64,000 nt of DNA, taken from NCBI GenBank assembly GCA_964384125.1, contig CAYLKA010000005.1, forward strand, positions 1,554 through 65,553, read 5' to 3'. This stretch comes from an uncultured Gammaproteobacteria bacterium (GTDB taxonomy: Bacteria > Pseudomonadota > Gammaproteobacteria > Steroidobacterales > Rariloculaceae). The translations under genes and the position numbers were made by a program. Shown here one piece after another: positions 1 through 64,000 of this stretch. The notes beneath the pieces were generated by a model. The model was given only the letters and a program-made list of their open reading frames with translations. It ran no database searches and was not told the DNA's origin. How positions within the stretch are numbered: the stretch's first letter is position 1; every line of letters starts with the position of its first letter.

Positions 1-88
1 ACACTATTGCCCGGTAGACGGTACGGTCATGGGCAGTTGATGGCCGGTCGTGCAGTGCGGGTCTAGGTCTACTTAGAGAGTTTAGAGA

Positions 89-796
89 GTGGCAGAACTC
101 AGTGGGAAATACAGTTCGCTTGCGGAAGCGGTTAGTGCGCAGCTTGGTGAACGCGCGCGGCTTTTGAACCGACCCGACCTCGGTTTGGGCTACGAGGTAG
201 AACCGGCCGACCTGTTGGACTGTTGCCGGGTCCTTCGCGACTCAGAGGGTTTGGCATTCGATATGCTCATGGACTTGTGCGGCGTCGATTACCTCAATTA
301 TGGCCAGGACGAATGGGAGACCTCTTCGGCCACCAATACAGGCTTCAGTCGGGGTGTCAGTGGGGGGCGCTCCGGTGAGAGGGCAGTCGAAGACTCCCAG
401 CAGTCTGTCCGTCGCTTCGCGGTTGTCTATCACCTTCTTTCAATTACGCACAATCAGAGGCTGAGGCTTAAGGTCTTCTGCGACGACGAGCAGCGCCCCA
501 TGTTGGATTCGGTTATCGATATCTGGGCATCGGCAGATTGGTTTGAACGTGAAGCTTTCGACCTCTACGGGATCGTTTTTCGAGGGCATCCCGATCTGCG
601 GCGGCTTCTCACCGACTATGGCTTCATCGGGCATCCCTTCCGTAAGGATTTCCCGCTGATCGGGAACGTGGAGATGCGCTACGACGCGGAGAAGGGGCGG
701 GTCGTTTACGAGCCCGTTAGCATCGAACCGAGAACGTTGGTTCCGAAAACGATCCGCGACGATAACCGCTACAAGCCGGATTTGAAGGACGGATAG
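89..796 (+). CDS. nuoC: NADH-quinone oxidoreductase subunit C (not fused to NuoD)
   Basis: 235-aa ORF with GTG start. C-terminal signature [39 protein letters not shown]. Sits directly upstream of nuoD with a TAG/GTG 1-nt overlap. Confidence 0.9.
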
Positions 797-2049
797 TGCC
801 CGAAATCCAAAACTTCACGATGAATTTTGGTCCGCAGCATCCGGCGGCACACGGCGTGTTGCGTTTGGTGCTTGAGATGGACGGGGAGGTTATCCAGCGG
901 GCGGACCCGCACGTTGGGTTGTTACATCGGGCGACGGAAAAGTTGGCAGAGAGCAAGCCTTTCAATCAGTCGATCGGGTATATGGACCGCCTAGATTATG
1001 TTTCTATGATGTGCAACGAGCATGGTTACGTGCTCGCGATCGAAAAACTGTTGGGCATAACGCCTCCTATTCGAGCGCAGTACATTCGTACGATGTTCGA
1101 CGAGATCACGCGGATTCTTAATCACCTGATGTGGCTTGGATCGCACGGGCTCGACGTCGGGGCGATGACGATGTTTCTGTACTGCTTTCGGGAGAGGGAG
1201 GACCTCATGGACTGCTATGAAGCGGTCTCTGGCACTCGGATGCACGCCACGTATTATCGTCCGGGGGGGGTGTTCAGGGATTTGCCGGAAGGAATGCCGA
1301 AGTACCAGTCTTCCTCTCACCGAACTGACAAAGACCTCGCAAGACTAAATGATGACCGGAGTGGTTCTTTGCTCGATTTCATCGAGTCTTTCACGGAACG
1401 TTTTCCCGGATGTGTTGACGACTATGAGACGTTACTCACGGACAATCGCATTTGGAAGCAACGCACAGTAAACATTGGTGTGGTGTCACCAGAGCGTGCT
1501 AAGCAGCTCGGATTTTCCGGTCCGATGCTTCGTGGATCTGGTGTGGTTTGGGATCTGCGGAAAATGCAGCCCTATGAGGTGTATGACGAAGTCGACTTTG
1601 ATATTCCTGTCGGGGTTAACGGCGACTGCTATGACCGTTACCTAGTGCGGATTGAAGAGATGCGACAGTCCAATCGCATAATAAAGCAATGTGTCGACTG
1701 GCTGCGGAAGAACCCGGGCCCAGTGATTCTAGACGATCACAAAGTCACGCCTCCGAGACGCATCGAAATGAAAGACGATATGGAATCCTTAATCCATCAC
1801 TTTAAGTTGTTTACTGAGGGTTACTGTGTGCCAGAGGGTGAGGCTTACGCTGCAGTGGAGCACCCGAAGGGCGAGTTTGGTTGCTATGTAATCTCGGACG
1901 GCGCGAACAAGCCTTATCGCTTGAAGGTTCGAGCTCCAGGTTTTGCCCATCTTGCGGCAATGAATGAGATGGTGGCGGGGCACATGCTTGCGGACGTCGT
2001 TGCTGTGATAGGTACCCAAGACATCGTTTTTGGGGAAATCGATCGATGA
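796..2049 (+). CDS. nuoD: NADH-quinone oxidoreductase subunit D (49 kDa)
   Basis: 417 aa. N-terminal [16 protein letters not shown] and C-terminal RAPGFAHL...DIVFGEIDR signatures. Operon position. Confidence 0.95.
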
Positions 2050-2534
2050 GCGAGTCGATTCTGTCTAGCCACGTACGTGAGGAGATAGACCATTGGGTTG
2101 CGAAGTTCCCAGAGGGACGGCAGCGCTCGGCAGTTATAGGCGCATTACAGGCCGCGCAACACGAAAACCAGGGCTACCTAACCAAGGATCTGATGGACGC
2201 TGTAGCCGAGTACCTGAGCCTACCGCCGATCCAGATCTACGAGGTTGCGACATTCTATTCGATGTTCGAAACAAAGCCTGTCGGACGGCACTGCATATCG
2301 GTGTGTACGAATATCTCGTGCATGTTGTGTGGTTCTGATCAGATCGTGACGTACTTGGAGGAAAAGCTTGAAACGAAGTTGGGAGAAAGTACGAAGGACG
2401 GCAAGTTTTACCTGAAACGCGAAGAAGAATGTCTTGCGGCTTGCTGTGGCGCGCCGATGATGATGGTCGACCACGTTTACCATGAAAATCTGACGCCGCG
2501 GAAAATTGACGAGATCCTCGATGCTCTGGACTGA
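2046..2534 (+). CDS. nuoE: NADH-quinone oxidoreductase subunit E (24 kDa, 2Fe-2S)
   Basis: 162 aa. Cys pattern VCTNISC (C-x4-C) and CLAAC (C-x3-C). ATGA overlap with the nuoD stop. Confidence 0.92.
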
Positions 2535-2542
2535 GGTAATCG

Positions 2543-3844
2543 ATGATTGAATCCAACCAGGTTTGCTTCACGACTCTCGGTTGCGAGGGTGAGATGTGGT
2601 CGCTCGATAACTACCTCACAGTCGGCGGCTACGAGGCTTGGAGGAAGATTCTTGCTGGTGAGTGGGCGCCCAATGAAGTCATTGAAGAAGTTAAAGCATC
2701 GGGGCTTCGAGGTCGTGGTGGGGCCGGTTTCCCCACAGGTCTGAAGTGGAGTTTCATGCCGAAGGATCCGACTGTGCAGAAGTACCTCGTCTGCAATTCC
2801 GATGAGAGCGAACCCGGAACTTGCCACGATAGGGATATTCTGCGCTACAACCCACATGCGCTGATAGAAGGCATGGCGATTGCGGGTTATGCGATGGGCG
2901 CGACAGTGGGATACAACTACATAAGGGGCGAGTTTCTTGCGGAACCGGTGCCGCGATTCGAAGCCGCCCTCAAAGAGGCCTACGAGGTAGGGTGGCTCGG
3001 TAAAAACATCAAGAACTCTGGCGTTGACTTCGATCTCTATACGTTCGTCGGCGCAGGCGCTTATATTTGCGGTGAGGAGACTGCACTGCTCGAGTCGTTA
3101 GAGGGAAAACAAGGTAAGCCGCGCTTCAAGCCACCGTTCCCGGCTAATTACGGACTCTACGGCGCTCCGACAACGATAAATAACACCCAAAGCCTCGCTT
3201 CGGTGCCGGTGATCATGCGCAACGGGGCGAAGTGGTTTTCGGACCTAGGCGTCGAGGGTTCGGGTGGTACGGGCATTTTTTCCGTCTCCGGCCATGTCGA
3301 GAAGCCTGGCAATTACGAATTACCACTGGGTATTCCTTTCAAGGAGCTTTTGGACGTCGCGGGGGGCGTGCGCGGAGGACGAAAACTGAAGGCCGTCATT
3401 CCAGGCGGCTCGTCCGTGCCCGTTGTGCCAGCCGAGATCATCCTGGGGCTGACCATGGATTTCGACACGCTCCGTGATGCAAAGTCGGGTTTGGGGACTG
3501 GTGCGATGGTCGTCATGGATGAGACCACCTGCATGGTCAACATGCTGCGGCGAATCTCTCGATTTTATTTTGCGGAATCCTGCGGCCAGTGTACGCCGTG
3601 TCGAGAAGGTACTGGCTGGCTATACAGGGTCCTGACGCGAATAACGGAGGGAAAGGGCCGCCAGGAAGATATCGACATGCTGGTCGATGTCGCGAACAAG
3701 ATCGAAGGGCACACGATCTGTGCGCTCGGCGATGCCGCTGCCTGGCCGGTACAGAGCTTCATCCGGCATTTCCGTCACGAGTTTGAGTATATGGTGCAGA
3801 ACGATGGGCGAAGTATTGTGGAAGAACTGGATTCGGCCGCTTGA
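2543..3844 (+). CDS. nuoF: NADH-quinone oxidoreductase subunit F (51 kDa, FMN/NADH site)
   Basis: 433 aa. [13 protein letters not shown] nucleotide/FMN motif and [12 protein letters not shown] 4Fe-4S motif. Confidence 0.95.
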
Positions 3845-3862
3845 GGATTGGAAATAACGTTC

Positions 3863-6067
3863 ATGGCTGAAAAGACTGTCACTATCGAAATCAACGGCCT
3901 TCCCGTCGAAGCGACGGCGGGACAAATGCTCATCGAGGTGACTGACCGTGAGGACGCGTATGTGCCGCGTTTTTGCTATCACCACAAACTCTCCGTAGCG
4001 GCGAACTGTCGCATGTGTCTCGTTGAGGTAGAGAAGGCCCCGAAACCAATGCCCGCGTGTGCGACGCCGGTGATGGATGGAATGAAGGTCTTTACGCGTT
4101 CAGCTGCTGCGATCGCGGCCCAGAAGGCTACGATGGAGTTCCTCCTCATTAATCACCCGCTCGACTGTCCCATCTGTGATCAGGGTGGGGAGTGTGAGCT
4201 CCAGGATATGGCGATGGGATTTGGTCGTGACGTCTCCCGCTATACCGAGGGAAAACGCGTCGTCAAAGATAAAGATCTGGGGCCGTTGGTCTCGACGGAT
4301 ATGACTCGGTGCATCCACTGCACCCGTTGCGTTCGGTTCGGTCAAGAAATCGCCGGGATTCAGGAATTGGGAACGACTGGTCGCAGTGAGGATATGGAGA
4401 TTGGAACCTACGTTGAGCGCAGCGTTGACCATGAGCTCTCGGGTAACATTATTGACCTATGCCCAGTCGGTGCACTGAACAACAAACCTTATCGCTACAG
4501 CGCGAGAGCGTGGGAGATGGTCGTTAGGCCGCTTGTGTCTCCCCATGACTGTGCGGGCTCGAATCTTTCCGGTCATGTCTTACGAGGCAAACTCAAGCGC
4601 GTCGTACCCCGGGAGAATGAATCCATAAACGAAACGTGGATCGCTGACCGGGACCGCTTTAGTTATGAGGGCATTTACTCGGTGGATCGCTTGGCCGCGC
4701 CAATGATCAGGACCGAAGAAGGGTGGTCGGAGGCGTCCTGGGACCGAGCCATTGACGCGACAAAGGATGCGTTACGCGCCGGTATCGGAAGCGACGGTGA
4801 CGATCTCGGTGTGCTGGTCTCGCCGAGTGCGACCGTCGAGGAGATGTACCTACTCAATCGGATTACTCGGCATCTCGGAAGCCAGAATATCGATCATCGC
4901 CTGCGCATGAAGGATTTCCGTGATCAGGACGCGGATCCCCTCTGGCCCGCGCTGGGTGAGTCAATCGCTGGACTTGAGCAACTCGAGGCAATACTTGTCG
5001 TCGGTTCCAATCTACGCCGGGAAGTTCCAATTCTGGCAAATCGGATTCGGAAAGCGGCTGTGCAGGGTGCATCGGTTGGTTTCGTCAATCCGAGCGACTA
5101 CGAATATCACTTCCCACGTGGCGCATACGTTGAGGCGCCGCTTCGATCGCTTTCACAATCGCTCACGAGCGTGCTCGGTGCTGTAGTGGAGATCACGGGT
5201 TGCGAGGCACCGAGCCACTTACGTTCTGTCTTGGGCCAAACGGAGATTGCGGATTCACACCGGGCTGCGGCTCGCCTACTAATTGATCGTGAGCGTGCTT
5301 TATTGCTCCTTGGGCATATGGCGCTTCGCCATCCTCGCTGGTCCGATATCCGGACCGTTGCGGCGGGTATCTGCGAGGTTACCGGAGCTCGGTTGGGGTA
5401 TTTGTCGGAAGGCGCAAACTCGGCTGGTGGTGCGTTGGCAGGCGTTCTACCTCATCGTGGCCCGGGTGGGCGAGTCGTGGATACAGCGGGTCTGGACGCG
5501 GTTGGAATGATGAGAACCCCGCGCAGGGCGTACCTCTTATTTGGTCTGGAGCCTGATCGCGATTTGGCTAATGCCGAGCAAGCGCACCGAACCCTTAAAG
5601 CAGCGGAGTCCGTCGTATGTTTTACCTCATATGTCACCGATGAATTACTTGAGGTCGCTGATATGCTGCTTCCCATCTCCACTTTTGCGGAGACGGCGGG
5701 TACCTATGTAAATGCGGAAGGTGTCTGGCAGAGCTTTGACGCTGCCGCCAAGTCATTTGGCGATTCTAAAGAGGGTTGGCGAGTTTTAAGGGTCCTGGGC
5801 AACGCATTGGATCTACCCGATTGCGAATATAGTGCTGCGACCGACGTGCGTGAGGCCCTCTCGGAAAAGTTGGGTAACCACGCCGCCGACACGCGTTACG
5901 AGGGTCGTTTCGAGCCAACTCTAGAGTCCACTGATCTGGACGCGGCGGCACTAGATATTCCGATTTACTCGGTCGACGCGGTAGTGAGGCGCGGGCGTGC
6001 ACTGCAAGATACCGCTGCCGCCCAAGAAACGGCTGTAGGTGACAGCCAGATTCGGGCGGAGGCGTGA
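3863..6067 (+). CDS. nuoG: NADH-quinone oxidoreductase subunit G (75 kDa)
   Basis: N-terminal 2Fe-2S ferredoxin-like CYHHKLSVAANCRMCLVEV, HPLDCPICDQGGECELQD, and the CIHCTRCVRF cluster motif. ATG at 3863 preferred over the ORF-track TTG at 3848, because an AGGA-like RBS lies about 12 nt upstream. Confidence 0.92.
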   Translation: MAEKTVTIEINGLPVEATAGQMLIEVTDREDAYVPRFCYHHKLSVAANCRMCLVEVEKAPKPMPACATPVMDGMKVFTRSAAAIAAQKATMEFLLINHPLDCPICDQGGECELQDMAMGFGRDVSRYTEGKRVVKDKDLGPLVSTDMTRCIHCTRCVRFGQEIAGIQELGTTGRSEDMEIGTYVERSVDHELSGNIIDLCPVGALNNKPYRYSARAWEMVVRPLVSPHDCAGSNLSGHVLRGKLKRVVPRENESINETWIADRDRFSYEGIYSVDRLAAPMIRTEEGWSEASWDRAIDATKDALRAGIGSDGDDLGVLVSPSATVEEMYLLNRITRHLGSQNIDHRLRMKDFRDQDADPLWPALGESIAGLEQLEAILVVGSNLRREVPILANRIRKAAVQGASVGFVNPSDYEYHFPRGAYVEAPLRSLSQSLTSVLGAVVEITGCEAPSHLRSVLGQTEIADSHRAAARLLIDRERALLLLGHMALRHPRWSDIRTVAAGICEVTGARLGYLSEGANSAGGALAGVLPHRGPGGRVVDTAGLDAVGMMRTPRRAYLLFGLEPDRDLANAEQAHRTLKAAESVVCFTSYVTDELLEVADMLLPISTFAETAGTYVNAEGVWQSFDAAAKSFGDSKEGWRVLRVLGNALDLPDCEYSAATDVREALSEKLGNHAADTRYEGRFEPTLESTDLDAAALDIPIYSVDAVVRRGRALQDTAAAQETAVGDSQIRAEA

Positions 6068-6079
6068 CCAAGTACGGTT

Positions 6080-7156
6080 ATGACTAACATCTTTGCACAG
6101 TTGGATGCCTTGCTTGCGCTCTTCGGTCTGCCCGGACCGGTGCAATACGCCGTACTCACCAGCATAAAGGTGATGGTCATTTTAGTGCCCCTCATGATCA
6201 CCGTCGCCTACTTCACATATGCGGAGCGCAAGCTGATTGGCTTCATCCAAAATCGGATCGGACCCAATAGAGTTGGTTGGCGGGGCTTGCTCCAGCCATT
6301 CGCAGATCTAATAAAGATGATGTTGAAGGAAGTCCTCGTACCGACCAACGCCAACCGGTTTCTGTTCCTATTGGCGCCGGTGGTATCGCTTACGACCGCC
6401 TTCGCCGCATGGGCGGTGATTCCCTTCGATGATGAGTTCGTCATCGCCGACATCGACGCGGGTCTGCTTTATATCCTCGCCGTGACTTCTCTGGGCGTCT
6501 ATGGGGTGATTCTTGCCGGGTGGGCATCGAATTCGAAGTACGCATTTCTGGGTGCCATGCGTTCTGCAGCCCAAATCGTCGCATACGAGATTGCGATGGG
6601 GTTCGCGCTAGTGGGAGTGTTGATGGCCGGCGGTAGCCTTAATCTTGGGACTATCGTAGAAGCTCAGGAGGGAATCAGTTTTCTGAGTTGGTTTGTCTGG
6701 CCGCTGTATCCTTTGTTCTTGGTGTAGTTCATTTCTGGCGTCGCCGAAACTAACCGAGCTCCATTCGACGTGGCGGAGGGTGAGTCGGAGATCGTCGCTG
6801 GCTTTCACGTTGAATACTCGGGTATTGCGTTCGGACTGTTCTTTCTTGCCGAATACGCCAACATGATTTTGATCGCGGTGCTCACTGCTCTGTTTTTCTT
6901 AGGCGGTTGGTTATCGCCGTTCGCGGGTGTGGCGGTATTTGAGGATAGCTTTCTGGCAGAGCCTCACTTCGCGTGGTTGGCAATGAAGACGTCCTTTTTT
7001 ATGTTTTGTTTTCTGTGGTCTCGAGCTACCTTTCCCCGTTATCGATACGACCAGATTATGCGTCTCGGCTGGAAGGTGTTTATCCCAATCACGATCATCT
7101 GGATCGCTGTCGAAGGCGTGATGGTTGTTGCGGAAGTCGGTCCGTGGGCCGCCTGA
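6080..7156 (+). pseudogene. nuoH: NADH-quinone oxidoreductase subunit H, interrupted by a single in-frame TAG at 6725-6727
   Basis: ORF pieces 6080..6727 and 6770..7156 are in the same frame. Translating across the stop gives [37 protein letters not shown], the most conserved NuoH loop, so this is one gene with one nonsense codon. Confidence 0.85.
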
Positions 7157-7169
7157 GTAGGTGTAGCTA

Positions 7170-7649
7170 ATGCAGAGGCTTCTAAAGACATTTTTGATGA
7201 CGGAGCTTGTGAAAGGTTTGCGCCTGACGTTCAAGAATCTCTTCGTCAAGAAAGTCACCGTGCAATATCCTGAGGAGAAGGCACCGCAGTCGCCGCGATT
7301 CCGTGGCTTGCATGCGCTGAGGCGTTATCCGAGTGGGGAGGAGCGCTGTATTGCGTGCAAGCTATGTGAAGCTGTCTGTCCAGCGCTCGCAATTACGATC
7401 GAATCAGATGTAGATAAGGACGGTACGCGTCGGACGACCCGCTACGATATCGATCTTTTCAAGTGCATCTACTGTGGCTTCTGTGAAGAGGCTTGCCCGG
7501 TCGATGCCGTCGTCGAGACGCGTATTCATGAATACCACATGGAAACGCGCGGTGAGAACATCATGACAAAGGACAAGCTATTGGCTGTGGGCGATAAGTA
7601 TGAAGCCATGATAGCGGCCGACAAAGCTGCTGATGCGCCGTACCGTTAG
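7170..7649 (+). CDS. nuoI: NADH-quinone oxidoreductase subunit I (2x 4Fe-4S ferredoxin)
   Basis: 159 aa. Two CxxCxxCxxxCP motifs ([24 protein letters not shown]). Confidence 0.95.
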
Positions 7650-7676
7650 AAGAGCATTAGACAGAAAGTTTAAACG

Positions 7677-8279
7677 TTGATCACTTCGCTACTATTTTAC
7701 GCTTTGTCCTCCATCCTGGTGCTAGCCGCATTGGGCGTAATCGCGTCTCGAAACCCGGTACATTCGGCGCTCTTTTTGGTGTTGTGTTTTGTGCAGAGTT
7801 CAATGCTGTGGCTGCTCCTGGAAGCAGAATTTCTCGCAGTTGTGTTGGTGCTCGTCTACGTTGGCGCGGTCATGGTGCTTTTCTTGTTCGTGGTGATGAT
7901 GCTTGATGTCAATGAGGAGGCGCTCAAGGAAGGCTTTGCCCGTTACCTTCCTATCGGGGTCTTGGTCGCCTTGGTCCTAGTGTTGGAGATCGTCTACGTT
8001 GTCTGGTACAGCGGCCAGAATCTTTTGGCCGGTGTTATCCCGGAATCTTACCCGCCGGGTTACAGCAACACCCAGGCGCTTGGCAGTGTTCTGTACACCG
8101 AGCACGTCTATGCCTTCGAATTGGCTGCAGTCATTTTGCTCGTGTCCATCGTTGCAGCGATCACACTGACCATGCGCCGCCGGCCAGGCCTTAAGGTCCA
8201 GAACGTTGCTCAACAGGTGTCGGTGAAGCGTGAGGATCGCGTCCGACTCGTGAAGGTTGAGTCGAGCCAGGACAGCTGA
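7677..8279 (+). CDS. nuoJ: NADH-quinone oxidoreductase subunit J
   Basis: 200-aa polytopic membrane protein with TTG start. Operon position between nuoI and nuoK. Typical YVGAVMVLFLFVVMML segment. Confidence 0.88.
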   Translation: MITSLLFYALSSILVLAALGVIASRNPVHSALFLVLCFVQSSMLWLLLEAEFLAVVLVLVYVGAVMVLFLFVVMMLDVNEEALKEGFARYLPIGVLVALVLVLEIVYVVWYSGQNLLAGVIPESYPPGYSNTQALGSVLYTEHVYAFELAAVILLVSIVAAITLTMRRRPGLKVQNVAQQVSVKREDRVRLVKVESSQDS

Positions 8280-8288
8280 GGCGCACAG

Positions 8289-8597
8289 ATGATCATCACT
8301 GTATCGCACTATTTGGTTTTAGCAGCTGTGTTGTTCAGCCTGAGTGTCGCGGGAATCTTCATCAACAGGAAGAATGTCATCCTTTTATTGATGTGCATTG
8401 AACTCATGTTGCTAGCCGTGAATTTCAATTTCATCGCTTTTTCTAGAATGCTCGGAGATGAGGTGGGGCAGGTCTTCGTATTCTTTATCCTAACCGTCGC
8501 TGCCGCGGAGGCCGCGATTGGGTTGGCTATTCTCGTTGTGTTGTTCCGAACTCGCCAGAGCATCAACGTCGATGAATTGGATGCTCTAAAGGGCTGA
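8289..8597 (+). CDS. nuoK: NADH-quinone oxidoreductase subunit K
   Basis: 102 aa with 3 TM helices. Conserved Glu-containing helices ([23 protein letters not shown]). Confidence 0.92.
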
Positions 8598-10558
8598 TGG
8601 TGAAAGTCATATATCTCACCATCGTACTGGCCCCACTGATTGCGGCGGCGATCGCCGGGCTCTTTGGCAGGCGAGTAGGGCGAGCGGGTGCCCACTCAAT
8701 CACTATTCTTGGGGTCAGCGTTTCTTTTCTTTTGTCTTTGTACGTCCTGAAGGCTATAGCCTTTGACGGTGCACCGATTTTCAACGAGACCATCTACCGA
8801 TGGGGGGCCGTCGGCGGCCTCAGCATGGAGATTGGGTTCCTAGTTGATCAGCTGACGGTGCTGATGATGACCGTTGTGACATTTGTCTCTTTGGCCGTGC
8901 ATATCTACACCATCGGATACATGCACGATGACGATGGTTATCAGCGGTTTTTCAGTTATATCTCCTTGTTTACTTTCGCGATGTTAATGCTCGTGATGTC
9001 CAACAACTTCTTGCAGCTGTTTTTCGGCTGGGAGGCGGTTGGGATGGTGTCCTACCTCTTGATCGGGTTTTGGTTCAAGAAAGAGACAGCGATCTTCGCG
9101 AACATGAAAGCGTTTCTGGTGAACCGAGTCGGGGATTTCGGTTTTCTGCTCGGTATTGCGACGCTCCTGATGTTTACGGGCTCTCTGGACTACTATCTGG
9201 TCTTTGGCGAGGCTGAGCGGCTCAGCGGAGAGACGATTCAGATTCTCTCCGGGACTGAGTGGTCCGTCCTTAGCGTGGCATGTATCTGTCTTTTTGTTGG
9301 GGCTATGGGTAAGTCCGCGCAAGTGCCGCTGCATGTATGGCTGCCGGACTCGATGGAGGGCCCGACGCCCATCTCTGCACTTATTCACGCTGCGACTATG
9401 GTGACGGCGGGTATCTTCATGGTGGCGAGAATGTCGCCGCTGTTTGAGTACTCTCAGACAGCGCTGAGCGTGGTCCTGATCGTTGGCGCCACGACGGCCT
9501 TCTTCACCGGGCTGCTGGGTATAGTCCAGCAGGATATTAAGCGGGTCGTCGCGTATTCGACGTTATCTCAGCTTGGCTACATGACGGTGGCTCTCGGTGC
9601 TTCGGCTTATGCGGCTGGCATCTTCCACCTGATGACTCACGCGTTTTTTAAGGCGTTACTCTTTCTTGCGGCAGGGTCCGTGATTATCGGGCTACATCAC
9701 GAACAGGACATCCGAAGGATGGGTGGTCTGTGGAGACACATGCCGATAACGTACTGGACAGCGTTGATGGGTACGCTGGCGCTTATCGGTTTCCCAGGCT
9801 TCTCCGGGTTTTTCTCTAAGGATGCGTTGATCGAGGCTGTTCACCTTTCCAATACTCCGGGCGCCAATTACGCCTATTGGTGCGTATTGCTGGGCGTCTT
9901 CGTTACGGCGCTCTATAGCTTCCGGATGTTTTTTGTTGTCTTTCACGGTAAGGAGCGAATAGATCCGAGCGTTCGGGAGCATTTGAAGGAATCTCCTGCC
10001 GTGGTTACCTTACCGTTGATCCTTCTGGCAATCCCATCGGTCTTTATCGGCTGGTTTACGATTGGCCCGATACTATTTGGAGAATTTTTCGGTTCCTCCA
10101 TCTTCGTATTGCAGGATCCTGGGGTTGTTGAACAGCTAGGAGATGAGTTCCACGGTCCGTGGGCCTTTATCCTTCACGCTGCGACGGCCTCCGCCGCGCT
10201 ATACCTGGCTGCGGCAGGGGGGTTGGTTGCATGGTTCTTTTATCTGAAACGACCGGATCTGCCAGAGCGGTTTCAAGAACGATTTGCTTGGTGTCACCGT
10301 GTGCTGGAGAACAAATACTACTTCGATTGGTTCAATGAGAAAGTCATCGCAAAGGGCGTGCGTTCGACGGCGAGTTCTTTGTGGAGGGTGGGAGATGAGA
10401 TGCTGATTGACGGGATTGTGGTTAATGGCACCGCCCGGTCGATTGGATTTTTCTCTGGAGTTTTAAGAACGCTTCAGTCGGGGTATCTCTACCACTATGC
10501 GTTCGCAATGATTATTGGGCTGGCGATTCTCCTTGGCTGGTTAGTCGTAGGTTCGTAG
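8597..10558 (+). CDS. nuoL: NADH-quinone oxidoreductase subunit L (antiporter-like)
   Basis: 653 aa. Mrp/antiporter-like motifs (WEAVGMVSYLLIGFW, KSAQVPLHVWLPDSMEGPTPISALIHAATMV). Long C-terminal extension typical of NuoL. Confidence 0.93.
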   Translation: MVKVIYLTIVLAPLIAAAIAGLFGRRVGRAGAHSITILGVSVSFLLSLYVLKAIAFDGAPIFNETIYRWGAVGGLSMEIGFLVDQLTVLMMTVVTFVSLAVHIYTIGYMHDDDGYQRFFSYISLFTFAMLMLVMSNNFLQLFFGWEAVGMVSYLLIGFWFKKETAIFANMKAFLVNRVGDFGFLLGIATLLMFTGSLDYYLVFGEAERLSGETIQILSGTEWSVLSVACICLFVGAMGKSAQVPLHVWLPDSMEGPTPISALIHAATMVTAGIFMVARMSPLFEYSQTALSVVLIVGATTAFFTGLLGIVQQDIKRVVAYSTLSQLGYMTVALGASAYAAGIFHLMTHAFFKALLFLAAGSVIIGLHHEQDIRRMGGLWRHMPITYWTALMGTLALIGFPGFSGFFSKDALIEAVHLSNTPGANYAYWCVLLGVFVTALYSFRMFFVVFHGKERIDPSVREHLKESPAVVTLPLILLAIPSVFIGWFTIGPILFGEFFGSSIFVLQDPGVVEQLGDEFHGPWAFILHAATASAALYLAAAGGLVAWFFYLKRPDLPERFQERFAWCHRVLENKYYFDWFNEKVIAKGVRSTASSLWRVGDEMLIDGIVVNGTARSIGFFSGVLRTLQSGYLYHYAFAMIIGLAILLGWLVVGS

Positions 10559-10562
10559 GCCA

Positions 10563-12080
10563 GTGGTTAATTTTCCAAACCTCAGCGTCCTCATCTGGTT
10601 GCCGATCGTCGCGGGTATTTTCGTGCTGTTGTTGGGTTCCGAGGGGGAGGGTGCCCGTCGGGGCAAGATCGTCGCTCTAGTCTCCTCCATTTTAACGTTC
10701 GTCCTGAGCCTTCCGCTGTACAGCGGATTCGACATCGCTACCGCGGATATGCAGTTTGTGGAACGGATATCCTGGATAGCGGCTTTCGATGCCTACTACC
10801 ACCTGGGGGTGGACGGTATCTCCTTGCCCCTAATTCTGCTGACGACCTTTTTGACGCCGCTCGTTGTCATTGCGGGTTGGGAGGTGGTCAAGAAGCAACC
10901 CTCACAGTACTTTGCAGCCTTCCTGTTCCTCGAAGGCCTGATGATTGGTGTTTTCGCCTCGCTTGATGCTCTGCTGTTCTATGTTTTCTGGGAAGCGATG
11001 CTGGTACCGATGTTTATCATCATCGGGGTGTGGGGTGGGGAAAGACGCATCTATGCCACGGTGAAGTTTTTCCTATATACGTTCCTAGGTTCCGTATTTA
11101 TGCTGGTAGCGCTCATATATCTGTACCTGCAGGCGGGCACCTACGGAATCGAAGCTTTTCACCAGCTGCCGCTGACAATGCGCGAACAGATATTTATCTT
11201 TTTCGCCTTCCTCTTGGCATTTGCCGTCAAAGTGCCCATGTGGCCGGTGCACACTTGGTTGCCTGACGCGCACGTGGAGGCTCCGACGGGCGGCTCTGTG
11301 ATTCTTGCTGCGGTCTTGCTGAAGATGGGGGGTTACGGGTTCGTTCGTTTCAGCCTCCCAATCGCTCCGGATGCTAGCCAGATACTTGCGGGCATGATGA
11401 TCACTCTTTCTCTGATTGCGATTATTTATATCGCATTCGTAGCACTTGCCCAGAAGGATATGAAGAAGCTCATTGCGTACTCCTCCATTGCCCATATGGG
11501 TTTCGTGACGCTGGGTTTCTTCGTCGTGTTTGTGATTACAGCGAACGCAATGGGCGGGGATGGTGCACGTCTCGCGTTGCAGGGCGGTATGGTGCAGATG
11601 ATTTCGCACGGGCTTATATCTGGAGCACTGTTTCTGTGCGTCGGTGTAATGTATGACCGTCTGCACAGCCGACAGATAGATGATTACGGTGGCGTTGTGA
11701 CCACCATGCCGAAATTCGCAGTACTGATGGTCTTCTTTGCTTTGGCCAATGCGGGGCTACCGGGGACATCGGGGTTTGTCGGAGAGTTTCTCGTTATCCT
11801 CGGGAGTTTTCAGGCGAGCTTTTGGCTGGCATTCCTAGCCGGTACGACGTTGATCTTAGGCGCCGCTTATACCCTCTGGCTAGTCAAACGAGTGGTTTTT
11901 GGAGATGTGGGTAACGAGGGGGTCGCTTCACTTGAGGATATAGGCTCGCGGGAGTACTTCATGTTGGTGGTGCTTGCGATCGCTGTACTGGTCCTGGGTG
12001 TCTGGCCCGCCCCATTACTGGAAGTGATGGAGCAGACCCTCGGGAATTTACTCGAGCACGTCTCGCAATCGAAGCTATAG
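10563..12080 (+). CDS. nuoM: NADH-quinone oxidoreductase subunit M (antiporter-like)
   Basis: 505 aa with GTG start. VKVPMWPVHTWLPDAHVEAPTGGSVILAAVLLKMGGYG motif. Confidence 0.93.
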   Translation: MVNFPNLSVLIWLPIVAGIFVLLLGSEGEGARRGKIVALVSSILTFVLSLPLYSGFDIATADMQFVERISWIAAFDAYYHLGVDGISLPLILLTTFLTPLVVIAGWEVVKKQPSQYFAAFLFLEGLMIGVFASLDALLFYVFWEAMLVPMFIIIGVWGGERRIYATVKFFLYTFLGSVFMLVALIYLYLQAGTYGIEAFHQLPLTMREQIFIFFAFLLAFAVKVPMWPVHTWLPDAHVEAPTGGSVILAAVLLKMGGYGFVRFSLPIAPDASQILAGMMITLSLIAIIYIAFVALAQKDMKKLIAYSSIAHMGFVTLGFFVVFVITANAMGGDGARLALQGGMVQMISHGLISGALFLCVGVMYDRLHSRQIDDYGGVVTTMPKFAVLMVFFALANAGLPGTSGFVGEFLVILGSFQASFWLAFLAGTTLILGAAYTLWLVKRVVFGDVGNEGVASLEDIGSREYFMLVVLAIAVLVLGVWPAPLLEVMEQTLGNLLEHVSQSKL

Positions 12081-12089
12081 AGAATTCTA

Positions 12090-13514
12090 ATGCCTGACCT
12101 CACCCTGGCTGCAGCGGAAATTTTTCTCACGACAGCGATCTGCGTGATTTTGCTTGTCGACGCCTTCTTGGAACAGCGTCATCGCATGATGACTTTTCGG
12201 CTGGCGATTTTGGCACTGATCGGTGCTGCACTGTGTTCGGCTTTCATCGTTCCGGAAGGCTCGATCACGATACTCAACGAGGCGTTTATTGCAGATCCTG
12301 CGGGCAACATCCTAAAGCTCTTCTCATATTTAGTGGTTGCGCTGGTGTTTTTGTATTCGCGGGACTATCTGGTGCGTGCCGGGCTTTTCAAGGGCGAGTT
12401 TTTCATCCTTGGGCTCTTTGGCCTGCTAGGCGTCATGGTCATGATCTCGGCCAACAACCTTCTTATTCTTTATCTCGGATTGGAACTGTTATCTCTTTCT
12501 TTGTATGCGTTAGTGGCGTTCGACCGTGAGTCTGGCGTTGCTGCAGAGTCCGCCATGAAGTACTTCGTGCTAGGTGCGATCGCTTCAGGCACCCTGCTTT
12601 ATGGTATTTCAGTCCTCTACGGCGTAACGGGGACGATAGACATCGGTGGGCTGGCTGAGTATTTTGCGGCCTCGGATGGCCTGAATGTCCCTGCGATGCT
12701 CGGGCTCGCTTTTGTCACCGTAGGCGTAGCCTTCAAGTTCGGAGCTGTGCCTTTTCATATGTGGTTGCCCGATGTCTATCAGGGCTCACCTACACCGGTG
12801 ACGCTTTTCGTCGGAACCGCGCCGAAGATCGCAGCCTTTGCGCTGACCTGGCGCCTTCTAGTCGAGGGCTTAGGGGAGCTTCACGGTAGCTGGCAGGACA
12901 TGGTGATCGTGCTTTCAGTTTTATCCCTGGCAGTCGGTAACGTGGTCGCTATTGCACAGACCAATCTGAAACGGATGCTCGGCTACTCTACGATCTCGCA
13001 CGTAGGGTTCATTTTAATGGGGTTCGTCGCAGGCACGGAGGAGGGTATCCGAGCCGCTATGTTTTACACCCTCACGTACGTCCTCATGGCCGCTGCGGCT
13101 TTCGGGATGCTTATCGTTCTGAGCCGGAAAGGATTCGAGGCGGAGAACCTCGATGACTTCAAGGGCCTTAACGCCCGGAGTCCCTGGTTTGCCCTCATGA
13201 TGATGATGGTCATGTTCAGCATGGCGGGCGTGCCTCCGTTTGTAGGCTTCTATGCGAAGCTGGTCGTGCTGAGTAGCGTTCTGGATGCTGGTCTGGTCTG
13301 GTTGGCGGTTGCCGGCGTTATGTTCGCGGTAGTTGGCGCGTTCTATTATGTCCGCTTAGTCTGGTATATGTATTTCACCGAGCCGAACGAGGCTTCTGGG
13401 TTACAAGTGCCTAACGATCTGCGCGTTGTGCTTAGTGCCAATGTCCTCGGTTTGCTTGCATTGGGCCTTTTTCCAGGAGCGCTCCTGGATCTCTGTAGCA
13501 GGGTGTTGTCGTAA
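12090..13514 (+). CDS. nuoN: NADH-quinone oxidoreductase subunit N (antiporter-like)
   Basis: 474 aa. FKFGAVPFHMWLPDVYQGSPTPVTLF motif. Last gene of the operon. Confidence 0.93.
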   Translation: MPDLTLAAAEIFLTTAICVILLVDAFLEQRHRMMTFRLAILALIGAALCSAFIVPEGSITILNEAFIADPAGNILKLFSYLVVALVFLYSRDYLVRAGLFKGEFFILGLFGLLGVMVMISANNLLILYLGLELLSLSLYALVAFDRESGVAAESAMKYFVLGAIASGTLLYGISVLYGVTGTIDIGGLAEYFAASDGLNVPAMLGLAFVTVGVAFKFGAVPFHMWLPDVYQGSPTPVTLFVGTAPKIAAFALTWRLLVEGLGELHGSWQDMVIVLSVLSLAVGNVVAIAQTNLKRMLGYSTISHVGFILMGFVAGTEEGIRAAMFYTLTYVLMAAAAFGMLIVLSRKGFEAENLDDFKGLNARSPWFALMMMMVMFSMAGVPPFVGFYAKLVVLSSVLDAGLVWLAVAGVMFAVVGAFYYVRLVWYMYFTEPNEASGLQVPNDLRVVLSANVLGLLALGLFPGALLDLCSRVLS

Positions 13515-13571
13515 ACGTCCGACCCAGCCTTGCGGCTTACGACGCTCATTAGTATCATCCCGGCCCTCGAT

Positions 13572-13648
<77 letters not shown>

Positions 13649-13821
13649 TCTTTTCAGAGACGCAGCTCGGTTTTTCGGATGGTCGCTTCCCTCGAGAGAT
13701 ACGGTGAATGACCGCTTTTGACTGATAGCGGGCATTCAGATGCCCCTCCGGGGGAAGTGAGCAGTTGGGATCTTGGTGAACCTTTCTCAGGTTCCGATCC
13801 GGACAAAAGCAAGGGGGGGAC

Positions 13822-14829
13822 ATGAATAGAGCTCTCTTTTCGATTCTGATCAGCGGACTCGTGGGTTTGGCTCACGCACATCATTCTAATGACTATCACT
13901 TCGACCCTAACGTCGACGTCACCGTGGCGGGGACCGTTAGCGCATTCCGCTTCATTAACCCGCATGCGCGATTGTTGATCGATGTGACCAATGAGAATGG
14001 TGATATTGAGACCTGGGACTGCGAGATGAGCGGTGCTAACAGCCTGATGAGGCGGGGTTGGACGCAGGAAATCTTCCGACCCGGTGAAGAAATCGTCGTG
14101 CAGGGGATCGCTGCCCGGCGACACCCGACCGAGTGCTATTTCCATACAGCTGAGTTCGGCGACGGTAGGCGTCTTGCTCTGCGAGATTCTTTCGAAACAG
14201 AGGCAATGAACCCGCAGCCGGCAGCCGCGGAGCTCGCTAACGAAACCCTAGAATTCAATGGTATCTGGCGCTGGGCTCCACCCCCCAATTACAGTGGTGC
14301 GCCGCCCATCGGTTCTCCAAATCTTCTCGCGTGGGTACTGAACGAGGCCGGCCAACAGGCCCTCTCGCAATACGATCCCGTGGTCGACGATCCTGCACTT
14401 ATCTGCAGCCCCGTGAGTATCCGCCGCCTCTGGGGCAACACCGATTTGACCCAAATCGAACAGACGGATGAAGCTTTCGTCATCCGGCATGAATGGATGG
14501 ATGCCGTCCGAGAGGTTCATCTGGGTATGCGGGACCATCCGACGGATCTAGAGGAGAGTGTCCTGGGGCACTCTATCGGCTGGTATGAGGGCTCGACCCT
14601 CGTGATCGACACAATCGGCTACCAAGCCGGTGTGATAGCTCAGCGTCCCGGTCTACCGAACAGTAATCAACTTCACACGGTTGAACGCCTGACTCTCTCT
14701 GAGTCTGGCGATGCCTTCGAGATCACGATGATTTTTGAGGATCCGCTCTATTTCACAGATCAGCTGATTGAGGAACGCTCCTTCGTCGCATCCGATCAGA
14801 TGCCGCGGGGTTACAACTGTACGCATTAG
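13822..14829 (+). CDS. Exported fusion protein: family A (DUF6152-like HH/NPH domain) + family B domain
   Basis: 335 aa with a strong RBS (AAGGGGGGG). Signal peptide ends AHA|HH. The N-terminal half matches the small A proteins (HHSNDYHFD, FINPHARLLIDV, RRGW). The C-terminal half carries the B motifs (FNGIWRW, ICSPVSIRR, GHSIGWYEGSTLVIDT, VERLT, EDPLYFT, C-terminal Cys). Confidence 0.75.
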   Translation: MNRALFSILISGLVGLAHAHHSNDYHFDPNVDVTVAGTVSAFRFINPHARLLIDVTNENGDIETWDCEMSGANSLMRRGWTQEIFRPGEEIVVQGIAARRHPTECYFHTAEFGDGRRLALRDSFETEAMNPQPAAAELANETLEFNGIWRWAPPPNYSGAPPIGSPNLLAWVLNEAGQQALSQYDPVVDDPALICSPVSIRRLWGNTDLTQIEQTDEAFVIRHEWMDAVREVHLGMRDHPTDLEESVLGHSIGWYEGSTLVIDTIGYQAGVIAQRPGLPNSNQLHTVERLTLSESGDAFEITMIFEDPLYFTDQLIEERSFVASDQMPRGYNCTH

Positions 14830-14852
14830 CATCGGAGCGCTTAAACGTTATC

Positions 14853-14882
14853 TTGACCCTTTGAGAAGCAATCTCCTATGAT
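14853..14882 (+). promoter_or_regulatory. Candidate sigma70-type promoter (TTGACC-N18-TATGAT) upstream of the second family B gene
   Basis: TTGACC at 14853-14858 and TATGAT at 14877-14882 with an 18-nt spacer, 20-odd nt after the stop of the preceding gene. Downstream GGGGGAG RBS at about 14905 precedes GTG 14919. Confidence 0.35.
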
Positions 14883-14918
14883 CTTTTTCTGATGCTTCGA
14901 CTTCAGGGGGAGTCTTCC

Positions 14919-15719
14919 GTGAGATTTCGGTTCGTGCGGTTGATATTCGGTATTGCGGGGAGCTTTGCCCTTATGCCGATGGATAGCGTCGGTCAGATCG
15001 AAGCGACCACAGCCTACGAACCCATGTACACCACGGACGGTCATCCTGACTTACAAGGTGTTTGGCAGGTCCTTAACACGGCTGCGTGGGACCTTGAAGA
15101 CCATGGTGCGAGCCTCGGTGTGCCTGCAGGCTACGGCGTGGTGGAAGGGGGCGCCATCCCTTATCAGCCCTGGGCGCTCGAGAGGAAAGCGGAGAACTTC
15201 GAAAATCGAGACACGCTTGATCCGGAAAATAGGTGTTACTTGCCTGGTGTGCCCCGCATCACCTATATGCCATATCCGCTCCGGATCATCCAACAGGCCG
15301 ACAAGGTTTCGATTGCCTACGAGTACCTGCGCGCAGTGCGTTACATCTACATGAACGGCAATCCACATCCTCCGGGCCCTATCGAGTGGTGGATGGGGGA
15401 TTCGCGGGGGCGCTGGGAGGATCATTCCCTAGTCGTTGATGTTACCCATTTTAACGATCAAACGTGGTTCGATAGGGCGGGGAATTTTCACAGTAGCGCC
15501 CTGCATGTTGTTGAGCGCTATACGCTCACGGGGCCGAACCATATGCTCTACGAGGTCACGATTGAAGACCCGGAGGTCTTTACTCGGCCTTGGAAAATCA
15601 CCATGCCCCTTTACCGGCGCCAGGAAGCAAACAGTGAGCTATTGGAATACCAGTGTCATGCCTATCTCCTAGAGCAGGAATGGGACAATCCAGATTCGAC
15701 TTTTTTCGATCAAAACTGA
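14919..15719 (+). CDS. Exported uncharacterised protein, family B
   Basis: Motifs HPDLQGVW, IPYQPWAL, RCYLPGVPR, WMGDSRGRWEDHSLVVDV, VERYT, IEDPEVFTRPW, YQCH. GTG 14919 preferred because of the GGGGGAG RBS 7 nt upstream. The ORF-track ATG 14892 is the alternative. Confidence 0.75.
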   Translation: MRFRFVRLIFGIAGSFALMPMDSVGQIEATTAYEPMYTTDGHPDLQGVWQVLNTAAWDLEDHGASLGVPAGYGVVEGGAIPYQPWALERKAENFENRDTLDPENRCYLPGVPRITYMPYPLRIIQQADKVSIAYEYLRAVRYIYMNGNPHPPGPIEWWMGDSRGRWEDHSLVVDVTHFNDQTWFDRAGNFHSSALHVVERYTLTGPNHMLYEVTIEDPEVFTRPWKITMPLYRRQEANSELLEYQCHAYLLEQEWDNPDSTFFDQN

Positions 15720-15747
15720 GTTGGCTAGTAATGATAAAAGCAAAGCG

Positions 15748-16734
15748 ATGTGTCAGCTGAATCGTCGAGTAGGTGCTGTTGCGTTGACGGTTATGGTCTG
15801 GGTCCTTCTGCTAGGGCCCCGGGTGGGCGTTGGGCAGGGCTTTTGGGAGGATGCGGAGAAGCTCCCAATGGCGCCAACGTGGCTTGTGGAGAAGGCTGAG
15901 CTTCCGCCCTACAGTCCACCGATGACCCCGGAGGGAGTGCCTGACCTGCAGGGAGCCTGGGGTGGCCCCGGGGGTGACGCTTTGAGCTATCTCGAAGACC
16001 ATGACTTCGTGGACGTCACCACGCCGGCCCAGGAGACTTTTGTTTCCGATCCGCCGGATGGCAAAGTGCCCTATACACCCTGGGCATTAGCTAAACGCAA
16101 TGAGATTCTTGCTGGGTTGGGGCGAGGATGGGCCGGGGAGTCGACCGAGCGCCTTTACAGTAGTCCGGCCGCCTATTGTATAAGTTTCATGCCGAGGTTT
16201 GCGTTCACTGCGTTGGAGATCGTTCAGAAGCCCGGCTTTGTGATGATGCTCGGGGAAGAGGGGTACCGTGTGATCCCTACAGACGGGCGTTCGTCCATCA
16301 GCGAGGATGTGAAATTCTGGTATGGCAACTCACGGGGGCGATGGGAGGGGGATACCCTGGTCGTTGAGGTGAGCAGTCTGAATGGATTGGGCTGGTTGGA
16401 CAGCACGGGAATCTTTTTTACAGAGAATACCCGTATGACTGAGCGTTGGCGGCTGGTTGACCCGGATACGATCGATTATGAGATAACGATTGAAGATGAC
16501 ACGGTTTATACTAGGCCTTGGAAGATGAATTTTGCGAGGAGGCGTCCGGGTACTGGTCCGGACACCAGAAGAACGCGTCTAGCCAGCGCGGTTGAGCTAG
16601 ACGCCCCCCGCCTGGATGACCCGTACGCAGGGGAGATCTGGGAAGATGCATGCTATGAGGGGAATAGAGAGGGCCCGGCTGCTCTCCGGGAATTTGGCTA
16701 CGATTGGTTCAGAGGTGTTACGCCTCCGGAGTAG
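15748..16734 (+). CDS. Exported uncharacterised protein, family B (divergent paralog)
   Basis: Signal-like N-terminus MCQLNRRVGAVALTVMVWVLLLG. Motifs VPDLQGAW, VPYTPWAL, YCISFMPR, WYGNSRGRWEGDTLVVEV, TERWR, IEDDTVYTRPW, ACYEGN. Start is uncertain (TTG 15721 is the alternative). Confidence 0.72.
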   Translation: MCQLNRRVGAVALTVMVWVLLLGPRVGVGQGFWEDAEKLPMAPTWLVEKAELPPYSPPMTPEGVPDLQGAWGGPGGDALSYLEDHDFVDVTTPAQETFVSDPPDGKVPYTPWALAKRNEILAGLGRGWAGESTERLYSSPAAYCISFMPRFAFTALEIVQKPGFVMMLGEEGYRVIPTDGRSSISEDVKFWYGNSRGRWEGDTLVVEVSSLNGLGWLDSTGIFFTENTRMTERWRLVDPDTIDYEITIEDDTVYTRPWKMNFARRRPGTGPDTRRTRLASAVELDAPRLDDPYAGEIWEDACYEGNREGPAALREFGYDWFRGVTPPE

Positions 16735-16774
16735 TAAGATGTTTTTACAGTCGTGGTTTAGGGAGTTCAGGAAC

Positions 16775-17158
16775 ATGAAAAAGCAGACTCTTGAGTTTTT
16801 GGGTACTGTCGGTCTGCTATTGGTTGCAGTCCCCGTGGTAGCCCACCATTCCTTCGCGGCGGAATTCGACATAAACCAACCGATCGAGCTCCGAGGTAAG
16901 CTCACGAGTGTGGAGTTTGTGAATCCGCACGGGTGGTTGTATATCGATGTTGAAAACGAAGACGGTACCGTCACCAATTGGGCAATCGAGGCAGGTGGGG
17001 CCAATCAACTGCTGCGCCGTGGCCTCAGAGAGACCGATTTCCCACCCGGGATGGAGGTGATCGTTAATGGATTCCTTGCCCGAAGCGGAGAACCCGTGGC
17101 CAACGGCCGGGAGGTCCGCACGGTGGACGGCAGAAACTTCTTCTTGGGGACCGAATAG
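16775..17158 (+). CDS. Exported small protein, family A (DUF6152-like)
   Basis: 127 aa from ATG 16775. The upstream part of ORF 16616..17158 overlaps the previous gene and has no signal. Signal peptide ...VPVVA|HHSFAAEFD. FVNPHGWLYIDV and LRRGL motifs. Lies 40 nt after a family B gene. Confidence 0.8.
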   Translation: MKKQTLEFLGTVGLLLVAVPVVAHHSFAAEFDINQPIELRGKLTSVEFVNPHGWLYIDVENEDGTVTNWAIEAGGANQLLRRGLRETDFPPGMEVIVNGFLARSGEPVANGREVRTVDGRNFFLGTE

Positions 17159-17230
17159 GCTCCACTGAGTTTAGATAGGGCCTGTTTTTTTTGGGGATTT
17201 TCTTCCCTTAGCGGCGACCTTGCGTGGTTC

Positions 17231-17731
17231 CTAACGCGGAAACTCGAATGTAACGATCAACAGCGAGGGGTCAAATGCTGTGACCTGGTGCGGTACCCCT
17301 TCGGGGATTACCAGGAAGTCGCCACTGGATACTTCGTGCACAGTGCCACCCTCGATCCGTCTCACCGTCTGGCCGTTGTCGATGGTTTCCACAATTTGCC
17401 CGTCCGTCGTGATAGCTCCACTCCCGCCAATGATTGCCCAGAGTTCCGCTTCCGAGGCGTGTTGAGCGGCGCGCTGCGGCGGAGGTCGACGGTCCACGGC
17501 GAGTCGATAGGCTAGCCCCGAGTCGGTGGGCGGAGCGGCCCGTTCGAGAACGGTAGTGTTTGCGTAGGCTACATCTGGGTCCAGATCCGCTGCTTGTGCT
17601 GCCACGTCGGCGGCTGACAATAGGAATGCTCTCGTTGGGTCGTATGTAGTGCTGGGCTCATCCCCTTGCTGGCTAGAGGCGGTTACGGCGAAGAGTAGGA
17701 AGAGTGTTGCGGCGATGGCGATAGATCTCAT
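17231..17731 (-). CDS. Secreted cupin-fold protein (degenerate metal motif)
   Basis: 166 aa. Signal peptide MRSIAIAATLFLLFAVTASS. C-terminal cupin-like core QHASEAELWAIIGGSG ... GDFLVIPEGVPHQV. Confidence 0.5.
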   Translation of the reverse strand: MRSIAIAATLFLLFAVTASSQQGDEPSTTYDPTRAFLLSAADVAAQAADLDPDVAYANTTVLERAAPPTDSGLAYRLAVDRRPPPQRAAQHASEAELWAIIGGSGAITTDGQIVETIDNGQTVRRIEGGTVHEVSSGDFLVIPEGVPHQVTAFDPSLLIVTFEFPR

Positions 17732-17872
17732 GCTGTCCTCCGGGGGGGTTGAGCGGCCGGATTGACGTTCCCCCGGACAATCTTACAGCACCTAAAGGTT
17801 ATCCTGGTCAGGTATCCTCAGAATGCGGCATTAGCGGTACACTGTTTGGGTCATTCCGAGTAGGCTCAATAG

Positions 17873-18673
17873 ATGCAGAAAGCTCGAGCTCCAGCCCTGC
17901 TGTTTGTGATCCTCGCCCTGGTTGCTGCCACTGTGTCGGGGCAGAGCCTGGAAATCCCGCGAGCTTGGGACGATCGTCCGGATCTGAATGGTATCTGGCA
18001 GGCCATCGGAACGGCACACTGGGACATTCAGGACCATCCCGCGGGCGGGGGACCGCCAGAGATGGGCGCGATTGGCGCTATTCCGCCCGGGCAGGGTGTT
18101 GTGGTGGGAAATGAGATCCCCTACCAACCGTGGGCCTTGGAGCAGAAGCAGCAGAATTTCGAGAATCGCTATACCGAGGATCCGGAGATCAAGTGCTACT
18201 TACCCGGTGTTCCCCGGGCGACCTATCTGCCCTATCCATTTCAGATTCTGCAGGGTACCAATAAGATCATGATGGTCTATGGGTTCGCCGAGGCGAGTCG
18301 CACCATCCACATGGATAAGGAGAATCCGGAGCCTGCGCCCATCGATAGCTGGATGGGGCGTTCTCATGGCCGATGGGAGGGTGACACGCTCGTGGTTGAC
18401 GCCGCAGGGTTCAACGGCCAGTCCTGGTTTGACCGGGCCGGTAACTTCGCTAGCGACACACTGCATGTTATCGAACGGTACACGCACCTTGGTCGCGATG
18501 CCCTCATGTATGAGGCGACGATTGAGGACCCGAACGTATTCACACGGCCCTGGACGATTCGAATGCCGCTTTACCGACGACTGGAAGAAGGTGCGCAGGT
18601 TCTGGAATTTAAGTGCGTGGAGTTTACGGAGAGTATGCTTTACGACCACCTGCGAAGGCAGCCGACTGGGTAG
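17873..18673 (+). CDS. Exported uncharacterised protein, family B
   Basis: 266 aa. Signal peptide MQKARAPALLFVILALVAATVSG. Motifs RPDLNGIW, IPYQPWAL, KCYLPGVPR, WMGRSHGRWEGDTLVVDA, IERYT, IEDPNVFTRPW, FKCVEF. Closest paralog of 14919..15719. Confidence 0.78.
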   Translation: MQKARAPALLFVILALVAATVSGQSLEIPRAWDDRPDLNGIWQAIGTAHWDIQDHPAGGGPPEMGAIGAIPPGQGVVVGNEIPYQPWALEQKQQNFENRYTEDPEIKCYLPGVPRATYLPYPFQILQGTNKIMMVYGFAEASRTIHMDKENPEPAPIDSWMGRSHGRWEGDTLVVDAAGFNGQSWFDRAGNFASDTLHVIERYTHLGRDALMYEATIEDPNVFTRPWTIRMPLYRRLEEGAQVLEFKCVEFTESMLYDHLRRQPTG

Positions 18674-18703
18674 TGCTAACGAATCGCGGAGGTATATCGC
18701 AAC

Positions 18704-20431
18704 ATGCAATCGAAGAACGTCGCTTATGCAATCCTTTCGGTGGGCGCCGCAGTCGCCACCTTTCCGGTCGTCACGCTCTCTGCTGACTATCACCACGTGC
18801 AGATTCTGGCGCCGAGCCCAATCGAAGCTGTAGGGTGGTATTCGGAACATCTGGATTGTGATCCGATCGCGGATCGTGGTGACGTCGTTCGCTGCGCAGA
18901 TATCGAAATCGTGTTCGTTGCCCAGCCGACCCTAGGTGGGACACAGGGAACGGGCGTTAATCACATCGCATTTTCATTCCGGGACCTTTCCGCCAAGATG
19001 GAGCAGTTGGAGGCCGTCGGGGTTCGAGGCTCGGGAGTTAGGCTTCAAAGGTTCGAGGATGGAGCGTTGTATCGCGACCTGGCCGGGTTGTATCGACAGG
19101 GGTTCATTTTCGATCCTTGGGGAACTCGGATAGAGCTCATCGAAGACCCCGATCACCTTGGTTTTCACCACGTTCACCTTAGCTCCGTCGACCCAGATGC
19201 GACATTGGCGTGGTATCAGAATGTGTTTGAGGGAGAGTTGACCCGCCTGAAAGGTCAAATCGACGGCTTGTTGTTCGATGGCGTATGGCTTCTCGTGGCG
19301 CAGCACGAGTCAGGCTTACCGGCGCCAACCGAGGGACGCACCCTGGATCACCTCGGGTTTGTGGTGCCGGATCTTGCCGAGGCTTCGGCGGAGTGGGATT
19401 CCCAGGGTGTCGTGGTTCAGGACGATTCGGCTCCGAGTCGCAGTGACGCACAGCGCGGCTACCTGACGGGGCCCGACGGTGTCCGTTTGGCGGTGGTGGA
19501 GCCGGGATGGGTCGGGGTCATGATCGAACAGGGCGAAGCGCTGGCGATGCAGACGCTGGAGCCGTACACGGCTCCACTGACGCCTTGGGGAGAACCAGAC
19601 CTGCAAGGCGTCTGGAGCGGTGATGCTGCACACAGCATACCCCTCGAGCGCCCTATCGCCGAGGAGGCGGAGACCTTGACGCCGGAGGAGGCCGATGCGC
19701 GGCGGGAGCGCGGCACGTTGAACAGTATCTGGGGCTACGAGCGGGAGTGGCGGGACACGACACTGGGCTACGCAAAGTCGGCACCGTCCAGGCAAGTCGC
19801 ATTGGTGATCGATCCACCGGATGGAAGGCTTCCTCCGATGACACCCAAAGGCGAGGCGTTCGCGGCGGCAGAGAGGGTGGACAGAGGCCTGCCCGCGGGG
19901 CCGGAGGACTTGAGCACTTGGGTGCGGTGTATCACCCGCGGATTACCTCGGCTTATGCGGGCGGGGGTTTATAACAACGGGTTGCAGATCGTGCAAGGTC
20001 CAGGGTATGTGGCTGTCCAAAAGGAGATGATCCACGAAACACGGGTAATACCGACCGATGGTAACCGGCCACATCTGGGAGCGGATCTCAAGCAATGGTT
20101 GGGAGATCCACGCGGTCATTGGGATGGGGACACCCTTGTGGTTGAGGTGACGAATTTTAACGGCAAGGCTCCGTACCTCGGAGCGGGCGAGGACATGACT
20201 TTGGTGGAACGCTACACGCGTATCGGCCCTGACACCTTGGAGTACCAGTTTACAGTGGACGATCCAACGATCTGGGTAAGTCCCTGGACTGCCAGGTTCA
20301 ATTTTCAGAAGGATGATGATCAGTACGAACTCGTCGAGTACGCTTGTCACGAGGGAAATTATGGCTTGACGAATATTTTGAGCGGTGCGCGCGCAACGGA
20401 ACAGGCGGCCGACGGTAACTCTAATCAATGA
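18704..20431 (+). CDS. Exported fusion protein: tandem VOC (glyoxalase/bleomycin-resistance/extradiol-dioxygenase fold) modules + family B domain
   Basis: 575 aa with a signal peptide. Two VOC-like modules (YHHVQIL...VNHIAFSF...FDPWGTRIELIE and FHHVHLS...LDHLGFVV...GPDGVRLAVVE). Then B motifs EPDLQGVW, RCITRGLPR, WLGDPRGHWDGDTLVVEV, VERYT, VDDPTIWVSPW, YACHEGN. Confidence 0.72.
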   Translation: MQSKNVAYAILSVGAAVATFPVVTLSADYHHVQILAPSPIEAVGWYSEHLDCDPIADRGDVVRCADIEIVFVAQPTLGGTQGTGVNHIAFSFRDLSAKMEQLEAVGVRGSGVRLQRFEDGALYRDLAGLYRQGFIFDPWGTRIELIEDPDHLGFHHVHLSSVDPDATLAWYQNVFEGELTRLKGQIDGLLFDGVWLLVAQHESGLPAPTEGRTLDHLGFVVPDLAEASAEWDSQGVVVQDDSAPSRSDAQRGYLTGPDGVRLAVVEPGWVGVMIEQGEALAMQTLEPYTAPLTPWGEPDLQGVWSGDAAHSIPLERPIAEEAETLTPEEADARRERGTLNSIWGYEREWRDTTLGYAKSAPSRQVALVIDPPDGRLPPMTPKGEAFAAAERVDRGLPAGPEDLSTWVRCITRGLPRLMRAGVYNNGLQIVQGPGYVAVQKEMIHETRVIPTDGNRPHLGADLKQWLGDPRGHWDGDTLVVEVTNFNGKAPYLGAGEDMTLVERYTRIGPDTLEYQFTVDDPTIWVSPWTARFNFQKDDDQYELVEYACHEGNYGLTNILSGARATEQAADGNSNQ

Positions 20432-20440
20432 GGCAAGACC

Positions 20441-20866
20441 ATGGCTAATAATCGAATAGCTTTCGTTGGGATCGGCATTGGCCTGTTGATTGCTGCGGCT
20501 CCTGCAGTGGCGCATCATGCGTTCGCAGCGGAATTTGATTCCACTAGGCCCGTCAGGCTGGAAGGGACGGTAACGCGGATGGAGTGGATCAATCCTCACT
20601 CGTGGCTTCATATCGATGTCACTGGAGAAAACGGTGCGGTTGAGAGCTGGATGATCGAAGCAGGGCCGGCCGGTGTCTTGGTGCGGCGCGGCTGGACAAA
20701 AGATTCGGTAGCACCGGGTACGGTGGTTCTAGTGGAAGGCTATCAGGCTCGAGATGGTTCTCTGCGCGCTAACGGCCGTGACGTCACACTTCCGGATGGA
20801 CGTCGCCTATTTGCGGGCTCAGGTGGGCCGGGCGCAGCGCCGGAGGATGCGGGTCGCAACGATTAG
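20441..20866 (+). CDS. Exported small protein, family A (DUF6152-like)
   Basis: 141 aa, 9 nt after the VOC-B gene. Signal peptide ...AAPAVA|HHAFAAEFD. WINPHSWLHIDV and VRRGW motifs. Confidence 0.8.
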   Translation: MANNRIAFVGIGIGLLIAAAPAVAHHAFAAEFDSTRPVRLEGTVTRMEWINPHSWLHIDVTGENGAVESWMIEAGPAGVLVRRGWTKDSVAPGTVVLVEGYQARDGSLRANGRDVTLPDGRRLFAGSGGPGAAPEDAGRND

Positions 20867-21092
20867 GTGCGCGACCACCTTTGAGTTTAGTTCTGCGGCG
20901 AGCCGCCCGGACCGCTACCCAGGATCTGATTGGCAGCTTTAGAGGATCCTAGGCCGATTATTGGCAGTGTCTCGCCAGTTCCAGAAGTTATCCGGGTCGG
21001 TAGGCGCGCCTGCTGACGCGTATAGCCTAATCGGGATAAGAGCTAGGATTGCCAGTTCGGTAAAAAATTAAAAAACCCTAATAAACAAAATA

Positions 21093-21140
21093 CTAGGATA
21101 TAAATCTATCATATGACATTAGGTTTATATCGATCCCTAG
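21093..21140. repeat. Inverted repeat inside an AT-rich non-coding island
   Basis: Perfect 8-bp arms GATATAAA (21097-21104) and TTTATATC (21124-21131) around a central CATATG, with CTAG on both outer flanks. Embedded in a stretch (about 21040-21215) visibly more AT-rich than the rest of the window. Confidence 0.5.
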
Positions 21141-21370
21141 TCACCATAGGTTGTTCGGTTACTCCGAGGAGTTAGAAAAAAATAGTCCGGCTGAGGGCCT
21201 CATCCGTCAACCGGGTGGTGATAAAGCGGAAAAACGACCAGCTCCTTTACCTATGTGGGCTAACGAGGCGGAGGACCTGGGGTCGGTTGGCGACCCCGTC
21301 TTCTTCTCCAACCCCCCCTTCCAGGGGTAAGATGAGCGGGAATAACACTCGGTCACTTGGGGAACTATCG

Positions 21371-22627
21371 ATGCGTAAAATAAAGAGAAAAATGCATTAC
21401 CAGAACGCTGCCGCTAAAGCGTTGGCGCTACCCTTGCTCTTGGCGTTAGCGTCATGCGGGCAGGCTCCAGATGGAGGAGGGGCCGCCGTCTATGAAGGCG
21501 CGCGACTCATTATCGGCGACGGTTCGGTTATTGAGAATGGTTCGCTCGTGGTCGAGAACGGTCAGATCACTGCTGTGGGTGCGACAGGGCAGGTCGCTGC
21601 GCCGGCGGGTGCGGAAGCTATGGATCTAAGCGGTATGACGATAATACCGGCGTTGGTCGACACGCATGTTCACATGGGTACCACCCGAGAGGATCTTCTC
21701 AACGATCTGAGGCGGCGGGCATACTTTGGTGTTGGTGCGGCGATGAGCATGGGCTCGGATCTCGAGGGTACGCCATTGGAGATTCGCGACGAAATCCATG
21801 CCGGACATGCCCGGTACCTTTCTACGGGAACGGGTATCACCCGTCCTGAGCCAGGTCGTCGTGAGGTTCATTGGATCAACACTGTGGCCGAGGCCGGGGA
21901 GGCCGTGCGCACTGAAGCAGCACGCGACCTGGACATCATCAAGATTTGGGTTGATGACCGGAATGGCCAATTCGATAAGCTGACACCGGAACTCTATGGT
22001 GCCGTTATCGACGTGGCGCACCAGAATGACGTGCGTGTTTCAGCGCACATCTTCAACCAAGAAGATGCAAAGGGTTTGCTCCGAGCTGGACTCGACATTT
22101 TTGCCCACGGCGTGCGTGATCGGGATATCGACGGTGAGACACTCCGGCTCTTTAACGCAAACCCGGACGTCGTGCTCATTCCGAACCTGCCCGGCCGAGG
22201 CGTGAGCACCGATTACAGTTGGCTGGAGGGCTCGATTCCTGCGGGAAGCCTGCAGCAGTTGCAGTCAATGGGGAGTGACCCCATGGCCCAAGCGGCTTAC
22301 GGGATTCAGGCCCGCAACCTCGCCAGGCTGAGTCAGCAGGGCGTGACCATAGCTATGGGTACCGACGGCAACACACCGTGGGGGGCACATGTCGAGATGG
22401 AGGACATGGCCGAGGCCGGGATGTCTCCTGGAGACGTTATCGTGTCTGCGACCGGTAATGCGGCTGAGCTCCTCGGGCTTGATGACATGGGTACCCTTGA
22501 AGCGGGCAAGAGCGCGGACTTCGTCGTTCTCGAAGCAAATCCGCTTGATGACATCACTAACACGCGACAGATCGCTTCAGTGTATCTGCGCGGCGAGGCA
22601 GTGGATCGCGACAACTTTATGTGGTGA
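21371..22627 (+). CDS. Amidohydrolase-family metallohydrolase, predicted lipoprotein
   Basis: Lipobox LALASC after a basic N-terminus (MRKIKRKMHYQ...). LVDTHVHMG HxH motif and downstream His/Asp residues typical of the amidohydrolase superfamily. ATG 21371 preferred over ORF-track GTG 21215. Confidence 0.75.
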   Translation: MRKIKRKMHYQNAAAKALALPLLLALASCGQAPDGGGAAVYEGARLIIGDGSVIENGSLVVENGQITAVGATGQVAAPAGAEAMDLSGMTIIPALVDTHVHMGTTREDLLNDLRRRAYFGVGAAMSMGSDLEGTPLEIRDEIHAGHARYLSTGTGITRPEPGRREVHWINTVAEAGEAVRTEAARDLDIIKIWVDDRNGQFDKLTPELYGAVIDVAHQNDVRVSAHIFNQEDAKGLLRAGLDIFAHGVRDRDIDGETLRLFNANPDVVLIPNLPGRGVSTDYSWLEGSIPAGSLQQLQSMGSDPMAQAAYGIQARNLARLSQQGVTIAMGTDGNTPWGAHVEMEDMAEAGMSPGDVIVSATGNAAELLGLDDMGTLEAGKSADFVVLEANPLDDITNTRQIASVYLRGEAVDRDNFMW

Positions 22628-22722
22628 TCGGCTGTGTCCAGCGTGTATTGAGGCAGCAGGCGCTGCGTTTAGCACAGTCCCTGTTGGGGCCTCACTTGTT
22701 GGGAAATTGGCGGAGTAAAAGC

Positions 22723-24006
22723 ATGAACAAAACTAATCAGAGCATTGCGGCGTTGGCTGGTGGGCTTTTGGTGATCCTTTTAGTGGGCAGCCAGACCGGT
22801 CACGTGCAGGAACAGGACTTACCGGGCGCTGGATTTGCGGCTATTCCTGGACAGATTGGCGGCCAGGACGCCTTTGGGCCGTACGATGTCGTCGAGAACT
22901 GGCCGAAGCCAATGTCGGAAAGCCTCCCTGGGCACGAGGGCTGGACCTATTCCGTCACCATGGACGTCTTCGCCGAAAATCCGGACCGAGTATTTCTTGT
23001 GCAGAAAGGTGAGTTACCAATTATGGAACGACCGGGAGAGTCGGTTTGGTTACCGGAACTCGGGCCGGGTTTCCATTACCCGAATTTCAGGCTGCCGCTG
23101 CGCCAAGCGGGTGGTGCGATTCCGAACGGAGACCAACTGGAGGAGCCAGGGGGTGGTAGAGCGGGCATCGACTGGCGCTGGGAGCACTGCGTGCTGGTTG
23201 TCGATCGCGAAGGCAATATTGTGGAGGAGTGGACTCAGTGGGATCATCTCTGGTACAGACCCCATGATGTAGAAATAAGCCCTTACGATCCGGATAAACA
23301 TGTCTGGATAGTGGACGCGGATGGTCACTTTGTCGCCAAGTTCACAAACGATGGCTCCGAGTTAGTTCTGACGCTGGGTACTCCCGGAGAGCCGGGCGAA
23401 GGCGACAATCATCTTAGTCGGCCGACGTTTCTAACATTCATGGATGAGAACACGATGTATCTCGCGGACGGCTACGACAACACGCGCGTCATCAAGTACG
23501 ACATGGATGGCAATATCCTGGCGCAGTGGGGTGAGAGAGGTCTTGGCTCTGGTCAGGAGACCCGACCGGGCTACTGGAATAATGTGCACGGGATTGCCGT
23601 TGATCCAACGACGCGACGCGTATTCGTCAATGATCGCGATAACGGTCGGGTGCAGGTTTTCGATGAAGACGGAGAGTATCTCTACGAGTGGAGTTTCTGG
23701 AAGGGCCGCCGGGGACAGCCACACGACATCCACAGCTTTATCGTGACGAGCGACAATAAGCTATGGGCAGCTGATCAAGGCACGCATAAGATTGTAGGTT
23801 ACGATCTCGAGGGGCATTACCTCTACTCCTGGGGCAGCTGGGGCGATTACCCCGGCGGCATGTGGGGCGTGCACGGGATGTCTACAGATAAGGAGGGCAA
23901 CTTCTATACTGCTTCTGTGAACAACGGCCGGATCATGAAGTTCCGACCGCGGGACGGAGCTAATTCTGATTTCCTCGTCGGCAAACCGTGGCCGGGGGTC
24001 TGGTAG
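22723..24006 (+). CDS. Exported NHL-repeat beta-propeller protein (peptidyl-alpha-hydroxyglycine lyase-like fold)
   Basis: Signal peptide MNKTNQSIAALAGGLLVILLVGS. Repeated NHL-type blades (VWIVDADGHFVAKF, MYLADGYDNTRVIKYDMDGN, VFVNDRDNGRVQVFDEDGE, LWAADQGTHKIVGYDLEGH, FYTASVNNGRIMKF). Confidence 0.7.
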   Translation: MNKTNQSIAALAGGLLVILLVGSQTGHVQEQDLPGAGFAAIPGQIGGQDAFGPYDVVENWPKPMSESLPGHEGWTYSVTMDVFAENPDRVFLVQKGELPIMERPGESVWLPELGPGFHYPNFRLPLRQAGGAIPNGDQLEEPGGGRAGIDWRWEHCVLVVDREGNIVEEWTQWDHLWYRPHDVEISPYDPDKHVWIVDADGHFVAKFTNDGSELVLTLGTPGEPGEGDNHLSRPTFLTFMDENTMYLADGYDNTRVIKYDMDGNILAQWGERGLGSGQETRPGYWNNVHGIAVDPTTRRVFVNDRDNGRVQVFDEDGEYLYEWSFWKGRRGQPHDIHSFIVTSDNKLWAADQGTHKIVGYDLEGHYLYSWGSWGDYPGGMWGVHGMSTDKEGNFYTASVNNGRIMKFRPRDGANSDFLVGKPWPGVW

Positions 24007-24014
24007 AGGGGTGC

Positions 24015-24058
24015 AGCTCGCCCGGCAAAACGTGAGGCTGGGCGAGCTTTCTTCTGTT
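24015..24058 (+). terminator. Rho-independent terminator candidate after the NHL gene
   Basis: 9-bp stem AGCTCGCCC (24015-24023) / GGGCGAGCT (24040-24048), followed by the T-rich TTCTTCTGTT. Confidence 0.55.
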
Positions 24059-24158
24059 GAATGCCTTTCGCTATTTGTAACGGAGCCCTCGCTGGTGCCT
24101 TCGTAATGAGTCATTTACTCAATTTGCCTCTACGGTGCCGGGGAGGAGGATGCAGACC

Positions 24159-24590
24159 ATGCCTCATACCCGCTTCATAGTAGCCGCGACCCTAATGCTC
24201 ACCCCGTTCATGGGGTCGACGCATCACGGCGACGCGGGGCGGTACCAAGAAACGATCACCACGCTGTCCGGGACGGTCGTCGCGCTGCAGATCATCAATC
24301 CCCATTCCATGCTCATTCTCGATGTGGAGAACGTGAACGGGCAGGCTGTGAGATGGCAGGTTGAGTTCTCAAACGCGACCGGCTTAGCCCGCATCGGCTG
24401 GACGAATGAAACGTTGCGCCCTGGTGATGCAGTCACACTAACTGGCCGGCGGGTGAGGAGCGGCGCACCTTATATTAATCTGAGCGAGCGGGCGCGGATC
24501 CTGAAGCTGGAGACCTGTGAGGTGGTATACGCATCCGGCATGATATTCGGTGACCCGCCGGATTATCCGGTGCCGGATTGCGTGCCCTAA
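24159..24590 (+). CDS. Exported small protein, family A (divergent DUF6152-like)
   Basis: GGGAGGAGG RBS upstream. Signal ...TPFMGST|HHGDAGRY. IINPHSMLILDV and RIGW motifs. ATG 24159 preferred (24135 and 24150 are alternatives). Confidence 0.68.
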   Translation: MPHTRFIVAATLMLTPFMGSTHHGDAGRYQETITTLSGTVVALQIINPHSMLILDVENVNGQAVRWQVEFSNATGLARIGWTNETLRPGDAVTLTGRRVRSGAPYINLSERARILKLETCEVVYASGMIFGDPPDYPVPDCVP

Positions 24591-24611
24591 AAGGCTAGAC
24601 GAGGTTAACGC

Positions 24612-25619
24612 GTGTATCGAGCCGTCGTTGCTTTTCTTTTGCTTTTTTCCGTGCAAGCGTCCGGCCAAGACGAGTCGAATTTTTACACGGGGCGTACAGT
24701 CAGCATCCTGGTCGGCTCGGGGGCCGGAGGGCTGACTGATACTTCGGCGAGGTTGATCGCGCGTTTTCTCGAGCGGCATATCCCCGGCGAGCCCACGGTG
24801 ATCGTTCAGAACATGCCGGGCGGCGGCGGTGTCACCATGGCTAACCACGTGTTTCGATCAGCTCCCCGCGACGGTACCGTCATGGGCTATTCCTCACCGG
24901 GGATGATTACGGCCGAGCTACTGGAGCCGAATCGGGCGAAATATGAAGGAAGTCGGTTGAACTGGATCGGCTCGGCGTTCCGTTCGACTAACACCCTCGC
25001 GGTACTAGACACGGCTGGCGCGATGACTTTGGAGGATGCCCGAACCAAGGAGATTTTCCTGGGGGCTTCTGGAAGGGGCTCTCCGTTATTTCAAATTCCA
25101 ACCCTCGCTAACGCGTTACTGGGTTTACGTATCAATATCATTACCGGGTATGAGGGTGGAAGCGCGGTCGTGCTGGCAATGGAACGCGGGGAGGTCGATG
25201 GGCAGGCGATTGCACTGGATTTCTGGGCGAATCTTCGCCCGGAATGGCTCTCCAACGGTTCCCTCACTCACTTATTGAGAATAGGACCACCTGACCTCGA
25301 GCGTGCACCAGGTGTTCCTCACCTGCGGGACCTCGTGGATTCGGAACAGGACCGGGCACTCGTCGATATCGTAGAGATTGGTTTTACCTTGGGTTGGCCG
25401 CTTTTCACGCCGCCGGGGGTGCCGCAGGACAGAGTCGTAGTTCTACGTGAGGCGTTCGCGCGTCTCGTCGAGGATCCCGAGTTCGCTCGCATGGCGCTGA
25501 GTTCGCTTCATATCGAACTGGACCCCATTCAGGGCGACGAGCTTACCCGCTACGTTGAGCAGGCATTGAGCACGCCGCAACCGCTGATCGATGAAGCGAT
25601 TCGCTTGCTGGGTTTATGA
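24612..25619 (+). CDS. tctC: Tripartite tricarboxylate transporter substrate-binding protein (TctC/Bug family)
   Basis: 335 aa with a signal peptide. GSGAGGLTDTSARL... and QNMPGGGG motifs typical of Bug/TctC receptors. Confidence 0.85.
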   Translation: MYRAVVAFLLLFSVQASGQDESNFYTGRTVSILVGSGAGGLTDTSARLIARFLERHIPGEPTVIVQNMPGGGGVTMANHVFRSAPRDGTVMGYSSPGMITAELLEPNRAKYEGSRLNWIGSAFRSTNTLAVLDTAGAMTLEDARTKEIFLGASGRGSPLFQIPTLANALLGLRINIITGYEGGSAVVLAMERGEVDGQAIALDFWANLRPEWLSNGSLTHLLRIGPPDLERAPGVPHLRDLVDSEQDRALVDIVEIGFTLGWPLFTPPGVPQDRVVVLREAFARLVEDPEFARMALSSLHIELDPIQGDELTRYVEQALSTPQPLIDEAIRLLGL

Positions 25620-26534
25620 AGCCAAGGCGCCTAGGCGCTCGTCTATGATAGCTTCGAAGTGGCTCTCCGGAGCTAGTAGATCCCAGCCCACCATCCAATC
25701 GTAAATGCGGTCGTAGTCCTCCGCCGTATACGGTCGGGGATAAACGTAGCGAAACCGGCCAAGGTAAAAATCGTTCTCGCTGATGTTGGCGATCTCGTTG
25801 GGCACTTCTCGGATCATGAATTTCAAATAGGGCTCGATATCTTCGTCGATCTTATCGACCGCCTTGCGGATGGCTCTGTCCACCGCCGCGTAACCCTCGG
25901 GGTCCAGCGATGGGACGCCAACCTCGGCACCCTCATAGAACGCCTCGCACAGAATTTTGTGCCCGCGTTTGACGGCGACGGTGATCCAAGGTTCCATCAG
26001 GGCGGCGGCACCAATTTTTCCGTCTTCCAAAAACTTTAGTCGCTGCTTTGGTCCGCCGACGTGACCTGGTCTGATCTCGTCTTGTTTAAGATAGCCTTCG
26101 AGCAACGAGAGTGTCACGTAGTGCGACCCAGCGTGCATGTTCACACCAACGGTCACATTGTGTAGATCAGATGGGATGTTGTATGGAGAATCGCCCAGGA
26201 CAACTAGCGCCTGTGTAGCTACCGCCGCTCGCTTGGAAATGACGCGTGCTCCCTCGTGGCTGTCTTGCGTTCGGCGAATTTGCCCCCACTCGCAAGCGCG
26301 ATACATGCAGTACTCACCCTTCTCGATGCCTTCGTGCCAGCCGTAAGATTTCACGGCCTTATGATCCAAGATCGGCTCAGTGGGTACCTCTTTGTCGCGA
26401 TCGCGGCCAGAACCTGCGGGGATGAGTTCGACGTCCAGTCCCTCGTTTTTGAAAAGGCCTTCTTCTAATGCGACGTGATAAGGCAACGAGAAGACGGCAT
26501 TGTTGACTTCGATCTTCATGTTCTTGAGCGCCAT
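25614..26534 (-). CDS. Cytoplasmic NMT1/THI5-like (SsuA-type periplasmic-binding-protein fold) protein
   Basis: 306 aa with no signal peptide. N-terminal LPYHVALEEGLFKNEGLDVELIP pattern typical of NMT1/SsuA-like domains. Last gene of the minus-strand array. Confidence 0.55.
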   Translation of the reverse strand: MALKNMKIEVNNAVFSLPYHVALEEGLFKNEGLDVELIPAGSGRDRDKEVPTEPILDHKAVKSYGWHEGIEKGEYCMYRACEWGQIRRTQDSHEGARVISKRAAVATQALVVLGDSPYNIPSDLHNVTVGVNMHAGSHYVTLSLLEGYLKQDEIRPGHVGGPKQRLKFLEDGKIGAAALMEPWITVAVKRGHKILCEAFYEGAEVGVPSLDPEGYAAVDRAIRKAVDKIDEDIEPYLKFMIREVPNEIANISENDFYLGRFRYVYPRPYTAEDYDRIYDWMVGWDLLAPESHFEAIIDERLGALAS

Positions 26535-26576
26535 GAGAACTCCATAAGTAAGTGTCGTAGATTCAATAGAGGTTGG

Positions 26577-27533
26577 TTAAAGAAGCAGGTCCCTGTACTG
26601 CGCGTACAGCGCTCGTTGATCGCTGACGTTCTCGGCGGTGTCTTCGGCCGAAAGCGGTGCCAGTGGAAGGCCGGTGGATATCGACCAGGCCTCTAGTTCG
26701 GGATCGGCAAGCGCGCGACCGAGGGCGTCCCCCAGAACTGTGCGCGCCTCATCAACCAAATTCGGTGGTGCGCCCAACATGCGCTGGACGTTTAGTCGTG
26801 CGAGGTCGGGATGCCCCAGCTCGGCTGCTGTTTGGCTGCTCGGGGTAGCTCTGCTTTCGCTAAGGCTTGCGATGATCTGCAGATCGCCCGCGTCTGTATA
26901 GGCTCTGACTGAGGTCGATGGTCCGAGCGCTACGTCTCCGTCTCCGCGAACGACAGCCAGGATGTAATTCTGGCTACCCTGATAGCCGGTGATGAATCGG
27001 GCGTCGAGGCCGAGTAGATTGGTAGCGATCACCGTCGCCGCGTGGGCACTGGACCGCACGCCTGTTACGGTGAACTTGATGGGTCTGCCGAGAGCCCTTA
27101 AGTCGTCCACGCTTGCAATGCCGTTCGAGCTTTTGACGACCATCGCGTAACGGTCTTCTGACATACGCCCGAGCCATGTGACCTGCGATAGATCGTATCC
27201 GACCGGTTCACCTAGAAGGTCAGGTAACAGTAGCCCGGGAACATTGAACGCGCCGATCGTATAGCCATCGGGCCTGGCTCTGAATATGGCTGTGGCACCC
27301 TTGCGTCCACCCGCTCCCGGCATGTTTCTCGGTATGAGATTGACCTGGTTCGGGAGGTACTTCTGCATGATAGGCAGGACACCTCGTACGTAACTGTCAA
27401 AGCCACCGCCTGCGCTGTAAGGGATGATTACTGTGATATCCCGCTCAGGGTAATCCGCAAGCGACACTGTGCCTGTCAACGCGAAAGTGCTGATCGCCGC
27501 TAAAATTAAGCTAATTTTAAACTTGTCGGCCAC
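26577..27533 (-). CDS. tctC: TctC/Bug-family substrate-binding protein
   Basis: 318 aa with a signal peptide. IIPYSAGGGFDSYVR and RNMPGAGG motifs. Confidence 0.85.
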   Translation of the reverse strand: MADKFKISLILAAISTFALTGTVSLADYPERDITVIIPYSAGGGFDSYVRGVLPIMQKYLPNQVNLIPRNMPGAGGRKGATAIFRARPDGYTIGAFNVPGLLLPDLLGEPVGYDLSQVTWLGRMSEDRYAMVVKSSNGIASVDDLRALGRPIKFTVTGVRSSAHAATVIATNLLGLDARFITGYQGSQNYILAVVRGDGDVALGPSTSVRAYTDAGDLQIIASLSESRATPSSQTAAELGHPDLARLNVQRMLGAPPNLVDEARTVLGDALGRALADPELEAWSISTGLPLAPLSAEDTAENVSDQRALYAQYRDLLL

Positions 27534-27636
27534 GTGATCTCCGTGCTATCCCCATGCGCTGTGAAGCTTATGGGTTCGTTGGCTGGTGTCAATCGCCTAG
27601 TGGTTCGGCGGACCCTAAACCCTGAGCTGCAACAGC

Positions 27637-28104
27637 TTACCCCACCAACCATTCCAGGAGCAGCCCAGCGAAAAGTGGGATTTCGAATCCCATCTGGAAT
27701 AAACCGTAGAGAATGCCCCACGTCGCGGCTCCGCCGATTAAGCCGACCTTGAGTGTTTCCTTTTTCCCAAACCAGAGGAAGCCGAAGACGAGCAAAGGTG
27801 CCGCATAGATAAATCCAAACCCGAGAATTCCAAAGAAGAATAGAAACATCCAGGTGAACATCTGTCGTTCGGCTCCTGCGGCCTCCCGTACAAGGTCCGC
27901 GGTCTCACCTGTCTGAGCGAGCGTGGAGCGCAGCTCGATGAAAAGCTGTGCGAGTGCCAAGACGGTTCCTGGTATCCCCACTATCAGTGGCATCAACCTG
28001 GCTTTATCCGGAAAGCTCAAGGCAATCAGCGACATCGTCGCGAACACCGCGAACATGATGAGCGCAGTAAATACCGATCCATTTAAAAAGATCCTAAATG
28101 GCAT
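27637..28104 (-). CDS. tctB: Tripartite tricarboxylate transporter small membrane subunit TctB
   Basis: 155 aa with 4 predicted TM helices. Overlaps the tctA stop by 11 nt. FPDKARLMPLIVG motif. Confidence 0.75.
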   Translation of the reverse strand: MPFRIFLNGSVFTALIMFAVFATMSLIALSFPDKARLMPLIVGIPGTVLALAQLFIELRSTLAQTGETADLVREAAGAERQMFTWMFLFFFGILGFGFIYAAPLLVFGFLWFGKKETLKVGLIGGAATWGILYGLFQMGFEIPLFAGLLLEWLVG

Positions 28105-29599
28105 TCTTAGCCTTCTTCAGTTTCTTGTTGCGCGCTCGCCAGAAGTAAATTCCGAAGCTGATTATGATCAGAGCCATTAGGGCCATAGCTCCCGGTCGCA
28201 GAATGAAGAGTGGTCCCCAAAGGGCAGTGGCTTTGTGAAAGGAGTCCTCGACGATCGGCCCAAGAATCAAGCCGATCACGAAGGGAGGTCGCGGCCAATG
28301 GTGTCTCTTCATCAGATAACCAAGGGTTCCGAGTACGGTCAACAGCACGAGGTTTTCCCAAGCCCTATGGCTCAGGTAGGAACCCAGATACGTGAGCGTG
28401 AACACGAAAGGAATCAATAGGCTGCCGCGGACATAACTGAGATAGCTGAAACCGGGCGCTACGGCGAAAAACATAAGGACCGCTAAAATATTCGCGATCA
28501 TCAGTGCCCAGATAAGCGTCCAGACGATATCCATACCGGTAAGCGCGAGGCTTGGGCCTGGCTGAATCCCAAGCATCACGAACGCACCCAGAAGAATCGC
28601 CATGCCCGACGATCCGGGCACACCAAAGAACAACGTTGGGAGTAATGAACCGCCTTCCTTGGAATTGTTTGCGGTTTCCGGCGCAATCACACCTTCAACC
28701 GCTCCTTTACCGAAGCGATCAGGAGATTTGGAGGATTGGACGGCATGGCCGTAGCAGATCCATGAAGCAGCTTCGCCGCCTAAGCCGGGAATCATGCCGA
28801 TGAATGCTCCGATAACGGAAGTTCGGATGGTCAGTCCCCAGTGCCGAAACACGTCGCGGAAGCCCTTTAAGACTCCCTGAAGTCCGTAACTTGCCCGTTC
28901 TCTAACTTCAGCAATCGAACCTCCCGCCACTCCAAGGGCGATCATTTCGGGGATTGCAAAGATAGCCAAGACGGCTGTGATGATGTCGATACCGTCCCAG
29001 AGAAACAGGAAGTCGAAGGTATAGCGTTGTGCGCCGGTCTGCGGATCGAGATTGACGAACGCCATCATCAACCCGAACAGGCCAACAAGCAGCCCCTTGA
29101 TCAGTGAGTCACCGGCTAGCATAGCAATGAACGTGATTCCGAAGAGCGCAAGCAGAAAGAATTCCGCGGGGCCGAAGGCGAGTACGACAGGTCGCAACAA
29201 CGGCATTATGGCCAAGAGAAACAGGCCGCCGATTACACCGCCCACTCCCGATGCACCCAGCGCGGCGCCGATGGCCCGACCCGCTTGCCCACTTCGCGTC
29301 ATCGGTAACCCGTCAACCACTGTTGCGGCGTCCGGCCCAGTGCCCGGGACCCCGAATAGAATGCTGGGGATGGCACCGCCGGTGTGTACGACAGAGTGCA
29401 TGGCCACGAGGAATATCGCCCCGGCTAAGGGGTCCATGCCGAATACGAATGGGATGGCTAGAACGATGCCTAGCTTGCCCCCAAGACCGGGGATTGCCCC
29501 GAAGAACATACCGACGGGAACTGCGATCAGCAGGAGCAGTACGTGCGTGGGAGAACCAACGACCGTGACCAGCGCGTTCAGTATTCCACTGATCTCCAT
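28094..29599 (-). CDS. tctA: Tripartite tricarboxylate transporter large permease TctA
   Basis: 501 aa, polytopic. FGAIPGLGG, GVPGTGPDAATVVDG and GMIPGLGGEAASW motifs. Confidence 0.88.
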   Translation of the reverse strand: MEISGILNALVTVVGSPTHVLLLLIAVPVGMFFGAIPGLGGKLGIVLAIPFVFGMDPLAGAIFLVAMHSVVHTGGAIPSILFGVPGTGPDAATVVDGLPMTRSGQAGRAIGAALGASGVGGVIGGLFLLAIMPLLRPVVLAFGPAEFFLLALFGITFIAMLAGDSLIKGLLVGLFGLMMAFVNLDPQTGAQRYTFDFLFLWDGIDIITAVLAIFAIPEMIALGVAGGSIAEVRERASYGLQGVLKGFRDVFRHWGLTIRTSVIGAFIGMIPGLGGEAASWICYGHAVQSSKSPDRFGKGAVEGVIAPETANNSKEGGSLLPTLFFGVPGSSGMAILLGAFVMLGIQPGPSLALTGMDIVWTLIWALMIANILAVLMFFAVAPGFSYLSYVRGSLLIPFVFTLTYLGSYLSHRAWENLVLLTVLGTLGYLMKRHHWPRPPFVIGLILGPIVEDSFHKATALWGPLFILRPGAMALMALIIISFGIYFWRARNKKLKKAKNAI

Positions 29600-29681
29600 A
29601 GCTCGTCGTGGGCCTTACGCGAGGAGCGCACCAGTTAGAGGGATTGGGTATTGATTGAGAGCGGGCACGGAACGATCCACT

Positions 29682-30689
29682 TTAAAACGCGTTAGCGTTC
29701 AGAGCCCTAGAAATGATCTGGATGGACTCGGGAGTCTGATCCAAAGCGCTGACCACGAGTTGCCTCACGTCGTCGCCATAGGCTGGTTCAATCGGTCGGC
29801 CCATGCGGCTTGCTGTTTCGAGCAGTGCCGGGTCCTCCAACGCGGAGCGGTAGGCGGCTCGTAGCGCTTCGAGTTGTTCTTGAGGGGTATTGGGTGGTGC
29901 TGCGCTGATTCGGCCAAGCTCAGCCATGTTGCTGACGAGTTGGACGATCTGGCGGGCCCGCTCGTCGCGTGCATAGTCCATCGCGTTCGGTATCCCCACC
30001 ATGTCACCACCTATCGTGAGGATGTACTTGCCATAACCGGCATCTACAAAGCCTTGGGAGGAACTCTGGGAACCTATCTGGCCACAGATTTCGCCGCGCA
30101 TCATAGCCATTTCGCTCTCGGTGCCTTGATATCCCGGTATGATTTTGATGTTCAGACCGAGCGCCACCGAGAGCAGCCGTGTGTCAGCGTAGGATGCCGA
30201 GCCGATTCCAGCGCCTGAGAATGCAACGGGTTCTTCCGCGGAGATTAGATCATCAATCGTCTGTATTTCACAACGAGCCGATAGGACCATCGCTCGAGGT
30301 TCACCGGCGGCCTTGCCGATCCAACCGAGGTTCCGCAGGTCGAATCGTAACGCTCCGTTACCGGTTAGCTGGCCATAGATGAGGCCGGCGTTGAAGGTGC
30401 CGATGGTCAGGCCGTCTGGCCGAGATCTTGCCAGAGTGTTAGCGCCGATATAGTGCCCAGCACCCGGTACGTTTCTGATAATGACGTGCTCGGCGTTAAG
30501 TTTCTGCTCCAGGTGGCCGCCGATCAAACGTGCATAGGCATCATAGCCACCACCAGCGTTTGTAGCGACGATATACGTGATGTTTTTTCCCGCGTAGTAG
30601 TCATTTACGACCCCCCATAGTGCAGGAGTCGAAAGTGCGAGCGATATCGCTAGGATCACCATACGTACTTTGTGCGATGTGAGCCTCAC
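29682..30689 (-). CDS. tctC: TctC/Bug-family substrate-binding protein
   Basis: 335 aa with a signal peptide. VATNAGGGYDAYARL and RNVPGAGH motifs. Confidence 0.85.
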   Translation of the reverse strand: MRLTSHKVRMVILAISLALSTPALWGVVNDYYAGKNITYIVATNAGGGYDAYARLIGGHLEQKLNAEHVIIRNVPGAGHYIGANTLARSRPDGLTIGTFNAGLIYGQLTGNGALRFDLRNLGWIGKAAGEPRAMVLSARCEIQTIDDLISAEEPVAFSGAGIGSASYADTRLLSVALGLNIKIIPGYQGTESEMAMMRGEICGQIGSQSSSQGFVDAGYGKYILTIGGDMVGIPNAMDYARDERARQIVQLVSNMAELGRISAAPPNTPQEQLEALRAAYRSALEDPALLETASRMGRPIEPAYGDDVRQLVVSALDQTPESIQIISRALNANAF

Positions 30690-30708
30690 CGATTTTTCCT
30701 TCAGCTCC

Positions 30709-31299
30709 TCAATCCTTGGGCGGTACCCAGACGTCCTCGAAACCCTCTGCCGGTTCCAGTTGATCGAACCAGTGAAATCCCATCGGTTTCAATAGTCTGC
30801 TGTTTATCACAACGACCCGTGCTTCGTTATCCGGATCTTCGTTTACGCGTTTGTGTGCGCAGTAGGGCGGTATGTAGATGTAGTCACCTGGTCCCCATTC
30901 GAATTTCTTGGGGGTCGTTTCCCACTCCCAGATGAACTCATCCTCCAGTTTGAAGCTTACGTCGTAGTGTAGGTCGTGCCCCGTACCTTCGATGACGAAA
31001 GCAACCTCCTCGGATAGGTGGCGACTAGTGCCGGTCGCGCCGTTCGAGGGTATGAACTGCATGTAGATGTCGATACAGCATTCTCGCGTGTTCATCCCCT
31101 CATTGATTATGTGTTTTATGAGGCCATCAGCGGTGCGCTCCATGGGCATTTCAGAGGACTTCACAATGTCAGTTCGTTCCCCGTATTCCTTCCGGAATTC
31201 CTTAGATGCTTCGAGTGCCTGGGCGTAGAAATCTGCACTGATATCGGTTCGGGCTCGTTGCCGCTCGATGTCGCTAACGAAAGAAGGTTTATTGTCCAT
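30709..31299 (-). CDS. Monocupin resembling the N-terminal domain of the window's bicupins
   Basis: 196 aa. SRHLSEEVAFVIEGTG and FEWGPGD closely mirror QRHLFEEVVYVLEGRG and FEWGPKS of the bicupin at 48371..49459. Confidence 0.65.
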   Translation of the reverse strand: MDNKPSFVSDIERQRARTDISADFYAQALEASKEFRKEYGERTDIVKSSEMPMERTADGLIKHIINEGMNTRECCIDIYMQFIPSNGATGTSRHLSEEVAFVIEGTGHDLHYDVSFKLEDEFIWEWETTPKKFEWGPGDYIYIPPYCAHKRVNEDPDNEARVVVINSRLLKPMGFHWFDQLEPAEGFEDVWVPPKD

Positions 31300-31332
31300 G
31301 GGAATCTATCCTGTGTGGATGGGGCTGGCGTC

Positions 31333-31887
31333 TTAAAGCGTGGTCGGCGGGGCGTAGTCCTCCTGACCTGGAACCGGCTCTTTCGGCGGAAACTCGACAA
31401 CCTTCTGAAACAGCAGGTGCATGAAGAGGAACAGTGGCTTCGCTTTCATGATCAAGACGATTGTTTCTTCGTCCGGGTCATCTGAAAAGTGCTGATGAAC
31501 GCAACAGTTTTCAACCAGCAATGCATCTCCGGCCTCCCAATCGATTCGGCGCCCGTCGTGCACGTCATGGCCTTTGCCTTTTAGCACGAAGAAGACGGCG
31601 CTGTTCATGTGGCCGTGCTTCTGCCCGTGACCACCGGGTGCAAAGACATCGATATGCGATTCTATCGACTGTGCGACACGGACAGCCTGTGGATTGATGA
31701 CTTTCTTACCGAAGTTCTGAGGGCCACCCTTCCAACCTAGATCCCGCGTGGAATAGATTCGCGGTTGTGAGAAAAGTTCTTTTACGAGCTCGCCGTATGT
31801 TCCTTCCAGCCCACGTACGAACGTTCTTTTCCGGGTCCAGCGCTCCCAGACAACGTCTTTTTCTCCAGTGGATTCCGAGTTCGACAT
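31333..31887 (-). CDS. Monocupin resembling the C-terminal (HxH) domain of the window's bicupins
   Basis: 184 aa. PGGHGQKHGHMNSAVFFVLKGKG plus CVHQHF, comparable to VGTYKKAHRHG...YHQHY in the bicupins. Confidence 0.65.
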   Translation of the reverse strand: MSNSESTGEKDVVWERWTRKRTFVRGLEGTYGELVKELFSQPRIYSTRDLGWKGGPQNFGKKVINPQAVRVAQSIESHIDVFAPGGHGQKHGHMNSAVFFVLKGKGHDVHDGRRIDWEAGDALLVENCCVHQHFSDDPDEETIVLIMKAKPLFLFMHLLFQKVVEFPPKEPVPGQEDYAPPTTL

Positions 31888-31931
31888 TCGAGCTCCTCAG
31901 TTGGCCGCTAGGCCGGTTTTTATTCTGTCTG

Positions 31932-31949
31932 ATAGGCCGATCGGCCTAT
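31932..31949. promoter_or_regulatory. Perfect 18-bp palindrome ATAGGCCGATCGGCCTAT, candidate operator
   Basis: Perfect dyad verified base by base. Lies 45-62 nt upstream of the start codon (31887) of the cupin pair and 72 nt downstream of the NicO-like gene. No T-tract follows on either strand, so it does not look like a terminator. Confidence 0.35.
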
Positions 31950-32020
31950 GAAGTCCAATATACACCATCTTTTAGGGGCCTCGACCGTGTCGCCGTGGGT
32001 CAATTGCCGGATCCGGTGCT

Positions 32021-32728
32021 TCAAAGAGCTCCCAGGCTGTTCGCAAATAATCGAGTGCCGATAATTACAGCGATAGAACCGATAGCTACAGTAACGGCGG
32101 TGTTAAACCAGTTCGCGCAGCGTTCGAGGAGTCGTAAAGGATAGGCGGCGACGAAGGAGAGTGCAGCCATACCCAGTATTGACCCGAGGCCGAAGGTGAT
32201 AACGAATCCGACGGCGTTCAGCAGTGAATCGGCGGCTGCGGCAAGGACCAGTAACCCAGCAGAGCCCGCTGCACCATGCACCATTCCAACCGCCAGGGCC
32301 CGACCCAAGCCGAGTTCCCGATGCCCATGGCGGTGTACACCGCGCAAGTGTTCCCCGTCATCCTGGGGATGAGAGTGTGCATGCACGTGTCGCACTCCGC
32401 CCTGATGCTCATGAACGTGGAAGTGGACTCGCTGCGTCTTAAATTTTCGGAGGACATTAGCACCGAGAAGCACGAGCATTAGACCAACCAGAAGCTCGAG
32501 CAACCCCTCCGTCCGAGGTGAAATGGTCTCGCCGAATACTAGAAGCAAGCCACAAATCGACAACAACGTTATGGTGTGTCCGAGGCCCCAGACGCTTCCT
32601 CGCAGTACGAGCGCCTTACGGGAGGTTCGACCGGTGGTCATTGCGGCTACGGCGGCGAGGTGGTCGGCTTCCAGCGCGTGCTGCATACCGACCAGGCCAC
32701 CAAGCAACAACAAAGTGTAGTATTCCAT
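32021..32728 (-). CDS. NicO/RcnA/UreH-like nickel/cobalt transporter family membrane protein
   Basis: 235 aa with about 6 TM helices. HALEADH motif in TM1-2 and a very His-rich central loop (HFHVHEHQGGVRHVHAHSHPQDDGEHLRGVHRHGH). Confidence 0.55.
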   Translation of the reverse strand: MEYYTLLLLGGLVGMQHALEADHLAAVAAMTTGRTSRKALVLRGSVWGLGHTITLLSICGLLLVFGETISPRTEGLLELLVGLMLVLLGANVLRKFKTQRVHFHVHEHQGGVRHVHAHSHPQDDGEHLRGVHRHGHRELGLGRALAVGMVHGAAGSAGLLVLAAAADSLLNAVGFVITFGLGSILGMAALSFVAAYPLRLLERCANWFNTAVTVAIGSIAVIIGTRLFANSLGAL

Positions 32729-32878
32729 TCTTATCCGTCGCGGTTACCGTTGAACCTGGCCCTAAATTTGGCGGCAACGGAATAAGTATTCGAGCATAGC
32801 GCGTCGAGCGGAATTGTAGCATCCTTAAACGAAGCTAAACGTTAACGAGTCAACAGCCCACGAGGTACCACTAGGCGT

Positions 32879-33994
32879 ATGAGCAAGCATGCCCTCGTCT
32901 CAGACGATATTGCAAAGAAGTTTTCAAAGGAAAAGGAAACACCTTACACCCGTTGGATCCACCAAGAAGGCCTTGAGATTCTTGATGGAATTTACGTCCC
33001 GGATTTGAATTCTGTCTCGCTCAAACCCTGGCCTCGTCGAAATGGGCGTGCCGTGTTCATCAATCACGACGCTTCAAGGACTTCGAATGATTGCTACGTG
33101 TGCGAAATCGGTCCTGGCGACAAGCTAAACGAGCAACGTCAACTTTATGAAGAGCTGATCATGATTCTCGAGGGTCGCGGCTCCACGATGGTATGGAATG
33201 ATGCTGGCCAAAAGGTTTCCTTCGAATGGCAGGCTGGGGCGTTGTTCGCCATCCCTGTAAACGCCCGGCATCAACACTTCAATGGTTCGGGTAAAAATAA
33301 AGTGCGGTTCGTGGCAGTTACGAATCTGCCGCCGATTATGAATGTTTTTGAAGAACCCGAGTTTATCTTTAACACTCCGGTGGATTTCGTCAGCCGGTTC
33401 TCCGGAGAGCCTGATTATTTTGCGCCGAAAGGTGATCTTAGTGGGTTTCTTCTGGAAACTAATTTCGTTGCGGATGCGGTCAATTTGCCGCTAGTTGATG
33501 CAAAGGAACGCGGCGCCGGGAGCGGGCATATCCGTTTCAATATGGCAAAAAGCTCTCTCAACAGTCATATATCTCAAATGCCTATAGCTACCTATAAGAA
33601 AGCCCATGCGCATGGACCAGGTGCGCATGTCATCATATTGTCGGGTAAAGGCTATACCTTGATGTGGCCGGAGGGGGAGGAGCCAAAGAGATATGACTGG
33701 GAGCCCGGCGCGTTAATTACTCCGCCGACGATGTGGTATCACCAGCACTTCAACACTGGAGATACGCCGGCCCGATACCTGGCGTTTAAGTATGAGGGCG
33801 TAGCCATTCGCAATTCACAGGGTGTTCCGAAGGCGTGGATCAGTCGCCGGATCGGCGGGCATCAGATCGATTATGCCGACGAGCGCCGGGAAGTTCGCAC
33901 GATGTTCGCCGATGCACTGGCGAGCCAGGGTCTTGAACCCAAGATGGACCAGCCTTACGAGTTGGAGAAGGAGACGCTACCGCCGCTTCCTTGA
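32879..33994 (+). CDS. Bicupin protein (divergent paralog of 47254..48342 and 48371..49459)
   Basis: 371 aa. First cupin core QRQLYEELIMILEGRG ... RHQHFNGSG. Second core ATYKKAHAHGPGAHVIILSGKG ... WYHQHFNTG. Confidence 0.75.
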   Translation: MSKHALVSDDIAKKFSKEKETPYTRWIHQEGLEILDGIYVPDLNSVSLKPWPRRNGRAVFINHDASRTSNDCYVCEIGPGDKLNEQRQLYEELIMILEGRGSTMVWNDAGQKVSFEWQAGALFAIPVNARHQHFNGSGKNKVRFVAVTNLPPIMNVFEEPEFIFNTPVDFVSRFSGEPDYFAPKGDLSGFLLETNFVADAVNLPLVDAKERGAGSGHIRFNMAKSSLNSHISQMPIATYKKAHAHGPGAHVIILSGKGYTLMWPEGEEPKRYDWEPGALITPPTMWYHQHFNTGDTPARYLAFKYEGVAIRNSQGVPKAWISRRIGGHQIDYADERREVRTMFADALASQGLEPKMDQPYELEKETLPPLP

Positions 33995-34170
33995 TGCCTT
34001 AGTGCCAGTCACGACCACGCTCTAGTTCTTCGTCCAGTTGCACGTGTTGTCGGGGGGGCGCTCTCGGAAACTTCCAGGTCTCCGCTTTATCTAACGTCAC
34101 CCCACTTCGATTGCTAGCGTCCGGCAGCCACTGATACACTGACGAGTCGGTCGAGAGTTCTGGAAAATAC

Positions 34171-35280
34171 ATGGCAAGGCAGGTACTTGCAGCCGTTCGC
34201 ACGGGTGCTCACCAAACGGAGTTTCGGGAATTTCCAATGCCGGAGGTCTCCTCGGACAGTGCGCTGTTGAGGATGGAGGTCGCCGGCATCTGCGGGACGG
34301 ACGTGAAGTTCTATGCGAAGCCCCCGATCGAAGTGCCTGTCATTATGGGCCACGAGAACATCGGCTACATTGCTAAAGCCGGTCGCGAATTCACAGAGCG
34401 AAAGGGGGTAAAGGAGGGCGATCTCGTCTTCGTGGAACATTACGTTCCCTGTTTCTCCTGCGAATGGTGTCACAAGGGAGAATACCGACTCTGTACTGGC
34501 ACGGACTGGCGCAAGAACCCAGACGCGATTCGCTTCGGCTATACATCCGCTGAGCGGCCGCCGCACTTGTGGGGTGGGTTCGCGGAGTACATGTATCTGC
34601 CCTGGAATTCAGTCGTGCATAAAGTCCCGGTCGGCGTCACACCCGAGTTGGCGGGGGTGGTCACGCCAATGGCGAACGGAATCCAATGGGCATTGTTGGA
34701 CTGCGGCGTTGGATACAATTCTCGGGTTCTCGTCCAGGGGCCCGGTCAACAGGGGCTCTCTCAAACTGTGGCGTGCAAACAGGCTGGAGCCTCTCTGATC
34801 ATCGTGACGGGAACGTCAAAAGACAAAGCGAGGCTCGAGGTGGCATTGAAACTCGGTGCCGACTACGCCATCAATGTTGAAGAGGAAGATCCGGTCCAAC
34901 GAATCCGGGAGATCACTGGAGGGGAAGGTGTGGATGTCTCGCTGGACTGTTCCGCGGGGGCGGGAACGGCGCCCGTACTCCTCGGGCTGGAAGCTTTGAA
35001 ACGCAAAGGCGGAACGATGCTGGTACAGGGGGAAGTCTCTAGCTTTCCCGAGTTCCCGTTGGCGAAGGTGACAAACAAGTACGTCACTATAAAGAGTGCT
35101 CGCGGTCACAACCATCTCTCTTGTGAGCTAGCGCTTAAACAACTCGCTTCCGACCGATTCCCGCTCGACTTGATTACCACCCATAGGTTGGGACTGAAGG
35201 ACACCGATCGAGCGATAAAGTCGGTGGGTGGCACAGTGGCCGAGGGCGTTATCCACGTTTCCCTCCTTCCCTGGCAATAG
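34171..35280 (+). CDS. Zinc-dependent alcohol dehydrogenase (MDR superfamily)
   Basis: 369 aa. GICGTD, GHENIG and the structural-Zn Cys cluster CFSCEWCHKGEYRLC. Rossmann motif GPGQQG. Confidence 0.85.
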   Translation: MARQVLAAVRTGAHQTEFREFPMPEVSSDSALLRMEVAGICGTDVKFYAKPPIEVPVIMGHENIGYIAKAGREFTERKGVKEGDLVFVEHYVPCFSCEWCHKGEYRLCTGTDWRKNPDAIRFGYTSAERPPHLWGGFAEYMYLPWNSVVHKVPVGVTPELAGVVTPMANGIQWALLDCGVGYNSRVLVQGPGQQGLSQTVACKQAGASLIIVTGTSKDKARLEVALKLGADYAINVEEEDPVQRIREITGGEGVDVSLDCSAGAGTAPVLLGLEALKRKGGTMLVQGEVSSFPEFPLAKVTNKYVTIKSARGHNHLSCELALKQLASDRFPLDLITTHRLGLKDTDRAIKSVGGTVAEGVIHVSLLPWQ

Positions 35281-35325
35281 GCTTCGGATAACTCGGTTGG
35301 AGCGGCCTGTTTACTCGGGTGAGGG

Positions 35326-36609
35326 CTATACTGATGCGTGAGGTGTGCCGGGCTTCGCCCTTAGGCGTTCTCGCGCCGCTTCCGCATAGGCCTGATCTCT
35401 TGGCAACAGAAATGCCGCTGAACGGACTTTATGGGTGTCCGGATCGAGGCCCGGCGGTGGCTTTCCTTCCTCCTGCATTTCTTTGACTGCCTCTAGAAGT
35501 TTTCGGCGAGCCAGCATGATGCCACGGTCGGTTGGTGCGAGCTTCTCCCGGGTGCGGTCGCAGATGGGTCCCATGCTCTCCTGCAACGATGAGTCCTGAA
35601 CTGCAATGCCGTGCACCCCGCTGTAGGTGATGCCCGCTTTCTGAGCTTCTCGGTCCATCAGATAGTCGTTCGACTTGTTGGCCCGCGGGATAAACGTACC
35701 CGGGACGTAGTCGGAGTGAATGCCCTCACCATTTTTCATGGCTTGGAGTTCCTCCGGGGTAAGATTTCGCGATGCCTTGTAGTCGTAGCTCCACGTCCAG
35801 CAGTGCTCATTATCAATCGGGACCCAAAAATGACCGTGCACCGGATGGTCTGCCCTGGGCGGAATCATTGTGAATGCCGGCATCAACCATTGCGTAATCC
35901 TCCAATAGTATTGATCGTTGTCTGCGTTCCTCCGCGCACCGATCAATAATCCACCGGGATTTTCGGTGATCTCGAAAACTGGCCGTAAGTCTCCGAAGTT
36001 GTATTCGTTGCCCTTGGAACCTTTGAACAAGGGATCGGAATTCAGCGCACCGCTGTGCAGGAAAGAGACATGGCTGGAATCGATCCCGCCTTCCATGGCT
36101 TGTAACCAATTACATTCCTGAAAGCGTTTGGTGATAAAACGTTGCTCCGGATCGACGGTGCAGAACTCGTACTCCGGTAGAGGAGGTTTCCTCTTCGGGT
36201 CGCCCATGTACGTCCAGAGAATGCCGCCTTTCTCCACTAACGGATAGGACTTTAACTTTATCTGTTCGGCGAACTTCGGGTCTTCCTCCGATGGAACTTC
36301 TACACACTTACCGAAAACATCGTATTTCCAGCCGTGGTATGGACACCGTAGGCCACTTTCTTCGTTGCGCCCGAACCATAACGAAACGCATCGATGTGCA
36401 CAGAATTCGTCGATGAGGCCGAGGCGATTCTCAGTGTCACGAAAGGCGATCAGTTTTTCCGAGAATAACTGAACACGCACCGGTGGGCAGTCTGGTTCCG
36501 GTAATTCATCTGCAAGTAAGGCTGGGTGCCAGTAACACCTGAAAAAATCACCCATAGGCGTTCCCGGGTCTGTTTTAGTCAGGAGTTCGTTCCGCTCTTT
36601 CGTAAGCAT
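35326..36609 (-). CDS. Rieske [2Fe-2S] non-heme-iron oxygenase, alpha subunit (phthalate-dioxygenase/VanA/KshA-type, alpha-only class)
   Basis: 427 aa. Rieske motif CAHRCVSLWFGRNEESGLRCPYHGW. Mononuclear iron motif EGGIDSSHVSFLH (D-x2-H-x4-H). Confidence 0.85.
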   Translation of the reverse strand: MLTKERNELLTKTDPGTPMGDFFRCYWHPALLADELPEPDCPPVRVQLFSEKLIAFRDTENRLGLIDEFCAHRCVSLWFGRNEESGLRCPYHGWKYDVFGKCVEVPSEEDPKFAEQIKLKSYPLVEKGGILWTYMGDPKRKPPLPEYEFCTVDPEQRFITKRFQECNWLQAMEGGIDSSHVSFLHSGALNSDPLFKGSKGNEYNFGDLRPVFEITENPGGLLIGARRNADNDQYYWRITQWLMPAFTMIPPRADHPVHGHFWVPIDNEHCWTWSYDYKASRNLTPEELQAMKNGEGIHSDYVPGTFIPRANKSNDYLMDREAQKAGITYSGVHGIAVQDSSLQESMGPICDRTREKLAPTDRGIMLARRKLLEAVKEMQEEGKPPPGLDPDTHKVRSAAFLLPRDQAYAEAARERLRAKPGTPHASV

Positions 36610-36630
36610 CGGTTACACTCGCAAGTAGTT

Positions 36631-36658
36631 AACGTCCCCCAGAACAAGGATGGACGTT
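36631..36658. promoter_or_regulatory. Inverted repeat AACGTCC-N14-GGACGTT in a divergent promoter region
   Basis: 7-bp perfect arms at 36631-36637 and 36652-36658, within the 78-nt gap between the Rieske oxygenase start (36609, minus) and the PanB-like start (36688, plus). Confidence 0.3.
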
Positions 36659-36687
36659 CGTTCAAGCCAACCTCGCAGGGTCGCGCC

Positions 36688-37509
36688 GTGGCCGACAAAG
36701 TAACGATACCACAGCTACAGCAGATGAAACGCGATGCCCACAAGATTGTCGGCGTCGTTGCCTGGGATTGTCATATCGCTCGGATAGCCGATCGGAGTGG
36801 TGTGGAAATACTGTCCGTTGGCGATTCGGTGGGGGTTAACCTGTGGGGACATTCGAACCCGTTTACCGTGACGATGGATCAGATGGTGACCGTTGCGCAG
36901 GCGGTTCGCGCGGGAACGACCCGCGCTCTTCTTAGCTGCGACCTGCCGTATGGACCGCTTCAGGATAGCGTCGACGCAGCAGTGGAGGCTAGCGTCCGGA
37001 TGGTCAAGGAGGCGGGTGTCGATATGGTTAAGCTCGACGGTGCGGCTGATTTCCCAGAGGCTGTGGAAGCGGTCACCCACGCTGGAATTCCGGTCTGGGC
37101 CCAGTTCGGCATCACACCACAGACCTCTCTCCAGTACGGTATTGAATTTGCCGCGTTGCCTGAGGCTGAGGTGCCATTGGATATGAAGGAACAGTTCGTT
37201 TCCGAGGCAAAGCTGCTGCAAGAGGCCGGTGCTGTCATGCTCGATTTCACAAACTCTGGGCCCATCGTGGGTCCGGAGGTCACCTCGGCCGTGTCTATTC
37301 CCGTTATCGGCGGTTTCGGTGGCGGACCATGGCTGGATGGACGCGTACGGATGGCTCACGCTGCCATCGGTTATGGTGCGAAGCACCTGGACGAGGACAT
37401 CGAGACATACGCAAACGTTGCCTGCATCGCTCGCGATGCCATAACTGCGTTTAGTGAGGATGTTCGCGCCGCCCGGCAGATTAAGGGTGCGGTGAGGGCA
37501 AAGGGGTAA
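36688..37509 (+). CDS. PanB-family (3-methyl-2-oxobutanoate hydroxymethyltransferase-like) enzyme
   Basis: Aligns by eye along its length with E. coli PanB (IPQLQQMK..., SVGDSVGVNLWGH, MVKLDG, FGITPQ, IPVIGGFGGG). GTG 36688 chosen because the ORF-track start 36526 would overlap the divergent Rieske gene. Confidence 0.7.
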   Translation: MADKVTIPQLQQMKRDAHKIVGVVAWDCHIARIADRSGVEILSVGDSVGVNLWGHSNPFTVTMDQMVTVAQAVRAGTTRALLSCDLPYGPLQDSVDAAVEASVRMVKEAGVDMVKLDGAADFPEAVEAVTHAGIPVWAQFGITPQTSLQYGIEFAALPEAEVPLDMKEQFVSEAKLLQEAGAVMLDFTNSGPIVGPEVTSAVSIPVIGGFGGGPWLDGRVRMAHAAIGYGAKHLDEDIETYANVACIARDAITAFSEDVRAARQIKGAVRAKG

Positions 37510-37520
37510 AGGAAGACAAC

Positions 37521-38381
37521 GTGCCATCGGCGACTATCGACGGAATCCAAACGCATTACGAAATCATTGGCGATGGACCACCCTTATTGATGTTTTCTCC
37601 TGGCGGATTCGATGCGACGTTCGATAAATGGTCGAATCTGGGGGTCTACTCGAGAATCAAGCTCCTTGATTATCTGCCAGAGAAGTACCGATGCATCGTT
37701 TTCGACCGACGCGAGACCGGACAGTCGGGTGGACGCGTAGAGGAACTGACTTGGGCTCACTACGTTAGGCAAGGTAAGGGTCTCCTGGATCATTTAGGTG
37801 TGCGTCAGGCGCATTTGTTCGGCGGATGCATGGGCTGTTGCCCCGTGTTGGCGTTTGCCGTTGAGTATCCCGAGGTTACCTTGAGTATGGTGCTCTTCTG
37901 GCCGGTCGGTGGTGCTCACTTTCGTATCCGAGGGCATAAGCGATTCGCCACGCATCGAGCGTTTGTGCAGGAGAACGGACTTGGGGGCGTAGTGGAACTT
38001 GCGAAGACGACTGACGCTGGATTCGGTAAGGATCCGAGAATCGGACCGTGGGCGCCTGTGATTCGCCGAGATAGAGAGTTTGCTGCCCGTTACACCGCTT
38101 TTGATGTTGCCGAGTACAAGGAAATTATCGAACGTCTGTCCCGAAATCTTATGGATAGAGATACCGTGCCCGGCACGGAACCTGAGAATCTGATCGGGTT
38201 GACGACCCCGGCGCTGATTGTTCCCGGAAGGGACATTGCACACGCTACTTCGGCCGCATGGTATTTGGATGAGTGTTTGCCGTCGTCGCAATATTGGGAT
38301 GTGCTACCGGACGATCTGAGCGAAGCTAACGCGCCTGCCAGAATCATTCGCTTCCTGGATAGCATCACCGGTGAGGAGTAA
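37521..38381 (+). CDS. Alpha/beta-fold hydrolase with Cys at the nucleophile elbow
   Basis: 286 aa. HYEIIGDGPPLLMFSPGG N-terminus. Nucleophile elbow reads G-G-C-M-G where G-x-S-x-G is expected. Confidence 0.7.
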   Translation: MPSATIDGIQTHYEIIGDGPPLLMFSPGGFDATFDKWSNLGVYSRIKLLDYLPEKYRCIVFDRRETGQSGGRVEELTWAHYVRQGKGLLDHLGVRQAHLFGGCMGCCPVLAFAVEYPEVTLSMVLFWPVGGAHFRIRGHKRFATHRAFVQENGLGGVVELAKTTDAGFGKDPRIGPWAPVIRRDREFAARYTAFDVAEYKEIIERLSRNLMDRDTVPGTEPENLIGLTTPALIVPGRDIAHATSAAWYLDECLPSSQYWDVLPDDLSEANAPARIIRFLDSITGEE

Positions 38382-38382
38382 G

Positions 38383-38396
38383 CCAGGGCGCCCTGG
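38383..38396. terminator. GC palindrome CCAGGGCGCCCTGG between convergent genes (weak bidirectional terminator candidate)
   Basis: Perfect 14-bp palindrome in the 20-nt gap between the stops at 38381 (+) and 38402 (-). No T-tract. Confidence 0.25.
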
Positions 38397-38401
38397 TCAG
38401 C

Positions 38402-39346
38402 TCAAGCTGTCAGCTCGAGTGTGCCTTTTGCGAATACGGATTCGATTTCTATCGGCTTCCGCAGAATCTTCTGAGCTTCCGCATTCTTGAGGAGACTCTC
38501 AAGTACGGCCTGGTTAGGTCCGATACCGTAAGGTAATGGATCGCCCATCAACCCCATCATCCGAAGGTGTAGCTCATCCACGCTGGTAGGACTTTCGATC
38601 TTTCCTGTTCGGAGACGTTCCAGATAAAGATTTTTGGCCTCAGCAAACGCATTGAAAATTGCGACGTCTACTCCCGGATGCTCCTTTATGACACTGTCTC
38701 GAACGACGATAAGGTGATTGATCGGGTAGTGTCCCCGATCTTTGAAGGCTGTGATCCCTGCCTCTAGAGGGTTCGAGATCAAGGGCTGAATGTTGGGGTC
38801 ATTGGATTCGATGTTTATCGCGGCAGCGAGATCACCGCTGTCGAGTAGCTCATCGATTGTCTTGCCGGGTTCTATCGAGACCACATTCTCTGGGGGTCTG
38901 TATTTTTCGACGTGCTCATCTCCTGAGAGGACCCACGTGACTTTGCTGAGGTCGACGCCGTACTCCTCCTGTAGGACTCCGCGTGCCCAAACCCCGGCGG
39001 TGACTGTATAGCCTCGGTTTACGCCGACGCGCTGACCTTCGAGATCTTTGGGGTTCTCGAGGCCAAACTTGATATTGTGAAGAATCGCACCGTGATGGAA
39101 TGCACGTTTGAGGAAAATGGGCAGCCCGCTAAAAGGCACACCGTGGTCACGAGCGCATAAATAGGTCGTCAGGGCCATTTCGCAGACCTCAAACTCAAGT
39201 GTTCGTACCATTCGGCGAAAGGCGTGAACTAGGACAGGTACTTCTTCGAAGGTAAAGGAGAAGCCCGCTGGATGAATGGAGCCATCTTTCAACGCCAAGT
39301 TGTTACCCTGTTCTCGGCTCACGATTTGCAGTGCAGGTATCGCCAT
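38402..39346 (-). CDS. 4,5-dihydroxyphthalate decarboxylase-like protein (PhtD/Pht5 family, binding-protein fold, cytoplasmic)
   Basis: 314 aa with no signal peptide. FRRMVRTLEFEVCEMALTTYL, HHGAIL, DLEGQRVGV, TAGVWARGVLQEEYGVDLSKVTW match my recollection of Pht5-type decarboxylases. Lies 15 nt downstream of the EutA-like gene. Confidence 0.6.
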   Translation of the reverse strand: MAIPALQIVSREQGNNLALKDGSIHPAGFSFTFEEVPVLVHAFRRMVRTLEFEVCEMALTTYLCARDHGVPFSGLPIFLKRAFHHGAILHNIKFGLENPKDLEGQRVGVNRGYTVTAGVWARGVLQEEYGVDLSKVTWVLSGDEHVEKYRPPENVVSIEPGKTIDELLDSGDLAAAINIESNDPNIQPLISNPLEAGITAFKDRGHYPINHLIVVRDSVIKEHPGVDVAIFNAFAEAKNLYLERLRTGKIESPTSVDELHLRMMGLMGDPLPYGIGPNQAVLESLLKNAEAQKILRKPIEIESVFAKGTLELTA

Positions 39347-39361
39347 GGCAATCCTTTGAAA

Positions 39362-40984
39362 CTAACTCGAGGGGAGGCGCTGCGCTTGTTCCTCGTATGG
39401 TCGGTGCTGGATTCTTTCTTCGCCACGTGCGCCTCCCGGCGTATCCCGGAAGACAAGTGATTTTATAGTGACCGGCACCGTGTGCGATGGCAGTTGGATT
39501 CGTCCCAGGTCGACATAGTCGAAATCCCCGAGTACAAGGCCGTCGACAACGAACAGCTCATTAGGAAGGCCAATCTCCTCCTTGAGGACAGCGCCGAGGT
39601 TCAAGGCGATATCGGCGTCCAGAATCACATAGATTGGTTTGTCGTTCTCGATTCGTTTAATCATAGCCTGGCTGATTCCGTCAGCAAGAGCCTTGATGCG
39701 CCGAAATGTTGGCTCGCCCTCCCAATGAAAGGCGAGGACGATATCGGCGTCCGCTTCCTCGAGATCGAAGAGCTCCATGTGGCGTCCGATCTCCTGGGCC
39801 AGATTGTCGGCGTTGAAGTCTTCGCTGAAGTTGAATTCTGGACGTACAACTTGAATGTTCCGCCGGGGCAATAACGTGTTTGGATCACTGATGTACCCGG
39901 TGTTCCCGCTGATTTGAGCGGTAAATTCCGATCCGCCTAGCGCCGTTGCGCGGATACCCTGGCTGTGCGCTATGAGTGGCCAAGGTAGAACCTTGGTATC
40001 CACGCGCTCACGTAAGGCATTCCCGAGCACGTGTCCAAGGTCGCCGAAATCGCGTTTTTCTCGCCCGTAGAAGAACTCGGCCACGCCCCCCGAGAAAACG
40101 ATCCCCTCGATTCCTTGTAGGTGTGAGGCCGGATCGGTCAGGTAGAGAGAAAGTACATCCGGAGGTGGCGTTGGTCTCGTAAGTGCTGCTACGAGATCAT
40201 CGGTCATGGACTCTGCGACGGCGCAGAGTTCCGCATGGCTAGCCGTTTCACCGATGCGCCAGGCCAGACCGGCCCGCTTGGCGTGAGTCTTCCCGGCAGG
40301 ATCGAGACGCACTATTCGCCCCTTTGAGTCTACGGCCACTAGGCGTCCGCCCACGTGGAAAGCCGCGGTGGAGATGACTTTGCCTTTATCGATGACGCTC
40401 AGTTTGGTCGTGCCGCCGCCGACGTCAATGTTCAGTAGTCGCTCCCCGCGTTCGTATGAAGCTTGTGCGGCGCCCGAGCCGTGGGCAGCGAGCATTGCCT
40501 CCATGTGATGACCGGCCGAGGCACATAGGAGCTTTCCGCCTTTCTGTGAAAGGATTTGGGCAATGCGTTCGGCATTCTCTCTTCGGAGCGCCTCCCCCGT
40601 CAGGATGACCACCCCTGTATCAATTTGGTCCGGGTGTAGATGCGCAGCGCGGTATGTCTCATCAATAATTGCGCCGAGACCGCTGTCGTCGATGAGCTTT
40701 TCGCTCCGGTATGGAGTCAGACTAATGGGAGACTCGAACAGCGTCTCCCGAGCGACCACGAGGTACCGGGTGGAAAGGTCCACCGCTTGGCGTTGCAGAT
40801 GCATTCGTGAGAATAGAATCTGGGTTCCGGCGGATCCGATATCGATGCACACACTCGTCAGGGTGACATTGTCTCGCTGCCAGAGAGGGTGATCCTCGAC
40901 GGAGCCTTCAAGATTCGCGTCGGCATCGTAGCCATCCGGTGTGTGGTCGGGATCCGGGTGGTAGTGATCGTGGTACTTGTTCAT
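39362..40984 (-). CDS. EutA-like ASKHA-fold ATPase with His-rich N-terminus
   Basis: 540 aa. Aligns by eye with E. coli EutA (VCIDIGSAGTQILFSRMHLQR, VILTGEALRRENA, ASAGHHMEAMLAAHGSGA, LNIDVGGGTTK, FHVGGRLV). N-terminal KYHDHYHPDPDH tract. Confidence 0.75.
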   Translation of the reverse strand: MNKYHDHYHPDPDHTPDGYDADANLEGSVEDHPLWQRDNVTLTSVCIDIGSAGTQILFSRMHLQRQAVDLSTRYLVVARETLFESPISLTPYRSEKLIDDSGLGAIIDETYRAAHLHPDQIDTGVVILTGEALRRENAERIAQILSQKGGKLLCASAGHHMEAMLAAHGSGAAQASYERGERLLNIDVGGGTTKLSVIDKGKVISTAAFHVGGRLVAVDSKGRIVRLDPAGKTHAKRAGLAWRIGETASHAELCAVAESMTDDLVAALTRPTPPPDVLSLYLTDPASHLQGIEGIVFSGGVAEFFYGREKRDFGDLGHVLGNALRERVDTKVLPWPLIAHSQGIRATALGGSEFTAQISGNTGYISDPNTLLPRRNIQVVRPEFNFSEDFNADNLAQEIGRHMELFDLEEADADIVLAFHWEGEPTFRRIKALADGISQAMIKRIENDKPIYVILDADIALNLGAVLKEEIGLPNELFVVDGLVLGDFDYVDLGRIQLPSHTVPVTIKSLVFRDTPGGARGEERIQHRPYEEQAQRLPSS

Positions 40985-41200
40985 GCGGATCAGTCTTTGT
41001 GGAGCATCCCACCCGATTCCCCTATGATCGAGCGCAGGATCCGCCTAGCCTTGTTATATGCGGCGAAACCGTCCGCGCCGAGCTCTTGAGGATAGTTAGT
41101 ATGATACCAGCAGAGCCACCTGGTCCGCGGTTAGCTACACAGTCGTTCTTATTTGTCTCTCGTACTTTTGGAAAGCGATTGACGTCCTAAGGGGGAGTTA

Positions 41201-41494
41201 GTGAAGACGGATAAAGGCCGAATCCTCCCGCATGTACTGGTGCTCGCAGTGGTGTGTCTGATTCCTTTCTTGGCCTGGAGTCAGAATCCTTTTCCTGAGG
41301 GAGAAGCGCGGGACACCGTATTGCTGGTATGTAGTCAGTGCCATCCATTAACACGAATCATTGATGGTGACCTGACGGCTGGGGAGTGGGAGTTTATTCT
41401 TTATGACATGATCGCTCGCGGTGCGCCGGTGCATGTAGAAGACATAGAACGGGTAAGGCAATATCTGGTTGATAATTTCGGGACCGTCGATTGA
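41201..41494 (+). CDS. Small exported monoheme c-type cytochrome-like protein
   Basis: 97 aa. GTG start with an AAGGGGGAG RBS. Signal peptide. Single CSQCH heme-binding motif (nt 41330-41344). Confidence 0.6.
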   Translation: MKTDKGRILPHVLVLAVVCLIPFLAWSQNPFPEGEARDTVLLVCSQCHPLTRIIDGDLTAGEWEFILYDMIARGAPVHVEDIERVRQYLVDNFGTVD

Positions 41495-41559
41495 CCCATT
41501 TCGCCTATAGGGTCTGGCCGTTTTTAGTGGGTGATTTGAGTAGCTGAGGAGGACATCCA

Positions 41560-43452
41560 ATGCGCGACCTGGTCGGAGACCTCATTAACGCAAAGCTATC
41601 GCGGCGCCAGTTTCTCGCTGCCATGTCTGCAGCCAGTTTCACTTCGGCTGCCGCCCAGTCCGCGTTCGAGTCGGCAGCGCCGTTCGTGCCCGGATCACCT
41701 ATGCCAGAGAATTTCACCCGTACGGTGACTGGTACCGGCGCTGATCTTCTAGTGGAGCAAATGCTGGAAACGGGTGCGAAGTATTTATTCGTATCCAATG
41801 GTTCCGGGCTGGGCCCCGTTTGCGATTCTTTAGTGGATCATCCCGGTCTCCAATTGATTCAGGCAACTCATGAAGGCCAGCTTGTGGCCATCGCTGATGG
41901 TTACGCTAAGGCATCTGGAGAGACTGCATTTGGAATGTTCAGTCGGGTTGGGTTGCCTCATTCATCGTCCAATATGTACAACTCCATGAAGGACCGAACA
42001 CCTCTGGTGCTTTTCAGTGATCATGCGGATGTAGATAGGGAAGGTACCGACAGCCACGAGGACATCGACGACTGGTTGGAAGCAGTTAAACCCTATACCA
42101 AGTGGCGCTGGACTGTACACGAGCCCGAACGGTTACCGGAATGGGTTCGTAGGGCCTATAAGGTTGCCGGGGTGCTTCCGGGTGGACCGACTCACGTTAG
42201 GATTCCTCGCGATCTTCTTTATAGGCCGAACTTGTCGGCGACCGTCTTCTCCGGTCAAGCGCTGGACATTCCAATGGAATTACGTCCCAGTGAGAACGAC
42301 GTTGTACGAACGGCCCGATTTCTGCTCGATGCTTCGTCGCCGCTGTTGTACGTCGGTCCGGAGGTTAGCCAAACCGGTGCACGTGCTTCGGTGGTTGAGC
42401 TGGCCGAGTTGTTAGCAATTCCGGTGGTTCAGCACCGTAGTTTCTATGCGGATTTCCCCAATTTTCACCCCTTGTATCTTGGAGAACTGCCCAACGTTCA
42501 GCCTTATTTGCAGAGTTATCCCACACCGATTGATTGTTTCGTCAATTTCGGTGCGCGTTTCCCGTCCGATTGGAACTTGCAGAATCTCGCGGTCATTCAT
42601 GCGAGCGTGGATCCGAGCAGTCTGGGGCGAAATGCTCCACTAGCGGGCGCGCTTGTCGGTCATCTTGACCAGGTGGCGCGGTCGTTGATCGAGGCGGTGA
42701 AGGACCTGGCGAGCCCCCAGCAGATAGAAGCACGGACAGCAGACCGGCGCGCTCGTTGTGCTGCCCACACAGCGCAGGTGCGTGCGGCACGTTTGGAGGC
42801 TGGCCGTCGCGTCGGTGGCGCTCCGGTTCCGTGGCAACGCCTGATGTACGAGCTGAACCAGCAACTGGATGCGGATGCCGTGGTTGTCGAGGAGCTCGGG
42901 ACCGAGCAGAAAACACTCGGGTATTTCCCATTCGCCGACGATGCAAAGATGAAAATAGGTCGTACCGAGGGCCGGGCTCTGGGTTGGGGCGTCGGTGCTT
43001 CCGCCGGGGTCAAACTGGCTCTTCCCGACCGACAGGTGGTGTCGCTCCAGGGAGATGGTGGCTTCCTATTTGGCCAGACCGATTCTCTTTGGACAATGTC
43101 CCGATACGATATTCCGGTGATGACGGTCGTGACCAATAATCGAAGCTACGAGGAAACGCGTTGGCAGATCTTTAATCGCGGTGGGCGAGCAGGGCAGGCC
43201 GGACGCGACTATGTCTCTTATCTCGGTGACCCGGACGTTAATTTCACGAATTTAGCCGCCGCTTACAATATACCCGGGGCGGTCGTTTCCAATAGCGAAG
43301 AGTTGGCTCCAGCGATTCGCCAGGGTCTGCGCACTTTGAGGGAAGGTAGACCGTTTCTACTCGATGTCCACACCCGTACGCTGGGAGCTGGTGCGGAGCT
43401 GACCTGGTACCCGGACTTCTCGCTGGCCGATCAGCGGGCACGTAAGGTATGA
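41560..43452 (+). CDS. Thiamine-diphosphate-dependent enzyme (acetolactate synthase / pyruvate oxidase fold) with a twin-arginine signal peptide
   Basis: 630 aa with a GAGGAGG RBS. SRRQFLAAMSAASFTSAAAQSA Tat motif (nt 41599-41619 encode SRRQFLA). ThDP motif GDGGFLFG...VVTNN. N-terminal Pyr-domain pattern GSGLGPV...HEGQLVAIADGYA. Confidence 0.8.
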   Translation: MRDLVGDLINAKLSRRQFLAAMSAASFTSAAAQSAFESAAPFVPGSPMPENFTRTVTGTGADLLVEQMLETGAKYLFVSNGSGLGPVCDSLVDHPGLQLIQATHEGQLVAIADGYAKASGETAFGMFSRVGLPHSSSNMYNSMKDRTPLVLFSDHADVDREGTDSHEDIDDWLEAVKPYTKWRWTVHEPERLPEWVRRAYKVAGVLPGGPTHVRIPRDLLYRPNLSATVFSGQALDIPMELRPSENDVVRTARFLLDASSPLLYVGPEVSQTGARASVVELAELLAIPVVQHRSFYADFPNFHPLYLGELPNVQPYLQSYPTPIDCFVNFGARFPSDWNLQNLAVIHASVDPSSLGRNAPLAGALVGHLDQVARSLIEAVKDLASPQQIEARTADRRARCAAHTAQVRAARLEAGRRVGGAPVPWQRLMYELNQQLDADAVVVEELGTEQKTLGYFPFADDAKMKIGRTEGRALGWGVGASAGVKLALPDRQVVSLQGDGGFLFGQTDSLWTMSRYDIPVMTVVTNNRSYEETRWQIFNRGGRAGQAGRDYVSYLGDPDVNFTNLAAAYNIPGAVVSNSEELAPAIRQGLRTLREGRPFLLDVHTRTLGAGAELTWYPDFSLADQRARKV

Positions 43453-43514
43453 ACCTTCGTGGCGTGGTCACTCGACGGCGTTCCAGGGAAAGGGGTACGG
43501 TTTAGAACCGAGAC

Positions 43515-43916
43515 TCAATGCCTATGGTCACTTGAATGGTCGTGTCCGTGCTGTTGAGCCATGATCGCCTCGCCCTCCGTGTAGCCCGTCATCAGTGCTT
43601 CGATCAACCGTTTCAGGGGATCCTCCTGTAATGGTTGATGTGCGGCCATGAATCCGGCTAATCGAGCGTATACCAATGGTTCCATGGAGAGTCGGTCGTA
43701 GCCGCTGACTTCCTCGGGAGCTCGGTTGAGCTCTGCCGCGGAACGCAAAGTGTTCCGAAAAAGGGTATCGAGATAGGCGTAAACGGGATCGCCATCCTGA
43801 CCCTCGTCAGGGAGTGTTGCTAGATAACGTCGAGTATGGTCGATGAATCGGACGTAATACTCTTCCGCCAGGGATTCGTCGCTTTCAATATCTCCGCACA
43901 TCAGATCTTTCTCCAA
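43515..43916 (-). CDS. Hypothetical acidic protein with a His-rich C-terminal tail
   Basis: 133 aa with no recognised motif. Ends in QQHGHDHSSDHRH. Confidence 0.4.
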   Translation of the reverse strand: MEKDLMCGDIESDESLAEEYYVRFIDHTRRYLATLPDEGQDGDPVYAYLDTLFRNTLRSAAELNRAPEEVSGYDRLSMEPLVYARLAGFMAAHQPLQEDPLKRLIEALMTGYTEGEAIMAQQHGHDHSSDHRH

Positions 43917-44057
43917 TTAGTCTCGTCCGCTCCAGGCCAAGCCCATCGTTGCCCCGGCGGAGAGTTCCTCGACCGGTGACAGATGGTCCGCTCGGCATTG
44001 GCGGACATTTCCAGAACCGCGATGATAGTATCTTCCGTGACGAAGGGAGAGCCAGAG

Positions 44058-45104
44058 ATGAGTGAAGAGAAAAATCTGGTTGTTGCAGCGGGCGTGTTGC
44101 TCGCATTAGTGCTGGCTGCACCCGTTCACTCGGATTCTGTGTCTGACTTTTACGAGGGTCGGCAGGTACGTCTCCTCATCGGTTACAGCGCCGGGGGTGG
44201 ATACGATACCTACGCGCGGCTACTTGCACGGCATCTGGGCAAGCACATACCCGGCAACCCGACCGTCGTTCCCCAGAACATGCCTGGTGCGGGAAGCCTT
44301 ACAGTAGCTAACTTCCTTTACAACGTCGCTCCGAAGGACGGTAGTGTGATCGGAACGTTCGCACGGGGTATGGCGATGGAACCGTTGTTGTCCGGCGATG
44401 GAACACGTTTCAACGCGAGTGAGTTTTCGTGGATTGGTAGTCTCAATAATGAGGTTAGTGTATGCGCCTCGTGGCACACCTCTGACGTTCGAACAATGCA
44501 GGATCTGGAAACCAGGGAACTCATTGTCGGGGGCACCGGCTCCGGGGCAGATACCGACACTTTCCCTATCGTGATGAGTAATTTGCTCACCGCAAACATC
44601 AAACTGATATCAGGTTACCCGGGTGGAAATGACGTTTTGTTGGCGATGGAACGCGGTGAGGTAGATGGCCGGTGTGGGTGGTCATGGTCCACCATTAAAT
44701 CTCGCAACGCCGATTGGTTAGCTGAAGGTAGGATCAATATCCTCGTGCAACTTGCGTTGGAGAAACATCCGGATCTTGCGCACGTGCCGCTTATCACAGA
44801 CTTTGCGGACAACGAGGACGAACTGATGGCGATGGAGCTGATCTTCGCGCGGCAGGTGATGGGGCGGCCTTACCTCGCTCCCCCGGGAATTCCGGCCGAT
44901 CGACACGAAGTTCTGAGGCGTGCTTTCGACGCAACGACTCGCGACCCGGAGTTTCTCGCCGATGCTGAACGCATTCAGCTCGAACTCAACCCCGTCAACG
45001 GGGAGGAGATCGATGCTCTTATCGTTCGCATCTACGGGGCATCGGAAAACGCGATAGGACTCGCGTCTGATGCGATCGTCAATACCGCTAATAACAATCG
45101 ATGA
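44058..45104 (+). CDS. tctC: TctC/Bug-family substrate-binding protein
   Basis: AAGGGAGA RBS. Signal peptide MSEEKNLVVAAGVLLALVLAAPVHS. GYSAGGGYDTYARL and QNMPGAGS motifs. Confidence 0.85.
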   Translation: MSEEKNLVVAAGVLLALVLAAPVHSDSVSDFYEGRQVRLLIGYSAGGGYDTYARLLARHLGKHIPGNPTVVPQNMPGAGSLTVANFLYNVAPKDGSVIGTFARGMAMEPLLSGDGTRFNASEFSWIGSLNNEVSVCASWHTSDVRTMQDLETRELIVGGTGSGADTDTFPIVMSNLLTANIKLISGYPGGNDVLLAMERGEVDGRCGWSWSTIKSRNADWLAEGRINILVQLALEKHPDLAHVPLITDFADNEDELMAMELIFARQVMGRPYLAPPGIPADRHEVLRRAFDATTRDPEFLADAERIQLELNPVNGEEIDALIVRIYGASENAIGLASDAIVNTANNNR

Positions 45105-45172
45105 ATTCAGGGCAGAGGAGGGCACCGTACCGCTCGCCGCCCGGGAACACTTGAGCGCCGGAGGACACTGAG

Positions 45173-47200
45173 TTGGACTTCAGCGCGCTCGAGTTCGCAA
45201 TATCCGCCCTTAACATCATGCTTGATCCTGCTCGCCTCATGGTATTGGCGGCTGGAGTGCTTGTCGGGTTGACGATCGGAGTTATCCCGGGCCTTGGCGG
45301 AATCGTTGGCATTGCTCTACTGATTCCCTTCACCTTCGAGATGGATCCGTACTCGGCCTTTGCCTTCCTGATAGGGATCGGTGCAGTCACCACGACCTCC
45401 GACACTGTGCCCGCGGTTCTTTTCGGTGTCCCAGGAACGACCGGGTCTGCGGCAACGATCCTTGATGGTCATCCACTCGCGAAACGCGGTCAGGCGGGAC
45501 GGGCTTTCGGAGCGGCTTATACCGCTTCTCTCCTCGGCGGGCTCGCCGGCGCTGTGCTGCTTGCGGTCAGCATTCCGGTGCTGCGCCCGGTGATTCTCTA
45601 CCTTGGTTCCCCAGAGCTATTGGCCATTTGCGTATTCGGTATGTCGATGGTGGCAGTGCTTAGCGGGAAGGCGCCCCTGCGAGGGATGGTCGCTGGGGGA
45701 ATAGGGCTGATGGTTGCCATGGTGGGTTCGGACCCACAGACGGGCACCATGCGGTGGACCTTCGACACGCTGTATCTGTGGGATGGTCTGCCGCTCGTGC
45801 CGATCACCTTGGGCTTATTCGCGTTGCCTGAACTCGCGGATCTTGCCATTCGGCGCCAAAGCATCGGCCGGCAGGCGAGAGTCGACACACGTTCGGGACA
45901 ACTGCAGGGCATCCGGGACTCGTTGAAACGTTGGTGGTTGGTTCTCCGATGCAGTTGGATCGGTGCGGCCCTGGGAGCCGTCCCAGGGATGGGTGCTGCG
46001 GTCATCGATTGGCTTGCCTACGGCCATGCCCTGAAGACTGAAAAAGACACCGAGCGATTTGGTGAGGGGGATATCCGGGGCGTGATCGCCTCGGAGAGCT
46101 CCAACAATGCGAAGGAGGGCGGTGCCCTCGTGCCTACGCTGGCCTTTGGTGTTCCCGGCAGTGCGTCCATGGCGATCCTCCTGGGGGCGTTTACGATGCA
46201 TGGCCTGGTGCCAGGTCCGAGGATGCTAACGGAGAATCTTGAGGTCACCTACTCGATCGTCTGGAGCCTCGCTTTGGCTAACGTGTTGGGCGCGGGCTTG
46301 TGTCTGACGTTCAGTAATCAGCTGGCGCGCGTTGCCACGATTCGAATGGGACTGCTGCTGCCTGTGGTTTTGGCCATCATCTTTCTCGGTGCGTTTCAAG
46401 GGTCTCGCCAATGGGGGGATCTCCACGTTCTCCTCGGGTTCGGGCTGTTCGGCTGGGTAATGAAGCAGCAGGGTTGGCCGCGTCCACCCCTGATTCTCGG
46501 AGTGGTGCTTGGTGATATCGTTGAGCGTTACCTGTTCATCTCTGTGAACCGGTACGACTGGGCATGGCTGAGCCGACCACTTGTCATTTTGTTTTTCACG
46601 CTCGCACTGCTTGGGCTGTTGGGACCGTTAGTGCGCAATCTCCGTGCGGCGGTTGGAAAAGGTTCCGGGCTTCGGCTACAGCCCCGGTTTTCCACGTCGG
46701 CGTTGTTCACGGTGAGCATTCTCGCGGTTCTGGTGGGATTCGTCCTGGTCACTTCACAATGGAACTTTGAGGCCCGAATTGTTCCGTTGGCCGTCGGATA
46801 TACAGCCATGATCTGTGCGATTCTGAGTGTGATTAACGAAGTTTTTCTCCGATCGGCTACCGGTGCGGCCCTCGAAACGGAATCCAGCGCTGAGGCGAGC
46901 GGTAAAGGAGAAGCACTCACGTTGAATGGGCAGACCGTTCTCATAAGGGCGGCCGAGTTTTTTGCCTGGTGTGGTGGGTATTTATTATTGGCCCGCGTCA
47001 CGGGTATGCTCCCCTCGATTTTTGTCTTTGTGGTGCTGGGTGTCCGGTTTTGGGGCCGCGAGACGATTGCGTGGGCGTTGGGGTTGGGAATAGGAGTTAC
47101 CGCGTTCAGTTGGCTCCTATTCGATCGTGTTTTGTCGATACCCTGGCCTCAGAATTTGCTTGGGGGGATTTTTCCGGCGCTGCAACCTTTCTTGCGATGA
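45173..47200 (+). CDS. tctA: TctA large permease fused to a C-terminal TctB-like 4-TM module
   Basis: 675 aa. The first ~500 aa are colinear with the standalone TctA (VIPGLGG, GVPGTTGSAATILDG, GAVPGMGAAVIDW). The last ~170 aa mirror the standalone TctB pattern (ARIVPLAVG ... FWGRETIAWALGLG). Confidence 0.78.
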   Translation: MDFSALEFAISALNIMLDPARLMVLAAGVLVGLTIGVIPGLGGIVGIALLIPFTFEMDPYSAFAFLIGIGAVTTTSDTVPAVLFGVPGTTGSAATILDGHPLAKRGQAGRAFGAAYTASLLGGLAGAVLLAVSIPVLRPVILYLGSPELLAICVFGMSMVAVLSGKAPLRGMVAGGIGLMVAMVGSDPQTGTMRWTFDTLYLWDGLPLVPITLGLFALPELADLAIRRQSIGRQARVDTRSGQLQGIRDSLKRWWLVLRCSWIGAALGAVPGMGAAVIDWLAYGHALKTEKDTERFGEGDIRGVIASESSNNAKEGGALVPTLAFGVPGSASMAILLGAFTMHGLVPGPRMLTENLEVTYSIVWSLALANVLGAGLCLTFSNQLARVATIRMGLLLPVVLAIIFLGAFQGSRQWGDLHVLLGFGLFGWVMKQQGWPRPPLILGVVLGDIVERYLFISVNRYDWAWLSRPLVILFFTLALLGLLGPLVRNLRAAVGKGSGLRLQPRFSTSALFTVSILAVLVGFVLVTSQWNFEARIVPLAVGYTAMICAILSVINEVFLRSATGAALETESSAEASGKGEALTLNGQTVLIRAAEFFAWCGGYLLLARVTGMLPSIFVFVVLGVRFWGRETIAWALGLGIGVTAFSWLLFDRVLSIPWPQNLLGGIFPALQPFLR

Positions 47201-47253
47201 TGTCGCCGAGAGGCATGGATAAACCTTCGTTACTTACTTCAAAGAGAAAAGCT

Positions 47254-48342
47254 ATGACAGACGCTCACGAACCTAAGTTCCTGTGTGATCCGTATCTCGA
47301 TTGGGCCGAGGCAGAGGGCATACCGATGGTCGAGGACTTCGGTGTTGATCTGAATGAGGTCGAAACACGTCCGTGGGCCCGCATGGGTCTTGACGGGGCA
47401 CTCGTGCATCTTAAGGGCCGAGGTGATTTTCTCTGCGTGTTCGTGCTCGATCTTCCTCCTGGAGGAAAGTCTTCACCCCAACGTCATGTCTTCGAAGAAG
47501 TCGTCTACGTGCTCGAAGGCCAGGGCAGTACGACTATCAAGACCCATGATGGCCAGACCCATAGCTTCGAGTGGAGCCAGGGGGGGCTTTTTGCTTTGCC
47601 GCTGAATGCTACGTATCAGCACTTCAACGGCAGTGGAAAATCCAGAGCACGCCTATCGTCAACAAACAATCTGCCAATGGTCTTGAACCTTTTTCACAAC
47701 GACGCTTTTGTGTTCGACAATTCGTTCGATTTTGTGGAGCGAGAGGGCAAAGAGACATTCTTTTCCGGTGAGGGGGATTTCATCCCTAAGACGCCTGGTC
47801 GGCACATGTGGGAGACGAATTTTATTCCTGATTTGAGGCAGTTCGAACTCGTCAAGTGGGAGAAACGGGGAGCCGGTGGCTCGAATATGATGTTTGTTCT
47901 GGCGGACGGCACGATGCATGCCCATTCCTCGGAAATGCCGGTTGGTACCTACAAGAAGGCGCACCGCCATGGTGCGGACTTTCATGTGTCCTGCATTACC
48001 GGTACTGGCTATTCGTTATTGTGGTACGAAGATGATGCGGAATTTGTTCGGGTGGACTGGGATCATGGCGTCGTCTTTGCGCCACCCGACGGTATGTATC
48101 ACCAGCATTTCAACACAAGCCCGACGCCAGCCCGATACCTCGCTATCGCGCTGGGCGGGTTACGTTACCCAATGGTTGCCGAGAAACGCGCGGTGTTCAT
48201 GGGGATGGACGTCAACGTACGCGATGGTGGGGCACAGATCGAGTACGAGGACCAGGACGCCCGCATTCATGAGATTTATCTGGAGGCGTTGCGGGAAAAT
48301 GGTGTCGATTCAGGTATGGGGCGTTTTCTGCAGGAAAACTGA
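47254..48342 (+). CDS. Bicupin protein (tandem paralog 1)
   Basis: 362 aa from ATG 47254. The ORF-track start 46969 overlaps tctA-B. Cores QRHVFEEVVYVLEGQG ... YQHFNGSG and GTYKKAHRHGADFH ... MYHQHFNTS. Confidence 0.78.
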   Translation: MTDAHEPKFLCDPYLDWAEAEGIPMVEDFGVDLNEVETRPWARMGLDGALVHLKGRGDFLCVFVLDLPPGGKSSPQRHVFEEVVYVLEGQGSTTIKTHDGQTHSFEWSQGGLFALPLNATYQHFNGSGKSRARLSSTNNLPMVLNLFHNDAFVFDNSFDFVEREGKETFFSGEGDFIPKTPGRHMWETNFIPDLRQFELVKWEKRGAGGSNMMFVLADGTMHAHSSEMPVGTYKKAHRHGADFHVSCITGTGYSLLWYEDDAEFVRVDWDHGVVFAPPDGMYHQHFNTSPTPARYLAIALGGLRYPMVAEKRAVFMGMDVNVRDGGAQIEYEDQDARIHEIYLEALRENGVDSGMGRFLQEN

Positions 48343-48370
48343 GCGCTGATGACTGGGTGGTGTAGCTGAA

Positions 48371-49459
48371 ATGGCAAGTTCAGAACCGAAATTTCTGTTT
48401 GACCCTTATCTCGATTGGGTGGAGAAAGAAGGTCCTGCGGTTACGGAGGGTCTTGGAATCGATCTGCTTGAAATCAAGACTACTCCTTGGCCTCGTTTGG
48501 GAGTCGATGGGGCCTTCGCGCATTTAAGGGGACGCGGTGACTTTGTCTCCATCTTTGTGATCGATATTCCTCCGGGTGGAAATACAGCGCCCCAGCGTCA
48601 CCTTTTCGAGGAAGTCGTCTATGTTCTCGAGGGCCGCGGCAGTACGACCATCAAGACGTCGGATGGGGAGACACACAGCTTCGAGTGGGGGCCCAAGAGT
48701 CTTTTCGCGTTACCCTTGAACGCCGAGTATCGACACTTCAACGGGAGTGGTCGTTCTCGGGTAAGAATTGCCTCAACGAATAATCTCCCGGTGGTACTGA
48801 ACGTTTTTCATAATGAGGCCTTCATTTTTAAAAACGATGCTTCCTTTCCAGAGCGCGCGGGCAAGGCTGGGTATTTTAGTGGTGAAGGCGAGTTCATTCC
48901 CAAACGACCCGGCCGCCACATGTGGGAGACGAACTTCGTGCCGGATGTTAGTGCTTTCGAGCTCCGTTCCTGGGATAAGCGAGGTGCTGGCAGCTCTAAT
49001 ATGAAGTTCATACTCGCCGACGGCACGATGCATGCACACTCTTCAGAGATGCCGGTTGGAACCTACAAGAAGGCGCATCGTCACGGCCCAGACTTTCACG
49101 TGTTTAATGTCACCGGCGGCGGATACTCGCTGTTGTGGTACGAGGATGATGAGGATTTCGAGAGGGTAAATTGGCGCCATGGCGTCGTTTTCGCCCCGCC
49201 AGACGGAATGTACCATCAGCATTACAATACGGGTAACCAGCCTGCTCGTTACCTAGCGATCGCCCTTGGGAGCCTTCGGTATCCATTTACGTCGGCCAAA
49301 CGTCGGTTGTTTGAAGGGGTGGATGTGAACGTTCGTGATGGCGGCGCTCAGATAGAGTACGAAGATCAGGATCCACGCATCCATCAGATTTATCTTCGAG
49401 AGCTCGCAGCGAACGGTGTTGGTTCGCGGATGAACGAGTATATCGATGAGAATCTCTGA
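48371..49459 (+). CDS. Bicupin protein (tandem paralog 2)
   Basis: 362 aa, the same length as paralog 1. By eye roughly two thirds of positions are identical. Cores QRHLFEEVVYVLEGRG ... YRHFNGSG and GTYKKAHRHGPDFH ... MYHQHYNTG. Confidence 0.78.
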   Translation: MASSEPKFLFDPYLDWVEKEGPAVTEGLGIDLLEIKTTPWPRLGVDGAFAHLRGRGDFVSIFVIDIPPGGNTAPQRHLFEEVVYVLEGRGSTTIKTSDGETHSFEWGPKSLFALPLNAEYRHFNGSGRSRVRIASTNNLPVVLNVFHNEAFIFKNDASFPERAGKAGYFSGEGEFIPKRPGRHMWETNFVPDVSAFELRSWDKRGAGSSNMKFILADGTMHAHSSEMPVGTYKKAHRHGPDFHVFNVTGGGYSLLWYEDDEDFERVNWRHGVVFAPPDGMYHQHYNTGNQPARYLAIALGSLRYPFTSAKRRLFEGVDVNVRDGGAQIEYEDQDPRIHQIYLRELAANGVGSRMNEYIDENL

Positions 49460-51026
49460 GTCATTTCCTTCGCGCAGATCAGAGTGGTTCCAGTCCGAGT
49501 TGTTTTTGCACGAGCTCGGATTCGATCATTTACATCCAACCGAAGAGGAGAAAAAGCAACTCAGCGAGATTATCTGGTCCACTGACAACATCGTGCTAAG
49601 GACGGTGGGTGTGGATATTGGGTCTTCCACTTCCCATCTCATGTTCTCCCGTGTCCATCTTCAACGACTCTCTGAGGCTTTATCGAGTCGCTTCGTGGTA
49701 GTGAATCGGGAAATGCTGTGGCGCTCACCGATATTACTGACACCTTATTCATCCGGTAGGACTATCGACGCTGAGAGATTGGGAGCGTTTATATCTGACG
49801 CATATAAAGAGGCCGGACTGACGCCCGAGGACATCGACAGTGGTGCGGTGATTCTCACAGGTGAGGCGCTCAAGCGACGTAACTCACGGGTCATCGCAGA
49901 CCTCTTCGCAGACCAGTCGGGTAAATTCGTCTGCGCCTTGGCGGGCCATCATCTCGAGGCCGTCATGGCAGCGCATGGCTCTGGGGCGGTGGAATACTCT
50001 CGTCGTCACCATAAGACCGTCCTCAACGTGGACATCGGGGGCGGTACTACCAAATTGGCACTCGCACACGGCGGGAGCCTGCTCGGTCACGCGGCGGTAG
50101 CCGTTGGCGGCCGCCTCGTTGCTTTCGATGAAAGCGGGGCGTTGACGAGGATCGAGGAACCAGCGTTTCGAATCGCCGAGGAGGTAGGTGTAAAGCTCGT
50201 ATACGGGGAGAAACTGACAGCCGATGATCGTGACAGAATGGTTAGCGCGATGGCAGACGTCGTGATCACTGCGAGCTGCCTCCGCCCTTGGGAGGGTTTA
50301 GGTGCAGCGTTGGCGCTAACGGAATGTCTGCCCGAAACGTCCCCTGTGGATGCTGTAACGTTTTCAGGCGGTGTGGCCGAGTACATCTTTGGTCGAGAGG
50401 AGGAGGGTCACTCCGATCTGGGTCGCGATCTCGCAGCTAGGATCGTAGAGGCACTCAGAGGGAAGCGAATCCCGTATCCGGTGTATGACCCCGGTAACGG
50501 CATCTGCGCTACTGTAATTGGCGCGTCGCAGTTCTCGGTGCAGGTGAGCGGCAACACGATTCTCATATCAGGTGAGGGGTCATTGCCGCTGCGCAACGTT
50601 CCCGTCGTGCATCTGACGACCCAACTTGATGGGGAGATTGACGCCGACGTCGTTGCTCAGGATATCGCTGCCGCGCTCGAGTCTTTCGACATCGTTGAGG
50701 GGGAGGTGCCGGCCGCGCTCGCTTTCCGCTGGCAGGGAGACCCGCTGCATTCGCGGTTACACGAACTGGCGTTCGGTATAACAAAGGGTTTTTCTCGGAC
50801 GATCGCAGCGAAAGCGCCTCTTATCCTTTTGATGGATGGCGACATCGGGCGGACCTTGGGAGAGATACTACGACGAGAACTGAACGTCTCCGGGGACATT
50901 ATATCTGTTGATGGTGTGCAGCTTAGGACTTTCGACTACGTAGACATAGGCGAGCTGATAGAGCCTACGCACGTGGTACCGCTCATCATTAAATCCCTGC
51001 TCTTTTCCACGGGCGATTCGGATTAA
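49446..51026 (+). CDS. EutA-like ASKHA-fold ATPase
   Basis: 526 aa. VGVDIGSSTSHLMFSRVHLQR, VILTGEALKRRNS, ALAGHHLEAVMAAHGSGA, LNVDIGGGTTK. Its ATG overlaps the bicupin stop by 14 nt. Confidence 0.75.
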   Translation: MRISESFPSRRSEWFQSELFLHELGFDHLHPTEEEKKQLSEIIWSTDNIVLRTVGVDIGSSTSHLMFSRVHLQRLSEALSSRFVVVNREMLWRSPILLTPYSSGRTIDAERLGAFISDAYKEAGLTPEDIDSGAVILTGEALKRRNSRVIADLFADQSGKFVCALAGHHLEAVMAAHGSGAVEYSRRHHKTVLNVDIGGGTTKLALAHGGSLLGHAAVAVGGRLVAFDESGALTRIEEPAFRIAEEVGVKLVYGEKLTADDRDRMVSAMADVVITASCLRPWEGLGAALALTECLPETSPVDAVTFSGGVAEYIFGREEEGHSDLGRDLAARIVEALRGKRIPYPVYDPGNGICATVIGASQFSVQVSGNTILISGEGSLPLRNVPVVHLTTQLDGEIDADVVAQDIAAALESFDIVEGEVPAALAFRWQGDPLHSRLHELAFGITKGFSRTIAAKAPLILLMDGDIGRTLGEILRRELNVSGDIISVDGVQLRTFDYVDIGELIEPTHVVPLIIKSLLFSTGDSD

Positions 51027-51066
51027 CGCAGTACGCGCTAATACCCTAAGCCGCGATGCGAAGTTT

Positions 51067-52266
51067 TTGGGCTTGGTGTCATCCGGGCACTTCGTGAGTC
51101 ACTTCCTGACATTGACCCTGCCGCCTCTTTTTCCCTTTCTCCGAGCCGATTTCGACCTGGGTTACACAGAGCTGGGTTTGATCATGACGCTTTACGCTGC
51201 TGCCACCGGAATATTCCAGGTTCCTATGGGAATGCTGGTGGATAGGAAAGGCGCTTTCCCATTGTTGTTGACGGGTCTAACGGTGCTGTGCCTCTCCGTA
51301 GCCGGAATTGGGCTGACAAATTCACCTTGGACACTAGGGGCTTTGGCCGTACTGGCAGGCTCGGCTAACAGCGTTTTCCATCCCGCCAATTACGCGATCC
51401 TTGGTGCGACTGTAAACCCTAGTCGACTCGGACGGGCTTTCGGGGTCCACACTTTCGCTGGTCATTTTGGCAATGCACTGGCGCCCATCACGATCATCTT
51501 CCTGGCGGTAACTTGGGGTTGGCGTGCGGCTTTGGTGACGGTCGGTGCCATGGGGCTGATGGTAACCGGCGCGATCTTGTTAAGTGGTAATCCTGGTGAT
51601 GGCGATACGCAGGTGGCGCGACGTTCCGAACGGGCTAGGGATGGAGGGAAGAACCAAGAGTCCAATTCTTTAAAGTTTCTTTTCTCTTCTCCACTTTTGA
51701 AACTTTTCCTTTTCTTCGTGCTGACGGCGGCCGCATCCAACGGGATGCAAACTTTCTCTGTGACCGCCTTGGTCATGCTTTTCGACACGCCGCTAGTGAC
51801 TGCAAGTGCTGCGCTGACAGTTTTTTTGTTTGCGTCGTCAGTCGGTATTCTCGCGGGGGGAATACTGGCCGACTTTACAAGCCGGCACGATCTCGTGGCG
51901 GCGTTGGCGTTCGCGCTTACCGCCGCCATTATTGCGCTGGTGGGTTCCGTCGCTCTACCTGCGTTTCTGCTGATGTTGCTAATGGGGACGGCGGGCCTAC
52001 TTCAAGGAGTTATTCGCCCCGCGCGTGACATGCTTGTGCATGCGGCAGCCCCAGAGGGTGCCACGGGTAAGGTGTTTGGTTTCGTCACGACGGGTATCAA
52101 TGTCGGCGGTGCCCTCATGCCCCTCCTTCTGGGATGGCTAGTGGATCGGGGTGCTGCGGAGGGGGTGTTTTGGCTCATAGCCCTTGTCATGGTGTTGGCT
52201 CTTGTGACGGTGCTTACCACCCGCCAACCGACCGGGCCGATCAGGGTTCCTCAGGAATACGATTGA
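51067..52266 (+). CDS. MFS transporter
   Basis: 399 aa with about 12 TM helices. Typical MFS loop MLVDRKGAFP after TM2. TTG start, N-terminus uncertain. Confidence 0.75.
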   Translation: MGLVSSGHFVSHFLTLTLPPLFPFLRADFDLGYTELGLIMTLYAAATGIFQVPMGMLVDRKGAFPLLLTGLTVLCLSVAGIGLTNSPWTLGALAVLAGSANSVFHPANYAILGATVNPSRLGRAFGVHTFAGHFGNALAPITIIFLAVTWGWRAALVTVGAMGLMVTGAILLSGNPGDGDTQVARRSERARDGGKNQESNSLKFLFSSPLLKLFLFFVLTAAASNGMQTFSVTALVMLFDTPLVTASAALTVFLFASSVGILAGGILADFTSRHDLVAALAFALTAAIIALVGSVALPAFLLMLLMGTAGLLQGVIRPARDMLVHAAAPEGATGKVFGFVTTGINVGGALMPLLLGWLVDRGAAEGVFWLIALVMVLALVTVLTTRQPTGPIRVPQEYD

Positions 52267-52377
52267 GGTACTTGGCAGCATTGAGGGCGGCGCGGCTAGG
52301 TCGCAGCTCTCAGGCTTGGTGTGAGAAGCTGATATGATTCGCGGTCCTTTAAGATTGGGTCTACGAGACCGAAGAGT

Positions 52378-53925
52378 ATGAAAAAAGACATTACGAACCT
52401 CCGTTCTACGTTGGAGTGGCTGCAGGAGCAGGGAGACGTTATTGAAACGGACAAGGAAGTGGATCCAGATCTCGAGCTCACGGGTCTACAGAAACATCTA
52501 GATGGCGGCCCGGTGATGCTCTTTAATAATGTCAAAGGCAAGCCACATGCACGGGCCATCACAAATCTTTTCTCTGACATCGAGGTGATTGACAGGATTT
52601 TCGACTATGAAGATCCCGTGCAGCGCACAAAGAAAATTGCCGAGTGCATTGAGCAGCCGCTTCCACCACGCGAAATTCCGCAGGAAGACGCACCCTGTCA
52701 GGAGACAGTTCTTACGGATGATCTTGACGTCAACAAATGGATAACCGCGATTCGTCACACCAAGCTAGAGACAGAGCTCACTGTTGGCTCGGGAATATCG
52801 TGCGTTGTTGGAGATTATTTCAACGGCGGTAGCCACATTGGTTACAACCGAATGAATTTTCGTTGGGGTAACGTTGGTACTTTCCAGATCTCGCCTGGGT
52901 CGCATATGTGGCAGGTGATGACCAAACATTACAAGGACGAGCAACCAATCCCACTGACCATGTGTTTCGGTGTCCCGCCTGCATGCACACTGGTGGCGGG
53001 CGGTGGCTTTGATTATGCGTTACTGCCTAAGGGTTGTGACGAGATTGGGATGGCAGGTGCCGCTCAGGGCTCGCCGGTCAACATCGTCAAAGCACGCACG
53101 GTTGAGAATGCTTGGGCTATTGCCGAGTCCGAGTATGTCCTGGAAGGTTATTTGTATCCCCGGGATAAGCGTTATGAAACCAGGGAGGCTGAGGAAGCCG
53201 ATGTGCAGGGCAAGTATTTCTTCCATCCGGAATGGGCCGGTTATATGGGTAAGGCTTACAAGGCACCGACCTTCCACGTTACCGCCATCACGATGCGCGA
53301 TCCGAAAACCCGTCCCATCATTTATCCACTCGGCGTTCACATGTCGGACTGCATCAACATCGATACGACTGTGCGCGAATCGGCGATTTTCGGGCTCTGC
53401 GAGCGGGTGCAGCCTGGGATCGTGCAGGATGTTCATATTCCGTACAGCATGACCGACTGGGGTGGTTGCATAATTCAGGTAAAGAAACGCAACAAAATTG
53501 AAGAGGGTTGGCAAAGAAACTTCCTGTCAGCCATCCTTTCCTGTTCTCAGGGTATGCGCTTGGCAATCGCTGTGAGCGAGGATGTGGATATCTATTCCAT
53601 GGACGACATCATGTGGTGTCTTACGACACGAGTGAATCCCCGTGCCGATATACTCAATCCTCTCCCTGGCGGTCGTGGGCAGACGTTTATGCCTTCGGAA
53701 CGCATGACCGCGGGGGATAAACAATGGACAGCATCGAACACCGAGTTTGAGGGTGGTATGGGAATCGATGCCACTGTGCCTTATGGATACGAGCAAGACT
53801 TCCACCGACCGGTTTACCCCATCGATCATGTCAAGCCGGAGGATTTCTTTACCGACGCCCAGATCGAAAATGCCAAGTCCCGGATGGCGGGTTGGGTAAT
53901 TTCGTTGGCCCGTACTGGAAGGTAA
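52378..53925 (+). CDS. UbiD-family (prFMN-dependent) decarboxylase
   Basis: 515 aa. N-terminal LRSTLEWLQEQGDVIETDKEVDPDLELTG...GGPVMLFNNVKG and overall length and composition are typical of UbiD-like decarboxylases. Confidence 0.75.
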   Translation: MKKDITNLRSTLEWLQEQGDVIETDKEVDPDLELTGLQKHLDGGPVMLFNNVKGKPHARAITNLFSDIEVIDRIFDYEDPVQRTKKIAECIEQPLPPREIPQEDAPCQETVLTDDLDVNKWITAIRHTKLETELTVGSGISCVVGDYFNGGSHIGYNRMNFRWGNVGTFQISPGSHMWQVMTKHYKDEQPIPLTMCFGVPPACTLVAGGGFDYALLPKGCDEIGMAGAAQGSPVNIVKARTVENAWAIAESEYVLEGYLYPRDKRYETREAEEADVQGKYFFHPEWAGYMGKAYKAPTFHVTAITMRDPKTRPIIYPLGVHMSDCINIDTTVRESAIFGLCERVQPGIVQDVHIPYSMTDWGGCIIQVKKRNKIEEGWQRNFLSAILSCSQGMRLAIAVSEDVDIYSMDDIMWCLTTRVNPRADILNPLPGGRGQTFMPSERMTAGDKQWTASNTEFEGGMGIDATVPYGYEQDFHRPVYPIDHVKPEDFFTDAQIENAKSRMAGWVISLARTGR

Positions 53926-53962
53926 CGGGCGGCAGGAGCAAGTCCCTAGGAGAGGCGTCCCG

Positions 53963-56362
53963 ATGTTGTCCGGAATTCGGGTGCTCGATTTCACCAACCA
54001 GCTGGGTTGGATAGCCGGCCGCATTCTTGCGGACCTCGGGGCTGACGTCGTCAAGGTCGAACCTCCGGATCTGGATATCACCGACTCAGCGTGGCAGGCC
54101 CACAATTTAAACAAACGTAGCTTGGCACTGGACATTACGACGAAGGCGGGCGAGGAGGCCGTGTTCGCGTTGGCGCCCTTTGCGGATATTCTTCTCCAGA
54201 CGGCTTTGCCCGGGAGCTCTGAGGCGGAGTTTTTTGACGAAAGCGGTTTTCGGGAGAAAAACCTGCATTTGATTCAAGTGTCCATCACTCCCTTCGGTCG
54301 GGGCGGGCCTCGCTCGTGCTGGTTGGCTAACGACTTGGAGCTGATGGCTGCCAGTGGCGCCATGTCTCTTGCGGGGGAGGCCGAAGGCATGCCGGTCCGC
54401 ATCTCTTCACCTCAATCCGGCGGGTGGGCTGGAGTTGCCGCTGCAACGGGAGCGCTGACGGCACTCAAGGCACGGGAGCGGACAGGGCGGGGTCAACTGG
54501 TGGACGTTTCCGCCCAGGCTGCAATTATCGCTGCGTTGGCCAACGCACCTACTTTTTATGATTTAGAAGGCACTGTTCCGACCCGCGCGGGTGCTTTCGT
54601 GACCGGGCGATCGGTTGAGGGAGCCCGTTACCGCGTGTTTTGGCCGTGTCAGGACGGCTACATAAACTTCATTCTTTATGGGGGGATTGCGGGCCGACGC
54701 ACCAATCAGGCGCTTGTAGATTGGATCTGTGAGGATGGGGAAGAGCCAGGGGTTCTAACCAAGATAAACTGGGATCATTTCAGTCCGACAGAATTGACCC
54801 AAAACGAAGTTGACGCGATCGAGGAGCCGATCGGTCGCTTCATGCGTCGCCTTACGAAGCGTGAATTTCTAGATGGCGCGTGCGCAAGAGACATGCTTGG
54901 GTATCCTGTCTCCACGGTTGCTGACATCGCTGCCGATCCCCAGCTGGAAGCTCGGGCGTTCTGGAGCGACCAAACTGACCTAGATGGAAACACCCGTCGC
55001 TACTGTGGCAGCTTCGGTGTAGTAGACGGGCAACGTTTGCCAATCCGACAGCCGACTGGTCGGTCTGTGACATTGGCAGAGCTTATTGAGGCACCTAATG
55101 TTCCGCGTGGTGGTGCAGAGGGGTCCGAAAAAGTGCCTCCCGCTACTGATGAGGCTAGGGCCCTCGGCGGCGTTAAAGTTGCAGTGTTCGGTGGGTATGC
55201 AGCGGGTCCCTGGATCGGGAAGCTTCTCGCAAATTTCGGCGCTGTTGTGGTTCACGTGGAGTCTGCCGATCGACCTGACGGGTTTCGCATGGAGTACCCG
55301 CCATTCAAAGACGACGAGCCCGGGGTTAATAGGGGTGGCACATTTGCGTTCTTCAACGACTCCAAGCTCGCCGTAACCCTCGATATCAAAAAGCCGGGCG
55401 GGGTTCGGCTTGCGCGCAGGCTAGTCGATTGGTGCGATATCGTGATCGAGAACATGCGCCCGGGCGTGATGGCCAGGCTTGGGCTTGGTTACGAGACGCT
55501 TATCGAGACGAACCCGGACCTCATACAGCTTTCTACATGTAACATGGGCCAGACAGGCCCTCGGGCTCGAACCCCGGGTTTCGGATCGCAGCTCTCAGCG
55601 ATGGCCGGTTTCTGCGAGCTAGCGGGCGAACCCGCTGGGTCACCGATGCTTCTCTATGGCCCCTACATTGATTTCATAGCCGCTTTTTACGGTACATCGG
55701 CGGCACTTGCCGCGCTGGAACAACGACGGGCTAGCGGTAAGGGGGCGCAGATTGATCTGTCCCAATACGAATGCGGCCTTTCATTCCTAGCAGGGGAGCT
55801 GCTGGATTTTCATGCCGGAGGTGGCATCGCCAAGCGCAGGGGTAATGATGATCCGGCGGCTGCACCCCATGGGGCGTTCCTGGGTTCGGATGGCCGGTGG
55901 CTGGTCTTGAGCTGTTGGAGCGACGAGGAATTCAGGCGGCTCGCCCACGCCGTTGGCGAGGGATCGTGGGCAGGGGAAAAACGTTTCGCGACCCTCTCGG
56001 CCCGGCAGGAGAACGCTTCGTTTCTAACCGAGGGTATCAACCGGTGGTGCAGCACCCGGACAGCACAGGAGACCGTCAGCGCCCTTCAGGAGTCCCGGGT
56101 TCACGCCTACGTTGTTAACACGGTGGCGGATCTGTTTTCCGACCCGCAACTCCTGCAGCGTGGGACGTGGCGGATTCGGAGGCACCCGGTTATCGGGGAG
56201 CAGGCGTATTATTTTCCTGGTTTCGACCTCTCCGATAATCCAGGCGATGTGACTACTGCCGGTCCCCTTCTCGGAGCGGACAACGAGCGTGTTTATCGAG
56301 ATTTCTTGGGTTTGACCGAAGGGGAGATCGGACAATATCGTGAGAGTGGAGTGATTGGTTAA
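53963..56362 (+). CDS. Tandem-fused class III (CaiB/BaiF/Frc-type) CoA-transferase
   Basis: 799 aa with two CaiB-like units, each opening with the family N-terminal pattern (LSGIRVLDFTNQLGWIAGRILADLGADVVKVEPP and GVKVAVFGGYAAGPWIGKLLANFGAVVVHVESADRPDG). Confidence 0.78.
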   Translation: MLSGIRVLDFTNQLGWIAGRILADLGADVVKVEPPDLDITDSAWQAHNLNKRSLALDITTKAGEEAVFALAPFADILLQTALPGSSEAEFFDESGFREKNLHLIQVSITPFGRGGPRSCWLANDLELMAASGAMSLAGEAEGMPVRISSPQSGGWAGVAAATGALTALKARERTGRGQLVDVSAQAAIIAALANAPTFYDLEGTVPTRAGAFVTGRSVEGARYRVFWPCQDGYINFILYGGIAGRRTNQALVDWICEDGEEPGVLTKINWDHFSPTELTQNEVDAIEEPIGRFMRRLTKREFLDGACARDMLGYPVSTVADIAADPQLEARAFWSDQTDLDGNTRRYCGSFGVVDGQRLPIRQPTGRSVTLAELIEAPNVPRGGAEGSEKVPPATDEARALGGVKVAVFGGYAAGPWIGKLLANFGAVVVHVESADRPDGFRMEYPPFKDDEPGVNRGGTFAFFNDSKLAVTLDIKKPGGVRLARRLVDWCDIVIENMRPGVMARLGLGYETLIETNPDLIQLSTCNMGQTGPRARTPGFGSQLSAMAGFCELAGEPAGSPMLLYGPYIDFIAAFYGTSAALAALEQRRASGKGAQIDLSQYECGLSFLAGELLDFHAGGGIAKRRGNDDPAAAPHGAFLGSDGRWLVLSCWSDEEFRRLAHAVGEGSWAGEKRFATLSARQENASFLTEGINRWCSTRTAQETVSALQESRVHAYVVNTVADLFSDPQLLQRGTWRIRRHPVIGEQAYYFPGFDLSDNPGDVTTAGPLLGADNERVYRDFLGLTEGEIGQYRESGVIG

Positions 56363-56377
56363 GGCAGGTCGCGCGAA

Positions 56378-57415
56378 GTGGAATTTATGATGAGAAGAGT
56401 TCTCGGTTGCCGATCACCTCAAGGTTCAGGGGCGGCTAGAGTGTTGGTGATGGCCTTATTCGTTCTTGCGGTACCCGGAAGCGGGTATGCACAGGAAAGG
56501 TACAACTTGGCACTCATGGGGGCTAGCCCTGGAGGGTTGTGGTCCTTACTTGGAGCAGGGATTAACTCGGCGGTCGTCAGTGAGCACCCAGGTTCAGTAG
56601 TGACCTATCAACAGTCCGGGGGGCGGGTTGCTAACGTTAGGTTGGTGAGCGAGGGTCGAGCCGATCTGGGAATAGTGCACGACGTTGAGCTCAAAGCTGC
56701 CGTTGAGGGGAGCGCACCTTTTCAACAGCCGGTAATGAATCTGAGGGTCATCGCCTATCTTTACGCCTGGGCACCAATGCAGCTCGTCATTACCCGAGCG
56801 TTTGCAGATCGGTATGGTATCGAGACCCTGCGGGACCTCATCACAACCGAGGCGCCGGTTCGCATGGGGGTTAACACTCGAGGCAATATGGTCCAAGAGG
56901 TCAATCGTTCGATATTTGGTGCCTATGGCGTTACCTATGAGGATGTTGAAAGTTGGGGAGGGCAGGTAGTTTTTGCAGCATCGAACGAGATGGCCACCCT
57001 GATGGCGAACCGTCGTATTGATATGTCAAGCAATGGTGTGTTTGCGCCGAACAATTCAATTCTTCAATCGAGCAATTCGGTTGAGGTCATCATGCTGCCG
57101 CTTCACGAGGAGGCAATAGACATAGTCTCCGATATCACGGGAGCTCGGGCTTATACGGTTCCCGCTGGTGCTTACGAATGGCTTGATCATGACGTCCCTA
57201 CGATCGCTCTAGGAGCCGAGCTGATCGTGAACGAGACTCTGCCAGATCAGCAAGCCTACGATCTGGCTCGAGCATTGATGGAAAACATCGACAGGTTGCG
57301 CGGCGTGCATCGAGCTATGAGTGATCTGACCCCAGAGTTCATGGTTTCTCAGAGCATCGTTCCATACCATCCCGGTGCGCTGCGTTATTACCGTGAAGTT
57401 GGGCTCGTCGATTAG
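56378..57415 (+). CDS. TAXI-family TRAP transporter solute receptor
   Basis: 345 aa with a signal peptide. GASPGGLWSLLGAGI..., pattern ending PYHPGALRYYREVG typical of TAXI (immunogenic-protein type) receptors. Confidence 0.75.
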   Translation: MEFMMRRVLGCRSPQGSGAARVLVMALFVLAVPGSGYAQERYNLALMGASPGGLWSLLGAGINSAVVSEHPGSVVTYQQSGGRVANVRLVSEGRADLGIVHDVELKAAVEGSAPFQQPVMNLRVIAYLYAWAPMQLVITRAFADRYGIETLRDLITTEAPVRMGVNTRGNMVQEVNRSIFGAYGVTYEDVESWGGQVVFAASNEMATLMANRRIDMSSNGVFAPNNSILQSSNSVEVIMLPLHEEAIDIVSDITGARAYTVPAGAYEWLDHDVPTIALGAELIVNETLPDQQAYDLARALMENIDRLRGVHRAMSDLTPEFMVSQSIVPYHPGALRYYREVGLVD

Positions 57416-57431
57416 CCTCAAAGGCGAGGGT

Positions 57432-59270
57432 ATGAACGCGGTTCGCTTCCTCTTTTCGATCGGTGCGAGACGTCGGCTTGAGGGGGGCTTTCGCCAGATC
57501 GTGTGGTTCTATTCCGCGTGTCTCGCGTTATGGGCTATTTGGGCGGCAACCCTGGCGCTCATCGATCCATTGGCGCACGGAGCTATCTTTGTCTGTTTCA
57601 TGCTCGGACTGATGTTTCTTGTGGTGGCCCCGGGCGACAAGGGTGGAGGGGCCACGCCATGGGTCGGCGATTACATCCTGTCTGGCGCGAGCATCCTATG
57701 TGGTCTCTATTTCATTGTCTCTGCCGAGCGTGTTTCCGGCCGAATCTCATTGTTAGATCCGCTGACCGATCTGGATTTGCTTTTTGGAACTGCGCTTTGG
57801 TTGCTCGCATTAGAAGCCACTCGCCGTGCCGTCGGTCTCGCGCTTATGCTCGTTGTCATTACGTTTGTTTTCTACAACCTTTTTGGCCATCTGATTGACG
57901 GTGTGATGTCGCACGGTTTTATTAGCTACGAGCACTTTCTTGATCAGTCTATATTCACAACGAATGGGATCTTCGGTGCCCCAATCCGTGTGGCCGCTAC
58001 GTACGCCTTCTTGTTCGTGTGTTTCGGCGTTTTTCTACAACGAGCCGGAGGGAGCGCCTTTTTCTTTAATCTAGCCTCGGCCATCACCGGTCGTAGCCCG
58101 GGGGGGGCGGCAAAGGTGGCAATTGCTTCTTCCGCGCTTTACGGGACCATGTCCGGAAGCCCCACGTCGGATGTCGTGACCACGGGGTCCATTACCATAC
58201 CGATGATGCGGCGATTGGGTTACTCGCCCGTACTCGCGGGCGCTGTAGAGGTAGCTGCATCTACGGGCGGTAGTATCCTGCCTCCCGTCATGGGCTCTGC
58301 CGTATTTATCTTGGTGGAATTTACCGGGATTAGCTACCAGACTGTCGTGGTTGCGGCATTGATCCCGGCATTTCTGTTTTATCTCGCCCTATACGCTCAA
58401 GTCCATCTCAGCGCGTTACGTTTGGGGCTGGACGGGCTGGAGGCCTCGGAGTCTCACCAGGCGCGGAACACACTTCGAAACGGGGGCGTGTTCGTGATAC
58501 CCCTCCTGGTGATCGTGGGAGCGCTTGCAATGGGCTTCACCCCCACTTTCGCAGCGGTATTCGGGGCTCTGGCGGCTATCGTCTCGTCGTTACCGAGAAG
58601 GGAAACGCGTATAAACATACGAGGGATTTACGAAGGTTTGGCTGAGACGAGCCTGCGGATGGTGCCGGTTATGGCGGCCTGCGCAGCTGCCGGTTTAGTG
58701 GTCGGGGGCATCAGTATCACGGGCTTGGCAGGAAAATTTTCCTATATCGTGCTTGCCCTGGCGGGTGAGAGCCAGATCCTGACCTTCGCCGTAGCCGGGG
58801 TACTTTGTATTCTCCTGGGTATGGGGATGCCTACTCCAAGTGCGTACATTCTCGCCGCGGTTCTTATTGCTGATGTGTTAATTGTGCCTGGGGTGGAAGT
58901 TTTAACCGCACACATGTTCCTGCTTTTCTTCTCAGTGTTATCTGCGATCACGCCGCCTGTTGCTGTGGCCGCATATGCTGCATCATCCATCGCGGAAGCT
59001 AACCCACTGGCTATCGCTGTGGCTGCTTTGCGCCTCTCCCTCGTTCTTTTCCTCGTGCCCTTTGCGTTTGTCTACGTTCCCGGTCTGCTCGCCCAAGGTT
59101 CGCCAGGGGAAATTGCGATAGCGTTGGTTTTTGCGATACCGGGTGTTCTTGCGCTAGCGGTAGCCAGCGAAGGGTATTGGAGAGGGGTGTTGCAGAGTTG
59201 GCAGCGTATTGGCGTGGGATGCGCGGGAATGGGTTTGCTGTTTGCACCAGCCTTTTTCAGAGGGATTTGA
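57432..59270 (+). CDS. TRAP transporter fused (4TM/12TM) permease, TAXI-associated type
   Basis: About 612 aa, polytopic, AAGGCGAGGG RBS. Follows the TAXI receptor. SALYGTMSGSPTSDVVTTGSITIPMM motif typical of DctM-like modules. Confidence 0.78.
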   Translation: MNAVRFLFSIGARRRLEGGFRQIVWFYSACLALWAIWAATLALIDPLAHGAIFVCFMLGLMFLVVAPGDKGGGATPWVGDYILSGASILCGLYFIVSAERVSGRISLLDPLTDLDLLFGTALWLLALEATRRAVGLALMLVVITFVFYNLFGHLIDGVMSHGFISYEHFLDQSIFTTNGIFGAPIRVAATYAFLFVCFGVFLQRAGGSAFFFNLASAITGRSPGGAAKVAIASSALYGTMSGSPTSDVVTTGSITIPMMRRLGYSPVLAGAVEVAASTGGSILPPVMGSAVFILVEFTGISYQTVVVAALIPAFLFYLALYAQVHLSALRLGLDGLEASESHQARNTLRNGGVFVIPLLVIVGALAMGFTPTFAAVFGALAAIVSSLPRRETRINIRGIYEGLAETSLRMVPVMAACAAAGLVVGGISITGLAGKFSYIVLALAGESQILTFAVAGVLCILLGMGMPTPSAYILAAVLIADVLIVPGVEVLTAHMFLLFFSVLSAITPPVAVAAYAASSIAEANPLAIAVAALRLSLVLFLVPFAFVYVPGLLAQGSPGEIAIALVFAIPGVLALAVASEGYWRGVLQSWQRIGVGCAGMGLLFAPAFFRGI

Positions 59271-59522
59271 GTGCAATTAAAACATGTCTACTAAACAGAG
59301 CTTTAGATTCTCTTGTTCAAGTAAAATCGTTTTTCTGTGGCTGGGTACGGGCTGACTTGTGCTCTCCTGGCGTTGGATGGATGGAGAAGGTGAAGTTCTT
59401 CACCCTCCCAAACCGTGCACTTTTGGAACGGTGCGGCCCGAGCGGATTAATCTTACAATTCTGTCGGTTAGCCACGATCCTGGCTGCGCGTCAAAAATTT
59501 TCCCAGGGAGGGCATTTAACAC

Positions 59523-59657
59523 GTGAATGATGATGACAGAGGGCTGAGGACGCGGATTCGTAATCGTGCACTGGCGCTCGGGGCGTTGGTGCTGTTTCTC
59601 TATGTTGGATTCATGGTCCTCGTGTGGGTGAAGAATCCGAGTTTGGTTGGTCAGTAG
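59523..59657 (+). CDS. Possible cytochrome oxidase small assembly protein (44 aa, single TM)
   Basis: GTG-initiated small ORF, below the ORF-track size cutoff: NDDDRGLRTRIRNRALALGALVLFLYVGFMVLVWVKNPSLVGQ. The basic stretch followed by one TM helix, and the position just upstream of SURF1, resemble small cox-cluster peptides. Confidence 0.35.
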   Translation: MNDDDRGLRTRIRNRALALGALVLFLYVGFMVLVWVKNPSLVGQ

Positions 59658-59699
59658 CGCCAGCGAAGAGTTCGGCGAAGGCCTGACGAAGGCGACACG

Positions 59700-60416
59700 A
59701 TGACTACCAATCGCGCGTTTCTGATGACCCTCTTCGTTCTATTGTTCTCTGCTCTCGTCTCATTGGGCCTATGGCAATTGCGTCGAGCCGATGAGCGGGA
59801 AGCCTCACAGGATCGTTTCGCTTTGGGCCGTGATCTTCCTGCGCTCACCGCGCCCTTATCCAATCAGGGGATTGAAGAATACCGTTACCGGCGGCTTGAA
59901 CTCAGAGGTCGATATCTTTCTTCGAGGCAGGTGTTATTGGACAGCATGATCCACGAGGGTCGTGCAGGCTACCACGTGCTGACGCCATTTCTACCCCTTA
60001 ACGATTCACGTTGGGTTCTGGTTAACCGGGGCTGGGTCGAAGCAGATCCCGACCGCCGTGTGTTGCCGGGGGTTGAGGTAGGGGAGACGATCCGTGTGGT
60101 AACTGGTCAGTTAGATGCAATGCCTCGCCCCGGTTTGGAGCTAGGAGGTTCAATTGGGCCTGAAGGTTGGCCACTGGTTGCGTTGTTTCCGCGCCCCGAA
60201 GAGCTGGAGGAACGGTTCGGGGAACCTCTTATGGGCTATCAGCTCTTGCTTGATGCTGAGATGCCCGACGGGTACGTGCGCCAGTGGCAGTTGCGCATGC
60301 TGTCTCCGGAGAGGCATGTTGGATACGCCATCCAGTGGTTCTCTCTGGCAGGCACGCTTCTCGTAATTGCGGTCATCCTGGGTTTGCGCGCTCGCAAGTT
60401 CAGCGCAGAGGGATGA
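59700..60416 (+). CDS. SURF1-family cytochrome oxidase assembly protein
   Basis: 238 aa. N-terminal TM plus LGLWQLRRA motif. VLVNRGWV. C-terminal TM with HVGYAIQWF. Confidence 0.85.
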   Translation: MTTNRAFLMTLFVLLFSALVSLGLWQLRRADEREASQDRFALGRDLPALTAPLSNQGIEEYRYRRLELRGRYLSSRQVLLDSMIHEGRAGYHVLTPFLPLNDSRWVLVNRGWVEADPDRRVLPGVEVGETIRVVTGQLDAMPRPGLELGGSIGPEGWPLVALFPRPEELEERFGEPLMGYQLLLDAEMPDGYVRQWQLRMLSPERHVGYAIQWFSLAGTLLVIAVILGLRARKFSAEG

Positions 60417-60487
60417 CATTAGACCCTGAGCGGGGGCACAATAAGCAACCCGCAACAACGCCCAGCAGAAAACCTTCGGAGTGATTA

Positions 60488-60898
60488 ATGGCTAGACTTC
60501 TTTGGGGCATCCCTTTCGCCTTCGTGGCCACTGTCGTAGCAGCGAGGCTCGCGTTCGAGTTCACCGCCCCTGTATTTAGTGGGCCGGTCACTGACCCTTG
60601 GGCCCAGAGCAGGATGGAATTCGTTTCTTGGAATAATGAGCAGTGGACCGGTTGGGTGCGCGAGGAGCGCTTTGAGCAAACGCCTGAAAACACCGTCGAT
60701 TGGCACCGTCACTCCAACCCAAGCCTGGCATATATCGACTGGGACGGGGAACATTGGCAGGCAAAGATCGAAGGAGAGGCGTTTGTTCTAGCCCACAGGG
60801 GAAACTGGGGTGGTCCCACCGAGAGCGCCAGCGCGATTCGATATCGGGATTGGTCGGGCCAGAAACGGCTTCGAACACTGGCCCAATTGCAGCGTTAA
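60488..60898 (+). CDS. Hypothetical Trp-rich membrane-anchored or exported protein
   Basis: 136 aa with an N-terminal hydrophobic segment. No recognised motif. Located between SURF1 and coxB. Confidence 0.45.
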   Translation: MARLLWGIPFAFVATVVAARLAFEFTAPVFSGPVTDPWAQSRMEFVSWNNEQWTGWVREERFEQTPENTVDWHRHSNPSLAYIDWDGEHWQAKIEGEAFVLAHRGNWGGPTESASAIRYRDWSGQKRLRTLAQLQR

Positions 60899-61015
60899 AA
60901 AAGCACTTTGAACTCCGTCGCCTCTTGCCCTATTATGCCGCCTGCATGGACCAAAAGCAGGACCTGAAATAGCCACGGATTAAGGTACGCAGCTGTCTGT
61001 TCTGACGCAGGGCCT

Positions 61016-62197
61016 ATGATTTCACAAAGCTTTATGCATAAAACTCTCACGGTGAGGGCAATGAGGCCCTTCGTCGGCCTCCGACGTGTATCTGGGTTCG
61101 TAGGCGCGGCGCTAGCGCTATTTTCTGTGGGTGCCGTAGCTCAGGGGTGGGATATGCGCCCGGGCGTCACCGAGCTGAGCCAGCACATCCAGACTCTCCA
61201 TCACATCAGTCTGTGGGTCTGCATCGTAGTCGGCATGGCCGTTTTTGGCGCCATGTTCTATACGATCATTGCCCATCGGCGCTCTAAGCACCCAGTGCCG
61301 GCGACGTTCCACCACAACACCAAAGTGGAAGTGATCTGGACGGTTATTCCGACTTTGATTCTTGTCGGTATGGCCGTGCCCGCAACGCTTGCGCTAATAG
61401 AGGTCGAAGACAACAGCAATTCCGACCTCACGGTCCTCGTTACCGGGTCGCAGTGGAAGTGGCACTATCAGTATCTTGAGGCAGGCATCGGTTTTTACAG
61501 CAATATGACGACGCCTATCGAGCAGATTAACAACACCGAACCCAAAGGGGAGAACTACCTGCTGGAGGTCGACAACCCTCTGGTGATTCCCACCAACCTG
61601 AAGGTGCGGTTCCTGATGGCATCCGACGATGTTATTCACTCTTGGTGGGTGCCTGATTTTGCAGTGAAGCAGGACGCTATCCCGGGGTTTATCAATGAAG
61701 CTTGGACGCGCGTTGAGCAGCCAGGCATCTACCGTGGCCAGTGCACGGAACTTTGCGGAATGAACCACGCGTTCATGCCTGTTGTGGTGGAGGTACGCCC
61801 CGAAGAGGAATTCCTTGCCTGGATAGAGGACCAGCGAATAGCCGGCGAGCTCGCTGGTGAGGCAGCGGTCGCTGCCCGAAGCCGTGACTGGTCGATGGAG
61901 GAACTCGTGCCGATGGGTCAGGAGGTCTATATGGACCACTGCGCAACTTGCCATATGCCCGATGGGTCGGGTCAGGGCATCAGGTACCCCGCACTAGCCG
62001 AAGGTGTCGTTCCAACCGGGCCGGTCGAAACGCATATCGACACGGTTATGAACGGCGTGGCCGACACGGAGATGCAGGCCTGGGCGCCACAGCTCAGCGA
62101 CCTCGAGATCGCGGCAGTAATTACCTATGAACGTAATGCGCTCGGTAACGGCATGGGCGATATCGTGCAACCGCTCACCATTTTCAACGCTCGCTAG
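61016..62197 (+). CDS. coxB: Cytochrome c oxidase subunit II with C-terminal cytochrome c domain
   Basis: CuA motif HSWWVPDF...[15 protein letters not shown]-terminal CATCH heme motif. Exact start uncertain (several in-frame ATGs between 61016 and 61061). Confidence 0.9.
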
Positions 62198-62208
62198 GTA
62201 AACCAAGA

Positions 62209-63789
62209 ATGATTGCGCACGCAGAAACCATACCCCCGGCTCGACATCCGCTTGTGAGCTTTATTCTGCGGTGGACTTTGACGACCAACCATAAGGAGAT
62301 CGGCACCCTCTATTTGTCGCTGAGCTTCCTTTTGTTCCTGATCGGCGGGGCGATGGCGATGATCTTTCGTGCTGAGCTCGCTGAGCCGGGACTGCAGTTC
62401 GTCGCGGCGGATTTCTACAACCAGATGGTCACCCTGCACGGGTTGGTCATGGTGTTCGGGGCGGTCATGCCCGCATTCGTGGGGCTGGCTAATTGGATGA
62501 TACCGCTGATGATCGGGGCCCCCGACATGGCGCTTCCTCGGCTCAACAACTTCAGTTTTTGGATCCTACCATTTGCATTCTTCATGCTGCTTTCGTCTTT
62601 GTTTATGGAGGGTGGCGCGCCGAATTTTGGCTGGACACTGTACGCACCTTTATCGACTACCTATGGTCCCCCAAGTACGGACTTCCTGATCTTCGGTGTG
62701 CACCTGATGGGAATATCTTCGATCCTGGGTGCGATCAACATTATCGTCACTATCTTTAATTTGCGCGCGCCAGGTATGACGTTAATGAAGATGCCATTGT
62801 TCGTTTGGACATGGCTGATCACAGCATTCCTGCTCATCATGGCCATGCCGGTGTTGGCCGGCGTCGTCACCATGATGCTTACGGATCGACATTTCGGGAC
62901 GAGCTTTTTCGAGGCGTCTGGTGGCGGTGATCCGCTGATCTTCCAGCACGTCTTTTGGTTTTTCGGGCACCCGGAGGTCTACATCATGATCCTCCCGGGA
63001 TTCGGTATTGCCTCGCAGATCATCCCGACGTTCGCGCGTAAAAAACTATTTGGCTATCCCTCCATGGTTTACGCGACTGCTGCCATTGCGCTCTTGTCAT
63101 TCGTCGTGTGGGGACACCACATGTTCGCAACTGGCATGCCTTTGGCCACTGAGTTGTACTTCATGTACGCGACGATGTTGATCGCCATACCTACCGGGGT
63201 AAAGGTGTTTAATTGGGTGGCCACCATGTGGCGTGGTTCAATGACCTTCGAAACGCCAATGCTTTTCGCCCTCGGTTTTGTGGTGATGTTCACTATCGGT
63301 GGGTTATCTGGACTCATGCTGGCCATCGCCCCGGTCGATTTTCAGTATCACGACACTTTCTTCGTGGTGGCACACATTCACTACGTCCTTTACCCAGGTG
63401 CGATATTCGCCACCATGGCCGCGGTCTACTATTGGCTGCCTAAATGGTGCGGGAATATGTACAACGAAACGTTGGGTAAGATCCATTTCTGGACGGCGGT
63501 GGTTGCACTCAATCTCACGTTCTTTCCGATGCATTTCGTGGGATTGGCTGGCATGCCGCGGCGGATCGTCGATTATGCGCTGCCGTATACCGGCATGAAT
63601 ACGTTTGCGAGCTTTGGTGCCTTTCTCCTGGGTGCAACGCAGATTCTCTTTCTCTACATCGTGATTAAGACTGTGCGTGGAGGCGAGAAGGCGACCGGTC
63701 AGGTTTGGGAAAGTGCGGAAGGACTGGAATGGACGGTTCCTTCACCGGCCCCGCTCCACACATTCGAAACGCCACCGCGGGTGGACTAG
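62209..63789 (+). CDS. coxA: Cytochrome c oxidase subunit I
   Basis: 526 aa. [17 protein letters not shown] and HYVL motifs of heme-copper oxidase subunit I. Confidence 0.95.
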
Positions 63790-63818
63790 TGGATGTATAT
63801 GGGTCCGGGTAGCCGACG

Positions 63819-64000
63819 ATGACAGACAGCAAAAACCAGCAACGTAAGCACATGGTGCTCTTGGGGTTGGTGGCCGTGAGCATGTTCGGCTTCGCATATG
63901 CACTGGTCCCGCTGTACGAGATTTTCTGCGATCTGACTGGCTTCAATGGTCGAACATTTTCGCAGACCACCGCGGCAGAAGCGCCCAGCGATGCAATCGG
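63819..64000 (+). CDS. ctaG: Cytochrome c oxidase assembly protein Cox11/CtaG (5' part, runs off the window)
   Basis: MTDSKNQQRKHMVLLGLVAVSMFGFAYALVPLYEIFCDLTGFNG: TM anchor plus the VPLY..FC..TG..G signature of Cox11. Confidence 0.8.
   Translation, partial: MTDSKNQQRKHMVLLGLVAVSMFGFAYALVPLYEIFCDLTGFNGRTFSQTTAAEAPSDAI

What the first reader, a model, noticed from the sequence alone, without database searches (positions are those of the whole stretch)
52378..59270. UbiD decarboxylase + class III CoA-transferase + TAXI-TRAP transporter: resembles the anaerobic phthaloyl-CoA decarboxylase route, here beside oxygenase genes
Four co-directional genes with gaps of 37 nt, 15 nt and none encode a UbiD-family decarboxylase, a CoA-transferase, a TAXI receptor and a fused TRAP permease.

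In denitrifying Thauera, Azoarcus and Aromatoleum strains, o-phthalate is activated by a two-subunit class III succinyl-CoA-dependent CoA-transferase. A UbiD-family phthaloyl-CoA decarboxylase then converts it to benzoyl-CoA, and those clusters include TRAP-type uptake genes. The same three-part logic appears here.

Alternative substrates for UbiD/CoA chemistry, such as isophthalate, terephthalate or furan-2,5-dicarboxylate, are equally possible. No UbiX (prFMN synthase) is in the window.
Basis: partly seen in the sequence, partly recalled or inferred. Interest (0 to 1): 0.66.

Follow-up and report, generated by a model that had tools for sequence, protein, structure and literature searches.

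The report
Phthalate-to-benzoyl-CoA gene cluster, marine variant
These four genes are a clear counterpart of the known bacterial system that takes up the plasticiser breakdown product o-phthalate and converts it to benzoyl-CoA without oxygen, found here in an uncultured, oxygen-respiring marine alphaproteobacterium with two enzyme subunits fused and no cofactor-synthesis gene nearby.

Summary
Four co-directional genes at 52378-59270 encode a UbiD-family decarboxylase, a 799-aa double family-III CoA-transferase, a TAXI binding protein and a fused TRAP permease.

The decarboxylase is an ortholog of the solved phthaloyl-CoA decarboxylase of Thauera chlorobenzoica: 951 bits and 77% identity, against 161 bits for the next family. 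The four genes are collinear with the Aromatoleum evansii KB740 phthalate cluster. The CoA-transferase is the two subunits of that cluster joined by a linker of about 25 residues. Only the C-terminal half keeps the catalytic Asp, as in Aromatoleum.

Isophthalate, terephthalate or furandicarboxylate are therefore not "equally possible".

Differences from the published clusters:
- The transferase is fused.
- No UbiX or IclR gene lies anywhere in the 64 kb.
- There are no transposases.
- The cluster sits on a chromosome between the nuo and cox operons.
- A conserved, uncharacterised module (TTT transporter, two bicupins, EutA-like ATPase, MFS) lies directly upstream.

No benzoyl-CoA pathway genes are in the window.

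Verdict: a modest new variant of a known system. Public records name close relatives of the decarboxylase UbiD.

The parts
52378..53925 (+). Phthaloyl-CoA decarboxylase ortholog (PCD / PhtDa; UbiD family, prFMN-dependent), 515 aa
   Evidence: Pfam UbiD_N/UbiD/UbiD_C. PDB 8oz5 'Phthaloyl-CoA decarboxylase' 951 bits, full length. 77.2% identity to the T. chlorobenzoica enzyme, and all 180 family-invariant columns kept. 78% identity to A. evansii and 77% to the A. aromaticum EbN1 plasmid 2 copy.
53963..55072 (+). N-terminal half of the fused family-III CoA-transferase. It corresponds to the SptA/PhtSa-like (BbsE-like) subunit and lacks the catalytic Asp (Gly153 at that position).
   Evidence: 58% identity to A. 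evansii L057:11558-12751. The alignment with Frc, BbsF and the A. evansii subunits shows no Asp in the active-site column in either this half or the A. evansii 'a' subunit.
55073..55153 (+). Pro/Gly/Glu-rich linker of about 25 residues joining the two CoA-transferase halves (LAELIEAPNVPRGGAEGSEKVPPATDE)
   Evidence: Translation and coordinates. There is no stop codon between the halves. A 100% identical 799-aa protein heads a cluster of 24 sequences whose full-length members are all 799 aa.
55154..56362 (+). C-terminal half of the fused CoA-transferase. It corresponds to the SptB/PhtSb-like (BbsF-like) catalytic subunit. The catalytic Asp570 is the codon at 55670-55672.
   Evidence: 60% identity to A. 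evansii L057:12688-13968. The Asp aligns with the Asp of formyl-CoA transferase and BbsF.
56378..57415 (+). TAXI-family periplasmic solute-binding protein (PhtTa-like), with signal peptide
   Evidence: NCBIfam TRAP_TAXI 164 bits. 46% identity to the A. evansii TAXI gene in the same position. Signal peptide.
57375..59270 (+). Fused TRAP permease (PhtTb-like). The likely true start is the ATG at 57432.
   Evidence: NCBIfam TRAP_fused 547 bits. 52% identity to the A. evansii gene in the same position. Start-codon inspection.
43983..52266 (+). Possibly associated, function unknown. Co-directional module: TctC-like 43983-45104, fused TctA/TctB 45173-47200, bicupin 47254-48342, bicupin 48371-49459, EutA-like ATPase 49446-51026, MFS transporter 51067-52266.
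   Evidence: Pfam. The same order lies next to PCD in L001 and L003. It also occurs without PCD, and the PCD block occurs without it. It is therefore not an obligatory part of the system.

Best explanation
This is a four-gene uptake-and-activation unit for o-phthalate. It belongs to the oxygen-independent 'pht' type known from Thauera, Aromatoleum and Azoarcus.

Proposed steps:
1. The TAXI binding protein (56378-57415) and the fused TRAP permease (57432-59270) import phthalate.
2. The 799-aa CoA-transferase (53963-56362) moves CoA from succinyl-CoA to phthalate. It is a natural fusion of the non-catalytic 'a' subunit and the Asp-bearing catalytic 'b' subunit of succinyl-CoA:o-phthalate CoA-transferase.
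3. The prFMN-dependent decarboxylase (52378-53925) immediately removes the free ortho-carboxyl group of the labile phthaloyl-CoA, giving benzoyl-CoA and CO2.

What is shown here: domain content, orthology to the solved and characterised decarboxylase, collinearity with a characterised cluster, and the catalytic Asp pattern.

What is inferred:
- The substrate and the CoA donor, from orthology.
- That prFMN is supplied by a UbiX encoded outside the window.
- That benzoyl-CoA is consumed by a pathway encoded elsewhere. In an organism with complex I and aa3 oxidase genes flanking the cluster, this is most plausibly the aerobic box pathway.
For: Decarboxylase:
- 951 bits, E 1e-285, full length to PDB 'Phthaloyl-CoA decarboxylase' 8oz5/8pmk. 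The next family, AroY, scores 161 bits.
- 77.2% identity, with 180/180 family-invariant columns kept.
- This lies inside the 74-85% identity range that PMC8269228 reported for the UbiD homologs it treated as phthaloyl-CoA decarboxylase genes.

Cluster:
- Collinear with A. evansii KB740: PCD 78%, CoA-transferase a 58%, b 60%, TAXI 46%, TRAP 52%.
- The catalytic Asp is present only in the C-half, exactly as in the A. evansii b subunit.
- The same four-gene block, with the fused transferase, recurs in a different neighbourhood in a 4.8-Mb contig: L088, at 88/64/70/61/68% identity. It also recurs in L001. The four genes therefore travel as a unit.

Wider support:
- The PCD-CoA-transferase pairing is seen in 63-65 of the 80 related loci.
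- In eight alphaproteobacterial loci the pht genes share a conserved gene arrangement. In one of them, L029, the 478-aa gene matches BoxB 3PER at 763 bits. This shows that the aerobic route for benzoyl-CoA is used with this module in relatives.
- Literature: the pathway, the o-phthalate specificity of the transferases, the instability of phthaloyl-CoA and the TAXI-TRAP uptake system are described in PMC13040137 and PMC11451385.
Against: - No UbiX gene lies in the 64-kb window. PhtDa alone is inactive without the UbiX-like PhtDb (bioRxiv 10.1101/2022.07.29.502009). The 2026 review states that UbiX genes occur in all known clusters.
- No box, bcr/bzd or other benzoyl-CoA-consuming genes are in the window.
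- No experiment exists for this organism or for a fused transferase.
- TAXI identity to the characterised system is only 46%, so transporter specificity is the weakest link.
- The characterised decarboxylase is reported to be oxygen-sensitive (my recollection of Mergelsberg et al. 2017, not read here). The genomic setting here is that of an aerobe.
Confidence: 0.85

Rival explanations
1. Same enzymology, but the physiological substrate is a different ortho-dicarboxylated aromatic or heteroaromatic acid. Candidates include substituted phthalates, or natural products of PAH or dissolved-organic-matter oxidation. Xenobiotic o-phthalate would then be only a side substrate.
For: - Orthologs at 74-92% identity are found in at least 578 species-level genomes across several phyla. 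These include open-ocean and mesopelagic Rhodospirillaceae MAGs. That is a wide distribution for a pathway thought to have evolved for a compound made industrially for about 70-80 years (PMC8269228, PMC13040137).
- The cluster is chromosomal, syntenic between two species (window and L001) and free of transposases. This contrasts with the transposon-flanked plasmid copies in A. aromaticum EbN1.
- It is recurrently linked to uncharacterised bicupins.
Against: - 77% identity to the characterised enzyme, with every invariant residue kept.
- The homologous transferases tested so far accept only o-phthalate among the three phthalate isomers (PMC13040137).
- Phthalate itself also arises naturally from PAH degradation (PMC6362003 abstract).
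Confidence: 0.1
2. The decarboxylase acts on isophthaloyl-CoA, terephthaloyl-CoA or furan-2,5-dicarboxylate. These are the first reader's 'equally possible' alternatives.
For: All are UbiD-family reactions. No assay has been done on this protein.
Against: - HmfF-type structures (6h6x/6h6v) score only 105-108 bits, against 951 for phthaloyl-CoA decarboxylase.
- The known isophthalate route uses an ATP-dependent ligase, not a family-III transferase (PMC9516798).
- The homologous transferases show no activity with isophthalate or terephthalate (PMC13040137).
Confidence: 0.03
3. The gene is the ubiquinone-biosynthesis UbiD (4-hydroxy-3-polyprenylbenzoate decarboxylase), as public records name several members of its 90%-identity cluster. 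Alternatively, the cluster is a decaying remnant that is no longer functional because its UbiX partner is lost.
For: - Source annotations in its 90%-identity cluster read '4-hydroxy-3-polyprenylbenzoate decarboxylase' and 'ubiquinone biosynthesis protein UbiD'.
- UbiX is absent from the window. It is present next to PCD in the related L003 and in 50 of 80 loci.
Against: - E. coli UbiD structures score 51 bits, and the NCBIfam UbiD equivalog scores 51 bits against a cutoff of 788.
- All four ORFs are intact.
- The decarboxylase is 92% identical between the window and L001, while flanking genes are 64-85% identical. This is consistent with strong constraint (inference; no dN/dS was computed).
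- 30 of 80 loci lack an adjacent UbiX, including L088, so a distant prFMN source appears common.
Confidence: 0.02

Closest known systems
[quoted passage not shown] PA01): succinyl-CoA:o-phthalate CoA-transferase (SptAB/PhtSaSb), phthaloyl-CoA decarboxylase (PCD/PhtDa), UbiX-like PhtDb, TAXI-TRAP PhtTaTb
   Same: The gene order decarboxylase, transferase a, transferase b, TAXI, fused TRAP is the same as in A. evansii KB740. Identities are 77-78% for the decarboxylase, 58/60% for the transferase, and 46/52% for the transporter. The catalytic Asp is found only in the b part.
   Different: - The transferase subunits are fused into one 799-aa chain.
- No UbiX and no IclR regulator lie next to the cluster or anywhere in the 64 kb.
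- There are no transposases and no plasmid context. The EbN1 copy sits on a conjugative plasmid beside IS elements.
- The host is an uncultured marine Rhodospirillaceae-like alphaproteobacterium, and the cluster lies between the nuo and cox operons.
Aerobic hybrid phthalate pathway (phthaloyl-CoA route feeding the box benzoyl-CoA epoxidase pathway; Ebenau-Jehle et al. 2020, listed as ref. 15 in PMC9516798; content from my own knowledge, paper not held)
   Same: An oxygen-independent activation and decarboxylation module sits in a bacterium equipped for aerobic respiration. One locus of a conserved alphaproteobacterial group carries pht genes and a boxB ortholog together (L029), and seven more share its gene arrangement.
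   Different: The window itself has no box genes. Whether the organism has them is unknown.
Ligase-type phthalate clusters (ATP-dependent phthalate-CoA ligase + PCD) of sulfate reducers such as Desulfosarcina cetonica
   Same: The same decarboxylase step. Six marine Rhodospirillaceae loci (L012, L016, L032, L044, L064, L075) have PCD and TAXI without a CoA-transferase. In L012 the gene after PCD is an AMP-binding ligase, and its 8-locus cluster was not listed locus by locus.
   Different: The window uses a family-III CoA-transferase, not a ligase.
Benzylsuccinate CoA-transferase BbsEF (PDB 9fn0), the closest solved heteromeric family-III CoA-transferase
   Same: Two paralogous family-III subunits. 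The C-half matches BbsF (189 bits) and the N-half matches BbsE (154 bits).
   Different: Much more distant than the A. evansii phthalate transferase subunits (341 and 462 bits). BbsEF is made of separate chains.

Membership tests
Oxygen-independent o-phthalate (pht / SPT-PCD) cluster | UbiD-family decarboxylase belonging to the phthaloyl-CoA decarboxylase clade | tested here: met
   951 bits to PDB 8oz5/8pmk against 161 for the next family. 77.2% identity, with 180/180 invariant columns kept.
Oxygen-independent o-phthalate (pht / SPT-PCD) cluster | Two paralogous family-III CoA-transferase parts (a non-catalytic, b with catalytic Asp) encoded next to the decarboxylase | tested here: met
   58% and 60% identity to the A. 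evansii a and b subunits, in the same order. Asp570 is in the b part only. Here the two parts are fused into one chain.
Oxygen-independent o-phthalate (pht / SPT-PCD) cluster | UbiX-like flavin prenyltransferase (PhtDb) encoded in the cluster | tested here: not met
   No tblastn hit to the A. evansii UbiX at E<=1e-5 in the whole window. No PF02441 domain in the ORFs scanned. Also absent within 10 kb in L001 and L088. The function is still required, so it must be encoded elsewhere. This could not be checked.
Oxygen-independent o-phthalate (pht / SPT-PCD) cluster | TAXI-TRAP uptake system (PhtTaTb) adjacent | tested here: met
   NCBIfam TRAP_TAXI and TRAP_fused above cutoff. 46% and 52% identity to the A. 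evansii genes in the same positions. Ligand specificity was not tested.
Oxygen-independent o-phthalate (pht / SPT-PCD) cluster | Conversion of o-phthalate + succinyl-CoA to benzoyl-CoA + CO2 | not testable with these tools
   Needs enzyme assays.
Oxygen-independent o-phthalate (pht / SPT-PCD) cluster | A benzoyl-CoA-consuming pathway (box or bcr/bzd) in the same genome | tested here: inconclusive
   None found in the 64-kb window. The rest of the genome is not available. Related alphaproteobacterial loci share an arrangement that carries boxB beside pht in L029.
Ubiquinone-biosynthesis UbiD (as named in public records) | Score above the equivalog cutoff for 4-hydroxy-3-polyprenylbenzoate decarboxylase | tested here: not met
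   NF008175 scores 51 bits against a cutoff of 788. TIGR00148 scores 111 against a cutoff of 245.

The most novel reading that the evidence does not exclude
The upstream module (TTT transporter, two paralogous bicupins, EutA-like ATPase, MFS) may be a functional partner of phthaloyl-CoA and other UbiD-type decarboxylases in aerobic bacteria. It could be a new metal-dependent ring-processing or protective step that lets an oxygen-sensitive, prFMN-dependent route work in oxic seawater. The module is conserved beside the decarboxylase in the window, L001 and L003. Bicupin relatives lie within 10 kb of the decarboxylase in 23 of 80 loci from Alpha- and Betaproteobacteria and Acidobacteria. If this reading is right, the phthaloyl-CoA route would be an ancient, natural-substrate pathway of marine Rhodospirillaceae rather than a recent xenobiotic invention.
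Probability: 0.12. Interest if true: 0.75.

Novelty: new variant of a known kind. Interest (0 to 1): 0.4.

Why it matters
Phthalate is the common core of phthalate-ester plasticisers, which are made on a multi-million-ton scale. The oxygen-independent CoA route has been studied only in a few denitrifying and sulfate-reducing isolates.

This window, together with the 578 or more related genomes found here, shows that the same enzymes are chromosomally fixed in uncultured marine alphaproteobacteria, including mesopelagic ones, that carry aerobic respiratory chains. Public records there label the decarboxylase family 'UbiD', so surveys of plasticiser-degrading potential in the ocean probably undercount it.

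The naturally fused CoA-transferase could be a convenient single-gene part for engineering phthalate valorisation. It would also be a test case for how an interlocked family-III dimer folds as one chain.

None of this changes the known mechanism.

Tried and rejected
- Exact-sequence look-ups of the window's decarboxylase and transferase found no recorded contig. The source record could therefore not be named. Cluster membership shows only an NCBI contig of 66,966 bp and Rhodospirillaceae MAG relatives.
- Promoter and terminator scans of 43400-60000 gave fewer sites than shuffled sequence. They do not define operon boundaries.
- The bicupin was followed up in four ways, and all were uninformative about function. 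A PDB sequence search gave only a 22-bit hit. NCBIfam gave only 23-30 bits to 5-aminosalicylate 1,2-dioxygenase. A homolog search returned more than 6,000 proteins, and those listed that carry a name are called hypothetical or generic cupin-family proteins. The AlphaFold model (pLDDT 82) matched only generic bicupins (oxalate decarboxylase, MncA, vicilins) at TM about 0.5 and 11-14% identity.
- The EutA-like protein has no PDB relative.
- A greedy longest-ORF clustering of the 80 loci was noisy because of antisense ORFs in GC-rich DNA. It was used only as a guide and checked with tblastn.
- I considered that the fusion might be an assembly artefact. I rejected this for this lineage, because the 799-aa form recurs in many independent contigs.
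- I considered a mobile-element origin. No transposase or integrase was found among the ORFs scanned, and GC content is uniform at 0.53-0.60.
- The paper on the aerobic hybrid pathway (PMC7237782) is not held.
- I found no paper describing the 8oz5 structure in the library, so active-site residues could not be checked by name.


Full report
**1. The observation**

The first two gaps are 37 and 15 nt. The last junction is a 41-nt overlap with the GTG at 57375, but the ATG at 57432 with a Shine-Dalgarno-like AAAGGCGAGGG is the more likely start, which gives a 16-nt gap.

Domain assignments:
- UbiD_N/UbiD/UbiD_C for the first protein.
- Two CoA_transf_3 domains for the second.
- TRAP_TAXI for the third, above the curated cutoff.
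- TRAP_fused for the fourth, above the curated cutoff.

The TAXI protein has a signal peptide.

**2. What the decarboxylase is**

Against all PDB sequences, the 515-aa protein matches 'Phthaloyl-CoA decarboxylase (Pcd)' (8oz5, 8p02, 8pmk) end to end at E 1e-285 and 951 bits. The other UbiD-family structures score far lower:
- AroY: 161 bits.
- The HmfF-type entry 6h6x: 108 bits.
- Fdc1: about 62 bits.
- E. coli UbiD: 51 bits.

Identity to the Thauera chlorobenzoica sequence, transcribed from that alignment, is 77.2% over 508 residues. The window protein keeps all 180 columns that are invariant in 80 other orthologs. It is 78% identical to the Aromatoleum evansii KB740 gene and 77% to the copy on A. 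aromaticum EbN1 plasmid 2.

A published metagenomic study reported 74-85% identity for the UbiD homologs it treated as phthaloyl-CoA decarboxylase genes (PMC8269228). NCBIfam models for ubiquinone UbiD fall far below cutoff, at 51 against 788 bits. The names 'UbiD' and '4-hydroxy-3-polyprenylbenzoate decarboxylase' carried by members of its 90% cluster in public sources are therefore misleading.

**3. The cluster as a whole**

In A. evansii KB740 (locus L057) the gene order is IclR regulator, UbiX, decarboxylase, CoA-transferase a (397 aa), CoA-transferase b (426 aa), TAXI, fused TRAP. The window has the same order from the decarboxylase onwards. Identities are 58% (a against the N-half), 60% (b against the C-half), 46% (TAXI) and 52% (permease).

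The 799-aa protein is thus the two subunits joined by a Pro/Gly/Glu-rich linker at residues 371-397. In an alignment with formyl-CoA transferase and BbsF, the catalytic Asp is present in the C-half (Asp570, PYIDFI) and in the A. evansii b subunit. It is replaced in the N-half (Gly153) and in the A. evansii a subunit (Tyr). The division of labour of the known heteromer is therefore preserved inside one chain.

**4. How common these features are**

A scan of one genome per species found at least 578 relatives of the decarboxylase. The best 80 are 74-92% identical. Apart from four Aromatoleum or Polaromonas records not labelled as MAGs, they come from MAGs of Alpha-, Beta- and Gammaproteobacteria, Acidobacteria and others. 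Among those 80 loci:
- 63-65 have the CoA-transferase halves beside the decarboxylase.
- 50 have UbiX beside it.
- 13-14 have the TAXI-TRAP pair.
- Of the 60 loci with both transferase halves, 10 are fused.

The fused forms are scattered over a neighbour-joining tree of the C-halves, which suggests repeated fusion of adjacent genes. A direct homolog search also returned many full-length proteins of about 800 aa.

Six marine Rhodospirillaceae loci lack the transferase but keep TAXI beside the decarboxylase. In the one scanned, L012, the gene after the decarboxylase is an AMP-binding CoA ligase. This is the arrangement known from sulfate reducers.

The fused four-gene block recurs at 88/64/70/61/68% identity in an unrelated neighbourhood of a 4.8-Mb contig, again without UbiX within 10 kb. 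The four genes behave as one unit.

**5. Genomic setting**

- Window positions 1-13.5 kb encode complex I subunits.
- Positions 59.7-64 kb encode SURF1 and aa3-type cytochrome oxidase subunits II and I.
- In between lie several TTT transporters, small cupins, a third bicupin, a second EutA-like gene, a Rieske LigXa-like oxygenase, amidohydrolases and DUF6152 proteins.
- No transposase, UbiX, IclR, box or benzoyl-CoA reductase genes were found among the ORFs scanned.
- GC content is even.

The closest genome locus, L001, is a marine Rhodospirillaceae MAG with a 92% identical decarboxylase. It is syntenic from the TctC-like gene through COX1. The cluster is therefore a stable chromosomal feature of this lineage. 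This contrasts with the IS-flanked copies on a conjugative plasmid in A. aromaticum EbN1 and with the transposon-flanked copies reported from estuarine sediment (PMC8269228).

**6. Mechanism**

From orthology and the literature (PMC13040137, PMC11451385, PMC9516798 and the bioRxiv preprint 10.1101/2022.07.29.502009), the most likely function runs as follows:
1. TAXI-TRAP takes up o-phthalate.
2. CoA is transferred from succinyl-CoA to give the very unstable phthaloyl-CoA.
3. A prFMN-dependent decarboxylation follows immediately and gives benzoyl-CoA.

The preprint shows that the decarboxylase is inactive without its UbiX-like partner. The enzyme here must therefore draw prFMN from a UbiX encoded elsewhere. 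That is an inference I could not test.

The fate of benzoyl-CoA is also unknown for this organism. A group of eight alphaproteobacterial loci shares a conserved pht gene arrangement. In the one checked, L029, a benzoyl-CoA oxygenase BoxB ortholog (763 bits to 3PER) lies in the locus, together with BoxA- and BoxC-sized genes, an aldehyde dehydrogenase and formate-dehydrogenase-like genes. This is the gene content expected for the aerobic hybrid pathway described for denitrifiers (Ebenau-Jehle et al. 2020, cited in PMC9516798; content recalled, paper not held).

**7. The upstream module**

Directly upstream, co-directional and with short gaps, lie six genes:
- A TctC-like gene.
- A fused TctA/TctB.
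- Two 362-aa bicupins, 70% identical to each other.
- An EutA-like ASKHA ATPase.
- An MFS transporter.

The same six genes precede the decarboxylase in L001 and L003. L003 also has UbiX. Bicupin relatives lie within 10 kb of the decarboxylase in 23 of 80 loci.

The module also occurs without any phthaloyl-CoA decarboxylase. In one setting it sits next to three other UbiD-family genes that are only about 24% identical to PCD. Conversely, the four-gene pht block occurs without the module. The link is therefore suggestive, not obligatory.

Sequence, family and fold searches gave no function for the bicupins.

**8. Verdict**

It can be tightened from 'resembles' to 'ortholog of' the o-phthalate CoA-transferase/decarboxylase/TAXI-TRAP system.

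What is new relative to published clusters is modest:
- A fused transferase.
- No cluster-encoded UbiX or regulator.
- A stable chromosomal position in an aerobic-looking marine alphaproteobacterium.
- A recurrent uncharacterised neighbour module.

Interest is moderate.

Noticed in passing
window 43983-52266: Conserved six-gene module of unknown function: TctC-like, fused TctA/B, two paralogous bicupins, EutA-like ATPase and MFS. It recurs in the same order in other marine contigs with and without phthaloyl-CoA decarboxylase. In L083-L085 it sits among three other UbiD-family genes. The bicupin family has more than 6,000 uncharacterised homologs.
   Followed up: partly
window 32021-33994 and 39362-40984: A third bicupin (32879-33994) is divergently transcribed from a NicO-like Ni/Co transporter gene (32021-32728, minus strand). 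A second EutA-like gene lies at 39362-40984 (minus strand). A NicO-like gene also lies in the module next to PCD in L003 (6950-7678), which hints at a Ni/Co-dependent bicupin.
   Followed up: no
L029:15346-16782 and neighbours (also L005, L008, L010, L037, L050, L059, L068): Alphaproteobacterial MAG loci combine several gene sets in one locus: a bicupin, PCD, a split CoA-transferase, an enoyl-CoA hydratase, an aldehyde dehydrogenase, formate-dehydrogenase-like genes and, in L029, boxB (763 bits to 3PER) with BoxA/BoxC-sized genes. This amounts to a complete aerobic hybrid phthalate pathway in one place.
   Followed up: partly
L012, L016, L032, L044, L064, L075: In these marine Rhodospirillaceae MAGs PCD has no CoA-transferase beside it and is followed by TAXI(-TRAP). 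In L012, the only one scanned, the next gene is an AMP-binding CoA ligase. This ligase-type arrangement was previously tied to sulfate reducers.
   Followed up: no
L001:9224-9961: The closest syntenic relative has an extra class II aldolase/adducin-like gene between the MFS gene and PCD. It is 26% identical to the one ending the module in L083. The window has only a 111-nt gap at that position.
   Followed up: partly
window 13822-14829, 16616-17158, 24135-24590: Three DUF6152 genes, plus amidohydrolase and TTT-receptor genes, lie in the window. The same families flank the pht block in L088, which suggests a recurring set of catabolic-island genes in this lineage.
   Followed up: no
window 52378-53925 (public cluster members): Members of the 90%-identity cluster are named '4-hydroxy-3-polyprenylbenzoate decarboxylase' or 'ubiquinone biosynthesis protein UbiD' in NCBI and JGI records. 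This is probably a systematic misannotation of phthaloyl-CoA decarboxylases.
   Followed up: yes
window 6080-7170: The NuoH-like ORF (6080-6727, 215 aa) covers only profile positions 1-179 of 298, and about 440 nt follow before the next gene. This may be a frameshift or assembly error in nuoH.
   Followed up: no
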